Assembly: GCA_032250835.1 (NCBI GenBank)
Contig: JAVVEA010000016.1
Location: forward strand, 21,845 to 85,844
Length of the DNA: 64,000 nucleotides
Direction: 5' to 3'
Origin: a bacterium
Lineage (GTDB): Bacteria; SAR324; XYD2-FULL-50-16
The translations under genes were made by a program, and so were the position numbers. Each line of letters begins with the position of its first letter. Position 1 is the stretch's first letter. Positions 1 to 64,000 of the stretch are shown here, in pieces. The notes beneath the pieces are model-generated. The model was not told the origin of the DNA. It worked only from the letters and a program-made list of their open reading frames with translations, and did no database searches.

Positions 1-1
1 C

Positions 2-718
2 GGGGCCATGGAAAATTGGAGCCTGCTGCGCCGTTTGGTGAGCGCTGTGGCGACCAAAATGGCCCATTGGGTCCTGCACTGCGACATCAAAGACCCCATG
101 AGCGGCTTTTTTATGCTACGCCAATCCCTCTTTGCCCAAATCGCCCCGAAGCTGGATGCCCAGGGGTTCAAGATCCTCATCGCCATTCTGGCCCAGGCCC
201 AAGGGGCCAGGGTCACCGAGTTGGGCTACCACTTTCGGTTGCGCCAACATGGCGAGAGTAAGCTTTCATCTAAGGTGATCTTCGACTATCTAGCGGCGCT
301 GTACCGCATCCAATTTGGCCGGTTTTTGCCGCTAGAGTTGATCCAATACAGCCTTGTGGGCGGTAGTGGGGTTTTCGTGAACCTGGGCTTGTTGTGGCTC
401 TTCGCACAGGCAGGATGGGGGGAGCGCCTAGCGGTGGTCGGCGCTATCGAAGGAGCTATGGTCAGCAACTTTCTGCTAAATAACCTCTGGACCTTCCGCT
501 CCCAGCGCTTGACCGGCCTGGGCAATCTCCTGTTGGGTTTTGTGAAGTTTAATTTGGTTTCCGCACTGGGTGCGGTGATCAACTATTCCGTCACCTTTTT
601 TATCCGCGACCAATTTGGCCTGCATTTAATGCTCTCCGCCCTGGGCGGGATCGCCTTGGCTACCCTCTGGAACTTCACCTTCAACCGCGCCTTGGTCTGG
701 CGCTCTAGGCTCGACTAA
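2..718 (+). CDS. Family 2 glycosyltransferase (Dol-P-mannose synthase-like) with C-terminal GtrA domain; 5' end lies outside the window
   Basis: DPMSGFF and R..GESKL motifs followed by four hydrophobic GtrA-like helices (SNFLLNNLWTF, WNFTFN); frame is open to the window edge. Confidence 0.85.
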   Translation, partial: GAMENWSLLRRLVSAVATKMAHWVLHCDIKDPMSGFFMLRQSLFAQIAPKLDAQGFKILIAILAQAQGARVTELGYHFRLRQHGESKLSSKVIFDYLAALYRIQFGRFLPLELIQYSLVGGSGVFVNLGLLWLFAQAGWGERLAVVGAIEGAMVSNFLLNNLWTFRSQRLTGLGNLLLGFVKFNLVSALGAVINYSVTFFIRDQFGLHLMLSALGGIALATLWNFTFNRALVWRSRLD

Positions 719-781
719 AGGCCCCCTTGCCGAGAATTACCCCGGCAGGGTAGGTTATAAAAAACCCCTAGGAGACTTTAA

Positions 782-1117
782 ATGGACCCAGCCTTGATTC
801 AAGTGGTGAGCACCTTAGCGAGCGAAGCCGAGGCCTTAGAATTGGGCCGAAAACTGGTTGAAGAACGTTTGGCCGCCTGCGCCCAGGTCTCGGGGCCGAT
901 CACCAGCATCTATTCTTGGAAAGGCAAGCTACAGCAGGAAACCGAATGGAAACTGACCTTAAAAAGTCGCCAAAGCCTCTATGGCCAAATTGAACGACGA
1001 TTGGCCCAATTACACCCCTTTGATGAACCCCAAATCCTGGCCCTGCCCTTGGTAGAAGCCTCTTTAGGCTACCGGAATTGGTTGTTATCCCTCACCGCCG
1101 ACTTGGAAACAAAATGA
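782..1117 (+). CDS. cutA: Divalent-cation tolerance protein CutA
   Basis: LVEERLAACAQ, SIYSWKG and HPFDEPQI motifs; AGGAGA RBS. Confidence 0.93.
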   Translation: MDPALIQVVSTLASEAEALELGRKLVEERLAACAQVSGPITSIYSWKGKLQQETEWKLTLKSRQSLYGQIERRLAQLHPFDEPQILALPLVEASLGYRNWLLSLTADLETK

Positions 1118-1701
1118 AGCGATGGTTCCTGATGATTGGGCTGATTTGCTTGGCCCTACCCGCCTTGGCTGCCGAACTGCCCGCTGGGCTGTACGCTAAG
1201 ATCCACACCAACAAAGGGGTGGTCACCGCCAAGCTCTACTTCCAAGAGGTGCCGAGTATTGTGGAAAACTTCGTGCGGCTAGCCGAAGGGACCATCAAGT
1301 GGCGCGTCCCCAACACCGAAGACTGGGTCACCCGTCCGCTTTATCAGGACATCCCCTTCCACCGCGTGGTCGATGACTTTGTGGTGCAAACCGGCGACCC
1401 CACCGGAACGGGCTACGGCGGCCCGGGCTTCTACATTCCCGATGAGTTTAACCCTAAATTAGTACACAACGGGGCGGGGGTTCTCTCTATGGCCAACCAC
1501 GGCCCCGGCACCAATGGCAGCCAATTTTTCATCACCCTCAACCAAGCCCCCTGGCTCGACGGCAAACATGCCGTCTTTGGGCAGGTAGTGGACGGCCTGC
1601 CGGTGGTCTTTAAGATCAAGCAGGGCGACCGATTGGTTAAGATCGAAATATTACGCCAAGGACCCAGCGCCACTCAGTTTGCCGCAGGCATGAAGCCCTA
1701 A
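1114..1701 (+). CDS. Cyclophilin-type peptidyl-prolyl isomerase, exported
   Basis: FHRVV, QTGDPTGTG, SMANHGPGTNGSQFFIT, WLDGKHAVFG; signal-peptide-like N-terminus from ATG 1114, ATGA overlap with cutA. Confidence 0.93.
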   Translation: MKRWFLMIGLICLALPALAAELPAGLYAKIHTNKGVVTAKLYFQEVPSIVENFVRLAEGTIKWRVPNTEDWVTRPLYQDIPFHRVVDDFVVQTGDPTGTGYGGPGFYIPDEFNPKLVHNGAGVLSMANHGPGTNGSQFFITLNQAPWLDGKHAVFGQVVDGLPVVFKIKQGDRLVKIEILRQGPSATQFAAGMKP

Positions 1702-1710
1702 AGGAGCCCC

Positions 1711-2235
1711 ATGACCGTCCGATTGCTGATCGACCGCAAGCCCTTTATGGAAAATAAATACCGCTCCCGCTTTGGCGTGAACTTAGACGGGCAGCCCCTT
1801 GCGCGCTGCGAGGCCTTAGAGGGCGACGGGGGCCGTTTCCGGCTGATGGTGGGGCGCAACATTGACGAGGTCTTGCACCTGCCTTTTGACGCCTTTGATC
1901 CCTTGATCGGCCGTATTTATGTCGGTTGGGACATGCCGCCGATGGAGCGGGTGTTGCTTTCTAGTTGGAGCCTCGACTTAGACAAAAGTCAATTTGAGCT
2001 GTTGGCCCGCTTTGTGGCGCTCAAGGAACTACCCCAACTGCGTGGCGACATCCAGGAACGATTGCGCCAAAGCTTCTTAGAAGAACCTTTGCAACAAGGC
2101 TTTTTTGAAGAAAACTTCTTTGACGATCAGGCCTATGTTTTTTACCTCCCCTTAAAGACCCACATCGACAGCACCATCCGCTCCTGGCTGCCGCCGCTTC
2201 AAGCCGCCTTGGCCGAGGCGGCTTTAGGGCTCTAA
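1711..2235 (+). CDS. Hypothetical protein
   Basis: 174-aa ORF with AAGGAG RBS, tightly packed in the operon; no motif recognised. Confidence 0.7.
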   Translation: MTVRLLIDRKPFMENKYRSRFGVNLDGQPLARCEALEGDGGRFRLMVGRNIDEVLHLPFDAFDPLIGRIYVGWDMPPMERVLLSSWSLDLDKSQFELLARFVALKELPQLRGDIQERLRQSFLEEPLQQGFFEENFFDDQAYVFYLPLKTHIDSTIRSWLPPLQAALAEAALGL

Positions 2236-2907
2236 ATGGGCCTTTGGGACCTACATCCAGGCTATCTGAGCGATAGGGACCTAAAAGCGGAGCACCGCGC
2301 GGTCCACCGCCTGTTCCGGGCGATCGACCAAAACCAAACGGCGCGCCAAAGCGGTCGCCAGCGCCAACGTTTTGAGGGGCACTTGGGCGGCTTGGTTTGG
2401 CGGCACCGCCTTTTAACCGCCGAGATGGACCTACGCGGCCTAGGCCACCGCAGCCCCCTGGCAGAGCGTCCCGGCGACTATCCTGGGCGGTTCACCACCA
2501 GCCCGACCGAACAGTTCCAGCAACTGCGCCGCCGTTACGCCGAACATTCCGGGGGCCGCATCGACCTACCCAAAAACCCGCAAACTCTCTGGGCCCAGTA
2601 TAAATACTCTATCCTGGCGCGCGATCCGGTTCTTTACCAACAGTTGGGGCCCCAATTAGCCCAAGGGCAGTTGGGCTTTGCGGCCTTAGCTGAAGCTTTG
2701 TTGGTGGCCTTTTGCCAAAGACCGACTGAGGGAGGGCTGATCAACGCCTACCAGCATATGTTGGGATATTTTTCCCAAGCTACCAAAGAGGCACAGCCTA
2801 GCCCCCAAAACAGCAGCATCGAAAGCTTGCGAAACACACTCCGTTTAAGACTAAAGCAAGAGCCCATTGTCTACCTGCTACAGTCCACGATGCTCGCCGA
2901 ACCTTAA
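2236..2907 (+). CDS. Pyrimidine-dimer glycosylase/endonuclease V-like N-terminus plus DUF1722/YbgA-like C-terminus
   Basis: N-terminal LWDLHPGYL...AEHR, GHRSPL, and C-terminal NAYQHMLGYF ... YLLQST patterns. Confidence 0.65.
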   Translation: MGLWDLHPGYLSDRDLKAEHRAVHRLFRAIDQNQTARQSGRQRQRFEGHLGGLVWRHRLLTAEMDLRGLGHRSPLAERPGDYPGRFTTSPTEQFQQLRRRYAEHSGGRIDLPKNPQTLWAQYKYSILARDPVLYQQLGPQLAQGQLGFAALAEALLVAFCQRPTEGGLINAYQHMLGYFSQATKEAQPSPQNSSIESLRNTLRLRLKQEPIVYLLQSTMLAEP

Positions 2908-3398
2908 AAGAAGCCGGAGACCATGGAGAGGTTCAAGGGGTTTTTGAACTGCCGTTGCTGTTCTTCGCAAATCAGCTCCGTTTCCATCCGGTGGCCCATC
3001 ACATTGAGACGGCCAAAGATTTGGTCGCGCACCCGACGGAAGGCATCGGCGCGTTCTTCATGATTGCCGCCCAGTTGAGCCGGGTCGTCGAAGGGTAAAT
3101 GCACCACAAAGGGGTTTCCCTCTAATTCTTGGGCCAAATCGTCGGCCCCAGGGCTGAGCGTTACCACTACGTCAAAGCGATAGCGCGGTAGCTCCGAAAG
3201 GTTTTTCGAAACCAGCGCATTGGTTTGTATGCCCCGTTCGGCTAACGCCGAAAGCATGAGCGGGTGGGGTCCGCCGGAATTTAGCCCGGCTGAAAAAACC
3301 TCCCAATGCTGGCCGAAAAGATGGCGGAAAATGGCTTCAGCCATCAGCGAACGGGTGGCATTTTCAAGGCACAGGAACAGGATTTTCTTGTTAGCCAT
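2904..3398 (-). CDS. LMW-PTP-fold arsenate reductase/phosphatase family protein
   Basis: ILFLCLENATRSLMAE P-loop, SAG, and FDDP...FRRVRDQI motifs. Confidence 0.85.
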   Translation of the reverse strand: MANKKILFLCLENATRSLMAEAIFRHLFGQHWEVFSAGLNSGGPHPLMLSALAERGIQTNALVSKNLSELPRYRFDVVVTLSPGADDLAQELEGNPFVVHLPFDDPAQLGGNHEERADAFRRVRDQIFGRLNVMGHRMETELICEEQQRQFKNPLNLSMVSGFF

Positions 3399-3569
3399 GG
3401 ACTCAACTAATTAAAGGTTCAATTTCAGATTGAGCCAAGCCAACTGACTGCGGTACAAGTAGCCGTAAAATTTAGGTAAATTTTTGTTTTTTTGCTGTCC
3501 ATTTTGATAAACAATCACTTTAGAAGTATTTTACTCTTTTCAAGAGCGGCCCTATTTGTTAGAGAAATG

Positions 3570-3587
3570 CAACTTTATGTAAAGTTG
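3570..3587. promoter_or_regulatory. Palindromic candidate operator in an AT-rich divergent intergenic region
   Basis: CAACTTTA-TG-TAAAGTTG perfect 8-2-8 inverted repeat about 30 bp before ATG 3617. Confidence 0.4.
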
Positions 3588-3616
3588 ATCAACATTAACC
3601 TCATTTAAACCTTAGA

Positions 3617-4321
3617 ATGACCCAGAAACTTATCCTCCTGGCAGCGCTCGCTTGCTTCGCCGCCCCCGTTTGGGCGCAGGACGTGGCCGATCAGGTCGCA
3701 GAAACGGTAGAAGACGTGAAAGAACACGCCACGGAGGCCTCGGACATGGCAGAGCACCGCACCGGTTCGCGCGGTGACTTTATGAGTAACCTCTACGTGG
3801 TCGGTAAAGTCTTTACCAGCCCCGGTCAGAGTTATGAGCACAGCGGCCACCGCATCACCGGTGATACAGCTACCGGCTTCGGCCTAGATTTCGGCTACAA
3901 AATCGGCCCCAGTATCTCGGCTGAATTAGCTTACTCCAGCGGTTCGGGCGACGTAAAACTAGGCCAGGCCGCGTTAGTTCCCTCCTTCCGTGGCAGCGCA
4001 GCCGCCACCACCACCGGTGAAACGACCACCCATGAAGTCACCGATGCGGCGTCTTATTCTTCTTTAGGTCTCTTGGGGGTCTACAGCCTGCATTTAGGCG
4101 ACAAGTTTGCCGCTATCGGTAAGCTGGGTATGGTCAGTGAGTCCGAAGATTTAGGCACCGTGGGCGGCAGCAGCAGCTCCACTGGCGTGGTCTATGTATT
4201 AGGTTGCGAGTACAAGCTCTTCGGGCACAACGAATTGGTGTTGGAATATGAAGACACCACCATCGACGGTCCCCGAGCTTATACCCTCTTTGTGGGCTGG
4301 AAAGTGGGCTTCGGTCATTAA
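3617..4321 (+). CDS. Outer-membrane beta-barrel protein (OmpA-like barrel, porin family)
   Basis: Signal peptide, alternating amphipathic beta-strands, C-terminal VGWKVGF motif. Confidence 0.75.
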   Translation: MTQKLILLAALACFAAPVWAQDVADQVAETVEDVKEHATEASDMAEHRTGSRGDFMSNLYVVGKVFTSPGQSYEHSGHRITGDTATGFGLDFGYKIGPSISAELAYSSGSGDVKLGQAALVPSFRGSAAATTTGETTTHEVTDAASYSSLGLLGVYSLHLGDKFAAIGKLGMVSESEDLGTVGGSSSSTGVVYVLGCEYKLFGHNELVLEYEDTTIDGPRAYTLFVGWKVGFGH

Positions 4322-4335
4322 CCGACAAAGCCCCT

Positions 4336-4373
4336 AAAAAAAGGGCGGGACCCTGAGCGGCCCGCCTTTTTTT
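4336..4373. terminator. Bidirectional intrinsic terminator
   Basis: A7-GGGCGGG...CCCGCC-T7 between convergent OMP gene and pfaD. Confidence 0.85.
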
Positions 4374-4378
4374 GTCCC

Positions 4379-5968
4379 CTATCTGGGTCGGTAGGTTGCT
4401 AAGGCGGGATCAAAGCTTAGCCCCTGCCACTCAAGCATCCTCAAACGAGCCAAGTAGGCGGCTCCGCGCAACAATTCCTCAGCCACCGCCACCACCTTGC
4501 GGTTCGCTACCACCTCCAAGCTACTGCCGCGCACCCAGTCGTTAAAAGCGCCCATTGCCGGACCGGTCCAAATCTGATAGTCCATTTCCCTTCCGGGCGT
4601 ATGTGCCTTGGCCCAGTGGCTTGATTGGCCTAAATACCAGCGGAAAATCAACGCCATCTTTTTCTTCGGATTCGCCTGAGCCTTAGCCAGTTCGGCGGGG
4701 TCGCGGCGGTTAAAGAAATCGACACAGTCCGCCCAAACTTGCTCTAAGGGCTTCTGGAAGATTTGTTTCTCTAGCTTTTCGCGTTCGGCACTCGGAATCT
4801 CGTCGATGTTAGCGCAGTTGCTGTACCATTCATATAGCTTCTGGGCCCGCATGGCGAATAGGGTGCCCCGGCGCAGTACCTGTAGCTTGACGCCCTGTTC
4901 AAACATATCTGAAGCCGGGGCCATGATCACGTCGGCCATCGCCGCCTGGGCCAGCAGGGTCCGTACATGGTCCGAAGTACCCGACTCCACACAGGCTTGG
5001 TTGACCGAACCGGTCACGATATAAGCCGCCCCCATGCTCAAGGCGCCCAATACCGCCTCGGGCGTGCCAATGCCGCCACCGGCACCGATCAAGATCGGCT
5101 CAGGATAGTTCATTTCTGCTTGGATTTCGTTACGCAGCGCGATCAACGAGGGCAAGAGGTTGACCAAGGGGCGGTTGTCGGTGTGCCCGCCCGAGTCGGC
5201 CTCGACACTGACCGCATCGGCCATGGGCACCTGGGCGGCCCAGCTGGCCTGCTCGGCGGTGATCAACCCTTGCTCCACCAAAGGGCCCAAGAAGCGCTCC
5301 GGTGCCGGGCGCATGAAGCGCTCGGCTACCTCACGGCGGCTTACCTTAGCGATCACCTGATTCTTGGCGACCACCCGGCCCCCTTCCATCGCCAACCCCG
5401 CAACGCGGTAGCGCACCACCTGGGCGGTTAGGTCTAAATAGGCCGAAGCCTCGATGATTTTAACGCCCCGCTTTAAAAACAAATCCACCGCGCCCGATTC
5501 TAAGGCTGCCTCGTTGGGGCTGTGGATCAAATTAACCGCATAGGGGCCATCGGGGAGTGCCGCTTGGATCTGCTCTAATCCCGCCAGGACCGCCTGGGTT
5601 TCGAGTCCACCGGCCCCGAAGGAGGCCAAATATCCGGCCTTTCCCAAAGCTATCACCATCTCAGCGGAGCTGATCCCGTTGGCCATGCTGCCCGCAAAAT
5701 AGGCATGGGTCGCGCCAAAGCGCTGGCCAAACCGGGCGTCGCCCAAACGGGAGGTGTCTAGGGCAGGTGCCTGGGCCAACAGTTCCACCGACCCTTTCGC
5801 CCCGGCGGCGACCAAGGTGCCGCAATTGCTCAGGTGGACTGCTTGGCCCTGGCGCAACACATAAACTGGCAGGTCCAGATTCTTTAAGGCACTGGCGGGT
5901 TCGGCGGCCCATTCCTTGGGTTTGGCTTGTAGGCCGCCTTGGATTTGGGCCTTTTGGGCGTTGATCAT
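4379..5968 (-). CDS. pfaD: PfaD-type FMN-dependent enoyl reductase of a PUFA-synthase-like system
   Basis: GSMANGIS, EADSGGHTDNRP, MAPASDMFE, DYQIWTGPAMGAFN motifs; overlaps the pfaBC stop. Confidence 0.95.
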   Translation of the reverse strand: MINAQKAQIQGGLQAKPKEWAAEPASALKNLDLPVYVLRQGQAVHLSNCGTLVAAGAKGSVELLAQAPALDTSRLGDARFGQRFGATHAYFAGSMANGISSAEMVIALGKAGYLASFGAGGLETQAVLAGLEQIQAALPDGPYAVNLIHSPNEAALESGAVDLFLKRGVKIIEASAYLDLTAQVVRYRVAGLAMEGGRVVAKNQVIAKVSRREVAERFMRPAPERFLGPLVEQGLITAEQASWAAQVPMADAVSVEADSGGHTDNRPLVNLLPSLIALRNEIQAEMNYPEPILIGAGGGIGTPEAVLGALSMGAAYIVTGSVNQACVESGTSDHVRTLLAQAAMADVIMAPASDMFEQGVKLQVLRRGTLFAMRAQKLYEWYSNCANIDEIPSAEREKLEKQIFQKPLEQVWADCVDFFNRRDPAELAKAQANPKKKMALIFRWYLGQSSHWAKAHTPGREMDYQIWTGPAMGAFNDWVRGSSLEVVANRKVVAVAEELLRGAAYLARLRMLEWQGLSFDPALATYRPR

Positions 5969-8900
5969 CGTTGCTCCTCAATCACAATAGACAAATCAGT
6001 CACTTCGTAAATTCTCAAGCCTTCTTTATAAAGCGAGGCGTCGGCGCTCAGCCGGACCCAGCCCGATCCCCGCTCGAGGCCCTTAATATGGGCTTCCGTT
6101 TCCATCCATTCATTCTGCGGAATGATCTGTCCCCGGTATTTCCATTGGCAGTTACCCAAAGCATGGGTGAAGCGGGGGTTGATTAGATCCTGATAAAGCC
6201 CCTGTTCTAAGGCAAAGACGCGTAAGCTCTGGATGATCGCCTCGACACCCAAACTACCGGGCATGACGGGGTCTTCAAAGAAGTGGCAGGGGAAAAACCA
6301 ATCTGCGGCGTCCACTGCCTTTTTGCCGTACACATATCCCTTACCGAAGATTCCACCCATGGGATCTAAACCGACTTGATCCAAAAAGTTCAGGTGCTTT
6401 CGGCCCAAGCGGGGGCTCCCCTGGAACAATGTCCTGTTGGTTTTCAGGTCCAAGGTGGTGGGTAGCGGACGCGAGGTTTCATGCCAAAAGGGGCGTTTCT
6501 TACCGCTGTCGAGTCCTAACTGGTTAGCCAACGCCTTCGGAGTAAAGTAGCCGAAGGTGGTTTTACCTTGGTAGAACTTATCCCCGGCCACCCAAAGCTC
6601 AAAGCGGTATTGCTGGATGATGGTGCCGCCTGAGGCGCTGGTGCTATCGAGCCAGCAACGGCAGGTCACCCGCTGCCCGGCCAAGGGCGGGTCGGCCAAC
6701 ATCTCGGCCTGGGCGTCTAGGTTCCTAAAGCAAAGTTGCTCCTCAGGGTAGAGCAGCGGACTGCCCATCATCGCGCCCAAAACCCCGCAGGGTTGCAGGG
6801 CAATTTCCATAATCACCGCATAGGGCGTCACGCCCCCATGGCTGTCTAAAAGAAACCAAGCATCTGGGGCAATGTCATATTCGGTTTCTAAAAAGCTGGC
6901 CTGCTTGAAGTCGCCCCTAGTCCCTTCAAACCTAGTGGCCCGGCTGACCAACTGCAAGGCCCCGTTGGGGTTGCGTTGGCTGGGCCGGCCTTCGAAGAGG
7001 TCAAACTCGGGGCCGAAGGCCTGACTCAAGGAGCCTAAGGCAAATTCTTCGATCTGCGCGTCCGTGAGGGCCAAGTCTCGGGTCTCGGGGGCCTGCAACG
7101 CCTTGGGCGAGTCTGCTTCTTTTTCCACCAGCTCAATACCCACATCCAAGAAATCGACAATCACCTTGCCGTCTAAGATGATGTCCACATTCGCCTTGGC
7201 GTAGGGGCGCGGGTGCAGGCCAATCTCCTTGACTTCCATGCGGTATTCCAGCAAGCCATCGCCCGGTAAAACCTGTCCCCGGCAGCGGACCTTGTTGGCC
7301 AAGTTTTTGATCGGCACAAAGCGGGCGTTTTGAGTCTGGGTCTGCATGCCGATGTAGAGCAGATAAAACTCTAATAGCTGCACACAACCTTCGGCCATCA
7401 GACTGCCGGCCAAACAAGAATCGTCTTTGAAGTGGCAGGGAAAATACCAGTGGTCGGGCTTAAAGTCCTTCTGGGCGCGCACTTCGCCTAAGCCCCAAAG
7501 CCCGCCGAAGGGGGCCACTTCGGTGATCCGGTCGAGCATCAGGAATTCTTCGGTCGAAAAACGTAGCGAGCCGTTACGCCCCTGTTGGTCAAACTGGGGC
7601 CCCAGACAGGCGGAGATTTCGCCCCGGCAGAGCCGCACCAATTCGGCGCGGCCAAATTGCTTTTTGCCGCAGAGCATGGGCGGCTCAAAACGTTGGGGCA
7701 CTACCTTGGCGCGCTCGGCCTTTTCCTTTTCGGTCAGGATCACGCCCTTGCCTTTGTCTAAGTCTTCTTGGCTGAAGAACCCGGCGCAACCGTCGGTCAT
7801 GGTATGGACCAACTGGTCGCCCACAAAACAATCGTAATGGAAGAAGAACAGCAGGTTGTGGCCATGTTTGGCGAAGCTGTCGATATAAATCTCATACCGC
7901 ATGGTCTGCCCTTCTCGGGGCATTTCGCCCTTAAAGGTTAAGGTGCAGTCCAACAGGCGGTAAAGGTAGGTGCCTTGGTTTTCGAAGTCCACGCCCAGAT
8001 AGCTGATCAAGACCAAATCACATTGCCCGGCCTCCACGGCCACCGCCCAGGGGATTTGTCCATCTACGCAGTGCCAAGCATTGGCAGGCACGTCATATTC
8101 GGTGATCATCTTCGAGGGCTTTAGGCTGCGCTTCTCGGCGGTCATGCCTGTCACACGGTTGACCAACAGGTAGGGCGGCAGAGGCAAGCGCACGCGGGGG
8201 CCATATTGGTCGATCACGCCATATTCAGGCCCGAAAACCGGGGCGATTTTCCCGGCCGCAAATTCCATCAGGTCCGTCTCGTCCCAGAGGATTCCCGGCT
8301 CCGACTCCTTGCGCCGCCCTGAGTCCACAAAGGCCGTGGGGTGTTGGGCCAACAGCTCGGGCAGGGTCGGGGTGCGGTATAACAGTTGTTCCTTATAGTC
8401 ATCTACCGGCGCTTGCACCGGGACAGGAGCCTGGGGGTCTAGCAACTGTTGGTTTAAAACCAACTGCCCGGCATATTGCCGCAGCCCTTGTTTGCGGGCC
8501 AATAAAAAGGCCCGGTGGTTTTCGCTGATCCGCTGGCGGGTCTGGTAAAGGGCGGCCATAGCCCGACTTTGGGCCAACAGGCTTCCGGGCTCGAAGGCCG
8601 GTGGCGCGGGTTCGGCCAGAGTCAGCTCGCGCGCGCTAACCGCCGGGGCCGGTGGCCCTGCTGGGGCAGGCGCCAAATTTTGCGGGGCGGGCTCGGGAAT
8701 ATCAGGGAAAATATGTTGCGACGGGCTGGGCCCACGGCCCAACAGTTTGCGGCCTTCAGTCAGAATATGTTCTTCAATAGAAGCGCTGCCCTGATCGATC
8801 AGCTGGGGCATCTTTCCTTTGCCCAAGGGCATCTGGTTAACCGGCGGAGCAAAGAGACTCCAATCGACCAGAACGCCCTGGACGGTCAGTTTAGCTAAGG

Positions 8901-11900
8901 CCCTAAGCAAGGCCTGATCCCCCTCCATGCCTTTCTGGTCCAAGCCCAGGGCGAGGTGGGCTTGGCTGCCTAAAATCTCGTCGATCCACTTAGAACAGCT
9001 CTGGCGGGGCCCTAATTCCACAAAGAGGCGGGTGCCGTCCTGGTAGGCCTTTTCGATCAATCGGGGGAAATCTACGCTTTGGCAATAGATTCCCGCAATG
9101 TTTTCGGCCAGTTGGCGCTCGGTGGTTTCGGTGGTTTGGTAGGTTCGTGCCGTATAAAAGTCCAAGGCAGGCGAAGAGACCACCGGGCAGGTATGTAGCT
9201 CCTTTAAAGCCTTATAGTCCGCCTGGACGAAGTCCGCATGGATGGCGTCGGAGATGGGCAGTTCCCGGGCCTCAAAGCCCGTCGCCTTGAGCATCTTCAA
9301 GAGCGCGGCTCGTTCGCCCCCAACCACCGCTTCTGTGGGGCTGTTTTGGATCATCAAATACACCCGATCACGTTGGGCCACCGCGGCTTCTAGCGCGGCA
9401 CGCGGGGCGCGGACCGCCAGGGTAATCCAATCTACTTTTTGGCCTTTCTTCAGTTTCCAAGCCTTGCGGACCGTCTCCATGGGACCGGCCAAGTGGGTTT
9501 GGAAAACCGGTTTTTTGTGTAAATATTCACTTAAGGAGTCGGTGTTTTCCCAAAGGCCCAGCGCAAAGGCCATGGTCACTTCCCCCATGCTATAGCCCAG
9601 CGCGGCGTCGGGCTCGACCCCTAAAAAGCGGCGCAAAACCTGGGTCTGCAACATGCTGGCGTTGATACCCGTCTCAAACATAGCAATGGCGTCACGCACC
9701 AATTCTATTTGCAGTTCCTTTTCGGCGTTCGCGTCCAGTGGTTCCAAACGCCGGGGGAAAATCTGCTGGTCCCGGAAGAGGCTGGCCGGGTCTTTTGCAT
9801 AGCCTTGCGGTAGGTCATGCAGCTCCGGGAAGAAGCGCATCAGCCCCGCACCCATCCCCAGATAGCTGTTAAATCCGCCGGGATAGACAAAGGCCAACTT
9901 GCCCTGGGCGGTTAAGTCTTGGGCCGAAAAAGTCGAACCTGCCGGGGAATGCCAGTCTTGGCCCTTTGGGGCCGCCTGGGCGATGCCTTCTAAAGCGGCT
10001 TTACGTTCAGCCACTAATTCCCCCGGGCTGGCGGCCAACAACACCAAGCGGAACTTACCTTGGTCTTTGGCTTGCGTACTGCCCCAGCTTTCGGCCAGAA
10101 ACTGATCCTCAGCCAGTTCCCCGGCCTCTAGCTGATCCAACAGAGCCTTTAGGCTCTTTGCGGTGAACTTAAAGGCACGCAAACCATGGGTCCAGCGTTC
10201 CATAGGACGCCCCAACGCGGGGGTTTCGGACTCACCCAAGAGGATGTGGTAGTCCTCACCGCTGAGGGCCAAGTGGTTGACTGCCGCCAATCTCCGCTGC
10301 CCAAAGGAAAGCCAAGGGCGAGAGCTTTGGGGCACGTACAGGGGGCTTTGGAGCCCTAGCTCTGCTTTGGGCCCCTTCCAGTCGGCGGTGCCGGGGATGT
10401 ATTTGAGCTTAAGCGCCAAAGCGGTCTTGATCAGCGCGGCGACCCCCAAACTAGCTTCAAGCCGCCCGAATACCGAACTAACCGAACCCAGCGCCGCTAC
10501 TTGGTCTTTCAGCTCCCGAGCCAGGCCCTTGGCTTCGATCTGCGCCAACTTCTGTTCGGCCAGCGCGCTTACCTCTAAGTAACCCGGCTTGCCCAGGTCT
10601 TTGTAAAGGCGCTTGAGTGCGCCCGAACGGGTCTTGGGCCCGAAGCGCTCGATCGCTTCGATGTGCGCATAGACCGGCAAACGGTCTTCAAGGGCCCGTT
10701 TCTTGGTGGTTAAAACCAAAGCCCCGGCCCCCTCACCGGGCTGGCTGCCCTCGTGGCCTTTGCTCCAGTAGTGACCGGCGGCTCCTTGCACCAAGGTGGG
10801 GTTTTCTTTTAGCTGCAACAGGCATTCTTCGGGCGCGCCCAAAAGGTCTACGCCGCCCAAAACCACCGCCTCGGCCTGCCCCGAAGCCAACAGCAATTGG
10901 GCCAATTCTAGCGCCTTGTATCCTGTAGAATCTTCTGAAGAAACCGAAAAGGCAGGGCCCGTAAAGTCCCACTGGGAAGCGACCCGGCAGGCCATAATAT
11001 TGCCGATGAAGCTGGTGAATTGGTTAAAACCCACCGGGTTGTGCAGGGCGTCTTTGGTCACCTCTTTGAGCTGCGCTCGTTCGGCGTCGCTCAAGGCCAA
11101 TCCGGCCCGCTCAAAGGCCATGGGTAGTTTTAGGTCCAGTTCCACCCGGCCCCGGAAGCGGTGCAGCCCTAAATCGGTTTCCATCCCCACCAGAACAGCG
11201 ACCTTGGACCCAGGCTTAAGTCCCGCATCGCGGATCGCTCGGTCGGCGACCTTGAGCATCAACAATTGTTGGCTGATCAAAGGGTCCGCCGGATTGGGCG
11301 GGATCTTATGGGTCAGGAAGTCAAAATCAAAGGGTTTGAGCCAAGCTCCCTGGGGGGGCGCTACGGCCCGCAGCCGCTCCAAGCCACTCCAGCGGGTTTT
11401 AGGCAACGGACGCGAGTCCGGTCGGGCCTCATAGAGCTTCGCCTGGAATTGATCTAACCCTTGGGCAGAGCCAAACCAAGCCTCCATGCCCACGATCGAC
11501 AGGGGTGTCTGGACTGGGCGCGGCTTGAGGGCGCGGGGCAGTTTAGTGGGCTTGGGGGCCCGCTCGAAAATAACATGGGCGTTGGTGCCGCCAAAGCCAA
11601 AGGCGTTGACCGCGCCTAGGCGTTTTTCGGGGTGCTTGGCGGGCCAGGGGCGCTCTGAGGTGACCATCTTGTCCCCGTCGATCCAGCCCTTAGCGGAACT
11701 CAGCGGGTCTTTTAGGTGGATGGTCGCGGGGATGCGGCCTTCCTTCATGGCCAAAATCACCTTCATCATGCTGGCCATCCCGGCGGCGGTCAGCAAGTGG
11801 CCGAAGTTGGACTTTACTGAGCCAATGGGGAAATCGGCCCCGGTGGGCGCAAAGAACTCTTCCATGCTGGTCAATTCGGTCTTGTCCCCTAAAGGTGTCC

Positions 11901-12903
11901 CGGTGGCGTGACACTCGACATACTCTAAGTCTTCGGGCTTTAGGTCCGAGCCTTCATAGGCGCGCTCAAAACATTGCCGTTGGCCTTTGGGGTTGGGGCT
12001 TAAGATGCCCTTACCGGCTCCGTCGTTGCTTAAGCCGTAACCCACCAAGACCGCCTCAATGGTATCGCCGTCTCTTAAGGCGTCCTCATAGCGCTTGAGC
12101 AAAAACAATCCCGCTCCTTCCCCGGCCACCAAGCCCTGGCTGTTTTTATCCAGCGGCGCGGAATTGCGGCCCAAAGGATAGGCCTGGAAGGTGGAAAAGC
12201 CCATGTTCACAAAGAAGGGGTCCGCCGCCGAGACGGCCCCGGCGAGCATCATATCCGTTTTGCCGCTAGCCAGGTATTCAGCGGCCAGCGCTAAGGCATA
12301 AAGAGAGGAGGCACAAGCGGCATCTAAGGCCAAAGACACCCCACCCAAGCCCAGTGCCTCGGCGGCAACCAGCGCCGGTCGGCCTGAGATGCGCCGGTTT
12401 TCTAAAGCCGAGGGTCCGGCCGATTCGATCTTAACCGAAGGATTCTCCAATAACCGCCGCAGGCCCCGTTCCTGGGCCTGATGGTACAGGGGGATGACTA
12501 GGCGGTTGCTGCTTTTGGTGGGGAAAGACAAATTGCCTAAAATCAAGCCGCAGCGCTCTAAAGCTTCGGGCTTATCCCAATACCCCGCCTTGGTCAGGGC
12601 TTCTCGGCCCACCCAGGTGGGCCATTGGCAAACCTCGTCGAGGGATTCTAAGCGTTTGGGGTGGACCCGATACCCTTGGGCGTCAAAGTGGAAGTCGTCG
12701 ATGAAGCCGCCGCGTAGGTTATAATACTTGTCCGGCTGGCCCTTGGAATCCGCCAAAAAGGCACTAGGGTCCAGGCCGATCTCGCGCAGCCCGGCGTCAC
12801 GGGTCAAGTCGCGGCCCGCAAAGAGGTTGTCTAAAAACTCTTCGGGGTTTTTCGCCCCCGGAAACAGACAAGCCAGGGAGATGACGGCGATACGTTGGAA
12901 CAT
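5965..12903 (-). CDS. pfaBC: Fused PfaB/PfaC-type protein: KS - chain-length factor - AT - FabA-like dehydratase domains
   Basis: KS with DAACASS, HATGT, GHLLTAAG; second KS-like domain lacking the catalytic Cys (SSEDST); AT GYSMG; DH motifs FPCHFKDD and FPCHFFED. Confidence 0.92.
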   Translation of the reverse strand: MFQRIAVISLACLFPGAKNPEEFLDNLFAGRDLTRDAGLREIGLDPSAFLADSKGQPDKYYNLRGGFIDDFHFDAQGYRVHPKRLESLDEVCQWPTWVGREALTKAGYWDKPEALERCGLILGNLSFPTKSSNRLVIPLYHQAQERGLRRLLENPSVKIESAGPSALENRRISGRPALVAAEALGLGGVSLALDAACASSLYALALAAEYLASGKTDMMLAGAVSAADPFFVNMGFSTFQAYPLGRNSAPLDKNSQGLVAGEGAGLFLLKRYEDALRDGDTIEAVLVGYGLSNDGAGKGILSPNPKGQRQCFERAYEGSDLKPEDLEYVECHATGTPLGDKTELTSMEEFFAPTGADFPIGSVKSNFGHLLTAAGMASMMKVILAMKEGRIPATIHLKDPLSSAKGWIDGDKMVTSERPWPAKHPEKRLGAVNAFGFGGTNAHVIFERAPKPTKLPRALKPRPVQTPLSIVGMEAWFGSAQGLDQFQAKLYEARPDSRPLPKTRWSGLERLRAVAPPQGAWLKPFDFDFLTHKIPPNPADPLISQQLLMLKVADRAIRDAGLKPGSKVAVLVGMETDLGLHRFRGRVELDLKLPMAFERAGLALSDAERAQLKEVTKDALHNPVGFNQFTSFIGNIMACRVASQWDFTGPAFSVSSEDSTGYKALELAQLLLASGQAEAVVLGGVDLLGAPEECLLQLKENPTLVQGAAGHYWSKGHEGSQPGEGAGALVLTTKKRALEDRLPVYAHIEAIERFGPKTRSGALKRLYKDLGKPGYLEVSALAEQKLAQIEAKGLARELKDQVAALGSVSSVFGRLEASLGVAALIKTALALKLKYIPGTADWKGPKAELGLQSPLYVPQSSRPWLSFGQRRLAAVNHLALSGEDYHILLGESETPALGRPMERWTHGLRAFKFTAKSLKALLDQLEAGELAEDQFLAESWGSTQAKDQGKFRLVLLAASPGELVAERKAALEGIAQAAPKGQDWHSPAGSTFSAQDLTAQGKLAFVYPGGFNSYLGMGAGLMRFFPELHDLPQGYAKDPASLFRDQQIFPRRLEPLDANAEKELQIELVRDAIAMFETGINASMLQTQVLRRFLGVEPDAALGYSMGEVTMAFALGLWENTDSLSEYLHKKPVFQTHLAGPMETVRKAWKLKKGQKVDWITLAVRAPRAALEAAVAQRDRVYLMIQNSPTEAVVGGERAALLKMLKATGFEARELPISDAIHADFVQADYKALKELHTCPVVSSPALDFYTARTYQTTETTERQLAENIAGIYCQSVDFPRLIEKAYQDGTRLFVELGPRQSCSKWIDEILGSQAHLALGLDQKGMEGDQALLRALAKLTVQGVLVDWSLFAPPVNQMPLGKGKMPQLIDQGSASIEEHILTEGRKLLGRGPSPSQHIFPDIPEPAPQNLAPAPAGPPAPAVSARELTLAEPAPPAFEPGSLLAQSRAMAALYQTRQRISENHRAFLLARKQGLRQYAGQLVLNQQLLDPQAPVPVQAPVDDYKEQLLYRTPTLPELLAQHPTAFVDSGRRKESEPGILWDETDLMEFAAGKIAPVFGPEYGVIDQYGPRVRLPLPPYLLVNRVTGMTAEKRSLKPSKMITEYDVPANAWHCVDGQIPWAVAVEAGQCDLVLISYLGVDFENQGTYLYRLLDCTLTFKGEMPREGQTMRYEIYIDSFAKHGHNLLFFFHYDCFVGDQLVHTMTDGCAGFFSQEDLDKGKGVILTEKEKAERAKVVPQRFEPPMLCGKKQFGRAELVRLCRGEISACLGPQFDQQGRNGSLRFSTEEFLMLDRITEVAPFGGLWGLGEVRAQKDFKPDHWYFPCHFKDDSCLAGSLMAEGCVQLLEFYLLYIGMQTQTQNARFVPIKNLANKVRCRGQVLPGDGLLEYRMEVKEIGLHPRPYAKANVDIILDGKVIVDFLDVGIELVEKEADSPKALQAPETRDLALTDAQIEEFALGSLSQAFGPEFDLFEGRPSQRNPNGALQLVSRATRFEGTRGDFKQASFLETEYDIAPDAWFLLDSHGGVTPYAVIMEIALQPCGVLGAMMGSPLLYPEEQLCFRNLDAQAEMLADPPLAGQRVTCRCWLDSTSASGGTIIQQYRFELWVAGDKFYQGKTTFGYFTPKALANQLGLDSGKKRPFWHETSRPLPTTLDLKTNRTLFQGSPRLGRKHLNFLDQVGLDPMGGIFGKGYVYGKKAVDAADWFFPCHFFEDPVMPGSLGVEAIIQSLRVFALEQGLYQDLINPRFTHALGNCQWKYRGQIIPQNEWMETEAHIKGLERGSGWVRLSADASLYKEGLRIYEVTDLSIVIEEQR

Positions 12904-12906
12904 GGG

Positions 12907-15900
12907 CTAAAACTTCTCGTTGAGGTTTTCGCTGATCGTCACTTCGGCACCGATCATCTCACTAAATACATTTCCTTGCCCGTCCACCAAACTGACATCG
13001 GCCTTGAGCCGGCCGGGGTCGGCTTCGCGCACTTTCAGCAACAGATAAAAGGGCTGATCCATCGGGGCCGGGGCAAAGGGGTGGAAGGCGTCGATACTCA
13101 AGGGCAGACTGGCGTTGCCGGTCAGGAATCGAGCCTGGACCAAAAGGGCCTGAAGGGCTTGGTCGTCGGCCAGGGGGTTGAGCATGACCGGCGCAAAGGG
13201 GCCTAAACCGCTTAAGGGTTTGAGCCCGCAGCGCAACGAAAGCTTGCGGTCCTCTTGGTGGATCACCTCCAAAATCCCTTGGAAGGCCGGGCCGTGGAAC
13301 AGGGTTTTGTCTTGATAGAGCTTGCTGGCATCGGCCCCAGGCTTTGGGGCGAAGTCGCGGCGGGCCTTGGGCGGAGGGCCCATGGCCAAGTTAATGCGGG
13401 CCGAGTAGTGGATCATCGGCAATTTCTTGCCCGGACTGGTCAGCTTAGCTTCCAGCCAAATCCCCTGCTCGCCTTTTTCGCCTTCTTTTAAATCCAAGGT
13501 AAAGCGGGTCTTTTGGTCTAAGACCACCCCCTTGAGCACCTTGACCGACACCACCGCCGCCACATGGTAGCCCGGATAGAGCTTAGCGGCCCCTTCGGCC
13601 ATCCAGGCCAGCGCAAAGACCATGGGCAACACGGGCTTGCCGCCGATGCTGTGGTCTTTAAAGCCCTTGAGCGCCTTGGGGTCCACATCCCGTTCGATCT
13701 GGTAAGACTCCAAAGGGCCCGAAGGGGGCAGCGGCGTGACCATGCCGCTCCCGATCACCAACTGATTGGGTCCCCTTTTGGCCGACATTTCGTCCACCAA
13801 AGCGGCGGTCCCGGCAGCGGCGGGGATCACCTCAACGCCGCGCGACTCAAAAAGCCGCTGGAGCTGTGGAGTAACCATCCCCCCTTCCCAGGGGCCCCAA
13901 TTAAAAGAAACCACCTTGGCTTTGGGATAGCGCTTAACAAAGAGTTGGGCCGCTTTGTTGAGCACCTCATTAGCCAGGGCATAGTCCGACTGGCCTAGAT
14001 TGCCATAAAAACCTGCTGAAGAGCTGAACAGGGTCAGGTACTTTAGCTCTTTGGGGTCCAGCGCATCGAGCAAGGCCTTCAGCCCGCCGACCTTGGTGCC
14101 CACCACTTTCTCATAATCCCCGAAGCTCTTCTTCTCGATCAATTTATCGGCCAAGACGCCCGCCCCATGGATCAAGCCGGTCACTGGCCCCAGGTCGGTG
14201 GCTTTAAGGGCTTGCTGGATGGCCTTTGGGTCCGTCACGTCAGCGGCCAAATAGGCGGCCCGGCCCCCGGCGGCTTCAATGGCGGCTAAGGTCTGGTGGA
14301 TTTCACGTAGGCCTAAGACCTGATTGATCATGGACTGGACCTTGACCGGCGTAGGCTTTTCGCCTTGGGCTTGCAGGGCCTTGATGGCCGCCGCTTTGAG
14401 GTGGGGTTCATCGGTTTGGCCTAGTGCCCAAGCCGGTTCATCCCCTAAGGGACTACGGCCCAGCAAAATAAATCCGGCCTGACTGGCTTGGGCCAGCGCC
14501 ACCACGGACTTAGCGGTCACCCCTTTGGCACCGCCACTGACCAAAAAGACTTCTTTACTAGAAATCGGGGCCAGTTCGGCATTAAAGGCTTCCTTACGGG
14601 CGACCAACGTCCAACGCCCCTTTTGGGTCCAGCCGGTCTCGCCTAAAAGCAAGTCACTATCGGCCCACTCACTTAAAATCGGCCCCACGGGGTCCAACCC
14701 CGGTTCTAGGTCCACCATGCGGCAGAAGACCTGGGGCCATTCGACCTTTAAGGTCTTGACCAAGCCGCTCAAGCCACCGCCGTAGGCCCCAAACTGACTT
14801 TTCGCCGCCCAGCCCAACTGACCGTCTAACTGGGTGGCCACCATAAAGCAGCTACGGCCTTGGTTGAAGCCTTGGCTTAAGTCTTCCTTAAGCGCTTTAG
14901 CTAAAAAGAAAACCGACTGGACCAACGCCGCCTCGGCGTCACTAAACCAATCTTTGCCGTCAAAATGGGGGTGTAAATAAAGGAACCCACCGATCGGCGC
15001 GGTCTGGCGGGCCTCGGCTAGTGCCGCCGCCAGCGAAGCATCATCCAGTTGGGCCAGCTGGGGACCCTTCAGCCCGGCGGCTGTCTTTTGGCCGGGCAGG
15101 GTGAGGAAAAGCACCTGGGCCCAACCTGCGGCCTTCAGGGCTTTCGTCAATTTGGCGGCTTGGGCCGGGTCCCCGGCGAGCAGAATTTGACAGCCTTCAG
15201 GCGGATGTACCAACAACCGGTCGGGTTGGGCTAAGGCTTGCAAGGACACGGGCAAACGTCCGGCCCTTGGGCCTTGGGCCCTTTCCAGGGCCCCCGGGGT
15301 AGCCGCTAGCTCAGGGCTTTTTTTTTTGACCGCTTCGGCGATCTCGCCTAGCGTGCGCAAACTACTCAAAGCCTCGGGGTTCAACTCACCCAGGCTGGGC
15401 AGTTTTTCCTGTAAGGCATAGAGGATTTCTACCCGCTTGATGCTGTCGATCCCTAGGTCCGACTCTAGGTCCATGGCCAAGTCCAACATTTCGGCCTGAT
15501 AGCCGGTTTTCTCGGCCACCACCGCCAACAGGGCGGCTTCGGCCTCTGGACCGGGGCCGCTCGCTGCCACAGCGGCGGCCGGGGCCGGGGCTGCGGCTTG
15601 GCTGCCGCCCAATTGCTCGGCAATCTGGCCCAAGGTGCGCAGGCTGCTTAAGGCATCGGGATTGACCTCGCCCAAGGCCGGAAGTTTTTCTTGCAGCGCG
15701 TAGAGGATTTCGACCCGCTTGATGCTGTCGATACCCAGGTCCGACTCTAGGTCCATACCCAGATCCAACATTTCGGCCTGATAGCCGGTCTTCTCGGCGA
15801 CCACCGCCATCAACGCACCCACTACGTCCATCCCGCCTGTGGGGGCAGGAGCAGCGGAGGCTGGTGCAGCATGGGCCGGAGCTGCCGGGGCGGGAGCCGA

Positions 15901-18900
15901 AGCGCCCAAAGCTTCGGCGATTTGGCCTAGGGTCCTTAAGCTGCTTAGGGCCTCAGGGTTGACTTCGCCTAAGCTGGGTAACTTTTCTTGGATGGCGTAG
16001 AGGATTTCGACCCGCTTGATGCTGTCGATACCCAGGTCCGACTCTAGGTCCATACCCAGATCCAACATTTCGGCCTGATAGCCGGTCTTCTCGGCGACCA
16101 CCGCCATCAACGCACCCACCACGTCCATCCCGCCTGTGGGGGCAGGAGCCGCGGCGGCTGGTGCGGCCTTGGCCGGGGCTGCCGGGGCGGGAGCCGAAGC
16201 GCCTAAGGCTTCAGCGATTTGGCCTAGGGTCCTTAAGCTGCTTAGGGCCTCAGGGTTAACCTCGCCTAAGCTGGGTAACTTTTCTTGGATGGCGTAGAGG
16301 ATTTCCACCCGTTTGATGCTGTCGATGCCCAGGTCCGACTCTAGGTCCATGGACAGGTCCAGCATATCGGCTTGGTAGCCCGTCTTATCGGCCACTACGG
16401 CCAGCAAGGCGGTCGTCACCTCAGCGCCCCCTTGGGCGGCTGGTGCGGCTTTGGCCGAAGCCGCAGCAGGAGCGACCGAGGTCCCCGAGACCCCGCCAGC
16501 TTGCTGGGAGATGTGGTCCGCGATTTGTTGCAGCGTACGCAACTCGGCCAGCGCTTCGGGCTTGAGGGTCGGCAGTTGGGGCATGCCCTCTTGAAGGGCA
16601 TAAAGAATCTCCACCCGTTTGATGCTATCCACGCCCAAATCGGACTCTAAGTCCATCTCGGGGTCTAACATCTCGTGGGCATAGCCGGTCTTGCGGCTGA
16701 TCACCCCCAGCAGGTGGAAGAGAACATCCTCCCCTAAAGTTCTTCCGCCGTGGGCTGAAACCGCGGGGGCTTTCGCGGCGACCGGAACAGCCGCAGCAGA
16801 ACCGCCTAGGGACCGAACAATCTCACCTAAGGTCCGCAACTCACTTAAGGAATCGGGGTTTACCTCCCCTAAACTGGGTAACTTTTCTTGTAGCGCATAA
16901 AGGATTTCCACCCGTTTGATGCTGTCGATACCCAGGTCAGACTCTAGGTCCATGGACAGGTCCAGCATTTCCGCCTGATAGCCCGTTTTTTCGGCCACCA
17001 CGGCCATCAAAGCGGTCTTCACCTCGACGCTAGCGCTAGCCACCGGGGCAACCGGCTGAGGGCGCGGGGGAACCACCGGAGTGGGGGCCGGGGCCGTAGG
17101 TTTCGGCGCGATGGGCTGGGGGGCCACCGGCGGGGTCCTCTGCGGGGCCACCGGAGCCGGACGCGGGGCCGGAGTAGCGGGCGTAGCAGGCCGGGCTGGT
17201 CGGGGGCTGGTGCCCAAGGAACCACCTAAAATCGTCTGTTGCTGTTCGATCACCCGGAAGGCCTGCTCGGCAAATTCCGCTTGGTGGTTCAAATAGTTTT
17301 CATGGATCCGCAGCGTTTCGTTTTGGTGCTGTGTAAAGCCCTCAATCTGTGCCGCTAATTGAGCGGCGGCGGGGCTCTGCAATACCGCAAAAAAGGAGCG
17401 GGAATATTCGTTTTGGTTCGTTAAAAACTGCTCATGGACCCGGATCGTTTCGGCCTGATGGGACTGGAAGTCCTTTAGGCTCTGGCTCACGGCGGCCAAC
17501 ACTTCATGGTCTTGGGGATTCATAGCGGGCGGTTCAGGGTTTTTAGGGGCCACCGCTGGGGACTGGACAGCGGCCGGAACGACCGGCGCGGCTACCGGCG
17601 CAGCGGCCTGGACTATGGGGGTGGCCTGACGGATTTTATGGCCATCAACTAGGGCATCCGCAAAATTCTTGCGGGTCTGGGGGCTGACGTAGTTGGCCCC
17701 GGTCAAGGTCACCGAAGCCGGGCTGGGCTTGATCAAGACCGGCTCTTTGCGCAGCGCATAGGGGTCTAACTGGCCTAGCTCCAAGCCCAAAACCTTTAAT
17801 TCAGCATAGGCGCGGCGCAGTTGCAAATCACCAGAGCCCTTCGCACTGGCGTTGAGGGCCACGCAGACATGTTCCTTGCCGTTGAGGATGTTGCCGGTCA
17901 GCTTGCTTAAAATCGATTGGGGACCAAATTCCACAAAAATCCGGGCTCCGGCCTCATACATGGCCTCGATCTCATCGACAAAGCGCACAGAATGTAAGAT
18001 GTGCTCTTCTAGGGCTTTCTGGATCTTTTTAGGGTCCTGGGGGTGGGCTTTGCCGCTGGCGTTTGAGTACACCGGAATCTTAGGTGCCTTAAAGCTGGCC
18101 TTAGCAATGGCCTGGGCAAAGGGCTTTTGGGCATGGCCCACCAAAGGGGTGTGGAAGGCGGCAGAAACACCCAGCATCACGCAACTAAACTTTTGGGCCT
18201 TCAGCTTGGTGGCGGCCAGTTCCAGTTGGTCTTTCGGGCCCGCCAAGACCACCTGTTTCTTGCTGTTGTAATTGGCGGCTTTTAGGTCTTTAAACTCCTT
18301 GATCTGCGCCTCGATCCCTTCGACTTGGCCCATCACGGCCATCATGCCGCCTGCGTCCACGCCGTCTTGGGCCTTCATGGCGGCCCCTCGGGCTTGGGCT
18401 AGGCTCATATAATCGGACTCACTCAAAACCCCGGCGGCCCAAAGGGCGGTCAACTCGCCGAAGCTGTGGCCTGCTGCCATGTCGGCCTTAAAGCCCGCAT
18501 CGCTCATGAGCCGGTAAAGCCCCCGGCTAAAGACGCCAATGGCGGGCTGGGCATTTTCGGTCAATTGCAGCCGAGTTTCTTGGGCTTTGCGCTCAGCTGC
18601 GTCGAAGGTCGGCACCGGGAAAACCACCTGGCTGAGCGCTTCGGGCTCCTCGGCAAAGAGGGCGTCCATCTGGGCGAAACCGGCCTCAAAGGAAGGAAAG
18701 TTCCAAACCAAATCCTTGCCCATGTTTAGGTAAGGCGAACCCTGTCCGGCAAAGAGCGCAGCCACCGCGCCTTCCAAAGCCACTTCGCGGTAGTGGATGC
18801 CTTCGGGCAGCGAAAAGGCCCGTTCGTCGGTATTTTTATTGAGGCCCTCTAAGGCGGTGTCCAGCAGGTTGGCCGCCTCAACGGCGTCCGTAGCCACCAG

Positions 18901-20520
18901 CCCCAAACGGACATGGTTTTGGGGGATTTTTATCTCTGCACAGTCGGCGGCCCAGTCAAAAAAGACTTTGGGGGCCAACTCGCCGCGCAGCGCATCGCGC
19001 TTGGCAGCCAGTTCCCGAACCAAAGCGGCACGGTTGGCGGCGTGTAGGAATAAGGGCTCTGGTGCGCGGTGTAAGCGGAAAGGGGTAACTGAGGTTTGCT
19101 CGTATTCTTCTAAAACATAATGGAAGTTGGTGCCGCCAAAGCCGAAGGCGCTGATCCCCGCGCGGCGCGGCGGCGCACCCAAAGCCCGAACCCAGGGCCG
19201 GGTCTCGGTATTTAAATAAACTGGGGTGCCGTCCAGGCCCAGGGCAGGATTGGGCTCGGTGACGTTGATAGTCGCCGGTAGAACCTTATGGTGCAAGGCC
19301 AGGGCGACCTTGATGAGGCCCGCAGAACCGGCGGCGTTTTTGGTGTGGCCCATCTGGCTTTTGACGCTGCCCAAGGCCATGGTCTTGCGCGGTCCCTTAC
19401 CCATAAACTGGCTTAGGGCGCTCGACTCGGTGGCGTCACCGGCCTTGGTGCCCGTACCGTGGGCTTCCCAAAGACCGACGGTCTGCGGGTCCACTCCGGC
19501 GGCTTCATAGGCGCGGTTCATGGCCAGCAGTTGGCCTTCGGCGCGGGGCGCGTAGATGGACTTAAAGCGGCCATCAGAGCTAGAGCCCACGCCTTTGATC
19601 ACCGCGTAAATCTTGTCCCCGTCCGCTTCGGCGTCTTCAAGGCGCTTGAGCAGCAACATGCCGATACCCTCGCCGATCATGATGCCCGAAGAGTTTTTAT
19701 CAAAGGGCTGCAAGACTTCGTTGGAGGTGAAGGCCGGGGTCTTAGAAAAACACAGATACATATAGATGCTGTTGTCGGTGTCCACCCCACCGGTGATCAT
19801 CATATCCGAGCGGTATTCCAACAGGTCACTGATGGCCATGCGGATGCCCGCCAAGGAACTGGCGCAGGCGGCGTCGACCACGCAGTTGGTCCCGCCTAAA
19901 TCCAAGCGGTTGGCGATCCGGCCAGCGATCACGTTGCCTAAGGTACCGGGAAAGCTCATCTCTTCCCACTTCACATAGGCCTTCTTCATCTTTTCGATCA
20001 AATGCTTGCGGTCCTCAGGCTCGACGCCTTCAGAGGCCAAAACCTTTTCCCAGATCGGCGTTTGCAGGCGGCTGATCAAAGGATTCATCAACTTCTGCCC
20101 ACCGCCGACCCCTAAAATACAGCCCGTATGGGCGCGGTCAAACTCGCGGTGCCCCTCGCCATAACCGCCGTCTTCTAAGGCGCGTTTGGCCATCACTAAA
20201 GACAACAGCTGGCTAACGTCGGTGAGCTCTAGAATATTGGGCGGAAGCCCCCACTCGATGGGGTTGAACTCAATCCCAGGAATGAAGCCGCCTTGCTTTG
20301 AATAGGTCTTGTCCGGCTGGCTCTTGTCGGGGTCATAGTAGTCCTCAATATTCCAACGGTCCTCGGGCACCTCGCGGATGCAGTCGGCCTCTGAAAGAAT
20401 ATTTTCCCAGTAAGATTGTAGGTCTTTAGATTCGGGGAAGAGCGCCGACATGCCCACAATGGCGATCGGCGTTTTTTGCAGGCGTTTGTTGAGCTGTTTG
20501 CCAGAGCTTTTAGCGGCCAT
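12907..20520 (-). CDS. pfaA: PfaA-type iterative synthase: KS - MAT - 6xACP - KR - DH-like
   Basis: DAACASS, HGTGT and GHTK KS motifs; GHSFG and AFH MAT motifs; six LG(I/V)DSIKRVEI ACPs; KR GGAKGVT ... DYALAN; C-terminal DHSIGGKPVLP. Confidence 0.95.
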   Translation of the reverse strand: MAAKSSGKQLNKRLQKTPIAIVGMSALFPESKDLQSYWENILSEADCIREVPEDRWNIEDYYDPDKSQPDKTYSKQGGFIPGIEFNPIEWGLPPNILELTDVSQLLSLVMAKRALEDGGYGEGHREFDRAHTGCILGVGGGQKLMNPLISRLQTPIWEKVLASEGVEPEDRKHLIEKMKKAYVKWEEMSFPGTLGNVIAGRIANRLDLGGTNCVVDAACASSLAGIRMAISDLLEYRSDMMITGGVDTDNSIYMYLCFSKTPAFTSNEVLQPFDKNSSGIMIGEGIGMLLLKRLEDAEADGDKIYAVIKGVGSSSDGRFKSIYAPRAEGQLLAMNRAYEAAGVDPQTVGLWEAHGTGTKAGDATESSALSQFMGKGPRKTMALGSVKSQMGHTKNAAGSAGLIKVALALHHKVLPATINVTEPNPALGLDGTPVYLNTETRPWVRALGAPPRRAGISAFGFGGTNFHYVLEEYEQTSVTPFRLHRAPEPLFLHAANRAALVRELAAKRDALRGELAPKVFFDWAADCAEIKIPQNHVRLGLVATDAVEAANLLDTALEGLNKNTDERAFSLPEGIHYREVALEGAVAALFAGQGSPYLNMGKDLVWNFPSFEAGFAQMDALFAEEPEALSQVVFPVPTFDAAERKAQETRLQLTENAQPAIGVFSRGLYRLMSDAGFKADMAAGHSFGELTALWAAGVLSESDYMSLAQARGAAMKAQDGVDAGGMMAVMGQVEGIEAQIKEFKDLKAANYNSKKQVVLAGPKDQLELAATKLKAQKFSCVMLGVSAAFHTPLVGHAQKPFAQAIAKASFKAPKIPVYSNASGKAHPQDPKKIQKALEEHILHSVRFVDEIEAMYEAGARIFVEFGPQSILSKLTGNILNGKEHVCVALNASAKGSGDLQLRRAYAELKVLGLELGQLDPYALRKEPVLIKPSPASVTLTGANYVSPQTRKNFADALVDGHKIRQATPIVQAAAPVAAPVVPAAVQSPAVAPKNPEPPAMNPQDHEVLAAVSQSLKDFQSHQAETIRVHEQFLTNQNEYSRSFFAVLQSPAAAQLAAQIEGFTQHQNETLRIHENYLNHQAEFAEQAFRVIEQQQTILGGSLGTSPRPARPATPATPAPRPAPVAPQRTPPVAPQPIAPKPTAPAPTPVVPPRPQPVAPVASASVEVKTALMAVVAEKTGYQAEMLDLSMDLESDLGIDSIKRVEILYALQEKLPSLGEVNPDSLSELRTLGEIVRSLGGSAAAVPVAAKAPAVSAHGGRTLGEDVLFHLLGVISRKTGYAHEMLDPEMDLESDLGVDSIKRVEILYALQEGMPQLPTLKPEALAELRTLQQIADHISQQAGGVSGTSVAPAAASAKAAPAAQGGAEVTTALLAVVADKTGYQADMLDLSMDLESDLGIDSIKRVEILYAIQEKLPSLGEVNPEALSSLRTLGQIAEALGASAPAPAAPAKAAPAAAAPAPTGGMDVVGALMAVVAEKTGYQAEMLDLGMDLESDLGIDSIKRVEILYAIQEKLPSLGEVNPEALSSLRTLGQIAEALGASAPAPAAPAHAAPASAAPAPTGGMDVVGALMAVVAEKTGYQAEMLDLGMDLESDLGIDSIKRVEILYALQEKLPALGEVNPDALSSLRTLGQIAEQLGGSQAAAPAPAAAVAASGPGPEAEAALLAVVAEKTGYQAEMLDLAMDLESDLGIDSIKRVEILYALQEKLPSLGELNPEALSSLRTLGEIAEAVKKKSPELAATPGALERAQGPRAGRLPVSLQALAQPDRLLVHPPEGCQILLAGDPAQAAKLTKALKAAGWAQVLFLTLPGQKTAAGLKGPQLAQLDDASLAAALAEARQTAPIGGFLYLHPHFDGKDWFSDAEAALVQSVFFLAKALKEDLSQGFNQGRSCFMVATQLDGQLGWAAKSQFGAYGGGLSGLVKTLKVEWPQVFCRMVDLEPGLDPVGPILSEWADSDLLLGETGWTQKGRWTLVARKEAFNAELAPISSKEVFLVSGGAKGVTAKSVVALAQASQAGFILLGRSPLGDEPAWALGQTDEPHLKAAAIKALQAQGEKPTPVKVQSMINQVLGLREIHQTLAAIEAAGGRAAYLAADVTDPKAIQQALKATDLGPVTGLIHGAGVLADKLIEKKSFGDYEKVVGTKVGGLKALLDALDPKELKYLTLFSSSAGFYGNLGQSDYALANEVLNKAAQLFVKRYPKAKVVSFNWGPWEGGMVTPQLQRLFESRGVEVIPAAAGTAALVDEMSAKRGPNQLVIGSGMVTPLPPSGPLESYQIERDVDPKALKGFKDHSIGGKPVLPMVFALAWMAEGAAKLYPGYHVAAVVSVKVLKGVVLDQKTRFTLDLKEGEKGEQGIWLEAKLTSPGKKLPMIHYSARINLAMGPPPKARRDFAPKPGADASKLYQDKTLFHGPAFQGILEVIHQEDRKLSLRCGLKPLSGLGPFAPVMLNPLADDQALQALLVQARFLTGNASLPLSIDAFHPFAPAPMDQPFYLLLKVREADPGRLKADVSLVDGQGNVFSEMIGAEVTISENLNEKF
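15335..17030 (-). repeat. Six tandem ACP-coding repeats with Ala/Pro linkers
   Basis: Six copies of KTGY..EMLD..MDLESDLG.DSIKRVEIL; copies 4 and 5 are nearly identical at DNA level with a 297-bp period. Confidence 0.92.
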
Positions 20521-20658
20521 AGGGGGGAGGTCTCGGTTTCATTGGGGCAAAAAAGCCCGGTCGTTATGGGGTTCAGGCCGCCCAAAGCAGGACTGGCGGC
20601 AACCCGGTTCCCCTATTCTTAATCCAATTGAAACCGAAATTCAAGCTTTAGACCAAGT

Positions 20659-21615
20659 TTATGACAGCCCCCTTGTCATTATTTTTATTGCTTCAGCAAC
20701 CATCCTAGAAATCAGCTCTTTACAAGTCGGAATATCTTCGATCAACCCCACCGACTGACCGCAGGCAAAAAGAAAGTGATCGATTTCACCGGCTTCTAAG
20801 GCCTTCAGACCCAACCGGCCCGAAAGATGCGGGGCCAATTCGGCCAACTCGGCCCCGGCCTGCTCCATGGCCAACACCTTTTCGGCCTGTTGGTTGCGCA
20901 GAACCCGCAGGCTGTTGTTTAAGCTGCGCTCGACCAAGAGGGTCTCATTTTCTTGAGCGGCCACCAAGGCTTCTTTGATCTTCTGGTGCACCGGTGCTTC
21001 CTGGGTCGCCAAGAACCGGGTGCCCATGTTCACCCCTTCGGCACCCAAGGCCAACGAGGCAGCCAAGCCGCGCCCGTCGGCGATCCCGCCCGAGGCAATG
21101 ACCGGAATTTTGAGCGCCGCGGCCACCCGAGGGATCAACACCAAACCGCCCACATCCTGCTCGCCGGGATGCCCGGCGCATTCAAAGCCGTCGATGCTAA
21201 CCACGTCCACGCCGATCTTCTCGGCCTTAAGGGCATGTTTTAAGCTGGTGCATTTATGGATCACCTTCACCCCGGCGCTCTTGAGCAAGGCCATATAGGG
21301 CTCCGGGTTGCGCCCGGCGGTTTCGATGATCTTCACCCCCGCTTTCAAGATAACCTCGGCGTAGGCTTCGTAGGGGACCGGCTTGAGGGTCGGTAAGAAG
21401 GTGAGGTTTACGGCAAAGGGCCGGTCCGTCAGGCGGCGGATCTCGGCAATCTCTTCGGCCACCAGACCGGGCTCCGGCAGGCTCAAGGCGGTCAAGATAC
21501 CCAGCCCGCCCGCATTCGACACCGCGGCCACCAAGGGGGCCCGAGAGACCCACATCATGCCCCCCTGGACAATCGGTGCCTCAATCCCCAACAACTCAGT
21601 GAGCCTGGTTTTCAT
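20659..21615 (-). CDS. Nitronate monooxygenase / FabK-like flavin oxidoreductase
   Basis: PIVQGGM, VSNAGGLG, DGFECAGHPG, ASGGIADGRG, MGTRF. Confidence 0.88.
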   Translation of the reverse strand: MKTRLTELLGIEAPIVQGGMMWVSRAPLVAAVSNAGGLGILTALSLPEPGLVAEEIAEIRRLTDRPFAVNLTFLPTLKPVPYEAYAEVILKAGVKIIETAGRNPEPYMALLKSAGVKVIHKCTSLKHALKAEKIGVDVVSIDGFECAGHPGEQDVGGLVLIPRVAAALKIPVIASGGIADGRGLAASLALGAEGVNMGTRFLATQEAPVHQKIKEALVAAQENETLLVERSLNNSLRVLRNQQAEKVLAMEQAGAELAELAPHLSGRLGLKALEAGEIDHFLFACGQSVGLIEDIPTCKELISRMVAEAIKIMTRGLS

Positions 21616-21616
21616 T

Positions 21617-22519
21617 TTATCCTTTTAGGGCTGCCGTTAAGGCGGGAACAAATTCCAGCAGGTCGGCGACCACGATGTATTGGGCCACTTCGCCGATGGG
21701 GGCTTCTTTGTCTTTGTTGACCGCAATGATCATCTCGGACTTTTTCATGCCCGCTAAGTGCTGCACGGCACCGGAAATGCCGCAGGCCATGTAGAGCTTA
21801 GGGGTGACCGTAGCTCCGGTACTGCCCACCTGATGGGCCGCTTCAATCCAGCCGGAGTCAACGACCGGACGGCTCGCGCCGACCTGGGCCCCGAGGGCAT
21901 CGGCCAAATCACGGATCAGTTGCAAGTTTTCGGGTTTGCCGATGCCGCGTCCGCCAGAAACGATCTTTTCGGCTTTGCTCAAGTCCACCCCTTGGGCCGG
22001 TTTGGGTTGGTAGCCCGTAAGTTGGGGGCCTTCGCCGGTGGTGATGGCAATAGATTCTTCTTGAGGGCTCCCGGCAGCCGTTGCGGCGGCGAAGGCACCG
22101 GCCTGAATGGTCACCACCACTAGGCCCGGCTTAGGGGTTACCTTGCGTTGTAGTTTCCCGTTGCAGCAGCCTAGCTGATAAAGCCCCGCATCATAGCCAA
22201 CCACCTCGCTGATCTGGGCAGCCTCTTGGGCCAAAGCCAGCCTAGGGGCTAAGTCCCAGCCATAGGCCGAGTGCATCAAGACCACTAAATCGGGTTGTTC
22301 CTGCTCGATCACCGCCAAAGCCGCCGCTTTGTGGGCCTTAGGGGCATATTCGGGGCCTTGGCCCACATACAACTTGCCCCCGAAGGCCGGGCGGTCGCTA
22401 CTGTCGCCCAGCATCAAGCCGACGGTCTCGGCCCCCATGGTCTCGGCAAAGCCCAGCAGTTCCGCAAAGCTGGCGGCCAGTTTGCCCTGGACCACTTCTC
22501 CAATCAATAAAGCTTTCAT
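21617..22519 (-). CDS. etfA: Electron transfer flavoprotein alpha subunit
   Basis: SGGRG, GASRPVVD, QVGSTG, GISGAVQH, NKDKEAPI. Confidence 0.95.
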   Translation of the reverse strand: MKALLIGEVVQGKLAASFAELLGFAETMGAETVGLMLGDSSDRPAFGGKLYVGQGPEYAPKAHKAAALAVIEQEQPDLVVLMHSAYGWDLAPRLALAQEAAQISEVVGYDAGLYQLGCCNGKLQRKVTPKPGLVVVTIQAGAFAAATAAGSPQEESIAITTGEGPQLTGYQPKPAQGVDLSKAEKIVSGGRGIGKPENLQLIRDLADALGAQVGASRPVVDSGWIEAAHQVGSTGATVTPKLYMACGISGAVQHLAGMKKSEMIIAVNKDKEAPIGEVAQYIVVADLLEFVPALTAALKG

Positions 22520-22528
22520 GGTCCCTCC

Positions 22529-23296
22529 CTATCCGATCAGTTTGTTGTCTTTTAAAATAGCCACCACCTGAGCCACCTGGGCCGAGAGGTCCCCTTCGAT
22601 CAGCTCGGCCGCTCCGCGCTTAGGCGGTGCCCCGATCTCTTTAACGCCCAGCACCGCCTCGCCCGTTCCGCTCACCTCCAAGGTTTCCATGGGCTTCTTT
22701 TTAGCCTTCATGATGTTGGGCAGCGTGGGGTAGCGGGGCTGGTTCAGGCCCAACTGGCAGGTCACCAGGGCCGGGGTAGCCAAGGTCACTTGGGCCCTGA
22801 TCCCGCCTTCTAGCTCCCGTTCGCCTTGAATCTTTCCGCCTTCAAAACTAAACTCAACCAAGGTACTGACCGAGTCGATCCCGAGCAGCTCTGCCAGCAA
22901 AATCCCCACCTGGGCCGAGCCCCGGTCTTGGGACTGCATACCCGTAAAAATCAGCTCAAAACCCTTGTCTTTGACGGCGCTGTGGATGGCGCGTGCCACC
23001 TGTAGGCTATCCTTTTGGGGTCCTTGGGGATCTAACAGGTGGATGGCCTGATCGGCACCCATGGCCAGCGCTTTTTTGAGCGCCTCACTAGACCGTTGGG
23101 GCCCGAGGCTCAAGACCGTCAAGCTGGCGGCGTCGCCTAGCTTTTCCTTCACTTGCACCGCCGCCTCGATGGCGTATTCATCATATTCATTGATGCGGAA
23201 GGCCAAGTCCGTCTCTTCAAACCAAGACCCGCCTGGGGGAACCACGAAGCGCGATTCCATATCCGCCACTTGTTTGATGCAAACCAGAATATTCAT
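22529..23296 (-). CDS. etfB: Electron transfer flavoprotein beta subunit
   Basis: ILVCIKQV, ALAMGAD, PRYPTLPNIMKAKKK. Confidence 0.95.
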   Translation of the reverse strand: MNILVCIKQVADMESRFVVPPGGSWFEETDLAFRINEYDEYAIEAAVQVKEKLGDAASLTVLSLGPQRSSEALKKALAMGADQAIHLLDPQGPQKDSLQVARAIHSAVKDKGFELIFTGMQSQDRGSAQVGILLAELLGIDSVSTLVEFSFEGGKIQGERELEGGIRAQVTLATPALVTCQLGLNQPRYPTLPNIMKAKKKPMETLEVSGTGEAVLGVKEIGAPPKRGAAELIEGDLSAQVAQVVAILKDNKLIG

Positions 23297-25287
23297 CAGC
23301 TCTCCTTCAGATTAGATTCAGGCAGCCCTTGGGCTAGTAGCTCCAACAGGTCCATGGCGACCATCTCTTGGCCCCCGTCCAGACCTTTGACGGCGTCTTC
23401 CATCATGGTCAAACAGAAGGGACAAGAAGACACCACCACCTCGGCCCCCGTTTTTTGGGCCATCTGGGCACGCTGGACACTGATCCGCGTACCCAGGTTT
23501 TCTTCGGCTAAAATCCGGCCGCCACCGGCACCACAGCAAAAACTCTCGGGCCCCGATGCGGTCATCTCGCTTAAGTCGCGCCCGGTGGCCTCGAGCAAGC
23601 CGCGGGGTTCACCATACAAGCCATTGTAGCGGCCTAAATAACAAGAGTCATGGTAGGTCACCTTGCCTGGGCTGCGGTCCAGCTTGAAGCGGAAATCCTT
23701 CCACCACTGTTCAGCCAGGGCGGTGTAATGGATCACCTCGCCCGTAAAGCCCAAATCGCGGTAGTCGCGGTTGAGGGTTTGGAAGCAATGGGGGCAGGTG
23801 GTCACCACCTTTTGGACCTTTTGCAGCGACTCGATGTTTTCGCCTGCCAAGGTTTGGTAGAGGTATTCGTTGCCCATCTTGCGGGCCGGTTCGCCGCAGC
23901 AGCGCTCGCCTTTGCCTAAGATGGCCAGCTTGACGCCCGCCGTGTGGGCGAGCTTAACAAACGCCTTAGCTACCTTCTGGTTGCGTGCGTCAAAGCTGGC
24001 GTAACAGCCCACAAAATAAAGGTAGTCCGCCTCTTCGATCGGCACCAGGGGTAAGCCCTCGGCCCAGTCGGCCCTGGCCGCCGGGGCACTGCCTAAGGGG
24101 TTATAATTGACCTCAAAGCTGTCCATCGCCTTGGCCACCTCGTCGCCAGGGAATTCCCCTTCCATCAAAGCCAAATTGCGGCGCATGCCGATGATCTTGG
24201 GGACATGTTCAATGTCGGCCGGACAGGTTTCCATACAGGCGCGGCAGGTGGTACAAGCCCAGATGGCCTCTTTACCCACCGCTTCGCTCAGGCTGCCGTC
24301 TTTCATTTCAAAACAAACCTTGCCCATATCTTGGATCAATTTCATGGGGCTCAGCGGCTTGTCGGTATTGTAAGCCGGGCAGCGGTCCTGACAGCGCTTG
24401 CAGCTAGTGCAGGCATCGGTATCGAAAATATCTTTCCAGGTCAGGTCACTAGGCTTGCCTAGCCCGAAGGACTCGGCCGACTCGTCCTCTAGGTCCAGGG
24501 TCACCAAATGCCCCTTGGGGTGGTCATCAAAAAACAGGTAGTTGATCGGCGTCAGGAAGAGGTGTTTCAGCCTCGTGAAGGGGATCATCGCCAAAAAGGC
24601 CGTGACGAGGACTAAGTGGAACCACCAAAGGCCCAGATGCAAACTGCGGATCGTTCCTTCGTCTAATAAGGCAAACCAACGCGCGAAGATCAGGCCAACG
24701 GGCGAATAGATCGCCAGGGCTTCGTTGAGGCCCACTTCGGTCACCGCCATCCGCAGGCCTTCAAGCAAAAAGCCGGTCAAGAGAATGGTGAAGAGGTTTA
24801 GATACATCCAGCCGTCGCCAGTTTCGGGCAGTAAGCCTTTAGGCCGGAGCAGGTAACGGCGGGTGAACATGCCCGCCATCATGATCAAGGCGACCAAACC
24901 ACCTAAGTCCATGGCTAAGGAAAAGGTTTTATAAAAATCCCCCTTCAAGAAGGTGATCCCCGCCAAAGGCTCTAAGATGTCCGTTTGAATAAAAATCAAG
25001 GTGGTGCCGATGAAAAGCACCAAAAAGCCCCAGAAAAAGAAATTGTGCAGGGCACCAATCCCCTTTTCACGCCCGACCTTGCCTTGGAAGAGCGCTTCAG
25101 AGAGGCCCAAAAAGAGGCGGCGGCCCAATCCGTTTAACCGGGCCAGCGAGCGCCCCTGTTTGTACACTTTTAAGCGGCGGGCAAAACCCCAAAGCATGAC
25201 GCCGGTGCCGAGCGCCGCCATCAGGTACATCAAGGGAACCGAACTGGCCGGGATGTTCCAGTAAATTTCTCGGGTATTCTCCAACAT
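23296..25287 (-). CDS. Membrane-bound Fe-S/CCG oxidoreductase (FadF / ETF:quinone oxidoreductase-like)
   Basis: N-terminal TM domain with His residues, two CxxCxxCxxxCP motifs, two CCG domains; adjacent to etfBA. Confidence 0.88.
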   Translation of the reverse strand: MLENTREIYWNIPASSVPLMYLMAALGTGVMLWGFARRLKVYKQGRSLARLNGLGRRLFLGLSEALFQGKVGREKGIGALHNFFFWGFLVLFIGTTLIFIQTDILEPLAGITFLKGDFYKTFSLAMDLGGLVALIMMAGMFTRRYLLRPKGLLPETGDGWMYLNLFTILLTGFLLEGLRMAVTEVGLNEALAIYSPVGLIFARWFALLDEGTIRSLHLGLWWFHLVLVTAFLAMIPFTRLKHLFLTPINYLFFDDHPKGHLVTLDLEDESAESFGLGKPSDLTWKDIFDTDACTSCKRCQDRCPAYNTDKPLSPMKLIQDMGKVCFEMKDGSLSEAVGKEAIWACTTCRACMETCPADIEHVPKIIGMRRNLALMEGEFPGDEVAKAMDSFEVNYNPLGSAPAARADWAEGLPLVPIEEADYLYFVGCYASFDARNQKVAKAFVKLAHTAGVKLAILGKGERCCGEPARKMGNEYLYQTLAGENIESLQKVQKVVTTCPHCFQTLNRDYRDLGFTGEVIHYTALAEQWWKDFRFKLDRSPGKVTYHDSCYLGRYNGLYGEPRGLLEATGRDLSEMTASGPESFCCGAGGGRILAEENLGTRISVQRAQMAQKTGAEVVVSSCPFCLTMMEDAVKGLDGGQEMVAMDLLELLAQGLPESNLKES

Positions 25288-25349
25288 GGGCAAAAAGATT
25301 ATAAAGGTTATTTTTAGGTTTTGAGTATAACCAGCTTATTAGGGGCTTG

Positions 25350-26492
25350 TCAGCCCTTGAGCAACTCTTTGGCGATAACAATCCGCTGGACCTCCGAGGT
25401 TCCCTCATAGATCTCGGTGATTCGGGCGTCTCGAAAGAGGCGTTCAATGTCATATTCGGCGCTATAACCGTTGCCGCCGTGTATCTGTAGAGCTTCGTTG
25501 GCGCAGAAGCTAGCCGTCTCGGCGGCCAGCAGCTTGGCGGTGGCCGAAGCCTGGGAGACGGCCTTACCTTGCCCCTTTAGCCAAGCGGCTTTGTAGGTCA
25601 CCAACCGGGCCGCTTCCAGGCGGCTGTACATATCGGCTAGCTTGAACTGGATCGCCTGAAAGTCCCCAATGGGGCGGCCAAATTGTTTACGCTCCTGGGC
25701 ATAGGCCACCGAACGGTCCAAAGCGGCCTGGGCGATACCTAAGGCCTGGGCCGCAATACTGATACGCCCGCCGTCTAAGGTCTTCATGGCGATTTTAAAG
25801 CCCTGCCCCTCTTCTCCAAGTAATTGGTCTTTAGGGATTTTTAGGCCGTCGAGCCCGAAGGCCGAAGTATAGCTGCCGCGGATACCTAGCTTTTCTTCGT
25901 TTTTGTAGAGGGTGACGCCGGGGCTGGAAAGGTCCACCACAAAGGCACTGATCCCCTTATACCCCAAGGTTCGGTCCCTGGTGGCAAAAAGAATGCCGGT
26001 GCCTAGGTAGCCACCATTGGTGATGAACTGTTTGGTGCCTTCAACCTCAAAATGATCGCCCCGGTCTACGTATTGGGTGGCCAAACTGCCCACATCGCTA
26101 CCTGCGCCCGACTCGGTCAGCATAAAACAACCGATTTTGTCTCCAGTGCAGAGCGGCTTCAGCCAGCGCTGTTTTTGCGCTTCACTGCCAAAGTGGTCTA
26201 TAGGGGAGGCGGCCAGAGACACATGGGCGGCGACCAATACGCCGGTAGAAGCACAGGCCCGCGAGATTTCTTCGATGGCTATAATATAAGACAAATAGTC
26301 CAACCCGGCACCGCCCACGGTTTCGCTAAAGGGTGCGCCCCAAATGCCCATCTCGCTTAAGGCGGTCAAAACCGCTGGGTCCAACTGGTGCTTGCGGTCC
26401 GCCTCGGCGGCCCGAGGGGCAATCTCGGCCTCGGCCATCTCTTTGATGCTCGCCTGGACCAGCCGTTGGTCTTGGTTCAGTTCAAAATCCAT
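25350..26492 (-). CDS. Short/branched-chain-type acyl-CoA dehydrogenase
   Basis: LTESGAGSD, KQFITNG, KLGIRGS, RKQFG, IYEGTSEVQR; start overlaps the thiolase stop (TGATG). Confidence 0.93.
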   Translation of the reverse strand: MDFELNQDQRLVQASIKEMAEAEIAPRAAEADRKHQLDPAVLTALSEMGIWGAPFSETVGGAGLDYLSYIIAIEEISRACASTGVLVAAHVSLAASPIDHFGSEAQKQRWLKPLCTGDKIGCFMLTESGAGSDVGSLATQYVDRGDHFEVEGTKQFITNGGYLGTGILFATRDRTLGYKGISAFVVDLSSPGVTLYKNEEKLGIRGSYTSAFGLDGLKIPKDQLLGEEGQGFKIAMKTLDGGRISIAAQALGIAQAALDRSVAYAQERKQFGRPIGDFQAIQFKLADMYSRLEAARLVTYKAAWLKGQGKAVSQASATAKLLAAETASFCANEALQIHGGNGYSAEYDIERLFRDARITEIYEGTSEVQRIVIAKELLKG

Positions 26493-27670
26493 CAGCCCTC
26501 CCAACGCTTAAATAGAGCCGCCACCGCCTCACCACCGCCAATGCAAAGGGCGACAATGCCGTAGCGCGCTTGGCGCTGGATCAGTTCTTCGACCAGCGTC
26601 ACCACCAACCGGGCTCCACTCGCCCCAACGGGATGTCCCAAGGCCACGGCTCCGCCGTTTACGTTGAGTCGGCGTGGGTCTAGGGCCAAGGCCCCAATGG
26701 CCAACAGGGGCACGGCCGCAAAGGCTTCGTTGATCTCAAAAAGATCGATGTCCTTGATCTTCAGTCGGGCCTTTTCCAAAACCCGCTGAATCGCCGGAAT
26801 GGGCGCTAAGGTAAAGTCTTTGGGGGCTAAGCTGGCAGTGGCCCAACAGACCAATTCAGCTTTAGGCACCAGGCCCCTAGCCTGAGCCTCCGCTTCACTG
26901 GCCAGCAACACCGCCGCCGCACCGTCGTTGATGCTCGAAGAGTTGGCCGCCGTCAGGCTGCCTTGGGGATCAAAAACAGGCTTAAGTTGGGGGATTTTAT
27001 CAAACTTCACCTTGCCGGGCTCTTCGTCGGTATCTACCACCATATAGCCTTTGCGGTCTTCTATGGTGATGGGCAAGATTTCTTTGGCTAGGCGGCCATT
27101 GCGCTGCGCATCCAGCGCCGCTTGGTAGCTGCGCAGACAGAATTCGTCTTGGGCGTCCCTTGAAATTTGTTTGCCCTTTAGTTGCTGTTCCACCAACCAG
27201 CCCATGGGCTGGCCCGAGTCGGGGTCCGTCAGGGCGTCATGAAAGAGCAAATCCACCAAGGGCTTGTCCCCAGAGCGCAATCCAGCACGGGCCTTTAACA
27301 AGCCATGGGGCGCTTGGGACATAGATTCCATCCCGCCAGCGAGCACCAACCGGGACTCTGAAGTTAAGATCGAAGCCCCACCGAGCATTAAGGACTTCAG
27401 GCCGGACCCGCAAACCTTGTTGATGGTCATGGCGGCCGTGGCGTCATCCAGGCCGGCCAAACGCATGGCCTGACGCGCCGGAGCTTGGCCCGAACCGGCT
27501 TGGATCACCTGACCCAAGACCACCTCGTCGATGGCCTTGGGACCCAAGTCGTTGCGTTGGATCAGGGACCCAAGCAGCGGAGCCGCCAACTGGGGGGCGC
27601 TCAGGGTAGACAAGGTGCCTCCCAGAGAGCCAAAGGGGGTCCGGATACCGTCGATGTAAAAGACTTTCAT
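26492..27670 (-). CDS. Thiolase (acetyl-CoA C-acyltransferase)
   Basis: NKVCGSG, NEAFA, GHPVGASG, LCIGGG. Confidence 0.95.
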   Translation of the reverse strand: MKVFYIDGIRTPFGSLGGTLSTLSAPQLAAPLLGSLIQRNDLGPKAIDEVVLGQVIQAGSGQAPARQAMRLAGLDDATAAMTINKVCGSGLKSLMLGGASILTSESRLVLAGGMESMSQAPHGLLKARAGLRSGDKPLVDLLFHDALTDPDSGQPMGWLVEQQLKGKQISRDAQDEFCLRSYQAALDAQRNGRLAKEILPITIEDRKGYMVVDTDEEPGKVKFDKIPQLKPVFDPQGSLTAANSSSINDGAAAVLLASEAEAQARGLVPKAELVCWATASLAPKDFTLAPIPAIQRVLEKARLKIKDIDLFEINEAFAAVPLLAIGALALDPRRLNVNGGAVALGHPVGASGARLVVTLVEELIQRQARYGIVALCIGGGEAVAALFKRWEG

Positions 27671-27708
27671 CGGCCTACCTGGCGCAGGTTACCCCCTCTA
27701 GTTGTCGC

Positions 27709-28107
27709 TTATTCGCCTTTGGATTTTCCCTTGGTAGAGGGGGCATCCCGAGACGTCCGCGTTCCCTCTGAGGGGGAGGGTTCGGTCTTGAGCATCATAA
27801 AGTCCTGAAAAAGGACCCTTTGCTGTTGGCCCGATTGGGCTTGGTAGATATAGGCACCCTCAAACCCCTCGTTGAGTGGGCCGGGTCCGTCTAAATCGGT
27901 AGCGATCAACTTGGCACCGGCAAAGCAGTCACCAAGTCCCAGCGCATCGGGACGAAAGCCAAAGCCTTCATCACTCGATTCATCTAAGTAGAAAGATCCT
28001 TCTTCAAAGAGCTCGTCCAAATCAGCCGTGGTGAGGCGGCCGTTGGAGTCCGAACGCAATGCTAAGGTCATCTGATCTACACCAAAAAGCAGGAAGGAAC
28101 GATTCAT
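27709..28107 (-). CDS. Hypothetical protein leading the leftward beta-oxidation operon
   Basis: GGAGG RBS before ATG 28107; no motif recognised. Confidence 0.55.
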   Translation of the reverse strand: MNRSFLLFGVDQMTLALRSDSNGRLTTADLDELFEEGSFYLDESSDEGFGFRPDALGLGDCFAGAKLIATDLDGPGPLNEGFEGAYIYQAQSGQQQRVLFQDFMMLKTEPSPSEGTRTSRDAPSTKGKSKGE

Positions 28108-28243
28108 TGGAGCCTCCGTTGAGGGTGGACCAGTAATTAAGACGCCCGCGCTGGGGGGACGTCTGCTTTCGTTGCCTCTAGTACTACCCTGTTTCACCCC
28201 GTCCTTACAAGAAGAGCTTTCTTAATTTCTTGCAAGGTCGGCA

Positions 28244-28265
28244 AGGTTTACGTTAAGGTAAACCT
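28244..28265. promoter_or_regulatory. LiuR-type MerR-family operator
   Basis: AGGTTTAC-GTTAAG-GTAAACCT palindrome resembling the TTTACGTwwACGTAAA LiuR consensus, between the divergent operons. Confidence 0.75.
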
Positions 28266-28357
28266 AAACTTCGGGTCCTGTAAAGTTTTTGTTGGACCCA
28301 GACGCAAGATGCCCCACCAAAGGCAACTGACGCCCAAACAAATTACCGGGCCCCAAC

Positions 28358-28756
28358 ATGAACAGCAACTCAAAATACCCGATCCCCATTGGCGAGCTAG
28401 CCAAGCAGCTCTCTATCACCACCCGTACCATCCGCTATTACGAGGAAATCGGGCTCATGCCCGAGCCCCAAAGGATGGATTCGGGCGTCCGGGTTTATGG
28501 CCGCGAGGAGGTATTAAGACTTAAGTTCATTTTAAAACTCAAAGAATTAGGCATCACCTTACATGAGATGCACGAGCTGGCCGAAATTTACCGGTCCGAA
28601 CAAAGCCCCGAAAAGGTCATGCCCCGCTTGGTCCAAATATTAGACACCCACATCGCTCAGATCGACGGCAAGCTCAGCCGTATCGCCCAGCTTAGGGCGG
28701 ATCTAGCCACTTACCGCCACCGAGTCGCCGAGCTCGGCCTTACCGAGAATCCCTGA
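28358..28756 (+). CDS. MerR-family transcriptional regulator (LiuR-like)
   Basis: IGELAK..ITTRTIRYYEEIGL wHTH plus coiled coil; no metal-binding Cys; acyl-CoA catabolic context. Confidence 0.9.
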   Translation: MNSNSKYPIPIGELAKQLSITTRTIRYYEEIGLMPEPQRMDSGVRVYGREEVLRLKFILKLKELGITLHEMHELAEIYRSEQSPEKVMPRLVQILDTHIAQIDGKLSRIAQLRADLATYRHRVAELGLTENP

Positions 28757-29151
28757 TGAGTCAAGTTTTTACGGCCACCTTAGAAATCCGCTTTTCGGAC
28801 CTAGACGCCTATGGTCACGTCAACAATGCCACCTATTTTACTTACCTTGAGTCCGCCAGGGTCAAGGTCTTTTCTGAGCGGTTCATCGACTTCATGAACG
28901 AAGGCTTGTTTTTTGTGGTCGCCCGCGCTGAGTGTGACTACAAAAAGCCGATCAAGCTCGAAGACCGCGAAGTGACCATAAACTTTCATTTGTCCGGCCA
29001 GGGCCGAACTAGCTTTGAAGTGGACTATGAAATTTTCGGCCCCAAGGGGCAATTATTCGCCAAGGCCAAGACGGTTATGGTGGCCCTAGACGCCAAGACC
29101 GGCTCGCCCATGGCGATCCCCCAATCGATTGGGCAAAAGCTATTTGCTTGA
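28756..29151 (+). CDS. Acyl-CoA thioesterase (4HBT/YbgC hot-dog family)
   Basis: RFSDLDAYGHVNNATYFTYLESAR. Confidence 0.92.
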   Translation: MSQVFTATLEIRFSDLDAYGHVNNATYFTYLESARVKVFSERFIDFMNEGLFFVVARAECDYKKPIKLEDREVTINFHLSGQGRTSFEVDYEIFGPKGQLFAKAKTVMVALDAKTGSPMAIPQSIGQKLFA

Positions 29152-29193
29152 GAGACAAAGCGCCTTAAAAGAAAAACTCACTTTTGTAGAGTG

Positions 29194-29223
29194 GTTGACT
29201 TTTACGTCAACGTGGGCTAACAT
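29194..29223 (+). promoter_or_regulatory. Sigma70-like promoter overlapped by a second LiuR-type palindrome
   Basis: TTGACT(29195)-17 bp-TAACAT(29218); GTTGAC-TTTTAC-GTCAAC at 29194-29211 covers the -35. Confidence 0.7.
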
Positions 29224-29268
29224 TGGCCCAACCTAAATTTTTTTCGAAACGCCAAACCAAGGGTTTCT

Positions 29269-31617
29269 ATGCCGAGGATTCAAAAAGCCGCCGTATTGGG
29301 AGCCGGTGTGATGGGTGCCACCATCGCCGCCCATCTGGCCAACGCCGGGTTGGATGTCTTGCTTTTAGACATGCCGCCCAAATCCGGGGAAGACCGTGAC
29401 GCCGTCGCCAAAGGCGCGCTCAAAGCGCTGGCCAAGTCCAAACCGGCAGCCCTGTACCGGCCCCGCCACGGCATGCGTATCATGCCCGGCAACTTTGAAG
29501 ACCATATCGCGCTGATTAAAGACTGCGACTGGGTGATTGAGGTGATCGTCGAGAACTTGGCGATCAAAAAATCTTTCTACGAATCTAAGGTAGTGCCCAA
29601 CCTGGGCCCTGATGCCATCATCAGCAGCAACTCAAGCGGTCTTTCGGTCCAGGCAATGGCCGACTCACTACCGCCCGAAATCCAAAAACGCTTTTTATTG
29701 ACCCACTTCTTCAACCCGCCCCGTTATATGCGGTTGATGGAGTTGGTTCCCTGCTCGGCTACCGACCCAGAGGTAATGGCCTTTATGGCCGACTTCATCG
29801 CCAGCCGCTTAGGCAAAGGGATTGTTTACGCCAAAGATACGCCCAACTTCGTGGCAAACCGGATCGGCGTTTATTCGATCTTTAACGCCATAAAACATAT
29901 GGTGGAGATGAACTTGAGCGTCGAGCAGGTGGACGCCATCGCCGGGCCCGCCACCGGGCGCCCCAAATCAGCCGCCTTCCGCACCAGCGACTTGGTCGGC
30001 TTGGACACCATGGTCCACGTGGGCAACAACAGTTACCAAAATTTACCGAACGACGAAGAACGGGAAATTTTTAAAATCCCCGACTTCCTGGCCGAGATGA
30101 TTGAAGCGGGCCAATTGGGCGACAAGACCGGCAAGGGTTTTTACCAAAAGACCACAGATGAATCAGGCAAACGGCTGATCACCTATTGGGACTATAAAGA
30201 AAAAACCTACAAGCCCCAAGAGAAGCCTAAATTCGCCAGCATCGGCACCGCCAAGCTGATGAACAGCCTAGCCGAACGGGTCCAAGCCCTATTGGCGGGC
30301 AAAGACGAAGCGGCCCAATTCGCTTGGGCCAACCTGCGCGACACGTTAATCTATAGCTACAACCGCCTCGGTGAGATTGCCGACGACGTGGTCAACGTAG
30401 ACAACGCCATGCGCTGGGGCTTTAACTGGGAATTAGGTCCCTTTGAGATGCTCGACGCCATCGGCGTGCCAAGCTTCGTCAAGCGGGCCCAGGCCGAAGG
30501 GACGTCACTCCCCGAGGGTCTAGCTGAAGTCACTTCCTTCTACCGCTTTGAAGAAGGGGAGAAACAATTTTGGGACCCCAAGGCAAAAGCCTACCAGCCC
30601 GTACCCCGTAAGACTGGCGAAATCGAGCTGGTGGCGCTGCACCATGGCGGCAAAGAGGTGATGGGCAACTCCGGAACCAGCTTGATCGACCTAGGCGACG
30701 GCATTTTTGGGCTAGAATTCCACTCAAAAATGAACAGCATCGGCGGCGACATCCTCAGCTTCACCCGCAAAGCGGTGGACTATGTGGAACGCAACGGTTT
30801 GGGGATGGTGGTCAGCAATCAGGGGGCCAACTTCTCGGTCGGGGCCAACCTGGGCCTATTAACCGCCGCCATCGCCGAAGGGGAATGGGACGAGATCAAC
30901 ATCATGATCAAAGCCTTCCAAAACGCCACCATGTCGCTTAAATATGCTCAAGTGCCGGTCGTGGCCGCGCCCTTCCGCATGGCCTTAGGTGGCGGCTGTG
31001 AATATAGCCTCCATTCAGACGCCGTCAACGCCTATGCCGAGACCTATATGGGCTTGGTGGAGGTGGGCGTGGGCATCTTGCCGGCCGGAGGCGGCACCAA
31101 GGAACTCTGCATCCGTGCTGTAGAACTAGGCGAGCAGTTCCAAACCGACCCCAGTCCTTATCTTTTTAAGTATTTCAAACAAATCGCCATGGCCAGCGTG
31201 TCCACCAGCGGGGAAGACCTCTTTGAGCTGGGCTATATGCGCCCTGGGGATCAGATCACCATGGACTTTGACCGTTTGATCCATGACGCCAAGCTCAAGG
31301 CCTTGGCGCTAGCGGCCAACTACCGCCCGCCCAAAGCCCGCAGCGACATCCCCGCGCCGGGGCGTTCCATTGCGGCGAGCATGAAGTCTCAGGTCTGGAA
31401 CCTCTTTAAGGGGGGCTTTGCCAGCGAGCACGACGCCAAGATCAGCGGTTATGTGGCCGATGTGATCACCGGCGGCGACGTCCCTACGGGCACCTTGATC
31501 AGCGAAGATTACCTGCTCGAACTAGAGCGCGAGGCCTTTTTGAAGCTCTGCGGCGAACGCAAGACCTTCGAGCGCATCAGCCATACGCTAAAAACCGGCA
31601 AACCCTTACGCAACTAG
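29269..31617 (+). CDS. fadN: 3-hydroxyacyl-CoA dehydrogenase / enoyl-CoA hydratase fusion (FadN type)
   Basis: GAGVMG Rossmann motif, HFFNPPRY, C-terminal crotonase ALGGGCE and GLVEVGVG, ending TGKPLRN. Confidence 0.92.
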   Translation: MPRIQKAAVLGAGVMGATIAAHLANAGLDVLLLDMPPKSGEDRDAVAKGALKALAKSKPAALYRPRHGMRIMPGNFEDHIALIKDCDWVIEVIVENLAIKKSFYESKVVPNLGPDAIISSNSSGLSVQAMADSLPPEIQKRFLLTHFFNPPRYMRLMELVPCSATDPEVMAFMADFIASRLGKGIVYAKDTPNFVANRIGVYSIFNAIKHMVEMNLSVEQVDAIAGPATGRPKSAAFRTSDLVGLDTMVHVGNNSYQNLPNDEEREIFKIPDFLAEMIEAGQLGDKTGKGFYQKTTDESGKRLITYWDYKEKTYKPQEKPKFASIGTAKLMNSLAERVQALLAGKDEAAQFAWANLRDTLIYSYNRLGEIADDVVNVDNAMRWGFNWELGPFEMLDAIGVPSFVKRAQAEGTSLPEGLAEVTSFYRFEEGEKQFWDPKAKAYQPVPRKTGEIELVALHHGGKEVMGNSGTSLIDLGDGIFGLEFHSKMNSIGGDILSFTRKAVDYVERNGLGMVVSNQGANFSVGANLGLLTAAIAEGEWDEINIMIKAFQNATMSLKYAQVPVVAAPFRMALGGGCEYSLHSDAVNAYAETYMGLVEVGVGILPAGGGTKELCIRAVELGEQFQTDPSPYLFKYFKQIAMASVSTSGEDLFELGYMRPGDQITMDFDRLIHDAKLKALALAANYRPPKARSDIPAPGRSIAASMKSQVWNLFKGGFASEHDAKISGYVADVITGGDVPTGTLISEDYLLELEREAFLKLCGERKTFERISHTLKTGKPLRN

Positions 31618-31624
31618 GAGTAGC

Positions 31625-32803
31625 ATGAGCACCGCTTATTTGATCGCCGCCAAACGGACCGCTGGCTGCAAAGCCAACAAAGGCAAATTCCAAAACGTAC
31701 GCCCAGACCGACTGGCCGCCGAAGTGATCCAAGACGTGCTGGCCGGACTCAGTTTTGATCCCGCCCTGATCGAAGATGTCATCCTCGGCTGTGCCTTTCC
31801 CGAAGGGGAACAGGGCATGAACGTAGGGCGCATCGCCGCCATGAAGGCAGGCCTGCCCCAATCGGTCCCCGGCATGACCATCAACCGCTTTTGTTCTAGT
31901 GGCTTACAGTCCATCGCTTTAGCCGCCGGACAAATCGCCGCCGGTTCTGCCGACGCCATCTTGGCCGGTGGGGTAGAGAGCATGTCTATGGTTCCCATGG
32001 GCGGCAACAAATACAGCGCCGACCCCGACTTGGTCAAAAACTGGCCAGAATCTTACGCCGGGATGGGCATCACCGCGGAGTTAGTCGCCGAGCAATGGAA
32101 GATTGGCCGCGAGGCGATGGACCAATTCGCCGTCCAAAGCCACCAACGCGCCGCCGCCGCCATTGCGGCGGGGAAGTTTAAAGAAGAGATCACCCCGATC
32201 ACCGTGGAAAGTGCCCTCTTGCAGGGCAAAAAAATCGTCAAATCCAGTGAAGTGGTAGACATCGATGACGGCGTCCGGCCCGATAGCAGCGTTGAAGCCC
32301 TGGCCAAGCTCAAGCCGGTCTTTAAAGCCGGCGGATCGGTTACCGCCGGCAACTCCAGCCAAACCACCGACGGAGCCGCCGTGGCCCTGGTGGTCAGTGA
32401 AGCTTTCATGAAGACCCACAACCTCACCCCCATTGCCCGTTTTGTGAGCTTTGCGGTGACGGGCTGTGCGCCCGAGATCATGGGCATCGGCCCGATTTAT
32501 GCGGTGCCTAAGGCATTGCAGCGGGCCGGGCTCAAGCAGAGTGACATCGAGCTTTTTGAGCTCAACGAAGCCTTCGCCGCCCAATCTCTGGCGGTCTTGC
32601 AAGAACTTAAGCTCGACCCCTCAATCGTCAACGTCAACGGCGGGGCCATTGCCTTAGGCCACCCTCTCGGTTGTTCGGGAGCCAAACTAACGGCGACACT
32701 GCTGGCCGAGATGCGGCGGCGCAAAAACAAGTATGGCGTGGTGACTATGTGTATCGGCGGGGGCATGGGTGCCGCTGGTGTGTTTGAAAACTTGGTGCTT
32801 TAG
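31625..32803 (+). CDS. fadA: 3-ketoacyl-CoA thiolase
   Basis: NRFCSSG, NEAFA, GHPLG, MCIGGG; follows fadN. Confidence 0.92.
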   Translation: MSTAYLIAAKRTAGCKANKGKFQNVRPDRLAAEVIQDVLAGLSFDPALIEDVILGCAFPEGEQGMNVGRIAAMKAGLPQSVPGMTINRFCSSGLQSIALAAGQIAAGSADAILAGGVESMSMVPMGGNKYSADPDLVKNWPESYAGMGITAELVAEQWKIGREAMDQFAVQSHQRAAAAIAAGKFKEEITPITVESALLQGKKIVKSSEVVDIDDGVRPDSSVEALAKLKPVFKAGGSVTAGNSSQTTDGAAVALVVSEAFMKTHNLTPIARFVSFAVTGCAPEIMGIGPIYAVPKALQRAGLKQSDIELFELNEAFAAQSLAVLQELKLDPSIVNVNGGAIALGHPLGCSGAKLTATLLAEMRRRKNKYGVVTMCIGGGMGAAGVFENLVL

Positions 32804-32811
32804 GAGGACCG

Positions 32812-34581
32812 ATGGCAGATTTGATCAAAGGCGCAGAATTCCTACTCCGCGAGGTACTGCCCGAAGCGGTGTTTACGCCCGAAGACTTTAGCGACGAACA
32901 CAAACAGATTGCCGAAACCACCCTGGACTTTGTGACCAAAGAAGTCCTGCCCGCCGTCGAAGAAATCGACCACCAGGATTTTGACAAGGTTAAGGAATTG
33001 ATGGGCCAGTGCGGCGAGTTGGGTCTTTTGATGACCGATGCGCCCGAAGAGTACGGCGGACTGGACCTAGACAAAGTGACCAGCATGATTGTCGCTGAAA
33101 ACATCGCCCGCACCGGTGCCTTCAGCGTCTCCTTTACCGCCCATACCGGGATCGGCACCTTACCGCTGATCTATTACGGTACGCCGGAACAAAAAACCAA
33201 GTACTTAGAAAAGCTAACCACCGGCGAGTGGATCGCCGCTTACTGCCTAACCGAACCGGGCAGCGGCTCCGACGCCTTGGACGTATCCAGCACCGCGACC
33301 TTAGAAGGGGACCACTATGTCCTCAACGGCACCAAGCAGTTCATCACCAACGGCGGGATCGCCGAGTTGTTCACCATCTTCGTTAAGATCGACAAAGAGC
33401 ACTTCACCGCCTTCTTGGTGGAGCGCGGCTATGAGGGGCTAACCATCGGGCCCGAAGAAAAGAAAATGGGCATCAAGGGCAGCAGCACCACCCAGGTGAT
33501 TATGGACCACGTCAAGGTGCCCAAAGAAAACCTCTTGGGCCAGATTGGCAAGGGCCACAAGATCGCCTTTAACATCCTCAACATTGGCCGCCTCAAGTTG
33601 GGTGCTTGCGTCAACGGCGCGGGCAAACAGGCGATCTTACCGGCCTTAGAATACGCCAAAGAGCGCAAGCAGTTTGGCCAGCCTATCGCCGAATTCGGGG
33701 CCATCCAAGAGAAGGTGGCCGACCTGATGAGTGACCTATACGCCTCCGAATCCCTAGTCTACCGCCTAGCGGGCGACATCGACGCTTCCTTTGGGCTGCT
33801 CGACAAGTCTGCCGAGGACTATTATGCCCAGCAAGAGACGGCATTGGCCGACTTTAGCGCCGAATGCGCGATTTCCAAGGTTTTCTGTTCGGAGATGTTG
33901 CAGCGCTTGGTGGATGAGGTTTTGCAGATCCACGGTGGTTATGGCTTTTTGCAGGAATATCCGGCGGAGCGCTTTTACCGTGACGAGCGGATCAACCGAA
34001 TTTATGAAGGCACCAACGAGATCAACCGTCTCTTGGTTCCCGGCACCATCTTAAAGAAGGGCCTTAAAGGCGAGTTGCCTTTGCAAAAAAAGGCCATGGC
34101 CGCCATCGAGGGCTTGATGAGCCCCAACTTCGATGAGCCGGACCCTGCCGACCCTTTCGGCAAGATGAAAGAGGCGGTGGCGAACGCCAAACAAATCTTC
34201 CTGATCCTCTCGGGGGCGGCGGTACAAAAGTACATGGCCCAACTCCAGAAGGAACAAGAAATGTTGATGGCTGCGGCCGACGTGGCGATTCAGATTTATG
34301 CCATGGAATCGGCCATGCTCCGTGCCGCCAAGGTATACCCCAAGGTTTCGCCCGCCAAGCAAGCGCTCTATATGGCCCTGGCCACCACCAGCGTTTTTGC
34401 TTGCATGGAACGCTTGGCTACCGCCGCCAAACGAGGAGCCTACTACATCGAAGAAGGTGACAACCTAGCCATGATCTTAAGCGGCGTGCGGCGTTACACT
34501 AAATTTGACGCTTCGGGCCTGTTGGCGGCCAAGCGCTTGATTGCCAAAACCACCTTAGAGGGGGGTAAGTACCCGCTGTAA
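32812..34581 (+). CDS. Long-chain-type acyl-CoA dehydrogenase with C-terminal extension
   Basis: LTEPGSGSD, KMGIKGS, RINRIYEGTNEINR; 589 aa. Confidence 0.92.
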   Translation: MADLIKGAEFLLREVLPEAVFTPEDFSDEHKQIAETTLDFVTKEVLPAVEEIDHQDFDKVKELMGQCGELGLLMTDAPEEYGGLDLDKVTSMIVAENIARTGAFSVSFTAHTGIGTLPLIYYGTPEQKTKYLEKLTTGEWIAAYCLTEPGSGSDALDVSSTATLEGDHYVLNGTKQFITNGGIAELFTIFVKIDKEHFTAFLVERGYEGLTIGPEEKKMGIKGSSTTQVIMDHVKVPKENLLGQIGKGHKIAFNILNIGRLKLGACVNGAGKQAILPALEYAKERKQFGQPIAEFGAIQEKVADLMSDLYASESLVYRLAGDIDASFGLLDKSAEDYYAQQETALADFSAECAISKVFCSEMLQRLVDEVLQIHGGYGFLQEYPAERFYRDERINRIYEGTNEINRLLVPGTILKKGLKGELPLQKKAMAAIEGLMSPNFDEPDPADPFGKMKEAVANAKQIFLILSGAAVQKYMAQLQKEQEMLMAAADVAIQIYAMESAMLRAAKVYPKVSPAKQALYMALATTSVFACMERLATAAKRGAYYIEEGDNLAMILSGVRRYTKFDASGLLAAKRLIAKTTLEGGKYPL

Positions 34582-34659
34582 CCTAAGCATTTCCACGGCT
34601 TGCCAAGGATAGGCGGCTCAGGCAGACTGGCGCACAACCCCTTAGGAAATCCCTAATTG

Positions 34660-36012
34660 ATGAACCGCCGCTCCCTGTTATCGATAACCTACCTGGTGCT
34701 CTTCTTTACGGGTGCCGTCTTCGGTTATATTTGGATCGAGGGCTACAGCCTGTTAGAAGCGCTGTACATGGTGGTGATCACCGTCACCACCGTAGGATAC
34801 GGGGAGGTCCGCCACCTCTCGGATGCCGGTAGGCTTTTCACGACCCTGTTGATCGTGATGAGTTTTATCTCCTTCGGTATTGTCGGCAAGATTGTCGCCG
34901 AGACGTTGGTCGAAAACATTTGGAGCGGAGCCAGCAAAGACCGAAAGATGCACCACAAAATCGCCCGGCTGAAAGACCATTACATTATCTGCGGATTCGG
35001 CAAGGTAGGCCGGGCGGTGGCCGAAGACCTGATGCAGGCCGGGTTGGATTTGGTGGTGATCACCCAATCTACCGAACATTTCGAGCACCCTCCTTTTGAC
35101 CGTTGCCTTTACCTGATCGGCGATGCCGCCCAGGAGCAGGTGCTGATGGAGGCAGGGGTCAAACATGCCCGAGGCGTGATCACCTTAATCAACTCAGACC
35201 CGACCAACCTTTATGTAGTCCTGACCAGCCGCGAACTCAACCCTATGTTGCACATCGTCAGCCGCGCCGACGAATTAAGCTCCATTAAGCGGATCAAGCA
35301 AGGCGGGGCAGATCACGTGATCAGTACCTATATTTCGGCAGGCAAGCGCATTGCCGAGGTGGTGTTGCTGCAAAGCGGGGAGGCCAAAGAGATGAGTGAC
35401 CGGCGGCAGGTCTTTAAGCCTGCCTGGGTCGAAGTCCAAGTGGGATCGGGGATGATCGGCAAGAGCCTAGGCCAAATCGGCGAAGAAATGGGCCGAGAGG
35501 TGTTGGGCCTGCGCCGAGGCACCCAAGACCACATCCAGCCCAGCGGCGAGGTCAAATTAGAGGTCGGGGACCAGTTTTTAGCCATGGTCGAAACGGACCG
35601 AGGCGGGCTGGCGGCTTCACCGATCCAGCCGAGCGAAAACCGCCGCAAGGTGGTGATGGTGGACGACAACGAGGTGATCTTACGGCTCTATACCCGCCTT
35701 TTCCAGAAGGCGGGCTTCCTACCCATGACGGCGCTAGACGGCCGGGCCGGTTTGGAGTTGATCATCCAAGAACAACCGGAGATCGCGGTGATCGATTTCC
35801 AGTTGCCCAAGCTCAGCGGATTAGAGGTCTGCCGCTTGCTGCGCCAGCAACCGGGGTTAAAGGACCTAAAAATATTACTCTTTACCTCCGACGAGTCGGC
35901 TAAGATCCACGGCGAAGCCAAACTGGCCGGTGCCGACGAGGTGATCCACAAAACACCTGACGCCTTTAGCATCATCAAACGCGTCCTCGATATCCAAAGC
36001 CCGGCCACCTAA
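34660..36012 (+). CDS. 2TM potassium channel with RCK (TrkA-N/TrkA-C) domains and a C-terminal receiver domain
   Basis: TTVGYGE selectivity filter, CGFGKVG nucleotide-binding motif, then VMVDD...VIDFQLP...FTS...HK. Confidence 0.88.
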   Translation: MNRRSLLSITYLVLFFTGAVFGYIWIEGYSLLEALYMVVITVTTVGYGEVRHLSDAGRLFTTLLIVMSFISFGIVGKIVAETLVENIWSGASKDRKMHHKIARLKDHYIICGFGKVGRAVAEDLMQAGLDLVVITQSTEHFEHPPFDRCLYLIGDAAQEQVLMEAGVKHARGVITLINSDPTNLYVVLTSRELNPMLHIVSRADELSSIKRIKQGGADHVISTYISAGKRIAEVVLLQSGEAKEMSDRRQVFKPAWVEVQVGSGMIGKSLGQIGEEMGREVLGLRRGTQDHIQPSGEVKLEVGDQFLAMVETDRGGLAASPIQPSENRRKVVMVDDNEVILRLYTRLFQKAGFLPMTALDGRAGLELIIQEQPEIAVIDFQLPKLSGLEVCRLLRQQPGLKDLKILLFTSDESAKIHGEAKLAGADEVIHKTPDAFSIIKRVLDIQSPAT

Positions 36013-36036
36013 AGGACCGGGCCAACCCGGTTTCTC

Positions 36037-36975
36037 ATGTCTTATCAAGTCAAAATCCACAAAATCGACACCCCCTATATAGTTGGGCCCGTGGATATCT
36101 TTGAGCTTTGGGGGCATGGCAAACATATCTTGGTGGACACCGGCCCGCAGACCAAAGAAGCGCAGCGCTACCTCAAAGAAAATATCGACCTGGCGAGCCT
36201 CGACTACCTGCTCCTGACCCACTGCCACCCGGACCACTACGGCCTAGCTCACTTTATTGGAGAACATAGCCAAGCTGAAATCCTGATGGCGCAGATCGAC
36301 GCTCAGTTGCGCGAATTGTTCAGCCAGCGGATGGATTTTTTGAAATCTGCCTTTAAGCAGATGGGCTTTCCCAAGCCTATGTTGATGTTGTTTGACCGGA
36401 TCATCCCTAAGTTCCAAGGCGACATCCCTTTCCCAAAGAATTTTGGGATCTTAGAAGAGTCGGAGCAAGTATTGGCTGATTTAGGGATCACCTTTATGGG
36501 CTGTCCGGGACATAGCCAGTCGGATATTGTTTATCTCTTTGACCAACACGCCATCACCGGCGATTGCTTGCTGCGCAATATCTTCAGCGCACCTTTGTTG
36601 GATATGGATTTAAGGGCCGAAGCAGGGCGCTTTTCGAACTACCAAGCCTACTGCGCTTCCATCAAAAACTTCAAATCCCTTGAAGGCCGCCACATCTACC
36701 CGAGCCACAACGATTGGATCGAAGGCATCGACCAGCAAATTCTCTTTTATTGCCAGAAGATCACCAGCCGCGCCGCCAAAATCGAGCCACTCTTTGGGCA
36801 GCGCAAGAACCATTACCAAACCCTCAAAGCCCTATTCCCGGACCTTTTCACCTCTCCCTTTAAGCTTTACATCAAGGCCGGGGAACTCTGCTTTTTAGAA
36901 GACTACCTCGAAGAACCCGAGCGCCTGCACCAAGCCCTAGCAGAAGTGGGTTTACTCAAGCAGTTAGACCCTTAA
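36037..36975 (+). CDS. Metallo-beta-lactamase fold hydrolase
   Basis: VDTG, THCHPDH, PGHS, TGD, PSH. Confidence 0.9.
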   Translation: MSYQVKIHKIDTPYIVGPVDIFELWGHGKHILVDTGPQTKEAQRYLKENIDLASLDYLLLTHCHPDHYGLAHFIGEHSQAEILMAQIDAQLRELFSQRMDFLKSAFKQMGFPKPMLMLFDRIIPKFQGDIPFPKNFGILEESEQVLADLGITFMGCPGHSQSDIVYLFDQHAITGDCLLRNIFSAPLLDMDLRAEAGRFSNYQAYCASIKNFKSLEGRHIYPSHNDWIEGIDQQILFYCQKITSRAAKIEPLFGQRKNHYQTLKALFPDLFTSPFKLYIKAGELCFLEDYLEEPERLHQALAEVGLLKQLDP

Positions 36976-37475
36976 CGTTGCCCTTTCATGTGCGCGACCA
37001 GCTGGTCTGTCGCGGCAGACCAACCTTGGGCAAAGCCCATTTTCTCGTGCTCTTCTCGAGTTTTTGAGTCCCAGTGGCGCACCAGCGCCGTAAAATGGGT
37101 GCTCTGGCCCAGGTCTTTGAAGGTCAAGATCGCGGTCATAAAGGGGTTGTTGGAGGGGCGGTATCCAGGCAAAAGAGCGGTGGTCCAGACCAGGCGTTGC
37201 TGGACCAAGACCTCCAAAAAACAACCTGTCTCGGTATTTTCTTCGCCTTCAGGCGAGCACATGGTGGTCTGGAACTTCCCCCCGGGTCTTAAGTCAATCT
37301 GTGCGTCGGTGGTCCTCCAGGGGTCCGGCGTAAACCAGTGGATCAGATGCTCCGGTTCGGTCCAGGCCTTCCAGACCAATCCAACAGGCAAATCCAGGTC
37401 CCGCTCTAAGCGTAAATCCAACTGGGGGTCAAAGCCAAAGTCTGGTAAAGAATACATGATGACTCCTTTAGACAT
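36972..37475 (-). CDS. SRPBCC/AHSA1 (START-like) domain protein
   Basis: VWKAWTEPEHL..WF, DLRPGG, HEKMGF..GW. Confidence 0.9.
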   Translation of the reverse strand: MSKGVIMYSLPDFGFDPQLDLRLERDLDLPVGLVWKAWTEPEHLIHWFTPDPWRTTDAQIDLRPGGKFQTTMCSPEGEENTETGCFLEVLVQQRLVWTTALLPGYRPSNNPFMTAILTFKDLGQSTHFTALVRHWDSKTREEHEKMGFAQGWSAATDQLVAHMKGQR

Positions 37476-37813
37476 TAATTTTTTAGTTCATCTTCATTAA
37501 ACTGTTTGAGGTATTCCTCTAAGCGGTCTAGGCGCTGTTCCCACTGCCGTTGCATCTGGGATAACCAGGAAACCACTGGCTGGAAACCTTGAGGCTCTAT
37601 ATGGCAGGGACGCCATTGGGAATTGCGGCTACGGCTGATCAGTCCCGCCTTTTCGAGCACCTTTAAATGTTTGGTGATCGCCGGTAGGGACAGGTCAAAG
37701 GGAGCCGCCAATTGGCCTACTGAAGCCTCACCCCGGAGCAGGTGCGCTAAGATGGCCCGGCGGGTCGGGTCGGCCAGAGCAGCAAAGCCTAGGCTCACCG
37801 GATCTTGTTTCAT
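37475..37813 (-). CDS. ArsR/SmtB-family transcriptional regulator
   Basis: FAALADPTRRAIL, AITKHLKVLEKAGLI; AAGGAG RBS. Confidence 0.92.
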   Translation of the reverse strand: MKQDPVSLGFAALADPTRRAILAHLLRGEASVGQLAAPFDLSLPAITKHLKVLEKAGLISRSRNSQWRPCHIEPQGFQPVVSWLSQMQRQWEQRLDRLEEYLKQFNEDELKN

Positions 37814-37830
37814 CTGGATACTCTCCTTAT

Positions 37831-37852
37831 TATTTTACCTCTAGGTTAAATA
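37831..37852. promoter_or_regulatory. Probable ArsR autoregulatory operator
   Basis: Near-perfect palindrome TATTTTACCT-CT-AGGTTAAATA just upstream of the arsR RBS. Confidence 0.65.
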
Positions 37853-38167
37853 TAAAAGGTAGCGCTCAAAATGGCAAATAGTAAGGGCTTGTTACGTCAA
37901 TGGACGCAGCCCGATGGCGGGGCCTATCCGTCCACTTCGCGTAAAGACAAGACTAATCAGATAGCTGCAATAGATCGGACCGGCCCCCCAAAGGAGCCGA
38001 CAGACCAAAAGCAGCCGATTGGCGGGCGGAAATTCTATAGATCATTGGTGGCTCAGCGCTCAGGCAGATTTTTACGCCAATCGAGCTTTAGGCCGTCGAA
38101 GGACCATTGGCGTAAGGCAGCTAAGCTAAAGGGAGGCACCAGCAGGTGCCAACGCGGATGGGAAGCC

Positions 38168-38512
38168 TTAGAGGATTTCTAAAATGGCTTCGGTCGGGCG
38201 GCCGATGCGGACCTGGCCGTTATTAAACAAAACCGGGCGCTCGATCAGTTTGGGGTAGTCGTGCATCGCCTGGATCAGTTCTTCATCACTGGCGCGCTCT
38301 AGGTCTAATTCTTTAAAGAGCGTTTCCTTGCGGCGCATCACTTCTAAGGGTTTTTTGCCCAACAGTTTAAGGTACTGCTTAAGCTCTTCGATACTCGGCG
38401 GCTGGTTCATGTACTTAACTACCGAAACTTCTACGCCTTTTTCCTTTAGCAGGTCTAAGGCCTGACGGGACTTGGAACATTTCGGGTTGTGCCACAAAAT
38501 GGGCTTGCTCAT
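38168..38512 (-). CDS. ArsC/Spx-family (glutaredoxin-type arsenate reductase-like) protein
   Basis: HNPKCSKSR, LIERP, IGRP. Confidence 0.9.
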   Translation of the reverse strand: MSKPILWHNPKCSKSRQALDLLKEKGVEVSVVKYMNQPPSIEELKQYLKLLGKKPLEVMRRKETLFKELDLERASDEELIQAMHDYPKLIERPVLFNNGQVRIGRPTEAILEIL

Positions 38513-39618
38513 AGGGGCTCCGTGAACGGGGGTTGGTCAAAGTGATAAAAATGCCGGATTTCAGCAGCGATTTTTGCGGCGGCATCGCCGGGGTAAAGGG
38601 CCTTGGCCGCTTGGCTCATCTGCTCTAGTTGGTCAGGAGCTTCCAGCAACTGCGCAACGGCTTGCGCAAGGGATTCAGGGGTTAAATCAGCCTGATCCAG
38701 CAATCTAGCGGCACCGGCCTCGCTTAAAGCCAGCGCGTTCTTTAGCTGGTGGTCGCCCGAACTGTTAGGGATAGGAATCAGGATCGAAGGACAACCCATG
38801 GCGCATAATTCGTTAACCATCGAGCCGGACCGGCAAACAAACAGGTGAGCCCGGCGGTACAAGGACACCATATCTTCAAGGAAAGGGGCGACTTGGGCTT
38901 TGAACTGGGGGTACTTCGCGTAGGCGGCGGCTACTTCTTCATAGTCCAGCTTGCCGGTCTGGTGGACGATGAACAATCGCTCAGCCCAGGGTAGCAAAAA
39001 AGGCAGCGCACCGGTTAAGGCTTGGTTGAGCGCCCGAGCCCCCTGGGACCCACCTACCAACGCCAGGACCAGAGGGGTAGCGGCTTTAGCCTGCGGTGCT
39101 TCGGCGGCGTCGATGATCGCTCGGCGGATCGGATTGCCCACCACCACCGGGTTTTTAAAGACGCCTTCAAGCCCCGCAAAGGGAACAAAAGCTAAGGGCA
39201 CGCGCTTGCCCAAGATGCGGTTGGTCATCCCCGGATAGGCATTTTGCTCTTGGATCACTGTCTTAAAACCCAGCGCCAGAGCCATCAACAGCAAAGGCCC
39301 CGAAGCATAACCGCCGACCCCAATAACCAAATGGGGCCGGTATCTAATCAGGAGTCCCGCCGCTTTGGACAAGGCCAAGGGCAATTTGACTAAGCCCAAG
39401 GCTTTGCGCAGAGGGCCGACCCGGTACAATCCAGAAACCGGCAAGAGATGCAGAGGCCAACCTTTTTCGGGAATGGCTTTGACTTCAATCCCGCGCGCGG
39501 TGCCCACGAACTGGACCTCGGTGGGGCCTTGGGCTTCTAGGGCTTCGGCGATAGCCATGCCCGGAAAGAGGTGCCCGCCGGTCCCGCCTCCGGCGATTAA
39601 GACCTTCAACCTAGGCAT
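38509..39618 (-). CDS. murG: Lipid II GlcNAc transferase MurG
   Basis: GGGTGGH, GGYAS, EQNA, GNPIR, GGSQGA, HQ..NA. Confidence 0.96.
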   Translation of the reverse strand: MPRLKVLIAGGGTGGHLFPGMAIAEALEAQGPTEVQFVGTARGIEVKAIPEKGWPLHLLPVSGLYRVGPLRKALGLVKLPLALSKAAGLLIRYRPHLVIGVGGYASGPLLLMALALGFKTVIQEQNAYPGMTNRILGKRVPLAFVPFAGLEGVFKNPVVVGNPIRRAIIDAAEAPQAKAATPLVLALVGGSQGARALNQALTGALPFLLPWAERLFIVHQTGKLDYEEVAAAYAKYPQFKAQVAPFLEDMVSLYRRAHLFVCRSGSMVNELCAMGCPSILIPIPNSSGDHQLKNALALSEAGAARLLDQADLTPESLAQAVAQLLEAPDQLEQMSQAAKALYPGDAAAKIAAEIRHFYHFDQPPFTEPL

Positions 39619-40738
39619 CGTCATTGTCGGGGAGACTGCGGGCTACATTGACCAAGACCCCGGCCATAAACATCCCCATAATCAGGCTTGTACCCCCGTA
39701 GGATACAAAAGGAAGAGGGATGCCCTTGGTGGGCAGCAGGCCAATTACCACCCCCATATTCAGTACACTTTGCAACGCAAAGAGCGTGGTGATGCCCACC
39801 GCCAGATTCCGCCCAAAGTCGTCGGGTGCTTCTTGGGCCACTTGGTAGCCTTTGATCATTAAGGTCGTCACCAAAATCACCACAAACAAAACGCCTAAGA
39901 ATCCGGTCTCTTCAGCTAGAATCGAAAAGATAAAGTCCGTATGGGCTTCGGGCAAAAAGAAAAGTTTTTGGGTCGAATTGCCTAGGTCTTTACCAAAGAT
40001 GCCACCACGCCCGAAAGCAATAAAAGACTGGATCAACTGAAAGCCCGTATCTAACGGATCGGCCCAGGGGTCTAAAAACCCGGTCACCCGCCTCAACCGG
40101 TAGCTTTTTCCAGCAATCAAAAAAGCCCCCACCGCAGCTAAGCCACTTAAACTCAAGAACATATGGCTGGGGCGCAAGCCCGCTAGGAAGATCATGCTAA
40201 ACAGCGTCAAGCTGATCAAGACAGCGGTGCCAAAGTCGGGCTGCAGCACCAGCAAGAAGAAAAAGATGCCCATCACGATCAAACTGGGCAACAGCCCCCT
40301 AGAAAACTGGCGGATTTCTCCCTGCTTGCGGCTCAGGAAGCTCGCCATCCAGAGGATCAAGGCAAATTTAACAAATTCAGAGGGCTGGAAACCGATTCCA
40401 CCGAAGCGAATCCAACGCCGCGCCGCGCCGATCTGAGTCCCGATGCCCGGAATCAATACCACCACCATCATGAAAAAAGCGGCGAACATCAACAGAGGAT
40501 AGAGAGGGCGGTATTTCTGGTAAGGGACCCGCATGGCGAGGGCTAAGGCCGCAAAACCCAGGGCCAAGTTGATCACTTGACGCACCAGGAAGTGGTAGGG
40601 GCTGCCGTAGATTCGTTCGGCATAAATGGCGCTGGATGAATAGATCATCAGCGTTCCCACCCCAACCAGGGCAAGCAAACAAAAAAGAATCACTGCCTGA
40701 GGGTGGGAGCGGCGAGACCGCGAAGCTGTTTGGCGCAT
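39611..40738 (-). CDS. ftsW: SEDS peptidoglycan glycosyltransferase FtsW
   Basis: GAARRW, QPSEFVK, QPDFGT, LPEAHTDFI, LPFVSYGG; directly upstream of murG. Confidence 0.93.
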   Translation of the reverse strand: MRQTASRSRRSHPQAVILFCLLALVGVGTLMIYSSSAIYAERIYGSPYHFLVRQVINLALGFAALALAMRVPYQKYRPLYPLLMFAAFFMMVVVLIPGIGTQIGAARRWIRFGGIGFQPSEFVKFALILWMASFLSRKQGEIRQFSRGLLPSLIVMGIFFFLLVLQPDFGTAVLISLTLFSMIFLAGLRPSHMFLSLSGLAAVGAFLIAGKSYRLRRVTGFLDPWADPLDTGFQLIQSFIAFGRGGIFGKDLGNSTQKLFFLPEAHTDFIFSILAEETGFLGVLFVVILVTTLMIKGYQVAQEAPDDFGRNLAVGITTLFALQSVLNMGVVIGLLPTKGIPLPFVSYGGTSLIMGMFMAGVLVNVARSLPDNDDA

Positions 40739-40745
40739 GAGAGCC

Positions 40746-43700
40746 TTAGTCCTGTTCCAACTCCTCTTTGACAATCTTCTCCATCATCTCAGGGAGCATA
40801 TCGTCTAAGGTTTGTTGGATCGTGCTGTGGACCATTTCTTCGATCATCTCACCTAGTTGTTCGCTAAACTGAGCGGAAAGATCAAGGTGTAATTCCTCTT
40901 CGCTGTCTACGTGGGCCAAGCCGGTCGTGGTGTCTTCTTCAAACTCTTCGTTTGCCGGAGCGATTCCCGCTTCAGCCTCTTCAGCTTTATTGGTCTCATC
41001 TTCTGCAAGATGGGGTTCCTCAAAGCTCTCTTCCTCTTCGGGCTCTAGGTCCGCTTCCATCTGGGCAGCCATCAACTCATCGGCAGACAACTCCTCTTCG
41101 GGCTCTAGGTCCGCTTCCATCTGGGCAGCCATCAACTCATCGGCAGACAACTCCTCTTCGGGCTCTAGGTCTGCTTCCATCTGGGCAGCCATCAACTCAT
41201 CGGCAGACAACTCCTCTTCGGGCTCTAGGTCTGCTTCCATCTGGGCGGCCATCAACTCATCGGCAGACAGCTCGGGCTCCGCTGCCGGGGGTTCTTCGCC
41301 AGGGGCCAACCCCATCAAATTCTCTTCGGTCGGGTAACCGTCAAAGTCACTGGCCTGATGAAGAAACTGGACCGACTCACCCTCAGGGTCGTGCTCGGGT
41401 ATTGATTCGGGTTCGGTGGCCAAGCTTAATTCAGCGGGACTCTCGTCGGCGTCGAACTGTGGCGCGCCTTCTAGGTCTTCTCCCAGGTCATCAAGGCTAT
41501 GGCCCAAATCGATTTCTTCAGCATCTTCAAAATCGTCCAAAGAGTCTTCATCCACATCTGCGAAGGCGGCTGCCATCACCTCTTCTTCACTAAAGTCCTC
41601 ACCCTCCTCGTCTTCAAAAGCATCTTCTTCAAACCCAGAGGTGGCCTCCGCTTCAGCCTCCAATTCATCCTCAAGGCTAGGGAGGTCCGGGTCGTCCTCA
41701 TCCAGCTCATCGACATCTTCAAAGTCAGAGTCTCCAAGGGACTGCCCCAACTCTTCGGCCAGCGCGGCTTCTTCAGATTCGTCCAAGTCCAAGGGGGCCA
41801 ATTCCTCGGGTTCTTCGGCCTGTTCCTCGATCAATTCAGGTGCCGTTTCCATCTGGTCTTGCAAACCGGCCAAAGCGCTTTCGTCGTCTTCAGCCAGGGC
41901 GTCATCGCTAGGCGAGTCCATGTCCGACATCTTGAAGTCATCGATCCCAAAGACCTCGGGAGAGACCTCAAAAGTCACCTCACCGGCACCGTCAAAGTCT
42001 GAGTAGTCTTCTTCGCCAAAGGCTTTACCCTCGGACACAACGGTCTGGTAACCCACTTCACTTCCACCCAAGGGGCCTTGATCCGCCTCCGGTGCTTCGT
42101 CTAATCCATCGTCCGATTCGTCCCCGCCACTGGATTCGGCTAAGTCAAGGGTCAGTTCTTGAGCATCCTCAAAGCGGTCCTCGCCTTCTAATTCTGGCTC
42201 TTCCAGATCGCCGAAACTGGCTTCCTCGCCTTCTAGCTCGGGCTCTTCTAAGTCTTCAAGCTCCCCGGCAGGCTCTTCAAAGGAATCAAATCCTTCGACT
42301 TCCTCAAAGCTGTCTTCGCCTTCGAGCTCGGGCTCATCCAGCTCGCCAAAACTGGCTTCTTCGCCTTCTAGCTCAGGCTCTTCTAAGTCTTCAAGCTCCC
42401 CAGCAGGCTCTTCAAAGGAATCAAATCCTTCGACTTCCTCAAAGCTGTCTTCGCCTTCGAGCTCGGGCTCATCCAGCTCGCCAAAACTGGCTTCTTCGCC
42501 TTCTAACTCCGGCTCTTCCAGCTCACCCAAGCTGGCTTCTTCGTCTTCTAGCTCAGGCTCTTCGAAGTCTTCAAGCTCTCCGGCAGGCTCTTCAAAGGAA
42601 TCAAACCCTGAAACTTCCTCAAAGCTGTCTTCGCCTTCTAGCTCGGGCTCTTCCAGGTCGGCAAAGCTGGCTTCTTCGCCTTCTAACTCCGGCTCTTCCA
42701 GATCACCCAAGCTGGCTTCTTCGTCTTCTAGCTCAGGCTCTTCTAAGTCTTCAAGCTCTCCGGCAGGCTCTTCAAAGGAATCAAACCCTGAAACTTCCTC
42801 AAAGCTGTCTTCGCCTTCTAGCTCAGGCTCTTCCAGGTCGCCAAAACTGGCTTCTTCGCCTTCTAACTCGGCCTCTTCTAAGTCTTCAAGCTCCCCAGCA
42901 GGCTCTTCAAAGGAATCAAACCCTGAAACTTCTTCAAAGCTGTCTTCGCCTTCTAGCTCAGGCTCTTCCAGGTCGGCAAAGCTGGCTTCTTCACCTTCTA
43001 GCTCAGGCTCTTCTAAGTCTTCAAGCTCCCCAGCAGGCTCTTCAAAGGAATCAAATCCTTCCACTTCCTCAACGCTGTCTTCGCCTTCGAGCTCGGGCTC
43101 TTCCAGGTCGGCAAAGCTGGCTTCTTCGCCTTCTAGCTCAGGCTCTTCCAGGTCGCCCAAGCTGTCTTCGGCTTCTAATTCAGGCTCTTCCAGGTCACCA
43201 AAACTGGCTTCTTCGCCTTCTAGCTCGGGCTCTTCTAAGTCTTCAAGCTCCCCAGCAGGCTCTTCAAAGGAATCAAATCCTTCCACTTCCTCAAAGCTGT
43301 CTTCACCTTCTAGCTCAGGCTCTTCCAGGTCGGCGAAGCTGGCTTCTTCACCTTCTAATTCGGGCTCCTGCTGTTCCTCACTCGATCCACCGGCTGCCGA
43401 AAAGGAATCCTCGCCTCCTAATGCCTCTGATCCGTCGCCCGAGAAGTCTTCGTCTAGTTCTTCTTCCGGTTCAAGTTCGCCTGAATCCAAGGCTTCGCCG
43501 TCCTCTTCTAAGTCAAAGCTTTGGCCAGCAAAATCTTCTCCTAGGTCCTCGTCGTCATCTCCGCCAAGATGGTCAAGGCCCGTGATTTCATATTTAGCGT
43601 GGGTAACTTGGCGCAGGGCGATCATCTGCTGTAGGCTGGCGGCTGCGTCTGTGGCAGATTCGCCCAACAGCCCTGCTAGAGGGTCGTCAAAGTCTTCTTC

Positions 43701-45863
43701 ATCGTCCGCGGACTCTTCGGAAGACTCTTCTAAATTCAAATCTTCAGCGGTGTCCGTCTCTGCAAGTTGCACGTCTTGCTCGAACAACGCCTCCCCCTCG
43801 TCGAACTCCAAAGGGGGGGAGGCCTCTTCTTCCCCCAGTGGGGGCAGCTCCTCAAATTCAATTTCCAGACTGACGGGTTCAACGGCTTCTAAGGTTTCCT
43901 CTTCTAGGTCTTCCTCTTCCCCCCAGTGGTCGTCGTCGGCTTCAAGGGTTTCAATTTGCAGGTCCGCTTCGGTATGGGCATCAAAATCCGCATGGGCTTC
44001 TTCTAATTCCAGTTCCCCAGACCCGCCGTCCGCCGGTTCTTCAAAGGCGCCCAGAGCTTCTTCGGGCTCTTCAAGGTCCTCAAAGGCCTCTAGTTCATCG
44101 CTAGTATCCAAGCCGACATCTTCTAGTTCCTCGTCGCCCTCTAAATCAAAATCTTGGACAGAAGCCTCGGTGTCGGTGTCATCTAGATCTTCGACCGGCT
44201 CTAGTGCGTCAAATTCTTCAGGCTCGCCGAAGTCGTCTAATTCTTCGGGTTCTTCGAGGTCACCAAAAGCATCTAGCTCTTCAGGCTCCTCGGGAAGCTC
44301 AAGCTCTTCGATTTCCTCAAACGATTCCGAATCTTCTTCTTCGGCAAGGGCGTCGTATTCATCAAATTCATCATCTTCGATGCTCAAGCCGTCGCCCGAA
44401 AGGTCGGGCGTTTCTTCGTAGCTATGGAAACCGGCCGTGTTCGGTAGGGTCAACCCATCAGCATCTTCGGACTCTTCTAAAGCCGATTCGTAGTCGCCCT
44501 TTTCGGACTCCCAATCTTCTTCGCTTAAGTCCTCCGGTTCATCCAAGCTAAAACCAGCCGCTTCGGCAATCTCCAAAGCGGCCGCTTCATCGTCAAAATC
44601 TTCGAGATCATCGCCATCGTCAATTTCTAACTCGGCTTCTGGTTCCGCCTCATCAAAACGGCCCAAGGGGGCTAAGGTTTCTTCGTCAAAGCGATCTAGA
44701 TCTTCGATGTCATCGGGGACGGCAACACGAGGCTCGTCATCACCAAAAAAGACCACGGCTAGCTGGCTGCGACCCTGGCCACCACTCGGCTGGTTGTTGA
44801 TAGAACGTTCCACCAAGCCACCGGTCCGGACTTCCAGCTTAAAGACCCGCTGCCCTATGGGAGCCGCATCTTCGAGAGTTTCGGTCTGGGGCTCGGGATC
44901 TTCAACGTCAAAGTCGTCTATCTCGTCGGATTCGTCTTCTAAGGGCTCTAGGCTGTCTCCAAACTCGTCTGCCGCATCCTCGGGAGAAGAAAAGTCCAGT
45001 TCAAAGTCTTCCACGTCATTTTCGGAATGACCCTCAATGGAGATGCTCTCTTCATCGGCCCCGTCTTCTGCCTCGTCATCATCCAAATCCAACTCACCTT
45101 CGACTGCATCTAAATCCTCCTCTGCACCAAAGGACTCACCTAGGTGAGCTGTTTCAGCCGAAGGTTCTTCGAAGCTAAGTTCCACGTCGTCATCATCCCA
45201 CCCGGACTCATGGTCGCTCCAATGGCCTTCGTCATCGTCGGCTTCCAAAGCAGAGGAAGTCTCCAAAATCGGGGGGAGTTCGTCTTCGGCAGCGTCCTCT
45301 TCAACCGGAACGGCCTCGACCCAGTTTTGGGTGGGGTCTAGTTCCTCTTCAAGGGCGTCCATATTTACCTGTTCCAACCCACCGGGGCGGCTCATTTTTG
45401 ACTGGCGGTCCTGTTGACCTTGCAGCAGAGAGATCAGCTCGTCGTCCACCAATTCCAGATCCTCTATCCGCTCGGTGCCATATTCGCGGGCCGCTTCGGT
45501 CAACAGATCGCGGATTTGGGATTCTAGAGTTTCAAACTGGAAGGGCTTGCGCAGAAAACCAGCAACGCCCAAGGCCAACATGGACTTCTCGTCAAGACGG
45601 TCGCGTGCGCTGGTTAACAGTAAGATCGGCGTATTGGATGATTTAGGATCGGCCTTAAGGGCCTTGACGGTAGGGTAGCCATCTTTGGCTTCGGCGTTAG
45701 ATAACAGAACAATGTCCGGGCGGACCTCTCGAATCCGTTCTAAATAACGGTCAGGGTCAGCCTCGATCAAGAAGCGCCATCCTGTGGTCGCCTGAAATGC
45801 GGGGGAGTCCAACAACTCCCGCACCATCGCACTGTTCTCCAGGACGAGAATCTTCCTGTCCAT
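40746..45863 (-). CDS. Very large acidic low-complexity protein with N-terminal atypical receiver domain and C-terminal amphipathic helix (RomR/PopZ-like layout)
   Basis: REC-like ILVLENS...PDIVLLS...LLLTS...FLRKPF; long D/E-rich repeat region; C-terminal EMIEEMV...MLPEMMEKIVKEEL. Confidence 0.8.
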   Translation of the reverse strand: MDRKILVLENSAMVRELLDSPAFQATTGWRFLIEADPDRYLERIREVRPDIVLLSNAEAKDGYPTVKALKADPKSSNTPILLLTSARDRLDEKSMLALGVAGFLRKPFQFETLESQIRDLLTEAAREYGTERIEDLELVDDELISLLQGQQDRQSKMSRPGGLEQVNMDALEEELDPTQNWVEAVPVEEDAAEDELPPILETSSALEADDDEGHWSDHESGWDDDDVELSFEEPSAETAHLGESFGAEEDLDAVEGELDLDDDEAEDGADEESISIEGHSENDVEDFELDFSSPEDAADEFGDSLEPLEDESDEIDDFDVEDPEPQTETLEDAAPIGQRVFKLEVRTGGLVERSINNQPSGGQGRSQLAVVFFGDDEPRVAVPDDIEDLDRFDEETLAPLGRFDEAEPEAELEIDDGDDLEDFDDEAAALEIAEAAGFSLDEPEDLSEEDWESEKGDYESALEESEDADGLTLPNTAGFHSYEETPDLSGDGLSIEDDEFDEYDALAEEEDSESFEEIEELELPEEPEELDAFGDLEEPEELDDFGEPEEFDALEPVEDLDDTDTEASVQDFDLEGDEELEDVGLDTSDELEAFEDLEEPEEALGAFEEPADGGSGELELEEAHADFDAHTEADLQIETLEADDDHWGEEEDLEEETLEAVEPVSLEIEFEELPPLGEEEASPPLEFDEGEALFEQDVQLAETDTAEDLNLEESSEESADDEEDFDDPLAGLLGESATDAAASLQQMIALRQVTHAKYEITGLDHLGGDDDEDLGEDFAGQSFDLEEDGEALDSGELEPEEELDEDFSGDGSEALGGEDSFSAAGGSSEEQQEPELEGEEASFADLEEPELEGEDSFEEVEGFDSFEEPAGELEDLEEPELEGEEASFGDLEEPELEAEDSLGDLEEPELEGEEASFADLEEPELEGEDSVEEVEGFDSFEEPAGELEDLEEPELEGEEASFADLEEPELEGEDSFEEVSGFDSFEEPAGELEDLEEAELEGEEASFGDLEEPELEGEDSFEEVSGFDSFEEPAGELEDLEEPELEDEEASLGDLEEPELEGEEASFADLEEPELEGEDSFEEVSGFDSFEEPAGELEDFEEPELEDEEASLGELEEPELEGEEASFGELDEPELEGEDSFEEVEGFDSFEEPAGELEDLEEPELEGEEASFGELDEPELEGEDSFEEVEGFDSFEEPAGELEDLEEPELEGEEASFGDLEEPELEGEDRFEDAQELTLDLAESSGGDESDDGLDEAPEADQGPLGGSEVGYQTVVSEGKAFGEEDYSDFDGAGEVTFEVSPEVFGIDDFKMSDMDSPSDDALAEDDESALAGLQDQMETAPELIEEQAEEPEELAPLDLDESEEAALAEELGQSLGDSDFEDVDELDEDDPDLPSLEDELEAEAEATSGFEEDAFEDEEGEDFSEEEVMAAAFADVDEDSLDDFEDAEEIDLGHSLDDLGEDLEGAPQFDADESPAELSLATEPESIPEHDPEGESVQFLHQASDFDGYPTEENLMGLAPGEEPPAAEPELSADELMAAQMEADLEPEEELSADELMAAQMEADLEPEEELSADELMAAQMEADLEPEEELSADELMAAQMEADLEPEEEESFEEPHLAEDETNKAEEAEAGIAPANEEFEEDTTTGLAHVDSEEELHLDLSAQFSEQLGEMIEEMVHSTIQQTLDDMLPEMMEKIVKEELEQD
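41031..41270 (-). repeat. Four tandem 60-bp coding repeats (ELSADELMAAQMEADLEPEE)
   Basis: Lines starting 41041, 41101, 41161 and 41221 are nearly identical. Confidence 0.95.
42170..43370 (-). repeat. Higher-order coding repeat array of EEPELEGEEASF.DL and EDSFEEV.GFDSFEEPAGELEDL modules
   Basis: Recurrent GGCTCTTCAAAGGAATCAAA and CTGGCTTCTTCGCCTTCTA blocks in variable order. Confidence 0.92.
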
Positions 45864-46040
45864 CAACGCCTTATAAATGAGGGTGGGTCCGTTTCGGTAA
45901 TTATAGGCCAGCCACACAAAAAATCAACCGAAGTTTCTTTAAAAAACCTTCCTTTACGGGCCTTTGCGGTACATGGTAGTTCGCTTGAACAAAGGGAGCG
46001 GACCTGAGATAATGGCCCACATCCCCCTTCAGGTCAAGTA

Positions 46041-46316
46041 ATGGAGACTTTATTGCTTTGGGTAAAAATTGTTGTGGGTACCGGCATGGGGCTAGTGGTT
46101 TTGCTCTTTGTGGTCTGGCCTCTGTTGCGCGCCCTAGGGCAACCCATTGCCACCGAAACCCCGACTAAACCGCCGCACAAGTTCCCCCCACCAAACAACG
46201 ATGCCCCCAAAGCGGACGTAAAACCTAAGGCCACCGAAATTGTCGAATTGGCCAAAAAAGACCCGGTCTTCACCGCCCAGCAAGTGCGCCGATGGCTCAA
46301 AGAAAAGGACCCCTGA
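46041..46316 (+). CDS. Small single-TM protein with a FliF-C-terminus-like tail
   Basis: TM ending FVVWPLLRAL, Pro/Lys linker, IVELAKKDPVFTAQQVRRWL. Confidence 0.65.
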   Translation: METLLLWVKIVVGTGMGLVVLLFVVWPLLRALGQPIATETPTKPPHKFPPPNNDAPKADVKPKATEIVELAKKDPVFTAQQVRRWLKEKDP

Positions 46317-46319
46317 ACA

Positions 46320-46631
46320 ATGGAACGGTTTATGCTTCAACAAGTCTATAGACCCAAGTCACAGGACCGCCCCTTTAAGGGACTCTCAGGAAGGGAGACC
46401 GATATGGACGCCATCGAAATCAAACGCACCATCCGTCAGGTGCTCAATTACTCCCGCATGACCGCCAGAGAACACCATTTGGTGGTCGCCGGGTTGGGCA
46501 CCTTCCACATCAACGAAACCAAAACAGCCGCCGAATTAGACGTAGACGTCTGGTTGCAAACCCTGGCGGGCAAAAGGCTTTGGCTGACATTTGAAAACCT
46601 TGAATTGGCCATGGGCGAACTGTTGATTTAG
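46320..46631 (+). CDS. Hypothetical protein (may start at ATG 46404)
   Basis: ORF follows the previous gene by 3 bp; GGGAGA precedes the internal ATG. Confidence 0.5.
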   Translation: MERFMLQQVYRPKSQDRPFKGLSGRETDMDAIEIKRTIRQVLNYSRMTAREHHLVVAGLGTFHINETKTAAELDVDVWLQTLAGKRLWLTFENLELAMGELLI

Positions 46632-46646
46632 CCCGCCCAAAAGCCC

Positions 46647-48170
46647 TTACAAGACGGCCAGCAAAACCCCCGCCGCCACCGCAGAACCGATTACGCCCGA
46701 TACGTTAGGGCCCATGGCGTGCATCAGCAAGAAATTCTGGCTGTTGGCTTCCAAGCCCACCTTATTGACCACCCTGGCCGCCATCGGCACCGCCGAAACA
46801 CCAGCGGCACCAATCAGCGGGTTGATCGGTTCCTTAGAAAACTTATTCATCAGCTTGGCCATCAAGACCCCGCCGCCGGTCCCCATAGAGAAAGCAACAG
46901 CGCCCAAAAGCAAGATACCTAAGGTCTCTAAGTTCAAGAACTTGTCCGCACTTAGCTTGCTGCCCACGGCGAAGCCTAAGAAGATGGTCACCGTGTTGAT
47001 CAAGGCGTTCTGGATGGTGTCCGAAAGCCGGTCAACCACACCCACTTCTTTGGCCAAGTTGCCGAACATAAACATACCGATCAACGGTGCCGCACTAGGC
47101 AACAGCGTACCGCAAATCCCCAGAACCAACAGCGGCAACATGATCTTCTCGACCTTCGAGACGTGCCGCAACTGCACCATCTTGATCTGGCGTTCTGCCG
47201 GGGTGGTGAAGAACTTCATGATCGGCGGCTGGATGATCGGTACCAAGGCCATATAAGAATAGGCCGCTACCGCAATAGAACCCAGCAAACGGGGGCTCAA
47301 TTGGCTAGAAAGGAAGATCGCCGTCGGTCCGTCGGCCCCGCCGATGATCCCGATAGAAGCGGCATCACGCAGCGAAAATTCAATACCCGGAATATAGTTG
47401 AGCAACAAAGCACCCAACAGGGTCGCAAAAATACCGATCTGGGCGGCTCCGCCCAACAAAGCAGTCTTCGGGTTGGCAATCATGGGGCCGAAATCAGTCA
47501 TAGCCCCCACACCCATAAAGATAAGCAGCGGGAAAACACCGGTGGTGATGCCGACTTCATAGGCGTAATACAAAATGCCCCCGGGCTCAGCGATCCCCGC
47601 CAAGGGAATGTTCGAGAGCACCGCGCCGAAACCAATCGGGATCAGCAGCAAAGGTTCAAAGCCGCGCGCAATCCCTAAGTAGAGCAACAAAAGCCCCACC
47701 GAGGTCATCAGCACCCGCCCCCAACCTTCGGTCCAATCCAGACGGTTGTTCCTAAGCAACGCAGCCACGCCGGTGGTTTCCCAAAGACTTTTAAACAGGC
47801 CTATCATGTCGGGCAACTGACGAGCCTGACCGGAAACGGCATGTTCGGAGACAATCGCCTGAGGAATGATCACTGCCAGCAGGTCACCGCGCTTAAACTT
47901 AAGATAAGGACTCATATCCATCAAGACCACCCGCCCGGCCTTACCGGCGCGTAGGGTGGTTTTGGAGCCGTCGCTCATCTTGAGCACCGCTAATTCATCG
48001 CCCGAAAAGACCGCCTGCTCCTTTTTGATGTATACATGAAGAACCTGCACATCGTCGGGCGCGACTAGGTGCATCGCGCCGTAATGCATACCGCCTTCAG
48101 GCATAGAAAGGCCCAACAGGGGCCAGAACAAGAGCAACAACCCCCACAACAAACTAATGCGTTTTGGCAT
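46647..48170 (-). CDS. oadB: Na+-translocating decarboxylase beta subunit with N-terminal extension
   Basis: [48 protein letters not shown]. Confidence 0.93.
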
Positions 48171-48180
48171 GATCGTCACC

Positions 48181-49953
48181 TTAAGCGATGGTTAATAGAG
48201 CGTCGCCTGACTGAACGTTCTCTTTTTCTGCCACATGGATTGCGGTGATCTTTCCCGCCTTAGGGGACTTGACCCCCGTTTCCATCTTCATGGCTTCCAT
48301 CACCAACAGCACTTGATCCGCTTCTACTTGGTCACCGACCGCTACCGCTAGGCTCATGATCGTACCGGGCGTACCGGCGGTAACGTCTTCACCTTCAGCC
48401 GAGGCCGCAGGTGCCGCGGCGGCGACCGGAGTCGCCGAATGGACCACCCCAGCGGGGCCTACTTGTACATTGTAAGACTTACCATCCACGCTGACCGTGT
48501 AAGCACGGATGTCGCCGTCCGCAGCGGCGCCTTTCTTGGCCGGAGCTTTGGCGGCTTCCGTCGATTTTTTGCGGATCGAAAGCTCCCCTTTGCCTTGCAG
48601 GAAGTCGAGGCCCTTACCTTCGCAAGAAGCGATGATGAAGATATTCTCGTCGTTCACTTCTAAGCCGTTGTCTTTTAAAATCTTGGTGGCCTTGGGCACA
48701 CCGGGCTCTAGCTCGTCTAGCGGGTCGCCGGTAAAGGGCTGTTTGCCTAACTGCTCAGAGGCGATCCGAACCACTTCGGGGTCCGGCGGGACCGGGGTCT
48801 TGCCGAAATAGCCTAAGACCATGTTGCCGTAAGAGGGGTTAATCTTCTTCCAGGGGCCTTGGGTGACGTTCATGAAGGCCTGCTGGAAGTAGAACTGGCT
48901 CACCGGGGTGACGCTGGTGCCGAAGCCGCCCTTGCGGACCACTTCGCCCATGGCTTTGATCACGTCTTTGTAGAGGTGCAGGGTGCCGGTGTCGCGCATC
49001 ATCATGGTGTTGGCGGTCAACGCGCCGCCGGGCATGGGGCTTAGAGGCACCGTGGGGCTGACCATCTTTGCTTCAGGGGGGATGAAGTAGTCTTTCATGC
49101 AGTCATCAAACACTTCTTCGGCGACTAGAATCTTTTCATAGTCCACATCCAGGGTCCATTCGGTGCCCTTAAGGGCATGCCACATGCTCAGGATGTCGGG
49201 CTGGGCCGTGCCGCCTGAACAGGGGCTTTTGGCCAAGTCGATCCCGTCGATGCCACCCTCGATGGCCGCCATGTATTGGGTTACCCCGACCCCCGCCGTA
49301 TCGTGGGAATGGAACCAAAGGGTGGTGCCTTCGGGCACCATTTTGCGCGCGCCCTTGATGGTCTCAAAGACCTTGCGGGGGTTAGCGGTGCCGCTGGCGT
49401 CTTTAAAGCAGATTGAATCAAAGGGCAGGCCCGAATCGAGAATTTGCTTTAGGCGGTCTAGGTAAAATTCCGTGGTGTGGGCTCCTTCGCAGCCCGGAGG
49501 CAGGTCCATCATCGAGACCACTACCTGATGTTTGAGGCCATGCGCGTGGATGCGCTCGGCAGAGTAAAGCAGGTTGTGGACGTCGTTGAGGGCGTCGAAG
49601 TTGCGGATGGTGGTCATGCCGTGTTTCTTGAACATCTTGGCATGTAAGTCGATGATGTCCTTGGGCTGTTGGCTCAAGGCGACCACGTTAATTCCCCGCG
49701 CCAGGGTCTGTAAGTTAGCGTCGGGACCGGCGGTGGCGCGGAATTGGTCCATCATGTCGAAGGCCGATTCCTGGCAATAGAAGAAAAGACTTTGGAAGCG
49801 AGCGCCGCCGCCAGCTTCGAAGTGGGTGATGCCCGCTGCTTTGGCTGCTTCGAGAGCCGGTAAAAAGTCTTTAGTCGCCACGCGGGCCCCAAAAACAGAC
49901 TGGAACCCGTCGCGGAAACTGGTGTCCATGAACTTGATAACCTTCTTGCCCAC
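48181..49953 (-). CDS. oadA: Oxaloacetate decarboxylase alpha-type carboxyltransferase with biotinyl domain
   Basis: RDGFQS, FKDASG, HSH, PGG, VTPVSQ, EAMKM; GTG start with AGGAGA RBS. Confidence 0.9.
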
Positions 49954-49961
49954 AGTCTCTC

Positions 49962-50225
49962 CTAGTTGGTGTTGCTGGTTTTCTGGTCGGCCTCGTAAGC
50001 CGAAACGGCGGCTGCGATCGCCGCCACGGGCACGCCGCCTTTACCTTTCTGCTTGGCGGCTTTCGCCGCACGGGCCAGGGCCATTTGCTCAATCTCCTGT
50101 GCGGCGTATTTTCTGGTTACTTTCGCCACTACTGTGATCAAAATGATCATCAGCGCCAAGAAGATAAATACGGTCGCCATGCCGGTGACCATGAGCTTCA
50201 GCCCTTCTATAAGCTGCTGTTCCAT
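49962..50225 (-). CDS. oadG: Decarboxylase gamma subunit
   Basis: GLKLMVTGMATVF TM helix and VAAIAAAV motif; upstream of oadA. Confidence 0.88.
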   Translation of the reverse strand: MEQQLIEGLKLMVTGMATVFIFLALMIILITVVAKVTRKYAAQEIEQMALARAAKAAKQKGKGGVPVAAIAAAVSAYEADQKTSNTN

Positions 50226-50400
50226 ATGGGGTTTCTCCCGTAGGGTTGTCGCTTTCAAGGGCGCACTATGGATTGAATAGAGCGCACAGGAAGCGTTCCA
50301 GCAACCTATAACCGACCTATTGAATACTGTAAACTAATATGAGGTCTAATTGGTTACTGCGTTGCCGCTTCTGTAAAGCATGCAACAGACAACTAGGCCC

Positions 50401-50961
50401 TCAAGCTAGCCCCAAACGAGCTAAAAGCTGTTTGGCGGTCCCCCTTACCGAGGGACTCGCGCCTAGGCTTGCCCTGAATAATATGGGGGCAAGAGTTTGC
50501 TTTAGTGGCGGGTGGACCCTACCTAATTGATACATACCTTGCAGGCTAGTGAACACCAAAACTTGGCTATTGTCAGAAAGGTTAGCCTCCAATTGGCTAA
50601 AAACCCTTTGGGCCCCTTTAGGCTCACTGACCAAAAAGGGGGCAATCTTGGCGAAAGCCCAACGGCACCGGATCTCTGAATAATCCGCTAGGGGCCCCAA
50701 GACTTGGGCGGCATAGGGCTCTAGCGCTTCGGGCCAGGCCTCAAACAACCGAAACAACAAATCCCCGCCGCGGATACGGGCAAAGGGACGGTCTTTAGCC
50801 AAGGCACTAAAAAGAGGGAGCAAATCGGGCAAGGGGCCGGTTTGCAGTTTTTTTACAAGTGCCACTACCTCCGCTTTGAGGGGCCTAGCAGGGACAGCCA
50901 GCCAGGGAGTCAACCAAAGGGTCCTTGCGTCGTTCTTGTCGGTTGATCTATTATGTTTCAA
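50401..50961 (-). CDS. Hypothetical helical-repeat (HEAT-like) protein; start uncertain
   Basis: Leu/Ala-rich helical ORF; its longest form would overlap the pta start. Confidence 0.45.
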   Translation of the reverse strand: MKHNRSTDKNDARTLWLTPWLAVPARPLKAEVVALVKKLQTGPLPDLLPLFSALAKDRPFARIRGGDLLFRLFEAWPEALEPYAAQVLGPLADYSEIRCRWAFAKIAPFLVSEPKGAQRVFSQLEANLSDNSQVLVFTSLQGMYQLGRVHPPLKQTLAPILFRASLGASPSVRGTAKQLLARLGLA

Positions 50962-50984
50962 AACCCAAACCTTTTGGAAACAAA

Positions 50985-53117
50985 ATGGCTTCAAATCTAT
51001 ACATTTCGGCCCTAGAGGCAAAGAGTGGGAAATCCCTGATTGCCCTGGGCGTCATGGAAATGTTGGTCCGTAAGCTTGAGCGGGTCGCTTTTTTCAAGCC
51101 CATAGTCAACCTGAAACCGGGCCGCCCCGACAAGGACATCAAGCTAATCCAAGAGCACTTCCACCTCAACCTGCCCCATGAGCGGATGTACGCCTACAGC
51201 GCCGAGGAAGCCAGCCGCCTGATTGCAGGCGGCCGCCACGAAGTGCTGCTTGAGGGTATTTTAAACAGATATTCCCAATTGGCTCAAGACCATGATTTTG
51301 TCTTATGTTTAGGCAGCGACTACGAAGGGATCACCAAGGCCTATGAGTTCGACTTCAACGCCGAAATCGCCTTAAACCTTTCGGCACCCATGCTGTTGGT
51401 TGCCAAGGTGCTGCACAAAGGGATGGAAGAGGTTCAAGACAGCTGCCGGGTGGCGCTGGAGACCTATGCCGAAAAGGGCTGCGAGGTTTTAGGGGTGATT
51501 TTGAACCAATGTGACCATGAGGTTCAAGAATCCTGCCTGTTGAGTTTACGCAGCGAGCTAAAGGACCGAGTGGAGCTGATCTACGCTCTTCCCAACGAGC
51601 CCAAGCTGAGCCGCGCAAACATGGCCGAAGTGGCCGAGCATTTAGGGGCCCAGGTTCTTTTTGGCGCAAGCCAACTCAACCGCCCGGTCGGTCATTACGA
51701 GGTGGCGGGCATGCAACTGCGCCACTTTCTGCCCCGGATCATGGAAAACAGCCTGATTGTCACGCCCGGTGACCGGCTGGACATTATTTTAGGTTGCTTG
51801 GCCAGTTTTAAGTCGAAAAGCATGCCCAACCCCGGCGGGATCGTCTTGACCGAGGGACTCATGCCCGATGCGTCCTTGCATCACTTGATTGAAGGGATCG
51901 ACGACCTGATGCCGATTTTGCTAACCGACGGGGAAACCTATGAAACCGCCGCCAAGCTCAGCCGCATCCACACCGGATTGGGCCTGGAAAATCCCGCCAA
52001 AATCGCCAAGGCCCTGGGCCTGTTCTCTACTTATGTAGATGTAGAAGCGCTGTCCGAAAAGGCGATCAACTACTGCACCCGCACGGTCACGCCCAAGATG
52101 TTTGAGTTCGGCTTGATCCAAACCGCCGCCGCCGACCAGCAGCATATTGTTTTACCCGAAGGCGAAGACGAGCGCATCTTGCAGGCCGCCGAAATCCTGC
52201 ACCAGCGGCAAGTGGCCCGTTTCACCCTGCTGGGCGATCCGGAATTGGTCAAAGAGCGGATCGGTAAGTTGGGCCTCCACTTAGAGGGCGTGCCCATCCT
52301 CAAGCCCGAAGAGGCCCCCCAGTTTGACGACTACGTCAAAGAATTTATGCGCATCCGCGCCCACAAACAGCCCACCGAAGAGCAGGCCCGCGACATCATG
52401 CGCGACGTCAGCTACTTCGGCACCATGATGGTGCAATTGGGCGACGCCGATGGAATGGTCAGCGGTGCCGCCCATTCAACGATGCACACCATCCGTCCGG
52501 GCTTTGAGTTGATCAAAACCCAGCCGGGCTGCTCCCTGGTTTCCAGCGTCTTTTTGATGTGTTTGGCCGACCGAGTCTTAGTCTATGGTGACTGCGCCGT
52601 GAACCCAAACCCCAACAGCGAACAACTAGCCGAAATCGCCATCAGCAGCGCCCAAACGGCCCGCGCCTTTGACATCGAGCCCAAAATAGCCATGCTGAGC
52701 TACTCTACCGGAGAATCGGGCAAGGGTGAAGACGTAGATCAGGTCCGCAAGGCCACGGAGATCGTCAAACAGCGGGCCCCGGAATTATTGGTCGAAGGTC
52801 CGATCCAATATGACGCCGCCGTGGACCGGTCGGTGGGCCAATCGAAGATGCCCGGCAGCCAAGTAGCCGGGCAGGCCACGGTCTTTATTTTCCCGGACCT
52901 CAACACCGGCAACAACACTTACAAGGCGGTGCAGCGAAGTGCCGGGGCGGTGGCCATCGGCCCGATCTTGCAGGGCCTAAACAAGCCGATCAACGACTTA
53001 AGCCGAGGTTGTCTGGTCGCCGATGTGATCAACACCATCGCCATCACCTGCATCCAGGCGCAACACGGCAAAAAGGCCGCCTCGGCCCCAGACTCAGCGG
53101 TCGAAAATTATCTATAA
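50985..53117 (+). CDS. pta: Phosphate acetyltransferase, long form with DRTGG domain
   Basis: SGKS P-loop-like start, TPGDR, VLPEG, GDCAVN, GPIQYDAA, DLSRG. Confidence 0.95.
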   Translation: MASNLYISALEAKSGKSLIALGVMEMLVRKLERVAFFKPIVNLKPGRPDKDIKLIQEHFHLNLPHERMYAYSAEEASRLIAGGRHEVLLEGILNRYSQLAQDHDFVLCLGSDYEGITKAYEFDFNAEIALNLSAPMLLVAKVLHKGMEEVQDSCRVALETYAEKGCEVLGVILNQCDHEVQESCLLSLRSELKDRVELIYALPNEPKLSRANMAEVAEHLGAQVLFGASQLNRPVGHYEVAGMQLRHFLPRIMENSLIVTPGDRLDIILGCLASFKSKSMPNPGGIVLTEGLMPDASLHHLIEGIDDLMPILLTDGETYETAAKLSRIHTGLGLENPAKIAKALGLFSTYVDVEALSEKAINYCTRTVTPKMFEFGLIQTAAADQQHIVLPEGEDERILQAAEILHQRQVARFTLLGDPELVKERIGKLGLHLEGVPILKPEEAPQFDDYVKEFMRIRAHKQPTEEQARDIMRDVSYFGTMMVQLGDADGMVSGAAHSTMHTIRPGFELIKTQPGCSLVSSVFLMCLADRVLVYGDCAVNPNPNSEQLAEIAISSAQTARAFDIEPKIAMLSYSTGESGKGEDVDQVRKATEIVKQRAPELLVEGPIQYDAAVDRSVGQSKMPGSQVAGQATVFIFPDLNTGNNTYKAVQRSAGAVAIGPILQGLNKPINDLSRGCLVADVINTIAITCIQAQHGKKAASAPDSAVENYL

Positions 53118-53139
53118 TCTAACCGCGAATAGCTGAAAC

Positions 53140-53580
53140 ATGACCTCAAGCAAACCGGTAGAAGCCTTTTTTTACGGCCTGTATATGGACCCAGATATTT
53201 TGGGCCCCTTGGGTGTTGTTGCCCTTAATCCTCGTCTAGCCGAGGCCCAGGGATACCGACTAGACCTGCGGGGCGGCAAGGCCAAAATAATCCCCGAGGC
53301 GGGAGCCTCGACCTGGGGCCTGACCTTTGAGCTATCGCCCTCAGACCTCAAGTCGCTCTACCGCACCGAGGCAACCCAAGGCTACGCCCCCTTTGAACTT
53401 TTCGTGACCGGTCCCGACGGAACCCAAAGGCCCGTGAGCTGTTACAACCTGCCGCTGGACCCTCAAGCCCCTGCGGATTCAGTCTATCTGGCCAAGCTGT
53501 TACCGGTAGCCCGTAAGTTGGGATTGCCGGCCGAATACCTAAGTTTTTTAGACAACCTATCTAACCCCACCTCCCCCTAG
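53140..53580 (+). CDS. Gamma-glutamylcyclotransferase-like protein
   Basis: FFYGLYM N-terminal motif, TWG, GLPAEY. Confidence 0.75.
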   Translation: MTSSKPVEAFFYGLYMDPDILGPLGVVALNPRLAEAQGYRLDLRGGKAKIIPEAGASTWGLTFELSPSDLKSLYRTEATQGYAPFELFVTGPDGTQRPVSCYNLPLDPQAPADSVYLAKLLPVARKLGLPAEYLSFLDNLSNPTSP

Positions 53581-53583
53581 TTT

Positions 53584-54771
53584 ATGAAAACCCTGGTCCT
53601 CAACTGCGGCAGTTCGTCCATCAAATATCAATTTTATCAGGGTGAAGAGGTCCTGGCCAAGGGCTTGGCCGAGCAGATCGGCGAAGGGGCCGGGCACTTG
53701 GTTTACCAAACCCAAGGCGCAGACCTACAGCGCCAAAACCCGCTTAAAGACCACCACCAGGCCTTAGAAGAGATTTTGGCCCTTCTGGTGGACCCGAAGG
53801 TCGGCGTGATCAAAGACCGCAAGGATTTGGACTGCGTGGGCCACCGGGTGGTGCATGGCGGCGAAAGGTTCAAGCAGCCGGTGGCCATCGATTCGGTGGT
53901 TTTACAGGCGATCCGCGCTTGCATCCCCCTGGCCCCGCTGCACAACCCCGCTAATATTGAAGGGATCGAAACGGCCATGGTGGTCTTCCCGAGGGCCAAG
54001 CAAATCGCCGTCTTCGACACTGCCTTCCACCAAAGCATCCCCGAACGGGCTTATCGTTACGCGCTGCCCGAGGACCATTATAAAAAACTGGGCGTGCGCC
54101 GCTACGGCTTCCACGGCACCAGCCACAAGTATGTAGCCCACCGGGCCGCTGAATTCCTGGGCAAGCCCCTCGAAGCATTAAAATTGATCACCCTGCACTT
54201 GGGCAACGGCAGCAGCATGGCCGCCATTGACCGGGGCCAGTGCATCGACACCAGCATGGGCATGACACCCCTAGAAGGTTTGGTGATGGGTACGCGCTGC
54301 GGCGACCTGGACCCGGCCATCCCCCTGTTTTTGTCCACCCACTTAGGGTTGGACATGAAAGAGGTGGATCAGTTGCTCAACAAAAAGGCGGGATTTAAAG
54401 GCATGACCGGCCACAATGACTTAAGGACCATCGAAGCCGAATACGGCGAAGGAAACGAGGCGGCCATCCGGGCCCTGGACCTAGCCGCCTACCGCATCAA
54501 GAAGTATATCGGAGCCTACTGGGCAGCCCTAGGCGGCCTCGACGCCCTCGTCTTCACCGCCGGAATCGGCGAAAACTCCGTCTTAACCCGCAAGCTCGCC
54601 CTAGAGGGCTTAGAGGGCCTAGGCATCCACCTAGACCCCAAACTCAACGCAAAGCCCAAGGGCCCCGCCATTTCCACCAAAGCCTCACCCGTGTCGGTCC
54701 TAGTGGTCCCCACCAACGAGGAATTGCAGATTGTTAGGGAGGTTGGCTCGTTAACAAAAATTACACTATAA
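53584..54771 (+). CDS. ackA: Acetate kinase
   Basis: LNCGSSSIK, GHRVVHGG, GFHGTSH, HLGNG, AGIGEN, TNEE. Confidence 0.96.
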   Translation: MKTLVLNCGSSSIKYQFYQGEEVLAKGLAEQIGEGAGHLVYQTQGADLQRQNPLKDHHQALEEILALLVDPKVGVIKDRKDLDCVGHRVVHGGERFKQPVAIDSVVLQAIRACIPLAPLHNPANIEGIETAMVVFPRAKQIAVFDTAFHQSIPERAYRYALPEDHYKKLGVRRYGFHGTSHKYVAHRAAEFLGKPLEALKLITLHLGNGSSMAAIDRGQCIDTSMGMTPLEGLVMGTRCGDLDPAIPLFLSTHLGLDMKEVDQLLNKKAGFKGMTGHNDLRTIEAEYGEGNEAAIRALDLAAYRIKKYIGAYWAALGGLDALVFTAGIGENSVLTRKLALEGLEGLGIHLDPKLNAKPKGPAISTKASPVSVLVVPTNEELQIVREVGSLTKITL

Positions 54772-54832
54772 AACAAGATTGATTTTTCAATTACAATAAT
54801 ATCGGGTACACTTGAATTACTGGAGAACACCA

Positions 54833-55384
54833 ATGAAAGAAAGCAAAACCATGGAAATCGAAAAATACCAAGAAGCTGTTGAACACATTGCCGAAAATCA
54901 TAAGAATGTTTTTTTTGAAAATCGCGGAAGTGACCACGCGTCTATTGTATTGGCAAACTTGATCCGACACTCCAAAGAAGAAGTGAAAATTTTTACTGAG
55001 AAATTGGACGACGTTGTTTTTTCTTTAGCTGCCTGCGAAGATTCATTGGAAGACTTTATTAATAAGTCCGAGAAAAAAATGCAGGTTTTACTGGAAAAGC
55101 AACCCGAGGTCATGTCTTCCGCGCTGAAAAAGGTCATGGACGCCAAGAAAAAATATCCTTCTAGATTTCAAATTAAAATAGCCACACAGGAATGTTTAGA
55201 CGCCATGCATGAAACTTTTGAAGGCATGGGACATTTCGCACTTGCCGACAACTCTTCGTACAGAATTGAAGTTGACTGTAAGAATTTTAAAGCAATTTGC
55301 AATTTCAACGACCCCAAGTTGGTATCAGGATTCTCGAAGCTATTTAGTCATTTCTTTAACAAAGCGCCCATTTATTCTGCCTAA
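54833..55384 (+). CDS. AT-rich hypothetical protein, possibly PLD-like fold without an HKD motif
   Basis: GGAGA RBS; pattern SKEEVKIF...QVLL...HFALAD.SYRIE...AICNFND. Confidence 0.7.
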   Translation: MKESKTMEIEKYQEAVEHIAENHKNVFFENRGSDHASIVLANLIRHSKEEVKIFTEKLDDVVFSLAACEDSLEDFINKSEKKMQVLLEKQPEVMSSALKKVMDAKKKYPSRFQIKIATQECLDAMHETFEGMGHFALADNSSYRIEVDCKNFKAICNFNDPKLVSGFSKLFSHFFNKAPIYSA

Positions 55385-55411
55385 AATTTCTGCTCTACCA
55401 ATTCAAACCAA

Positions 55412-56203
55412 ATGCTAACACCTTTTTCTTCGCTGCTGGAAGTCTCAGTCGCTCTAAATTTGGCATGCATGTCAAGCAAAGTAAGAACGTTTCTTTCAGG
55501 CGAGGTAATAAATCGTTCCGAAGATATTAAAGAAAAAGCCATCGCAAGGATCGACCAAATTCACGAAGACATAGATCAGGGCCTTGAAGTTTTGGAGGGG
55601 GTGGACCAAAACCAAAAAGACAGTTTACTCAAAAGACTAGATCTGGAAAGAACAAAAATTAAAACAGCTGCCAAAAATCTGGCAGAAAGCATTGACGGTA
55701 CTGAAGACGCCATTCTAGGCAGGTTTAGAAACCACTTTATTTTTGCCACATTTGTGAGTTTGTTTGGATTGATACTGCTTGGCCTTGAAAACGATGCTTA
55801 TACAGGAGCAGCCTCCACGCTTTTTTGGACTGACATAGTAATTAGCATCATTTATTTGCTCCCCCTCACCAGAATCAAATTCACTATACATCTCGCGATC
55901 TATTCTCCGATAGCTGTTATCACGGTTCATACATTTTCATTCTTTAAGACAACATATCTCCCTAGCATCTTGCCAACCTCGTTGGGGGCCATTTGGTTTC
56001 TCCTTTTGGCTTTTTGCCCCATCCTTTTAAGCTTTTTCAAATCAATTTATAGCGTTATATCTGCATTTAGTATTTTTAAAACCGCAGATCGAGAATCTGA
56101 AAAATTACAAAAGAGCTTTCAAGTTCTCCAAGACTCAAACCTTGAAGCTGTTCACGCCAGAGCGAAGGCTATTGAAGCCGCAGAAAAACTGTGTGACCAT
56201 TAA
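55412..56203 (+). CDS. AT-rich membrane protein with coiled coil and about 4 TM helices
   Basis: Charged helical N-half followed by four hydrophobic stretches. Confidence 0.7.
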   Translation: MLTPFSSLLEVSVALNLACMSSKVRTFLSGEVINRSEDIKEKAIARIDQIHEDIDQGLEVLEGVDQNQKDSLLKRLDLERTKIKTAAKNLAESIDGTEDAILGRFRNHFIFATFVSLFGLILLGLENDAYTGAASTLFWTDIVISIIYLLPLTRIKFTIHLAIYSPIAVITVHTFSFFKTTYLPSILPTSLGAIWFLLLAFCPILLSFFKSIYSVISAFSIFKTADRESEKLQKSFQVLQDSNLEAVHARAKAIEAAEKLCDH

Positions 56204-56239
56204 GCCTGCCGCTCTCAAGCCCGTTCTATCGCAACTAAG

Positions 56240-56268
56240 TTCACCATCATAGCCCAATGGGCTACTAT
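56240..56268 (+). promoter_or_regulatory. TA operon promoter with operator palindrome
   Basis: TTCACC-17 bp-TACTAT with TAGCCCA-A-TGGGCTA (56250-56264) in the spacer. Confidence 0.65.
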
Positions 56269-56275
56269 TTGATGC

Positions 56276-56577
56276 ATGGAAGTAATCGCGACTTCGGTCT
56301 TTGCCAAACAAATTAACAAACTGATTTCGGCTGAAGACTTTAAAGCACTTAAAACAGCTTTAATGGAGCGGCCTAATCAAGCCCCAGTCATACCTGGAAC
56401 TGGTGGAGCCAGGAAATTAAGATGGGCTATTCAAGGTCGAGGTAAACCTGGTGGGATTCGGGTGATCCATTATGTTAAAACCCGATCAGGAAGGATATAT
56501 CTGCTTTTCGCATACAAAAGTCAGACCAAGAAAACCTCACTTCAGATCAAAAAAAGATGCTCAAGCAGGGGGAATGA
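56276..56577 (+). pseudogene. RelE/HigB-family toxin with an apparent 1-nt deletion near 56516
   Basis: IPGTGGARKLRW...GKPGGIRVI; the family-like tail KSDQENLTSDQKKMLK is in another frame and ends at TGA 56575-56577. Confidence 0.75.
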
Positions 56578-56883
56578 ATGGACGAGAAGCTTTTTAAGGA
56601 ACTCTGCGAAAGCGTTGAAGAGGCGATTCTGATCGACCAGGGGCGGTTGGAAGGGGCGGAAGTGGTGTTTGGGAGTACGGGGATTAACGTGGCGGCGATC
56701 CGCAAGCGCTACAAGCTTTCGCAGCCCAAGTTTGCCCAACTCTTGGGCGTAAGCGTCAACAGTCTGCGTAACTGGGAACAGGGCAAACGCCAGCCGACCG
56801 GCCCGGCCCGCACGCTGCTCAAAGTTGCCGCGCTGCACCCCAGCGCCTTGATCGACGCGGTGGAATTTAAGGTAACCCCTTAG
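56578..56883 (+). CDS. Xre/HigA-type HTH antitoxin
   Basis: LSQPKFAQLLGVSVNSLRNWEQGKRQPTGPA. Confidence 0.9.
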   Translation: MDEKLFKELCESVEEAILIDQGRLEGAEVVFGSTGINVAAIRKRYKLSQPKFAQLLGVSVNSLRNWEQGKRQPTGPARTLLKVAALHPSALIDAVEFKVTP

Positions 56884-56938
56884 TTTTAATTACCCCGACT
56901 TCCAACCTACCGGACTGCTGCCCTATTAAACTTTGCGA

Positions 56939-57148
56939 TCACTCCGCGAACCCCAACCAAGCCTGTTCCTCGCCGCTCAGGGCTTCTGGTGCCGCGGCGG
57001 CCAAGGCTTCGGCCCAGCCCTGTCGGGGTGTTTTGGGGTCCAGTTTTAAGGTGACCCGGTCACCCAAATTAAATAAACCTGCCACCTGCTCGGGCAGGAT
57101 GATCCCTCTGGAATTCCCTATTTTTTGGATCTCAACGTCTATTTTCAT
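56939..57148 (-). CDS. AbrB/MazE-family antitoxin-like protein (orphan)
   Basis: KIGNSRGIILP and PRQGWAEA motifs; AGGGAG RBS. Confidence 0.8.
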   Translation of the reverse strand: MKIDVEIQKIGNSRGIILPEQVAGLFNLGDRVTLKLDPKTPRQGWAEALAAAAPEALSGEEQAWLGFAE

Positions 57149-57220
57149 CTGTAACTCCCTTGGCAATCATTCCAAGCTCAGGCGGCTCTAAAATACCCAC
57201 CCAGTAAAACCCCTTCAAAG

Positions 57221-58081
57221 CTAAACAAACACCACCGTCCGGTTTTTGAAGACCAGCAACTTACGGTTGAGGTGTTGCCAGATGGCCCTGGAGAGCACCA
57301 CCTTTTCTAAGTCGCGGCCCTGGCGGATTAGGTCTTCGACGCGGTCGTGGTGGGTGACGCGGGTGACGTCTTGTTCGATGATCGGGCCTTGGTCCAACTC
57401 GGCGGTGACGTAATGGCTGGTGGCCCCGATGATCTTCACCCCCCGTTGGTGGGCGGCGTGGTAGGGCTTAGCCCCAGCGAAGGCGGGCAGGAAGCTGTGG
57501 TGGATGTTGATGATGCGGTTGGGCCAACGCTGGACCATCTGGTCGCTGATGATCTGCATATAACGGGCGAGCACGATAAAATCGACGCCCTCTTCTTCGA
57601 GCAATTCCAAAGCCTGGGCTTCAGCCTGGGCCTTGGTATCTTTGGTCACCGGGATGTGTTCGAAGCGGATGCCGAAGCGTTCGGCGGTAGGGCGCAAAAC
57701 CTCATGATTACTAATGATCAGCGGGATATCCACCGCCCATTCGCCCGAAGACCAGCGGGCCAAGATGTCGTCTAAACAATGGGATTCTTTGCTGACCATC
57801 AGCGCCATGCGCGGGCGTTGGTCGTTGTAATAGAGCCGCCAAGTCATCGAAAGCGGGCTGCCTAACTGCTCGGCAAAGGCCGCCCCGATCTCGCCGCGTT
57901 CTAAAGCAAAGCCCTTCAGTTCCCACTCGGCGCGCAGATAAAAACACTGCTCCGCCAAATCTACATGCTGGTCGATGTAGGTGATGTTGCCGCCCTGTTT
58001 GTAGATAAACTCGGTGATCTTGGCCAGCAGACCCTTCTGGTCCGGGCAGTGGACCAATAAAATAGCTCGTGCGTCGCTCAT
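57221..58081 (-). CDS. purU: Formyltetrahydrofolate deformylase
   Basis: CPDQKG ACT domain, VLARYMQI, INIHHSFLPAF, GATSHYVT, DQGPIIEQ. Confidence 0.96.
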   Translation of the reverse strand: MSDARAILLVHCPDQKGLLAKITEFIYKQGGNITYIDQHVDLAEQCFYLRAEWELKGFALERGEIGAAFAEQLGSPLSMTWRLYYNDQRPRMALMVSKESHCLDDILARWSSGEWAVDIPLIISNHEVLRPTAERFGIRFEHIPVTKDTKAQAEAQALELLEEEGVDFIVLARYMQIISDQMVQRWPNRIINIHHSFLPAFAGAKPYHAAHQRGVKIIGATSHYVTAELDQGPIIEQDVTRVTHHDRVEDLIRQGRDLEKVVLSRAIWQHLNRKLLVFKNRTVVFV

Positions 58082-58158
58082 GGGCTTTTCAGGGGGAATT
58101 TAGGTTTCCTTCGGTTTAACCTAATAGAAGGCCCTTGGAAACCCCGAATCCCTTCTGC

Positions 58159-58704
58159 CTAAAGCCAAAACTCCGGGTAACGGCGGCGCGGCGCGAAGTT
58201 ATTGACGACCAGGGCCACCAGCAGCATCACCGAAGCACCCGAAAGGGCGGGCACCCAGGGATACCACCAGCCCAACGCATGGATCGGGGCAGGGCCCAAA
58301 ACGGCAATCAACGCGGTGGCCCCGCCGGGCGGGTGCAGGGTCTTGGTTAGGTGCATCAGCGTAATCGCCAAAGAGACGGCCAGAGCGGCGGCCAATTCGG
58401 GCTGGCCGGGCAGGAACTTAAAACAAGCCACCCCCACCCAGGCCGAAAGGAAGTGCCCGCCCAAAAGGTTGCGCGGCTGGGCCAGCGGGCTGCCCGGCGC
58501 GCCGTAAAGCAACACCGCCGTGGCCCCGAAGCTGCCGATCAAGAGCACCAACCCCGCCCCCAAGGCCAAGTGCCAATGAGCCCAGGCCACGGCACCGATG
58601 CCCAGCATACTGCCCAAAAAGGACCAGAACATTTCGCTGGGGATCACCGTCGGCGGGCTAACGCTACGGCCCTTCCATTTGGCGAAGTATTCCTTAAGCG
58701 TCAC
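58159..58704 (-). CDS. HPP-family membrane protein
   Basis: SFGATAVL, SPLAQPRN, HPPGGATAL. Confidence 0.93.
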   Translation of the reverse strand: MTLKEYFAKWKGRSVSPPTVIPSEMFWSFLGSMLGIGAVAWAHWHLALGAGLVLLIGSFGATAVLLYGAPGSPLAQPRNLLGGHFLSAWVGVACFKFLPGQPELAAALAVSLAITLMHLTKTLHPPGGATALIAVLGPAPIHALGWWYPWVPALSGASVMLLVALVVNNFAPRRRYPEFWL

Positions 58705-59111
58705 GGGGCCAGCGCCTTAGAAACCTGTTCCCGAAAGGCGCTGTGGCAGCCACGGCAACCTTCGGCCAGTTGGCTGGCCAACCTGCGGGCCTCGGTGGCT
58801 TCACCGGCCAAGGCCACTTGGGCCAAGGCGGAGGCTGTCTTATGGACCTTCAGGTCCCAGCCCTTAAAATCTTTCATCTGGGGCCCCAAGGTTTTGGCGA
58901 TCACCGCTCTTTGAGCCTTTTGGATCGGGGGGTGTTCGGCGATGGCTTCGGCCTGGGCGGCGGCGGCCTTTAGGTCGCCTAAGACAAGTGCTTCGTCCAG
59001 GCTGTACATCTGCGCGCCGAGGTGGCTCATTAGTTCTTTAAGCGGCGGCTCGGCGGCTAACAAAACCGGGGCCAGCAGGAAAGCGGCCAGAAGCGGAAAA
59101 ATCCATTTCAT
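58701..59111 (-). CDS. Class II (four-helix) cytochrome c
   Basis: Signal peptide, helical body, C-terminal CRGCH..FR. Confidence 0.82.
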   Translation of the reverse strand: MKWIFPLLAAFLLAPVLLAAEPPLKELMSHLGAQMYSLDEALVLGDLKAAAAQAEAIAEHPPIQKAQRAVIAKTLGPQMKDFKGWDLKVHKTASALAQVALAGEATEARRLASQLAEGCRGCHSAFREQVSKALAP

Positions 59112-59210
59112 CGGTAGGTCGGGGCTAGGGTTAAAGTTCTGCCCAGAGACTACAAGAACGAACAATTCCAGAAAAGTGAAGATTTAATAATTTATTCATT
59201 TTTGCAGCCC

Positions 59211-59642
59211 TTAGGGCATTCCGGCGGCTTCTAAAGCTTGAGTGGCCTTCACCCGGAAGATTTCGTGGCACTGCACACAGGAGTTTAGTAGCCGCCCCTG
59301 ATACACCAACATCCTCTGGATATCCTCTTCGGCCACCGCCGCGGCCAAGTCGCCGCCGGTGGTGGAGATAAAGGCATCGATCTTCATGAAATCGGAGGCT
59401 TCGCGCTCGCTCATCCCGGCCTTAAGGGCCCTTTGGACCGCTTCGGGCAGGTGGGGCGTTTCTTTTAGCCCCTGGGCGGCCTGTTCCACCTCGCCCATCA
59501 TCGAATTGATCAAGCCGCTTTGGGCTTGGCTTAATAATTTGTCCCAGCGGACCATGCGTTGCTTGAGGTCTTCGCGTACCCCCGCCTGGGCGGTGGCGGT
59601 GGCAAGGAAGAGGAGACTAAAGGCGGTGATCAAAAGACGCAT
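59211..59642 (-). CDS. Class II (four-helix) cytochrome c
   Basis: Signal peptide, C-terminal CVQCH..FR. Confidence 0.82.
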   Translation of the reverse strand: MRLLITAFSLLFLATATAQAGVREDLKQRMVRWDKLLSQAQSGLINSMMGEVEQAAQGLKETPHLPEAVQRALKAGMSEREASDFMKIDAFISTTGGDLAAAVAEEDIQRMLVYQGRLLNSCVQCHEIFRVKATQALEAAGMP

Positions 59643-59713
59643 AGCTTTTTTAAGGGAAAGGAGGTTTGCTTCAGGGCTAGCAGTCGCCCCCTTTACCTGT
59701 CAACGGTTCGCCG

Positions 59714-60598
59714 CTATTTGCCTTTGGCTACGGCTTTTAGCGCATTTTCAATATCGTCCGGCGCGTCCATGATGTTCATGAAGCTGTTATCACCCATCAT
59801 CGAAAGATCCGGGAAGCTGATGGCGATGCGAAACTTAGCCGAAAGGGCCAGCACCTTGCCGTCAGACACAATAAAGTCGTAAGGTAAGTGGGCGCTGGAC
59901 TTAAGTTCCTTAAAGTCGATTTCGCTCATGATGTAGGCGTCACCGCCCGACTTTTGGCTCAAGGTCACCCCAAAGACGGTTTCGTCTTTGCCGGGCAGGT
60001 CGATCCGGTACACCTTGCCCACGCCGCCCGCATTAGCGACCAAACCGGCTTCAACGGCGTCTAATGCCGCTTGTTGGCTGTCGTATTCGGCCAGCTCTTG
60101 GAGGTCGTCAAAATAGGGCATAAAAACTTTGTAATGGTACTTGCGCAGCGCTTCGGGCGTTAAGCCCTCGGCGGGGCCAAATTCCTCTTGAGCACCCAAG
60201 GCGGTCTGGATGGTTTCGGCAATCGGGGCCGGGTCACCCGACATGCGGTAGGCAGCGTGCCAATAGGGATAGTTGGTATAAGCCACCTGCACCGTCTCAC
60301 CCACTTGAGTCAAGGAGACGCGCAACATGGCCCCAAAAGCGCCATGCATGCTTTGGGCGGCCATCTCTTTTAAGGCCGGACTGGTCACCACCAGAATACG
60401 CACCCCTTCATAAGGACTGACCAAGCCAGCTTCAGCGAAGCCCACCGCCGCAAGGGCCCTTTGGGTTTCGGCCAAAACCGCGTCCATCGGTTGGTCGCTA
60501 GTCTTGGCCAACACAAAGGGCTTGATCGGCTCGGCCGCCCATAGGTTGCTAGCCACAAACAAGGTAAACAAAAAGAGTAGGGTGGTTTTAAGGCGCAT
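59714..60598 (-). CDS. Exported protein of unknown function (possibly duplicated DUF302-like fold)
   Basis: Signal peptide; GGAGA RBS; AHLPY and RIAISFPDL segments. Confidence 0.7.
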   Translation of the reverse strand: MRLKTTLLFLFTLFVASNLWAAEPIKPFVLAKTSDQPMDAVLAETQRALAAVGFAEAGLVSPYEGVRILVVTSPALKEMAAQSMHGAFGAMLRVSLTQVGETVQVAYTNYPYWHAAYRMSGDPAPIAETIQTALGAQEEFGPAEGLTPEALRKYHYKVFMPYFDDLQELAEYDSQQAALDAVEAGLVANAGGVGKVYRIDLPGKDETVFGVTLSQKSGGDAYIMSEIDFKELKSSAHLPYDFIVSDGKVLALSAKFRIAISFPDLSMMGDNSFMNIMDAPDDIENALKAVAKGK

Positions 60599-60897
60599 GG
60601 TTTCTCCCCATTGGGTTTCAGGTATCGGCTGCAGACCCCCGTCCAGAGTGCTAAAAGAGGGTCTAATATCAGAATATTGGAATAGAAGTATAAGCCAGAA
60701 AGGTTTGACTTGAAAAGAAAATATTCAACTATAACTAAAAAAAAATGCCGCGCTGGCAAAAAGCGTAGCCCTGAACTTCTTGCCCAGAGGACGCCGAAAT
60801 GATATGGGGATAGAGGTACTGACCAGACTTTTGGTCGGTCACCGAAACTAGCACTAGTTATCGTTAACCGGACAGCCCTCCCAATCAAGGAGTAACA

Positions 60898-62787
60898 ATG
60901 GCCGAAGAACCCAAGTTTTTTCATCCCTCCCAAGAGGTCCTCGACTACGCTACCGTCAAGGAGTACGAAAACCTTTACCAACGCTCCATTACGGATAGAG
61001 AAGGCTTTTGGACCGAACAGGCCGAAACCCTGGATTGGTACAAAAAATGGGACAAGGTTCTCGATGACACGAACAAGCCCTTTTATAAGTGGTTTGTCGG
61101 TGCCAAGACCAACATCATCCACAACGCCATCGACCGCCACCTACAAACGGCAAACCGCAACAAAGTGGCCGTGATCTGGGAAGGCGAGCCCGGCGACGTG
61201 CGCACTTTCAGCTACCATGCCCTCAACCGCGAAGTCAGCCGGTTTGCCAACATCCTCAAGGCGATGGGTGTAAAGAAGGGGGAGATCGTCACCATCTACA
61301 TGCCCCAGGTCCCAGAGCTGGTTTTTGCTATGCTCGCCTGCGCTAAGATCGGTGCGGCCCACTCAGTTGTGTACGGCGGCTTTAGTGCCGATGCCCTTTC
61401 GGACCGGATCAACTCCGCTAAGTCCCGGGTCTTGGTGACCGCTGACGGCGGCTACCGCCGGGGTAAGCCGACGGACCTCAAAAGCATCGCTAACGACGCC
61501 ATGCAGCACTGCCCGACCATCGAAGTCTGCATCACCGTGCAGCGCACCGGGGCCGAATGCCACATGGAAAACGACCGGGATTATTGGTACCATGAGCTCT
61601 ACAAGCTTCCCGTGGCCGGTTGGAAGTGCGAGACCGAAGAGATGGACGCCGAAGACATGCTCTTCTTGCTCTATACCTCCGGCTCCACCGGCAAACCCAA
61701 GGGCTTAGTCCACACCCATGGCGGGTATCAGGTCTATACCAGCACCACCCACAAGATGGTCTTCGACATCAAACCCGAAGACCGCTACTGGTGCGCCGCC
61801 GATCCCGGCTGGATCACGGGCCATAGCTACATTGTCTACGGTCCGCTGATCAACGGCACCACTTTGATGCTTTACGAAGGCGCACCGAACCACCCCTACC
61901 CGAACCGGTGGTGGCAGATGATCGAGAAATACGGCATCACCATCCTTTACACCTCCCCCACAGCGGTACGCGGCCTGATGCGCTTCGGCGAATCTTGGCC
62001 CGCTAAGCATGACCTTTCGAGCTTGCGGCTTTTGGGCTCGGTCGGCGAGCCGATCAACCCCGAGGCCTGGAAATGGTACCACCGCGTGATCGGGGGCGAC
62101 AAGTGCCCGATTATGGACACCTGGTGGCAAACCGAAACCGGCGGGTTTATGATCAGCCCCTTGCCGATCACCCCGCTCAAGCCCGGCAGCGCCACCAAGC
62201 CCTTCTTCGGCAACGAGGTGGCGGTAGTCGACGAAGCAGGCAACGAGGTAGCCCCCGGCAAAGAAGGTTCTTTGGTGATCAAGAGCCCCTGGCCCGGTAT
62301 GGCCCGCACGGTCTACGGTGACGACGATCGTTTCGTGGAAACCTACTGGAAGACCTACGAAAAGCAAGGTTGGTACACCGTGGGCGACGCCGCCAAGAAA
62401 GACGAAGACGGCTACTTCTGGATCATTGGCCGGACCGACGATGTGATCAAGGTTTCGGGCTACCGCTTGGGTACCGCCGAGATTGAATCGGCCTTAGTCG
62501 GGCACCCGGCGGTCAGTGAAGCGGCGGCTATTGGCTTGCCCCATGAGCTCAAGGGCAACGCCATCCATTGTTATGTGATCCTCAAGTCCGGCATCGAAAA
62601 GTCCGAGAAGTTGTCTGAAGAACTCCGCAACCATGTGGCAGAGCATTTAGGCAAGATCGCCAAACCCGATGCGGTCAGCTTTGCCGAGGGTCTACCCAAG
62701 ACCCGCAGCGGTAAGATCATGCGCCGGGTCTTAAAAGCTCGGGCTTTAGGCCAAGACGAAGGCGATCTTTCGACCTTAGAGGAATAG
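60898..62787 (+). CDS. acs: Acetate--CoA ligase
   Basis: YTSGSTGKPKG, DTWWQTETG, PKTRSGKIMRR; AAGGAG RBS. Confidence 0.96.
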   Translation: MAEEPKFFHPSQEVLDYATVKEYENLYQRSITDREGFWTEQAETLDWYKKWDKVLDDTNKPFYKWFVGAKTNIIHNAIDRHLQTANRNKVAVIWEGEPGDVRTFSYHALNREVSRFANILKAMGVKKGEIVTIYMPQVPELVFAMLACAKIGAAHSVVYGGFSADALSDRINSAKSRVLVTADGGYRRGKPTDLKSIANDAMQHCPTIEVCITVQRTGAECHMENDRDYWYHELYKLPVAGWKCETEEMDAEDMLFLLYTSGSTGKPKGLVHTHGGYQVYTSTTHKMVFDIKPEDRYWCAADPGWITGHSYIVYGPLINGTTLMLYEGAPNHPYPNRWWQMIEKYGITILYTSPTAVRGLMRFGESWPAKHDLSSLRLLGSVGEPINPEAWKWYHRVIGGDKCPIMDTWWQTETGGFMISPLPITPLKPGSATKPFFGNEVAVVDEAGNEVAPGKEGSLVIKSPWPGMARTVYGDDDRFVETYWKTYEKQGWYTVGDAAKKDEDGYFWIIGRTDDVIKVSGYRLGTAEIESALVGHPAVSEAAAIGLPHELKGNAIHCYVILKSGIEKSEKLSEELRNHVAEHLGKIAKPDAVSFAEGLPKTRSGKIMRRVLKARALGQDEGDLSTLEE

Positions 62788-62812
62788 CTCTAGTGGCTTG
62801 ACCCCGAAAATC

Positions 62813-62851
62813 AGCCGCCTCTTGGAATCACCAAGAGGCGGCTTTTTTTTT
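62813..62851 (+). terminator. Intrinsic terminator of acs
   Basis: 13-bp stem AGCCGCCTCTTGG/CCAAGAGGCGGCT followed by a T run. Confidence 0.92.
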
Positions 62852-62933
62852 GGTCGCCAAGCAGCACTATAGGGGACCGGGAACTTCAAACAACTTTCTA
62901 AAAGTAGCTTTGTTTTGGTCCTACTCAGCCAAG

Positions 62934-63338
62934 CTAGCTAGAAAGAAAACGCCTCGAAAAATCTGCCAAGTCGCCTAGTTCCTCACGAATTAGCGATTCA
63001 ACCCGGTTGATTTCAAGCCGGGCATATTCATGAACAGCCAAATTGCGGAAGGCGACCATTTTCTCCAAAGACTTCCCCATGCGCTCAGGTATTCGCCCAG
63101 CTGCAACCAGCAGCGTGAAGCTTTCGCGGCTAGAAGCCGGTAACCCCAATTTTTCTTTTCGGATGATATGGTTGGCTAGATCAATCGCCGATTCGCAGGC
63201 GCGCAGCAAGTTTAACATCGCGGCATCCTGCCGGGTGTAGTCGTTCGCAAAATCGCCCCCAGCTAAATCGACCTCCTGGCGGGCACGTTTGATAGCTCTT
63301 TGAATACTGGCCGCTTTGTTCATTAAGACATCATTCAT
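62934..63338 (-). CDS. hepT: HEPN (DUF86) ribonuclease toxin, type VII TA
   Basis: FRNLAVHEY RX4H motif with Tyr; overlaps the upstream nucleotidyltransferase. Confidence 0.9.
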   Translation of the reverse strand: MNDVLMNKAASIQRAIKRARQEVDLAGGDFANDYTRQDAAMLNLLRACESAIDLANHIIRKEKLGLPASSRESFTLLVAAGRIPERMGKSLEKMVAFRNLAVHEYARLEINRVESLIREELGDLADFSRRFLSS

Positions 63339-63754
63339 GGTGCATAAATCTCCCCGGTACGCATGATTTCCCTTTCGATGGCTGCCCGTTCTTCTTTTAA
63401 GTGCTGGTAAAGCGACAAGACCAAAGCCTCGAACTCGTAAAGCCTCTCGGGATCTTTGGTATAGAGCACCTTACCGTTCGAGATGACTTGCATCTGGAAA
63501 ACCGTGGACAGGGTTCTTAGGTTTACCAAATCCACCTTTCGATCCAACTCCTTTGAAAGCTCCCAGGCTAAGTCGGACAGCGCCAAGCTGCCCGCTGCTT
63601 TCGCTTGCTCGGTGGGCAACAAGAGCGCCAAGTCCAAGTCGCTGTCAGGCCAAGCTTCCCCCCTTGCTTCGCTGCCAAAGAGGTAGAGAGCTTCCAATTC
63701 GGGAAAGGATGCGCAGCAGATTTGTACTAATCGAGGAATTGGGAGATTGTTCAT
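63335..63754 (-). CDS. mntA: Minimal nucleotidyltransferase antitoxin
   Basis: YLFGS.ARG....SDLDLA (GSX10DXD), VDLVNL. Confidence 0.9.
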   Translation of the reverse strand: MNNLPIPRLVQICCASFPELEALYLFGSEARGEAWPDSDLDLALLLPTEQAKAAGSLALSDLAWELSKELDRKVDLVNLRTLSTVFQMQVISNGKVLYTKDPERLYEFEALVLSLYQHLKEERAAIEREIMRTGEIYAP

Positions 63755-63847
63755 GTGAGCTTCCGGATAAAAACCATTTGGCTCAAGAATAACATCGGGC
63801 TGACTGCTCGGCAACCTAAACCGGAGGGGTTTACCCGTCGCTTACAC

Positions 63848-64000
63848 TCTTAACGCCTCGTTTGGCTAAGGGCTCTAAGCGGTTCACCAACGGGGGTCGC
63901 CAAGGAGCTTCGAGGCCGCAGGCCGAGGGCGACGGGCGTAGCGACGCGAGCCGGCGAGCGTTGCCAACATAAAACCGTTGGCGCAGCCAACATCCCGTTA
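63848..64000 (+). other. attC-like imperfect palindrome, truncated by the window end
   Basis: TCTTAAC-5 nt-GTTTGGCT ... AGCCAAC-5 nt-GTTA, plus inner CCAACGG/CCGTTGG pairing. Confidence 0.4.

Follow-up and report, generated by a model that had tools for sequence, protein, structure and literature searches.

A putative recoding site, conserved among relatives, at the ACP/KR junction of a pfaA-like synthase gene

Introduction

Does a run of ten A's between the last ACP and the KR of a pfaA-like gene allow one bacterial gene to encode both a full-length synthase and a shorter protein that ends at the domain junction? To our knowledge, only a few ordinary chromosomal genes of bacteria have conserved recoding sites; dnaX, tssM, some type III secretion genes, and mapW are examples. 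Runs of nine A's or T's cause highly efficient slippage of bacterial RNA polymerase, as described in passages of PMC5009743. A sequence-only reading of the locus had suggested that its A10 run may yield full-length and KR-less PfaA subunits or, alternatively, may serve as a phase-variation switch. Here we consider the run within the window (the whole stretch of 64,000 nucleotides that was analysed), within its genome, and across homologous junctions.

Results

The pfaA-like gene (12907..20520, minus strand) encodes a protein of 2537 aa with KS, MAT, six ACP, KR, and PS-DH domains, as defined by its ORF, translation, and Pfam matches that all lie above their respective cut-offs. The sixth and last ACP (PP-binding, aa 1663-1731; 15328..15534, minus strand) precedes the KR (aa 1992-2212; 13885..14547, minus strand) and the PS-DH (aa 2390-2533; 12922..13353, minus strand), both of which would be missing from a product ending at the run. 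Neighbouring genes on the same strand encode a pfaC-like protein of 2312 aa (5965..12903) with two KS-type domains (KS and KS-like), an AT, and two FabA-like DH domains, and a pfaD-like enoyl reductase of 529 aa (4379..5968) with PfaD_N, NMO, and FabD_helical_ins matches. The domain order within one protein, together with the adjoining pfaC-like and pfaD-like genes, marks the gene as PfaA-like, of the PUFA-synthase type (pfa/hgl).

Directly 3' of the last ACP as delimited by Pfam, the minus strand reads GTC AAAAAAAAAA GCC CTG AGC TAG, and the run appears on the plus strand as T10 at window positions 15318-15327, where the sequence-only reading had placed it. The proposed slippage site (15318..15327, minus strand) is in frame in the ORF and comprises K1732-K1734 and the first base of S1735 within the encoded V1731 K1732 K1733 K1734 S1735. 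The two stops claimed for the shifted frames are also real: one added A gives AAG CCC TGA, with the TGA two codons off at 15313-15311 (minus strand), and one lost A gives GCC CTG AGC TAG, with the TAG three codons off at 15308-15306 (minus strand). Both stops depend on minor codons: the TGA needs a CCT (17% of Pro codons) before GA, and the TAG a CTA (10% of Leu codons) before G; stops this near in both shifted frames accompany only about 2% of pfaA codon positions. At ten bases the run exceeds the uninterrupted stretch of at least about nine A's or T's within a coding region that serves as a criterion for transcriptional slippage, and it contains the heptamer A_AAA_AAA (X_XXY_YYZ) in the zero frame.

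Base composition by itself would not make an A10 in 64 kb remarkable: at least one turned up in 32 of 100 dinucleotide shuffles of the window. It is the coding context, not base composition, that sets the run apart from chance. Only five A/T runs of at least ten bases occur in the 3.66 Mb genome, and the run in the pfaA-like gene is the sole one within a long ORF. AAA makes up 47% of the Lys codons, yet KKK is written AAA-AAA-AAA in only 2 of 138 instances (ORFs of at least 250 aa), one of the two being the pfaA-like run; elsewhere, the genome avoids all-AAA KKK runs. In domain searches of the genome, SusD_RagB, which a Bacteroides control did return, was not found, and Por_Secre_tail gave no match either here or in any control.

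The sequence-only reading had proposed an alignment of homologues for conservation of the run and its out-of-frame stops, and the outcome is clearly positive. We sampled 114 junctions, each with both an ACP and a KR match: 29 of 30 loci from 41 related genomes, 80 named loci (the best 80 of 596 matches), and 5 metagenome loci. An A9-A12 run occupies the same ACP/KR spot in 73 of the 114, a share that is no population estimate, the named and metagenome loci having been chosen by likeness to KKK-bearing queries; the rows are also mutually related, and the counts overstate independent events. The run is kept across phyla, with Cyanobacteriota, Bacteroidota, Pseudomonadota, and Chloroflexota among those bearing it, and the closest in-frame relatives stop within three codons in both shifted frames. 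Behind the run (n = 73), the KR lies in frame at 40 junctions, in the -1 frame at 32, and in the +1 frame at 1, so that the run and its ORF organisation are conserved in non-identical homologues, as the criterion of Baranov 2005 asks. Over all 73 run-bearing loci, AAA accounts for 70% of Lys codons outside the junction. With AT-rich, AAA-preferring relatives numerous, part of the sequence conservation of the run could be cheap to keep.

The distribution is not uniform across the family. Runs of at least nine A's at the junction were absent from the classic marine PfaA genes and actinomycete homologues sampled, and among the 35 cyanobacterial homologues the KR was in frame behind A9-A11 in 27 and out of frame behind such a run in 4. 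The earlier description of HglE as a protein with its KR on a separate gene is not supported by this sample: hglEA and hglF are given as separate genes, fused in compact islands, in passages of PMC11804610, but most of the cyanobacterial homologues sampled have the KR in frame behind the run.

The split junctions point to recoding. All 37 of them carry a run of at least six A's and 36 put the KR in the -1 frame; no split occurs among the 21 junctions that have five A's or fewer. In 25 of the 37, no ATG, GTG, or TTG occurs from the preceding stop in the KR frame up to the point where KR homology begins, and the linker peptide motif of the split loci is read in the KR frame directly behind the run. 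Where a locus contains the whole ORF, the out-of-frame KR-DH is intact over 737-883 codons; its dN/dS is 0.09-0.23 in nine of nine scorable pairs at dS of 0.3 to above 2, a range from which a tenth, saturated pair was left out. These ratios place the out-of-frame KR-DH under purifying selection. Because most out-of-frame loci have no start codon for it, KR-DH would be obtainable there only by slippage at the run, and the 32 relatives with KR-DH in the -1 frame behind the run would require recoding at that spot. Three Saprospiraceae loci (L091, L107, and L108) have A_AAA_AAG in the zero frame, a stop zero to one codons further on, and the KR in the -1 frame. Another Saprospiraceae locus, L086, has a true ATG that overlaps the stop as ATGA.

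These features bear on whether the protein, rather than the nucleic acid, is what is conserved. If the protein itself required KKK in the linker between ACP and KR, the A run would be a by-product of codon choice and the splits ordinary gene fissions, which would fit both the presence of KKK in in-frame and shifted products alike and the true ATG of L086. Ordinary fissions would not be expected to fall without exception at runs of A's, to place the KR almost always in the same frame, or to leave most split loci without a start codon, and the classic marine and actinomycete proteins do without a run of at least nine A's at this junction. We give this explanation hardly any chance.

An error in homopolymer length, in this assembly or in those of split relatives, is the least probable explanation that we weighed. 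Homopolymers are error-prone on some sequencing platforms, many of the loci come from metagenome bins, and the run length in this genome is taken from a draft assembly. The same state is nevertheless seen again in independent assemblies of one genus, and errors would not be expected to create the flanking out-of-frame stops or to remove start codons.

Homopolymer runs are also classic contingency loci, and in-frame and out-of-frame states both occur among the relatives, as would be expected if run length changed at replication and switched KR-DH, and with it the lipid, on and off heritably. This was the alternative raised by the sequence-only reading, and the comparison of genomes lends it no support. 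Run length and frame state are concordant in all seven genera with at least two genomes. A phase-variable locus would be expected to differ in length among close relatives and to show both out-of-frame states. No such difference in length emerged in this genus-level comparison, the out-of-frame states are uneven (32 in -1 against 1 in +1), and A9, A10, and A11 are each found with both the in-frame and the -1 state. Purifying selection on out-of-frame KR-DH ORFs, at dS up to above 2, likewise speaks against a switch. The exact 24-base stretch adjoining the run matched no metagenome contigs. Taken together, we regard a DNA-level switch as highly improbable.

A more serious rival is that the run is a relic, or merely tolerated: the family would recode at it where the KR is out of frame, but here a one-base change put the gene in frame, the run persists, and any slipped products are functionless waste. 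The pfaA-like gene is indeed in frame, a quick tree needs only six changes between the in-frame and -1 states, and Baranov 2005 (PMC1088944) found no evidence of functional use for 40 of the 53 gene groups that had nine-base A or T runs. The in-frame clade to which this genome belongs argues otherwise. In five of its seven members (L001, L002, L005, L111, and L112) the run is A10, and minor codons supply a stop no more than three codons away in each shifted frame; in the other two (L003 and L004) it is A11, and the stops come after 7 and 12 codons. In L112 a K replaces an E, yet the stop is kept, as TAA instead of TGA. Protein identity within the clade is 44-60%, and given KKK and the AAA share of each locus, the probability that none of the six independent lineages has any codon but AAA within the run is about 2e-5 by our own arithmetic, which assumes saturated and independent synonymous sites. 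Of the 25 tree rows in the in-frame Nostocales clade, 22 likewise have A9-A11, and the avoidance of AAA-AAA-AAA elsewhere in this genome also counts against a run that simply persists. We consider a relic unlikely.

RNA structure near the run contributes little to this picture. The hairpin to which the sequence-only reading had drawn attention, GGGCCCU-GGAA-AGGGCCC, is present in the minimum-energy fold at 15293-15276 (15276..15293, minus strand), starting 24 nt past the run, but a part for it in the mechanism found no support and it is probably outside it. Its region folds no better than shuffled sequence (z = -1.06, with 32 of 200 shuffles as good), and the upstream 73 nt give z = -0.73. We rejected the hairpin as a stimulator on the basis of this z-score and of its absence from the closest relative, L002, in which the stretch that holds it is missing. 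Among out-of-frame relatives, RNAalifold returned no conserved downstream pairs, either for a clade of 8 or for a group of 14. Folded singly against mononucleotide shuffles, 8 of 29 out-of-frame loci scored lower than z = -2, and lineage-specific structures may exist at some of these loci. Of the two features expected of a stimulated -1 ribosomal frameshift, the heptamer is thus present, and a conserved stimulatory structure a few bases downstream was not found.

Discussion

We propose that the A10 run is probably a conserved recoding site, acting by slippage, at the ACP/KR junction of PfaA/HglE-type synthases. RNA polymerase transcribing the T10 template would allow the all-A RNA to realign, giving transcripts with one or more A's gained or lost, and ribosomes may additionally shift -1 or slide along the A run. 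With the DNA in frame in this genome, the product would be set by the transcript. Unslipped transcripts, or those changed by three A's, would yield full-length PfaA (KS-MAT-ACP6-KR-DH, 2537 aa). Transcripts with one A inserted, or a -1 shift, would end at the TGA as ...AVKKKKP (1736 aa), and those with one A lost at the TAG as ...AVKKKALS (1737 aa); either short product would be KS-MAT-ACP6 without KR and DH. Many relatives would operate in reverse, with KR-DH in the -1 frame and the full-length enzyme arising only from slipped transcripts or shifted ribosomes. The conserved run and the 32 relatives with the -1 arrangement lead us to expect both a short KS-MAT-ACP product and a full-length product of the gene family, in line with the earlier suggestion that pfaA may yield full-length and KR-less forms, the short isoform being a prediction. 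We infer that slippage occurs in this organism, and at some rate. Since the pfaA-like gene is in frame, recoding is not needed for its function in this genome; a useful short form would likely serve to adjust the ratio of the carrier and condensing module to the reducing and dehydrating module.

One close parallel is dnaX of Thermus thermophilus, described in passages of PMC5009743. There too a single ORF encodes the long product and contains the run, stops lie nearby in both other frames, and slipped transcripts give a shorter product without C-terminal domains. It differs in having a run of nine in another gene family, whereas the putative site here is an A10 run, and in that many pfaA orthologues are reversed, with slippage needed for the long form. 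The reversed arrangement resembles tssM1 of Citrobacter rodentium and tssM3 (A11) of Yersinia pseudotuberculosis, chromosomal non-mobile genes that are interrupted behind a poly-A run and in which added A's restore the frame and two lengths are made (abstract of PMC4256274), matching the 32 relatives with KR in -1. The A11 run of tssM1 gives two length variants, and for that gene a requirement for both, and for their ratio, was demonstrated; here such a requirement would be a prediction, and in this genome the DNA is in frame.

A third parallel is the -1 ribosomal frameshifting of Escherichia coli dnaX and IS3-type A_AAA_AAG sites, the heptamer of which recurs in L091, L107, and L108. dnaX genes also exist in both arrangements, such that the shift yields either the short or the long form (passages of PMC5009743). 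Unlike these systems, the junctions here have no conserved downstream structure that we could find, and most of the family has A9-A12, on which polymerase slippage would be expected to dominate. In some bacteria, slippage at runs of this kind seems to be suppressed (Baranov 2005, PMC1088944), which weighs against the proposal.

Separate KR genes have been described in this family. In Type D pfa clusters, such as those of Aureispira marina and Psychroflexus torquis, the KR region is apart from pfaA and the AT is fused to pfaC (passages of PMC4882568), and an AT is likewise found inside the pfaC-like gene here. In contrast to Type D pfa clusters and hgl islands, the KR is fused in frame in this genome; the passages of PMC4882568 and PMC11804610 that deal with the split treat it as two genes and mention no slippery run or recoding. 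In titles and the opening parts of abstracts, we found no published recoding or slippage in pfaA, pfaB, hglE, PUFA synthases, or polyketide synthases; the supplementary lists of PMC3711429 (146 recoding clusters) and PMC1088944 (53 gene groups) might include the family. In the main text of PMC3711429, 'polyketide' occurs once only, as 'polyketide cyclase', and the first 300,000 characters of PMC5009743 contain no polyketide, ketoacyl, acyl carrier, heterocyst, or polyunsaturated term. A recoding site at the ACP/KR junction of these synthases thus appears to be unreported.

These comparisons raise a broader possibility, which we think could as easily prove wrong as right: an ancient, cross-phylum switch would set the ratio of KS-MAT-ACPn to KR-DH in PUFA-synthase and heterocyst-glycolipid-type megasynthases. 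Under such a scheme, what are described as 'separate KR genes' in Type D pfa clusters and in some hgl islands would not be free-standing and would be translated as fusions through A-run slippage, and the in-frame and -1 alleles would represent mostly-long and mostly-short settings.

If recoding at the junction is confirmed, a large enzyme family that spans several phyla, the PUFA-synthase and heterocyst-glycolipid-type synthases, would join the conserved recoding sites. The annotation of 'split' pfaA/KR loci would change as well, as many would now be named two genes or a pseudogene although the KR part lacks a start codon in most of them. Aureispira genes expressed in E. coli gave a very low yield of arachidonic acid (passages of PMC5067506), and we speculate that slippage, if required, might be part of the explanation, which would bear on heterologous expression. 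PUFA output scales with the number of ACP domains (abstract of PMC5067506), and a junction that tunes how many carrier modules are made per reducing module would offer a testable idea on stoichiometry within PUFA and heterocyst-glycolipid-type synthases.

Results

The A10 run occupies positions 15318-15327 of the minus strand and is in frame within a PfaA-like open reading frame of 2537 aa (12907..20520, minus strand), whose Pfam matches are KS, MAT, six PP-binding (ACP) stretches, KR, and PS-DH. The run encodes K1732-K1734, immediately behind the last ACP, which extends to residue 1731; the start of the KR lies near residue 1992. At the junction the minus strand reads GTC AAAAAAAAAA GCC CTG AGC TAG. 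One added A gives AAG CCC TGA and the loss of one A gives GCC CTG AGC TAG, so that either shift meets a stop. The run, its place, the stops in both shifted frames, and the position of a hairpin (15293-15276), all described in the sequence-only reading, are confirmed in the window sequence.

Base composition alone does not set the run apart from chance, as 32 of the 100 dinucleotide-shuffled versions of the window contained an A10; its coding context does. The genome (3.66 Mb, 54.7% G+C) contains A/T runs of nine (69), ten (4), and eleven (1) bases, and the pfaA junction is the only one of at least ten within a long open reading frame. In the 1928 ORFs that reach 250 aa, 47% of lysine codons are AAA, and AAA-AAA-AAA encodes just 2 of 138 KKK tripeptides, one of them at this junction. 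Stops this near in both shifted frames are found at ~2% of codon positions in pfaA. The number of A/T runs in this genome falls steeply from nine bases to ten, and most of the nine-base runs in long stop-to-stop frames sit so near the beginning of the frame (its first few percent) that they probably precede the true start. One run of nine, at 60737-60745, is A9 on the plus strand and T9 in the sense direction; it falls midway (relative position 0.52) through a minus-strand open frame of 251 aa.

We searched 41 related genomes with protein residues 1650-2100, obtaining matches in 32, and used tblastn to locate the last ACP and the KR in the loci found; 29 of 30 loci from related genomes contain both parts. 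A run of A9-A12 is present at the same spot in 28 of these 29 junctions, the exception (L007) having six A's. In eight loci, including the genome of the window and its closest relative, L002 (60% identity, likewise A10), the KR is in frame with the ACP part. In the other 21 the ACP frame stops 1-11 codons past the run, and KR-DH continues in the -1 frame.

An alignment built from these eight in-frame junctions served as the query for named genomes, from which the best 80 of 596 relatives were taken, and searching metagenome contigs with the protein of the window added 5 loci; no near-identical DNA was found in metagenome contigs, where an exact 24-base stretch beside the run had no match. The full census, with the genome of the window counted in, comprises 114 junctions, picked by likeness to run-carrying queries, so that the counts are not population frequencies: with A9 or longer, the KR is in frame in 40, in the -1 frame in 32, and in the +1 frame in one; with A6 to A8, 16 are in frame and four -1; with fewer than six A's, all 21 are in frame. 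Nostocales contribute many run-bearing, in-frame loci, mostly GAA AAA AAA AAG. Runs are also found in Calothrix PCC 7103, Flammeovirga, and bins assigned to Xenococcus, Saprospiraceae, Chloroflexota, Ketobacter, Thiotrichaceae, and Parabeggiatoa. No run of at least nine was seen at the junction in the loci sampled from classic marine pfaA genes (Shewanella, Moritella, Colwellia, Photobacterium, Vibrio, Psychromonas) or in the actinomycete homologues sampled.

Several features of the out-of-frame loci speak against pseudogenes, sequencing error, or fast phase variation at the DNA level. No ATG, GTG, or TTG occurs between the KR frame's upstream stop and the start of KR homology in 25 of 37 split loci, a conserved linker motif can be read in the KR frame immediately past the run, and the KR-DH frames remain open for 737-883 codons where the locus contains them whole. 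dN/dS is 0.09-0.23 in all nine scorable out-of-frame pairs (dS 0.3 to >2; a tenth was saturated and not scored), and every out-of-frame pair compared retains the run and the -1 state. The phase-variation switch entertained in the sequence-only reading fares poorly: run length and frame state are identical within all seven genera having at least two genomes, and in-frame and -1 states are both found at each of A9, A10, and A11, so the difference is not merely one run changing length. Judged by their frames, the out-of-frame forms must use recoding, and these findings fit the criterion of Baranov and colleagues for functional slippage sites (PMC1088944).

Four split junctions in Saprospiraceae bins have just 6-7 A's. 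In three (L091, L107, L108) the six A's belong to a classic A_AAA_AAG heptamer read in the zero frame, and a stop follows 0-1 codons further on; in the fourth (L086) a real ATG overlaps the stop (ATGA), and this locus has the look of a genuine gene split that arose from the recoding form. The only junction in the census with its KR in the +1 frame, L092 from a Coleofasciculus bin, lies behind an A9 run, with the linker motif immediately past it and a KR frame open for 247 codons; either an A would have to be lost from its transcript, or the locus may reflect an assembly error.

We built a quick tree of 99 KR sequences; 10 rows were dropped because of a stop within the KR match, and L111-L115 are not on it. 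The genome of the window clusters with L002, L005, L003, and L004 (SH-aLRT support 97). Together with L111 and L112 (55-56% identity to the window), they make up seven loci, each retaining A10 or A11 at protein identities of 44-60%. By our own arithmetic, which uses each locus's AAA share and treats synonymous sites as saturated and independent, the probability of six independent lineages all retaining nothing but AAA codons inside the run is ~2e-5. Both shifted frames stop within three codons in the genome of the window (L001), L002, L005, L111, and L112. The stops rely on minor codons, CCT (17% of Pro) before GA and CTA (10% of Leu) before G. The tails predicted for L112 are those of the genome of the window, KKKKP and KKKALS; there K replaces E, yet the stop is retained, as TAA for TGA. 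The kept run, the minor-codon stops, and the TAA of L112 point to selection on run and stops in the in-frame form too, as would be expected if the short product is wanted.

Elsewhere on the tree, L071, from a bin labelled uncultured Acetobacteraceae, has its KR within a tight Nostoc clade (branch length 0.003); its contig is probably cyanobacterial and mis-binned. L090 and L096, from Gammaproteobacteria and Parabeggiatoa bins, carry A11 and A10 with the KR in the -1 frame and fall within a cyanobacterial clade beside the Xenococcus bin, which suggests that the cluster moved between phyla with its slippery site intact.

Discussion

The homologue comparison called for in the sequence-only reading supports its main proposal, recoding at the run, through the retained A9-A12 runs and the -1 KR frames. 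Runs of nine A or T cause highly efficient slippage of bacterial RNA polymerase; in Thermus dnaX, which has stops in both other frames, slippage yields a short subunit about equal in amount to the long one (PMC5009743). In Citrobacter tssM1 an A11 run restores the frame, and two length variants are made, both needed (PMC4256274). Ribosomes are also able to slide on poly-A and terminate at out-of-frame stops (PMC4363877).

The hairpin does not hold up as part of the mechanism: its region in the window folds no better than shuffles, and it is absent from L002. For neither of two groups of out-of-frame relatives did RNAalifold predict any base pair, although z is below -2 in 8 of 29 out-of-frame single-sequence folds. 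Within family f6 (L017-L024, L018, L030) several loci have z below -2 in the 60 nt behind the run, reaching -5.2 in L021; aligned, these relatives share no structure downstream of the run. Because the runs span 9-12 A's and no stimulator is shared, the main route is most likely polymerase slippage; to judge from the A_AAA_AAG forms, -1 shifting by ribosomes appears to operate as well in some lineages.

In its layout the window's cluster resembles Type D, in which AT is fused to the pfaC-like gene (PMC4882568): the pfaC-like gene here (5965-12903, minus strand, 2312 aa) carries an AT domain between the KS pair and FabA-like dehydratases. For Type D (Aureispira marina, Psychroflexus torquis) the review puts the KR region apart from pfaA (PMC4882568). 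In cyanobacteria hglEA and hglF are given as separate genes, and compact islands comprise seven genes in five ORFs (PMC11804610). The region immediately upstream of pfaA (20659-27670) has the same orientation and encodes an NMO-type (FabK-like) reductase, both subunits (alpha and beta) of electron-transfer flavoprotein, an Fe-S/CCG-domain oxidoreductase, an acyl-CoA dehydrogenase, and a thiolase; a fatty-acid oxidation set thus adjoins the lipid synthase operon.

The passages on Type D pfa clusters (PMC4882568) and hgl islands (PMC11804610) do not mention a slippery run, and we found no description of recoding in pfaA/hglE-type genes in our literature searches or in the main text of two recoding papers. 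By its sequence, the A10 site probably joins a known class of recoding signal, in a gene family for which we found none reported. The candidate short form would retain KS, MAT, and all six ACPs and lose KR and DH. As PUFA output increases when subunit A has more ACPs (PMC5067506), a surplus of carrier-bearing subunits over reducing and dehydrating domains could be useful, and we propose that the in-frame and -1 alleles would represent two settings of this ratio.
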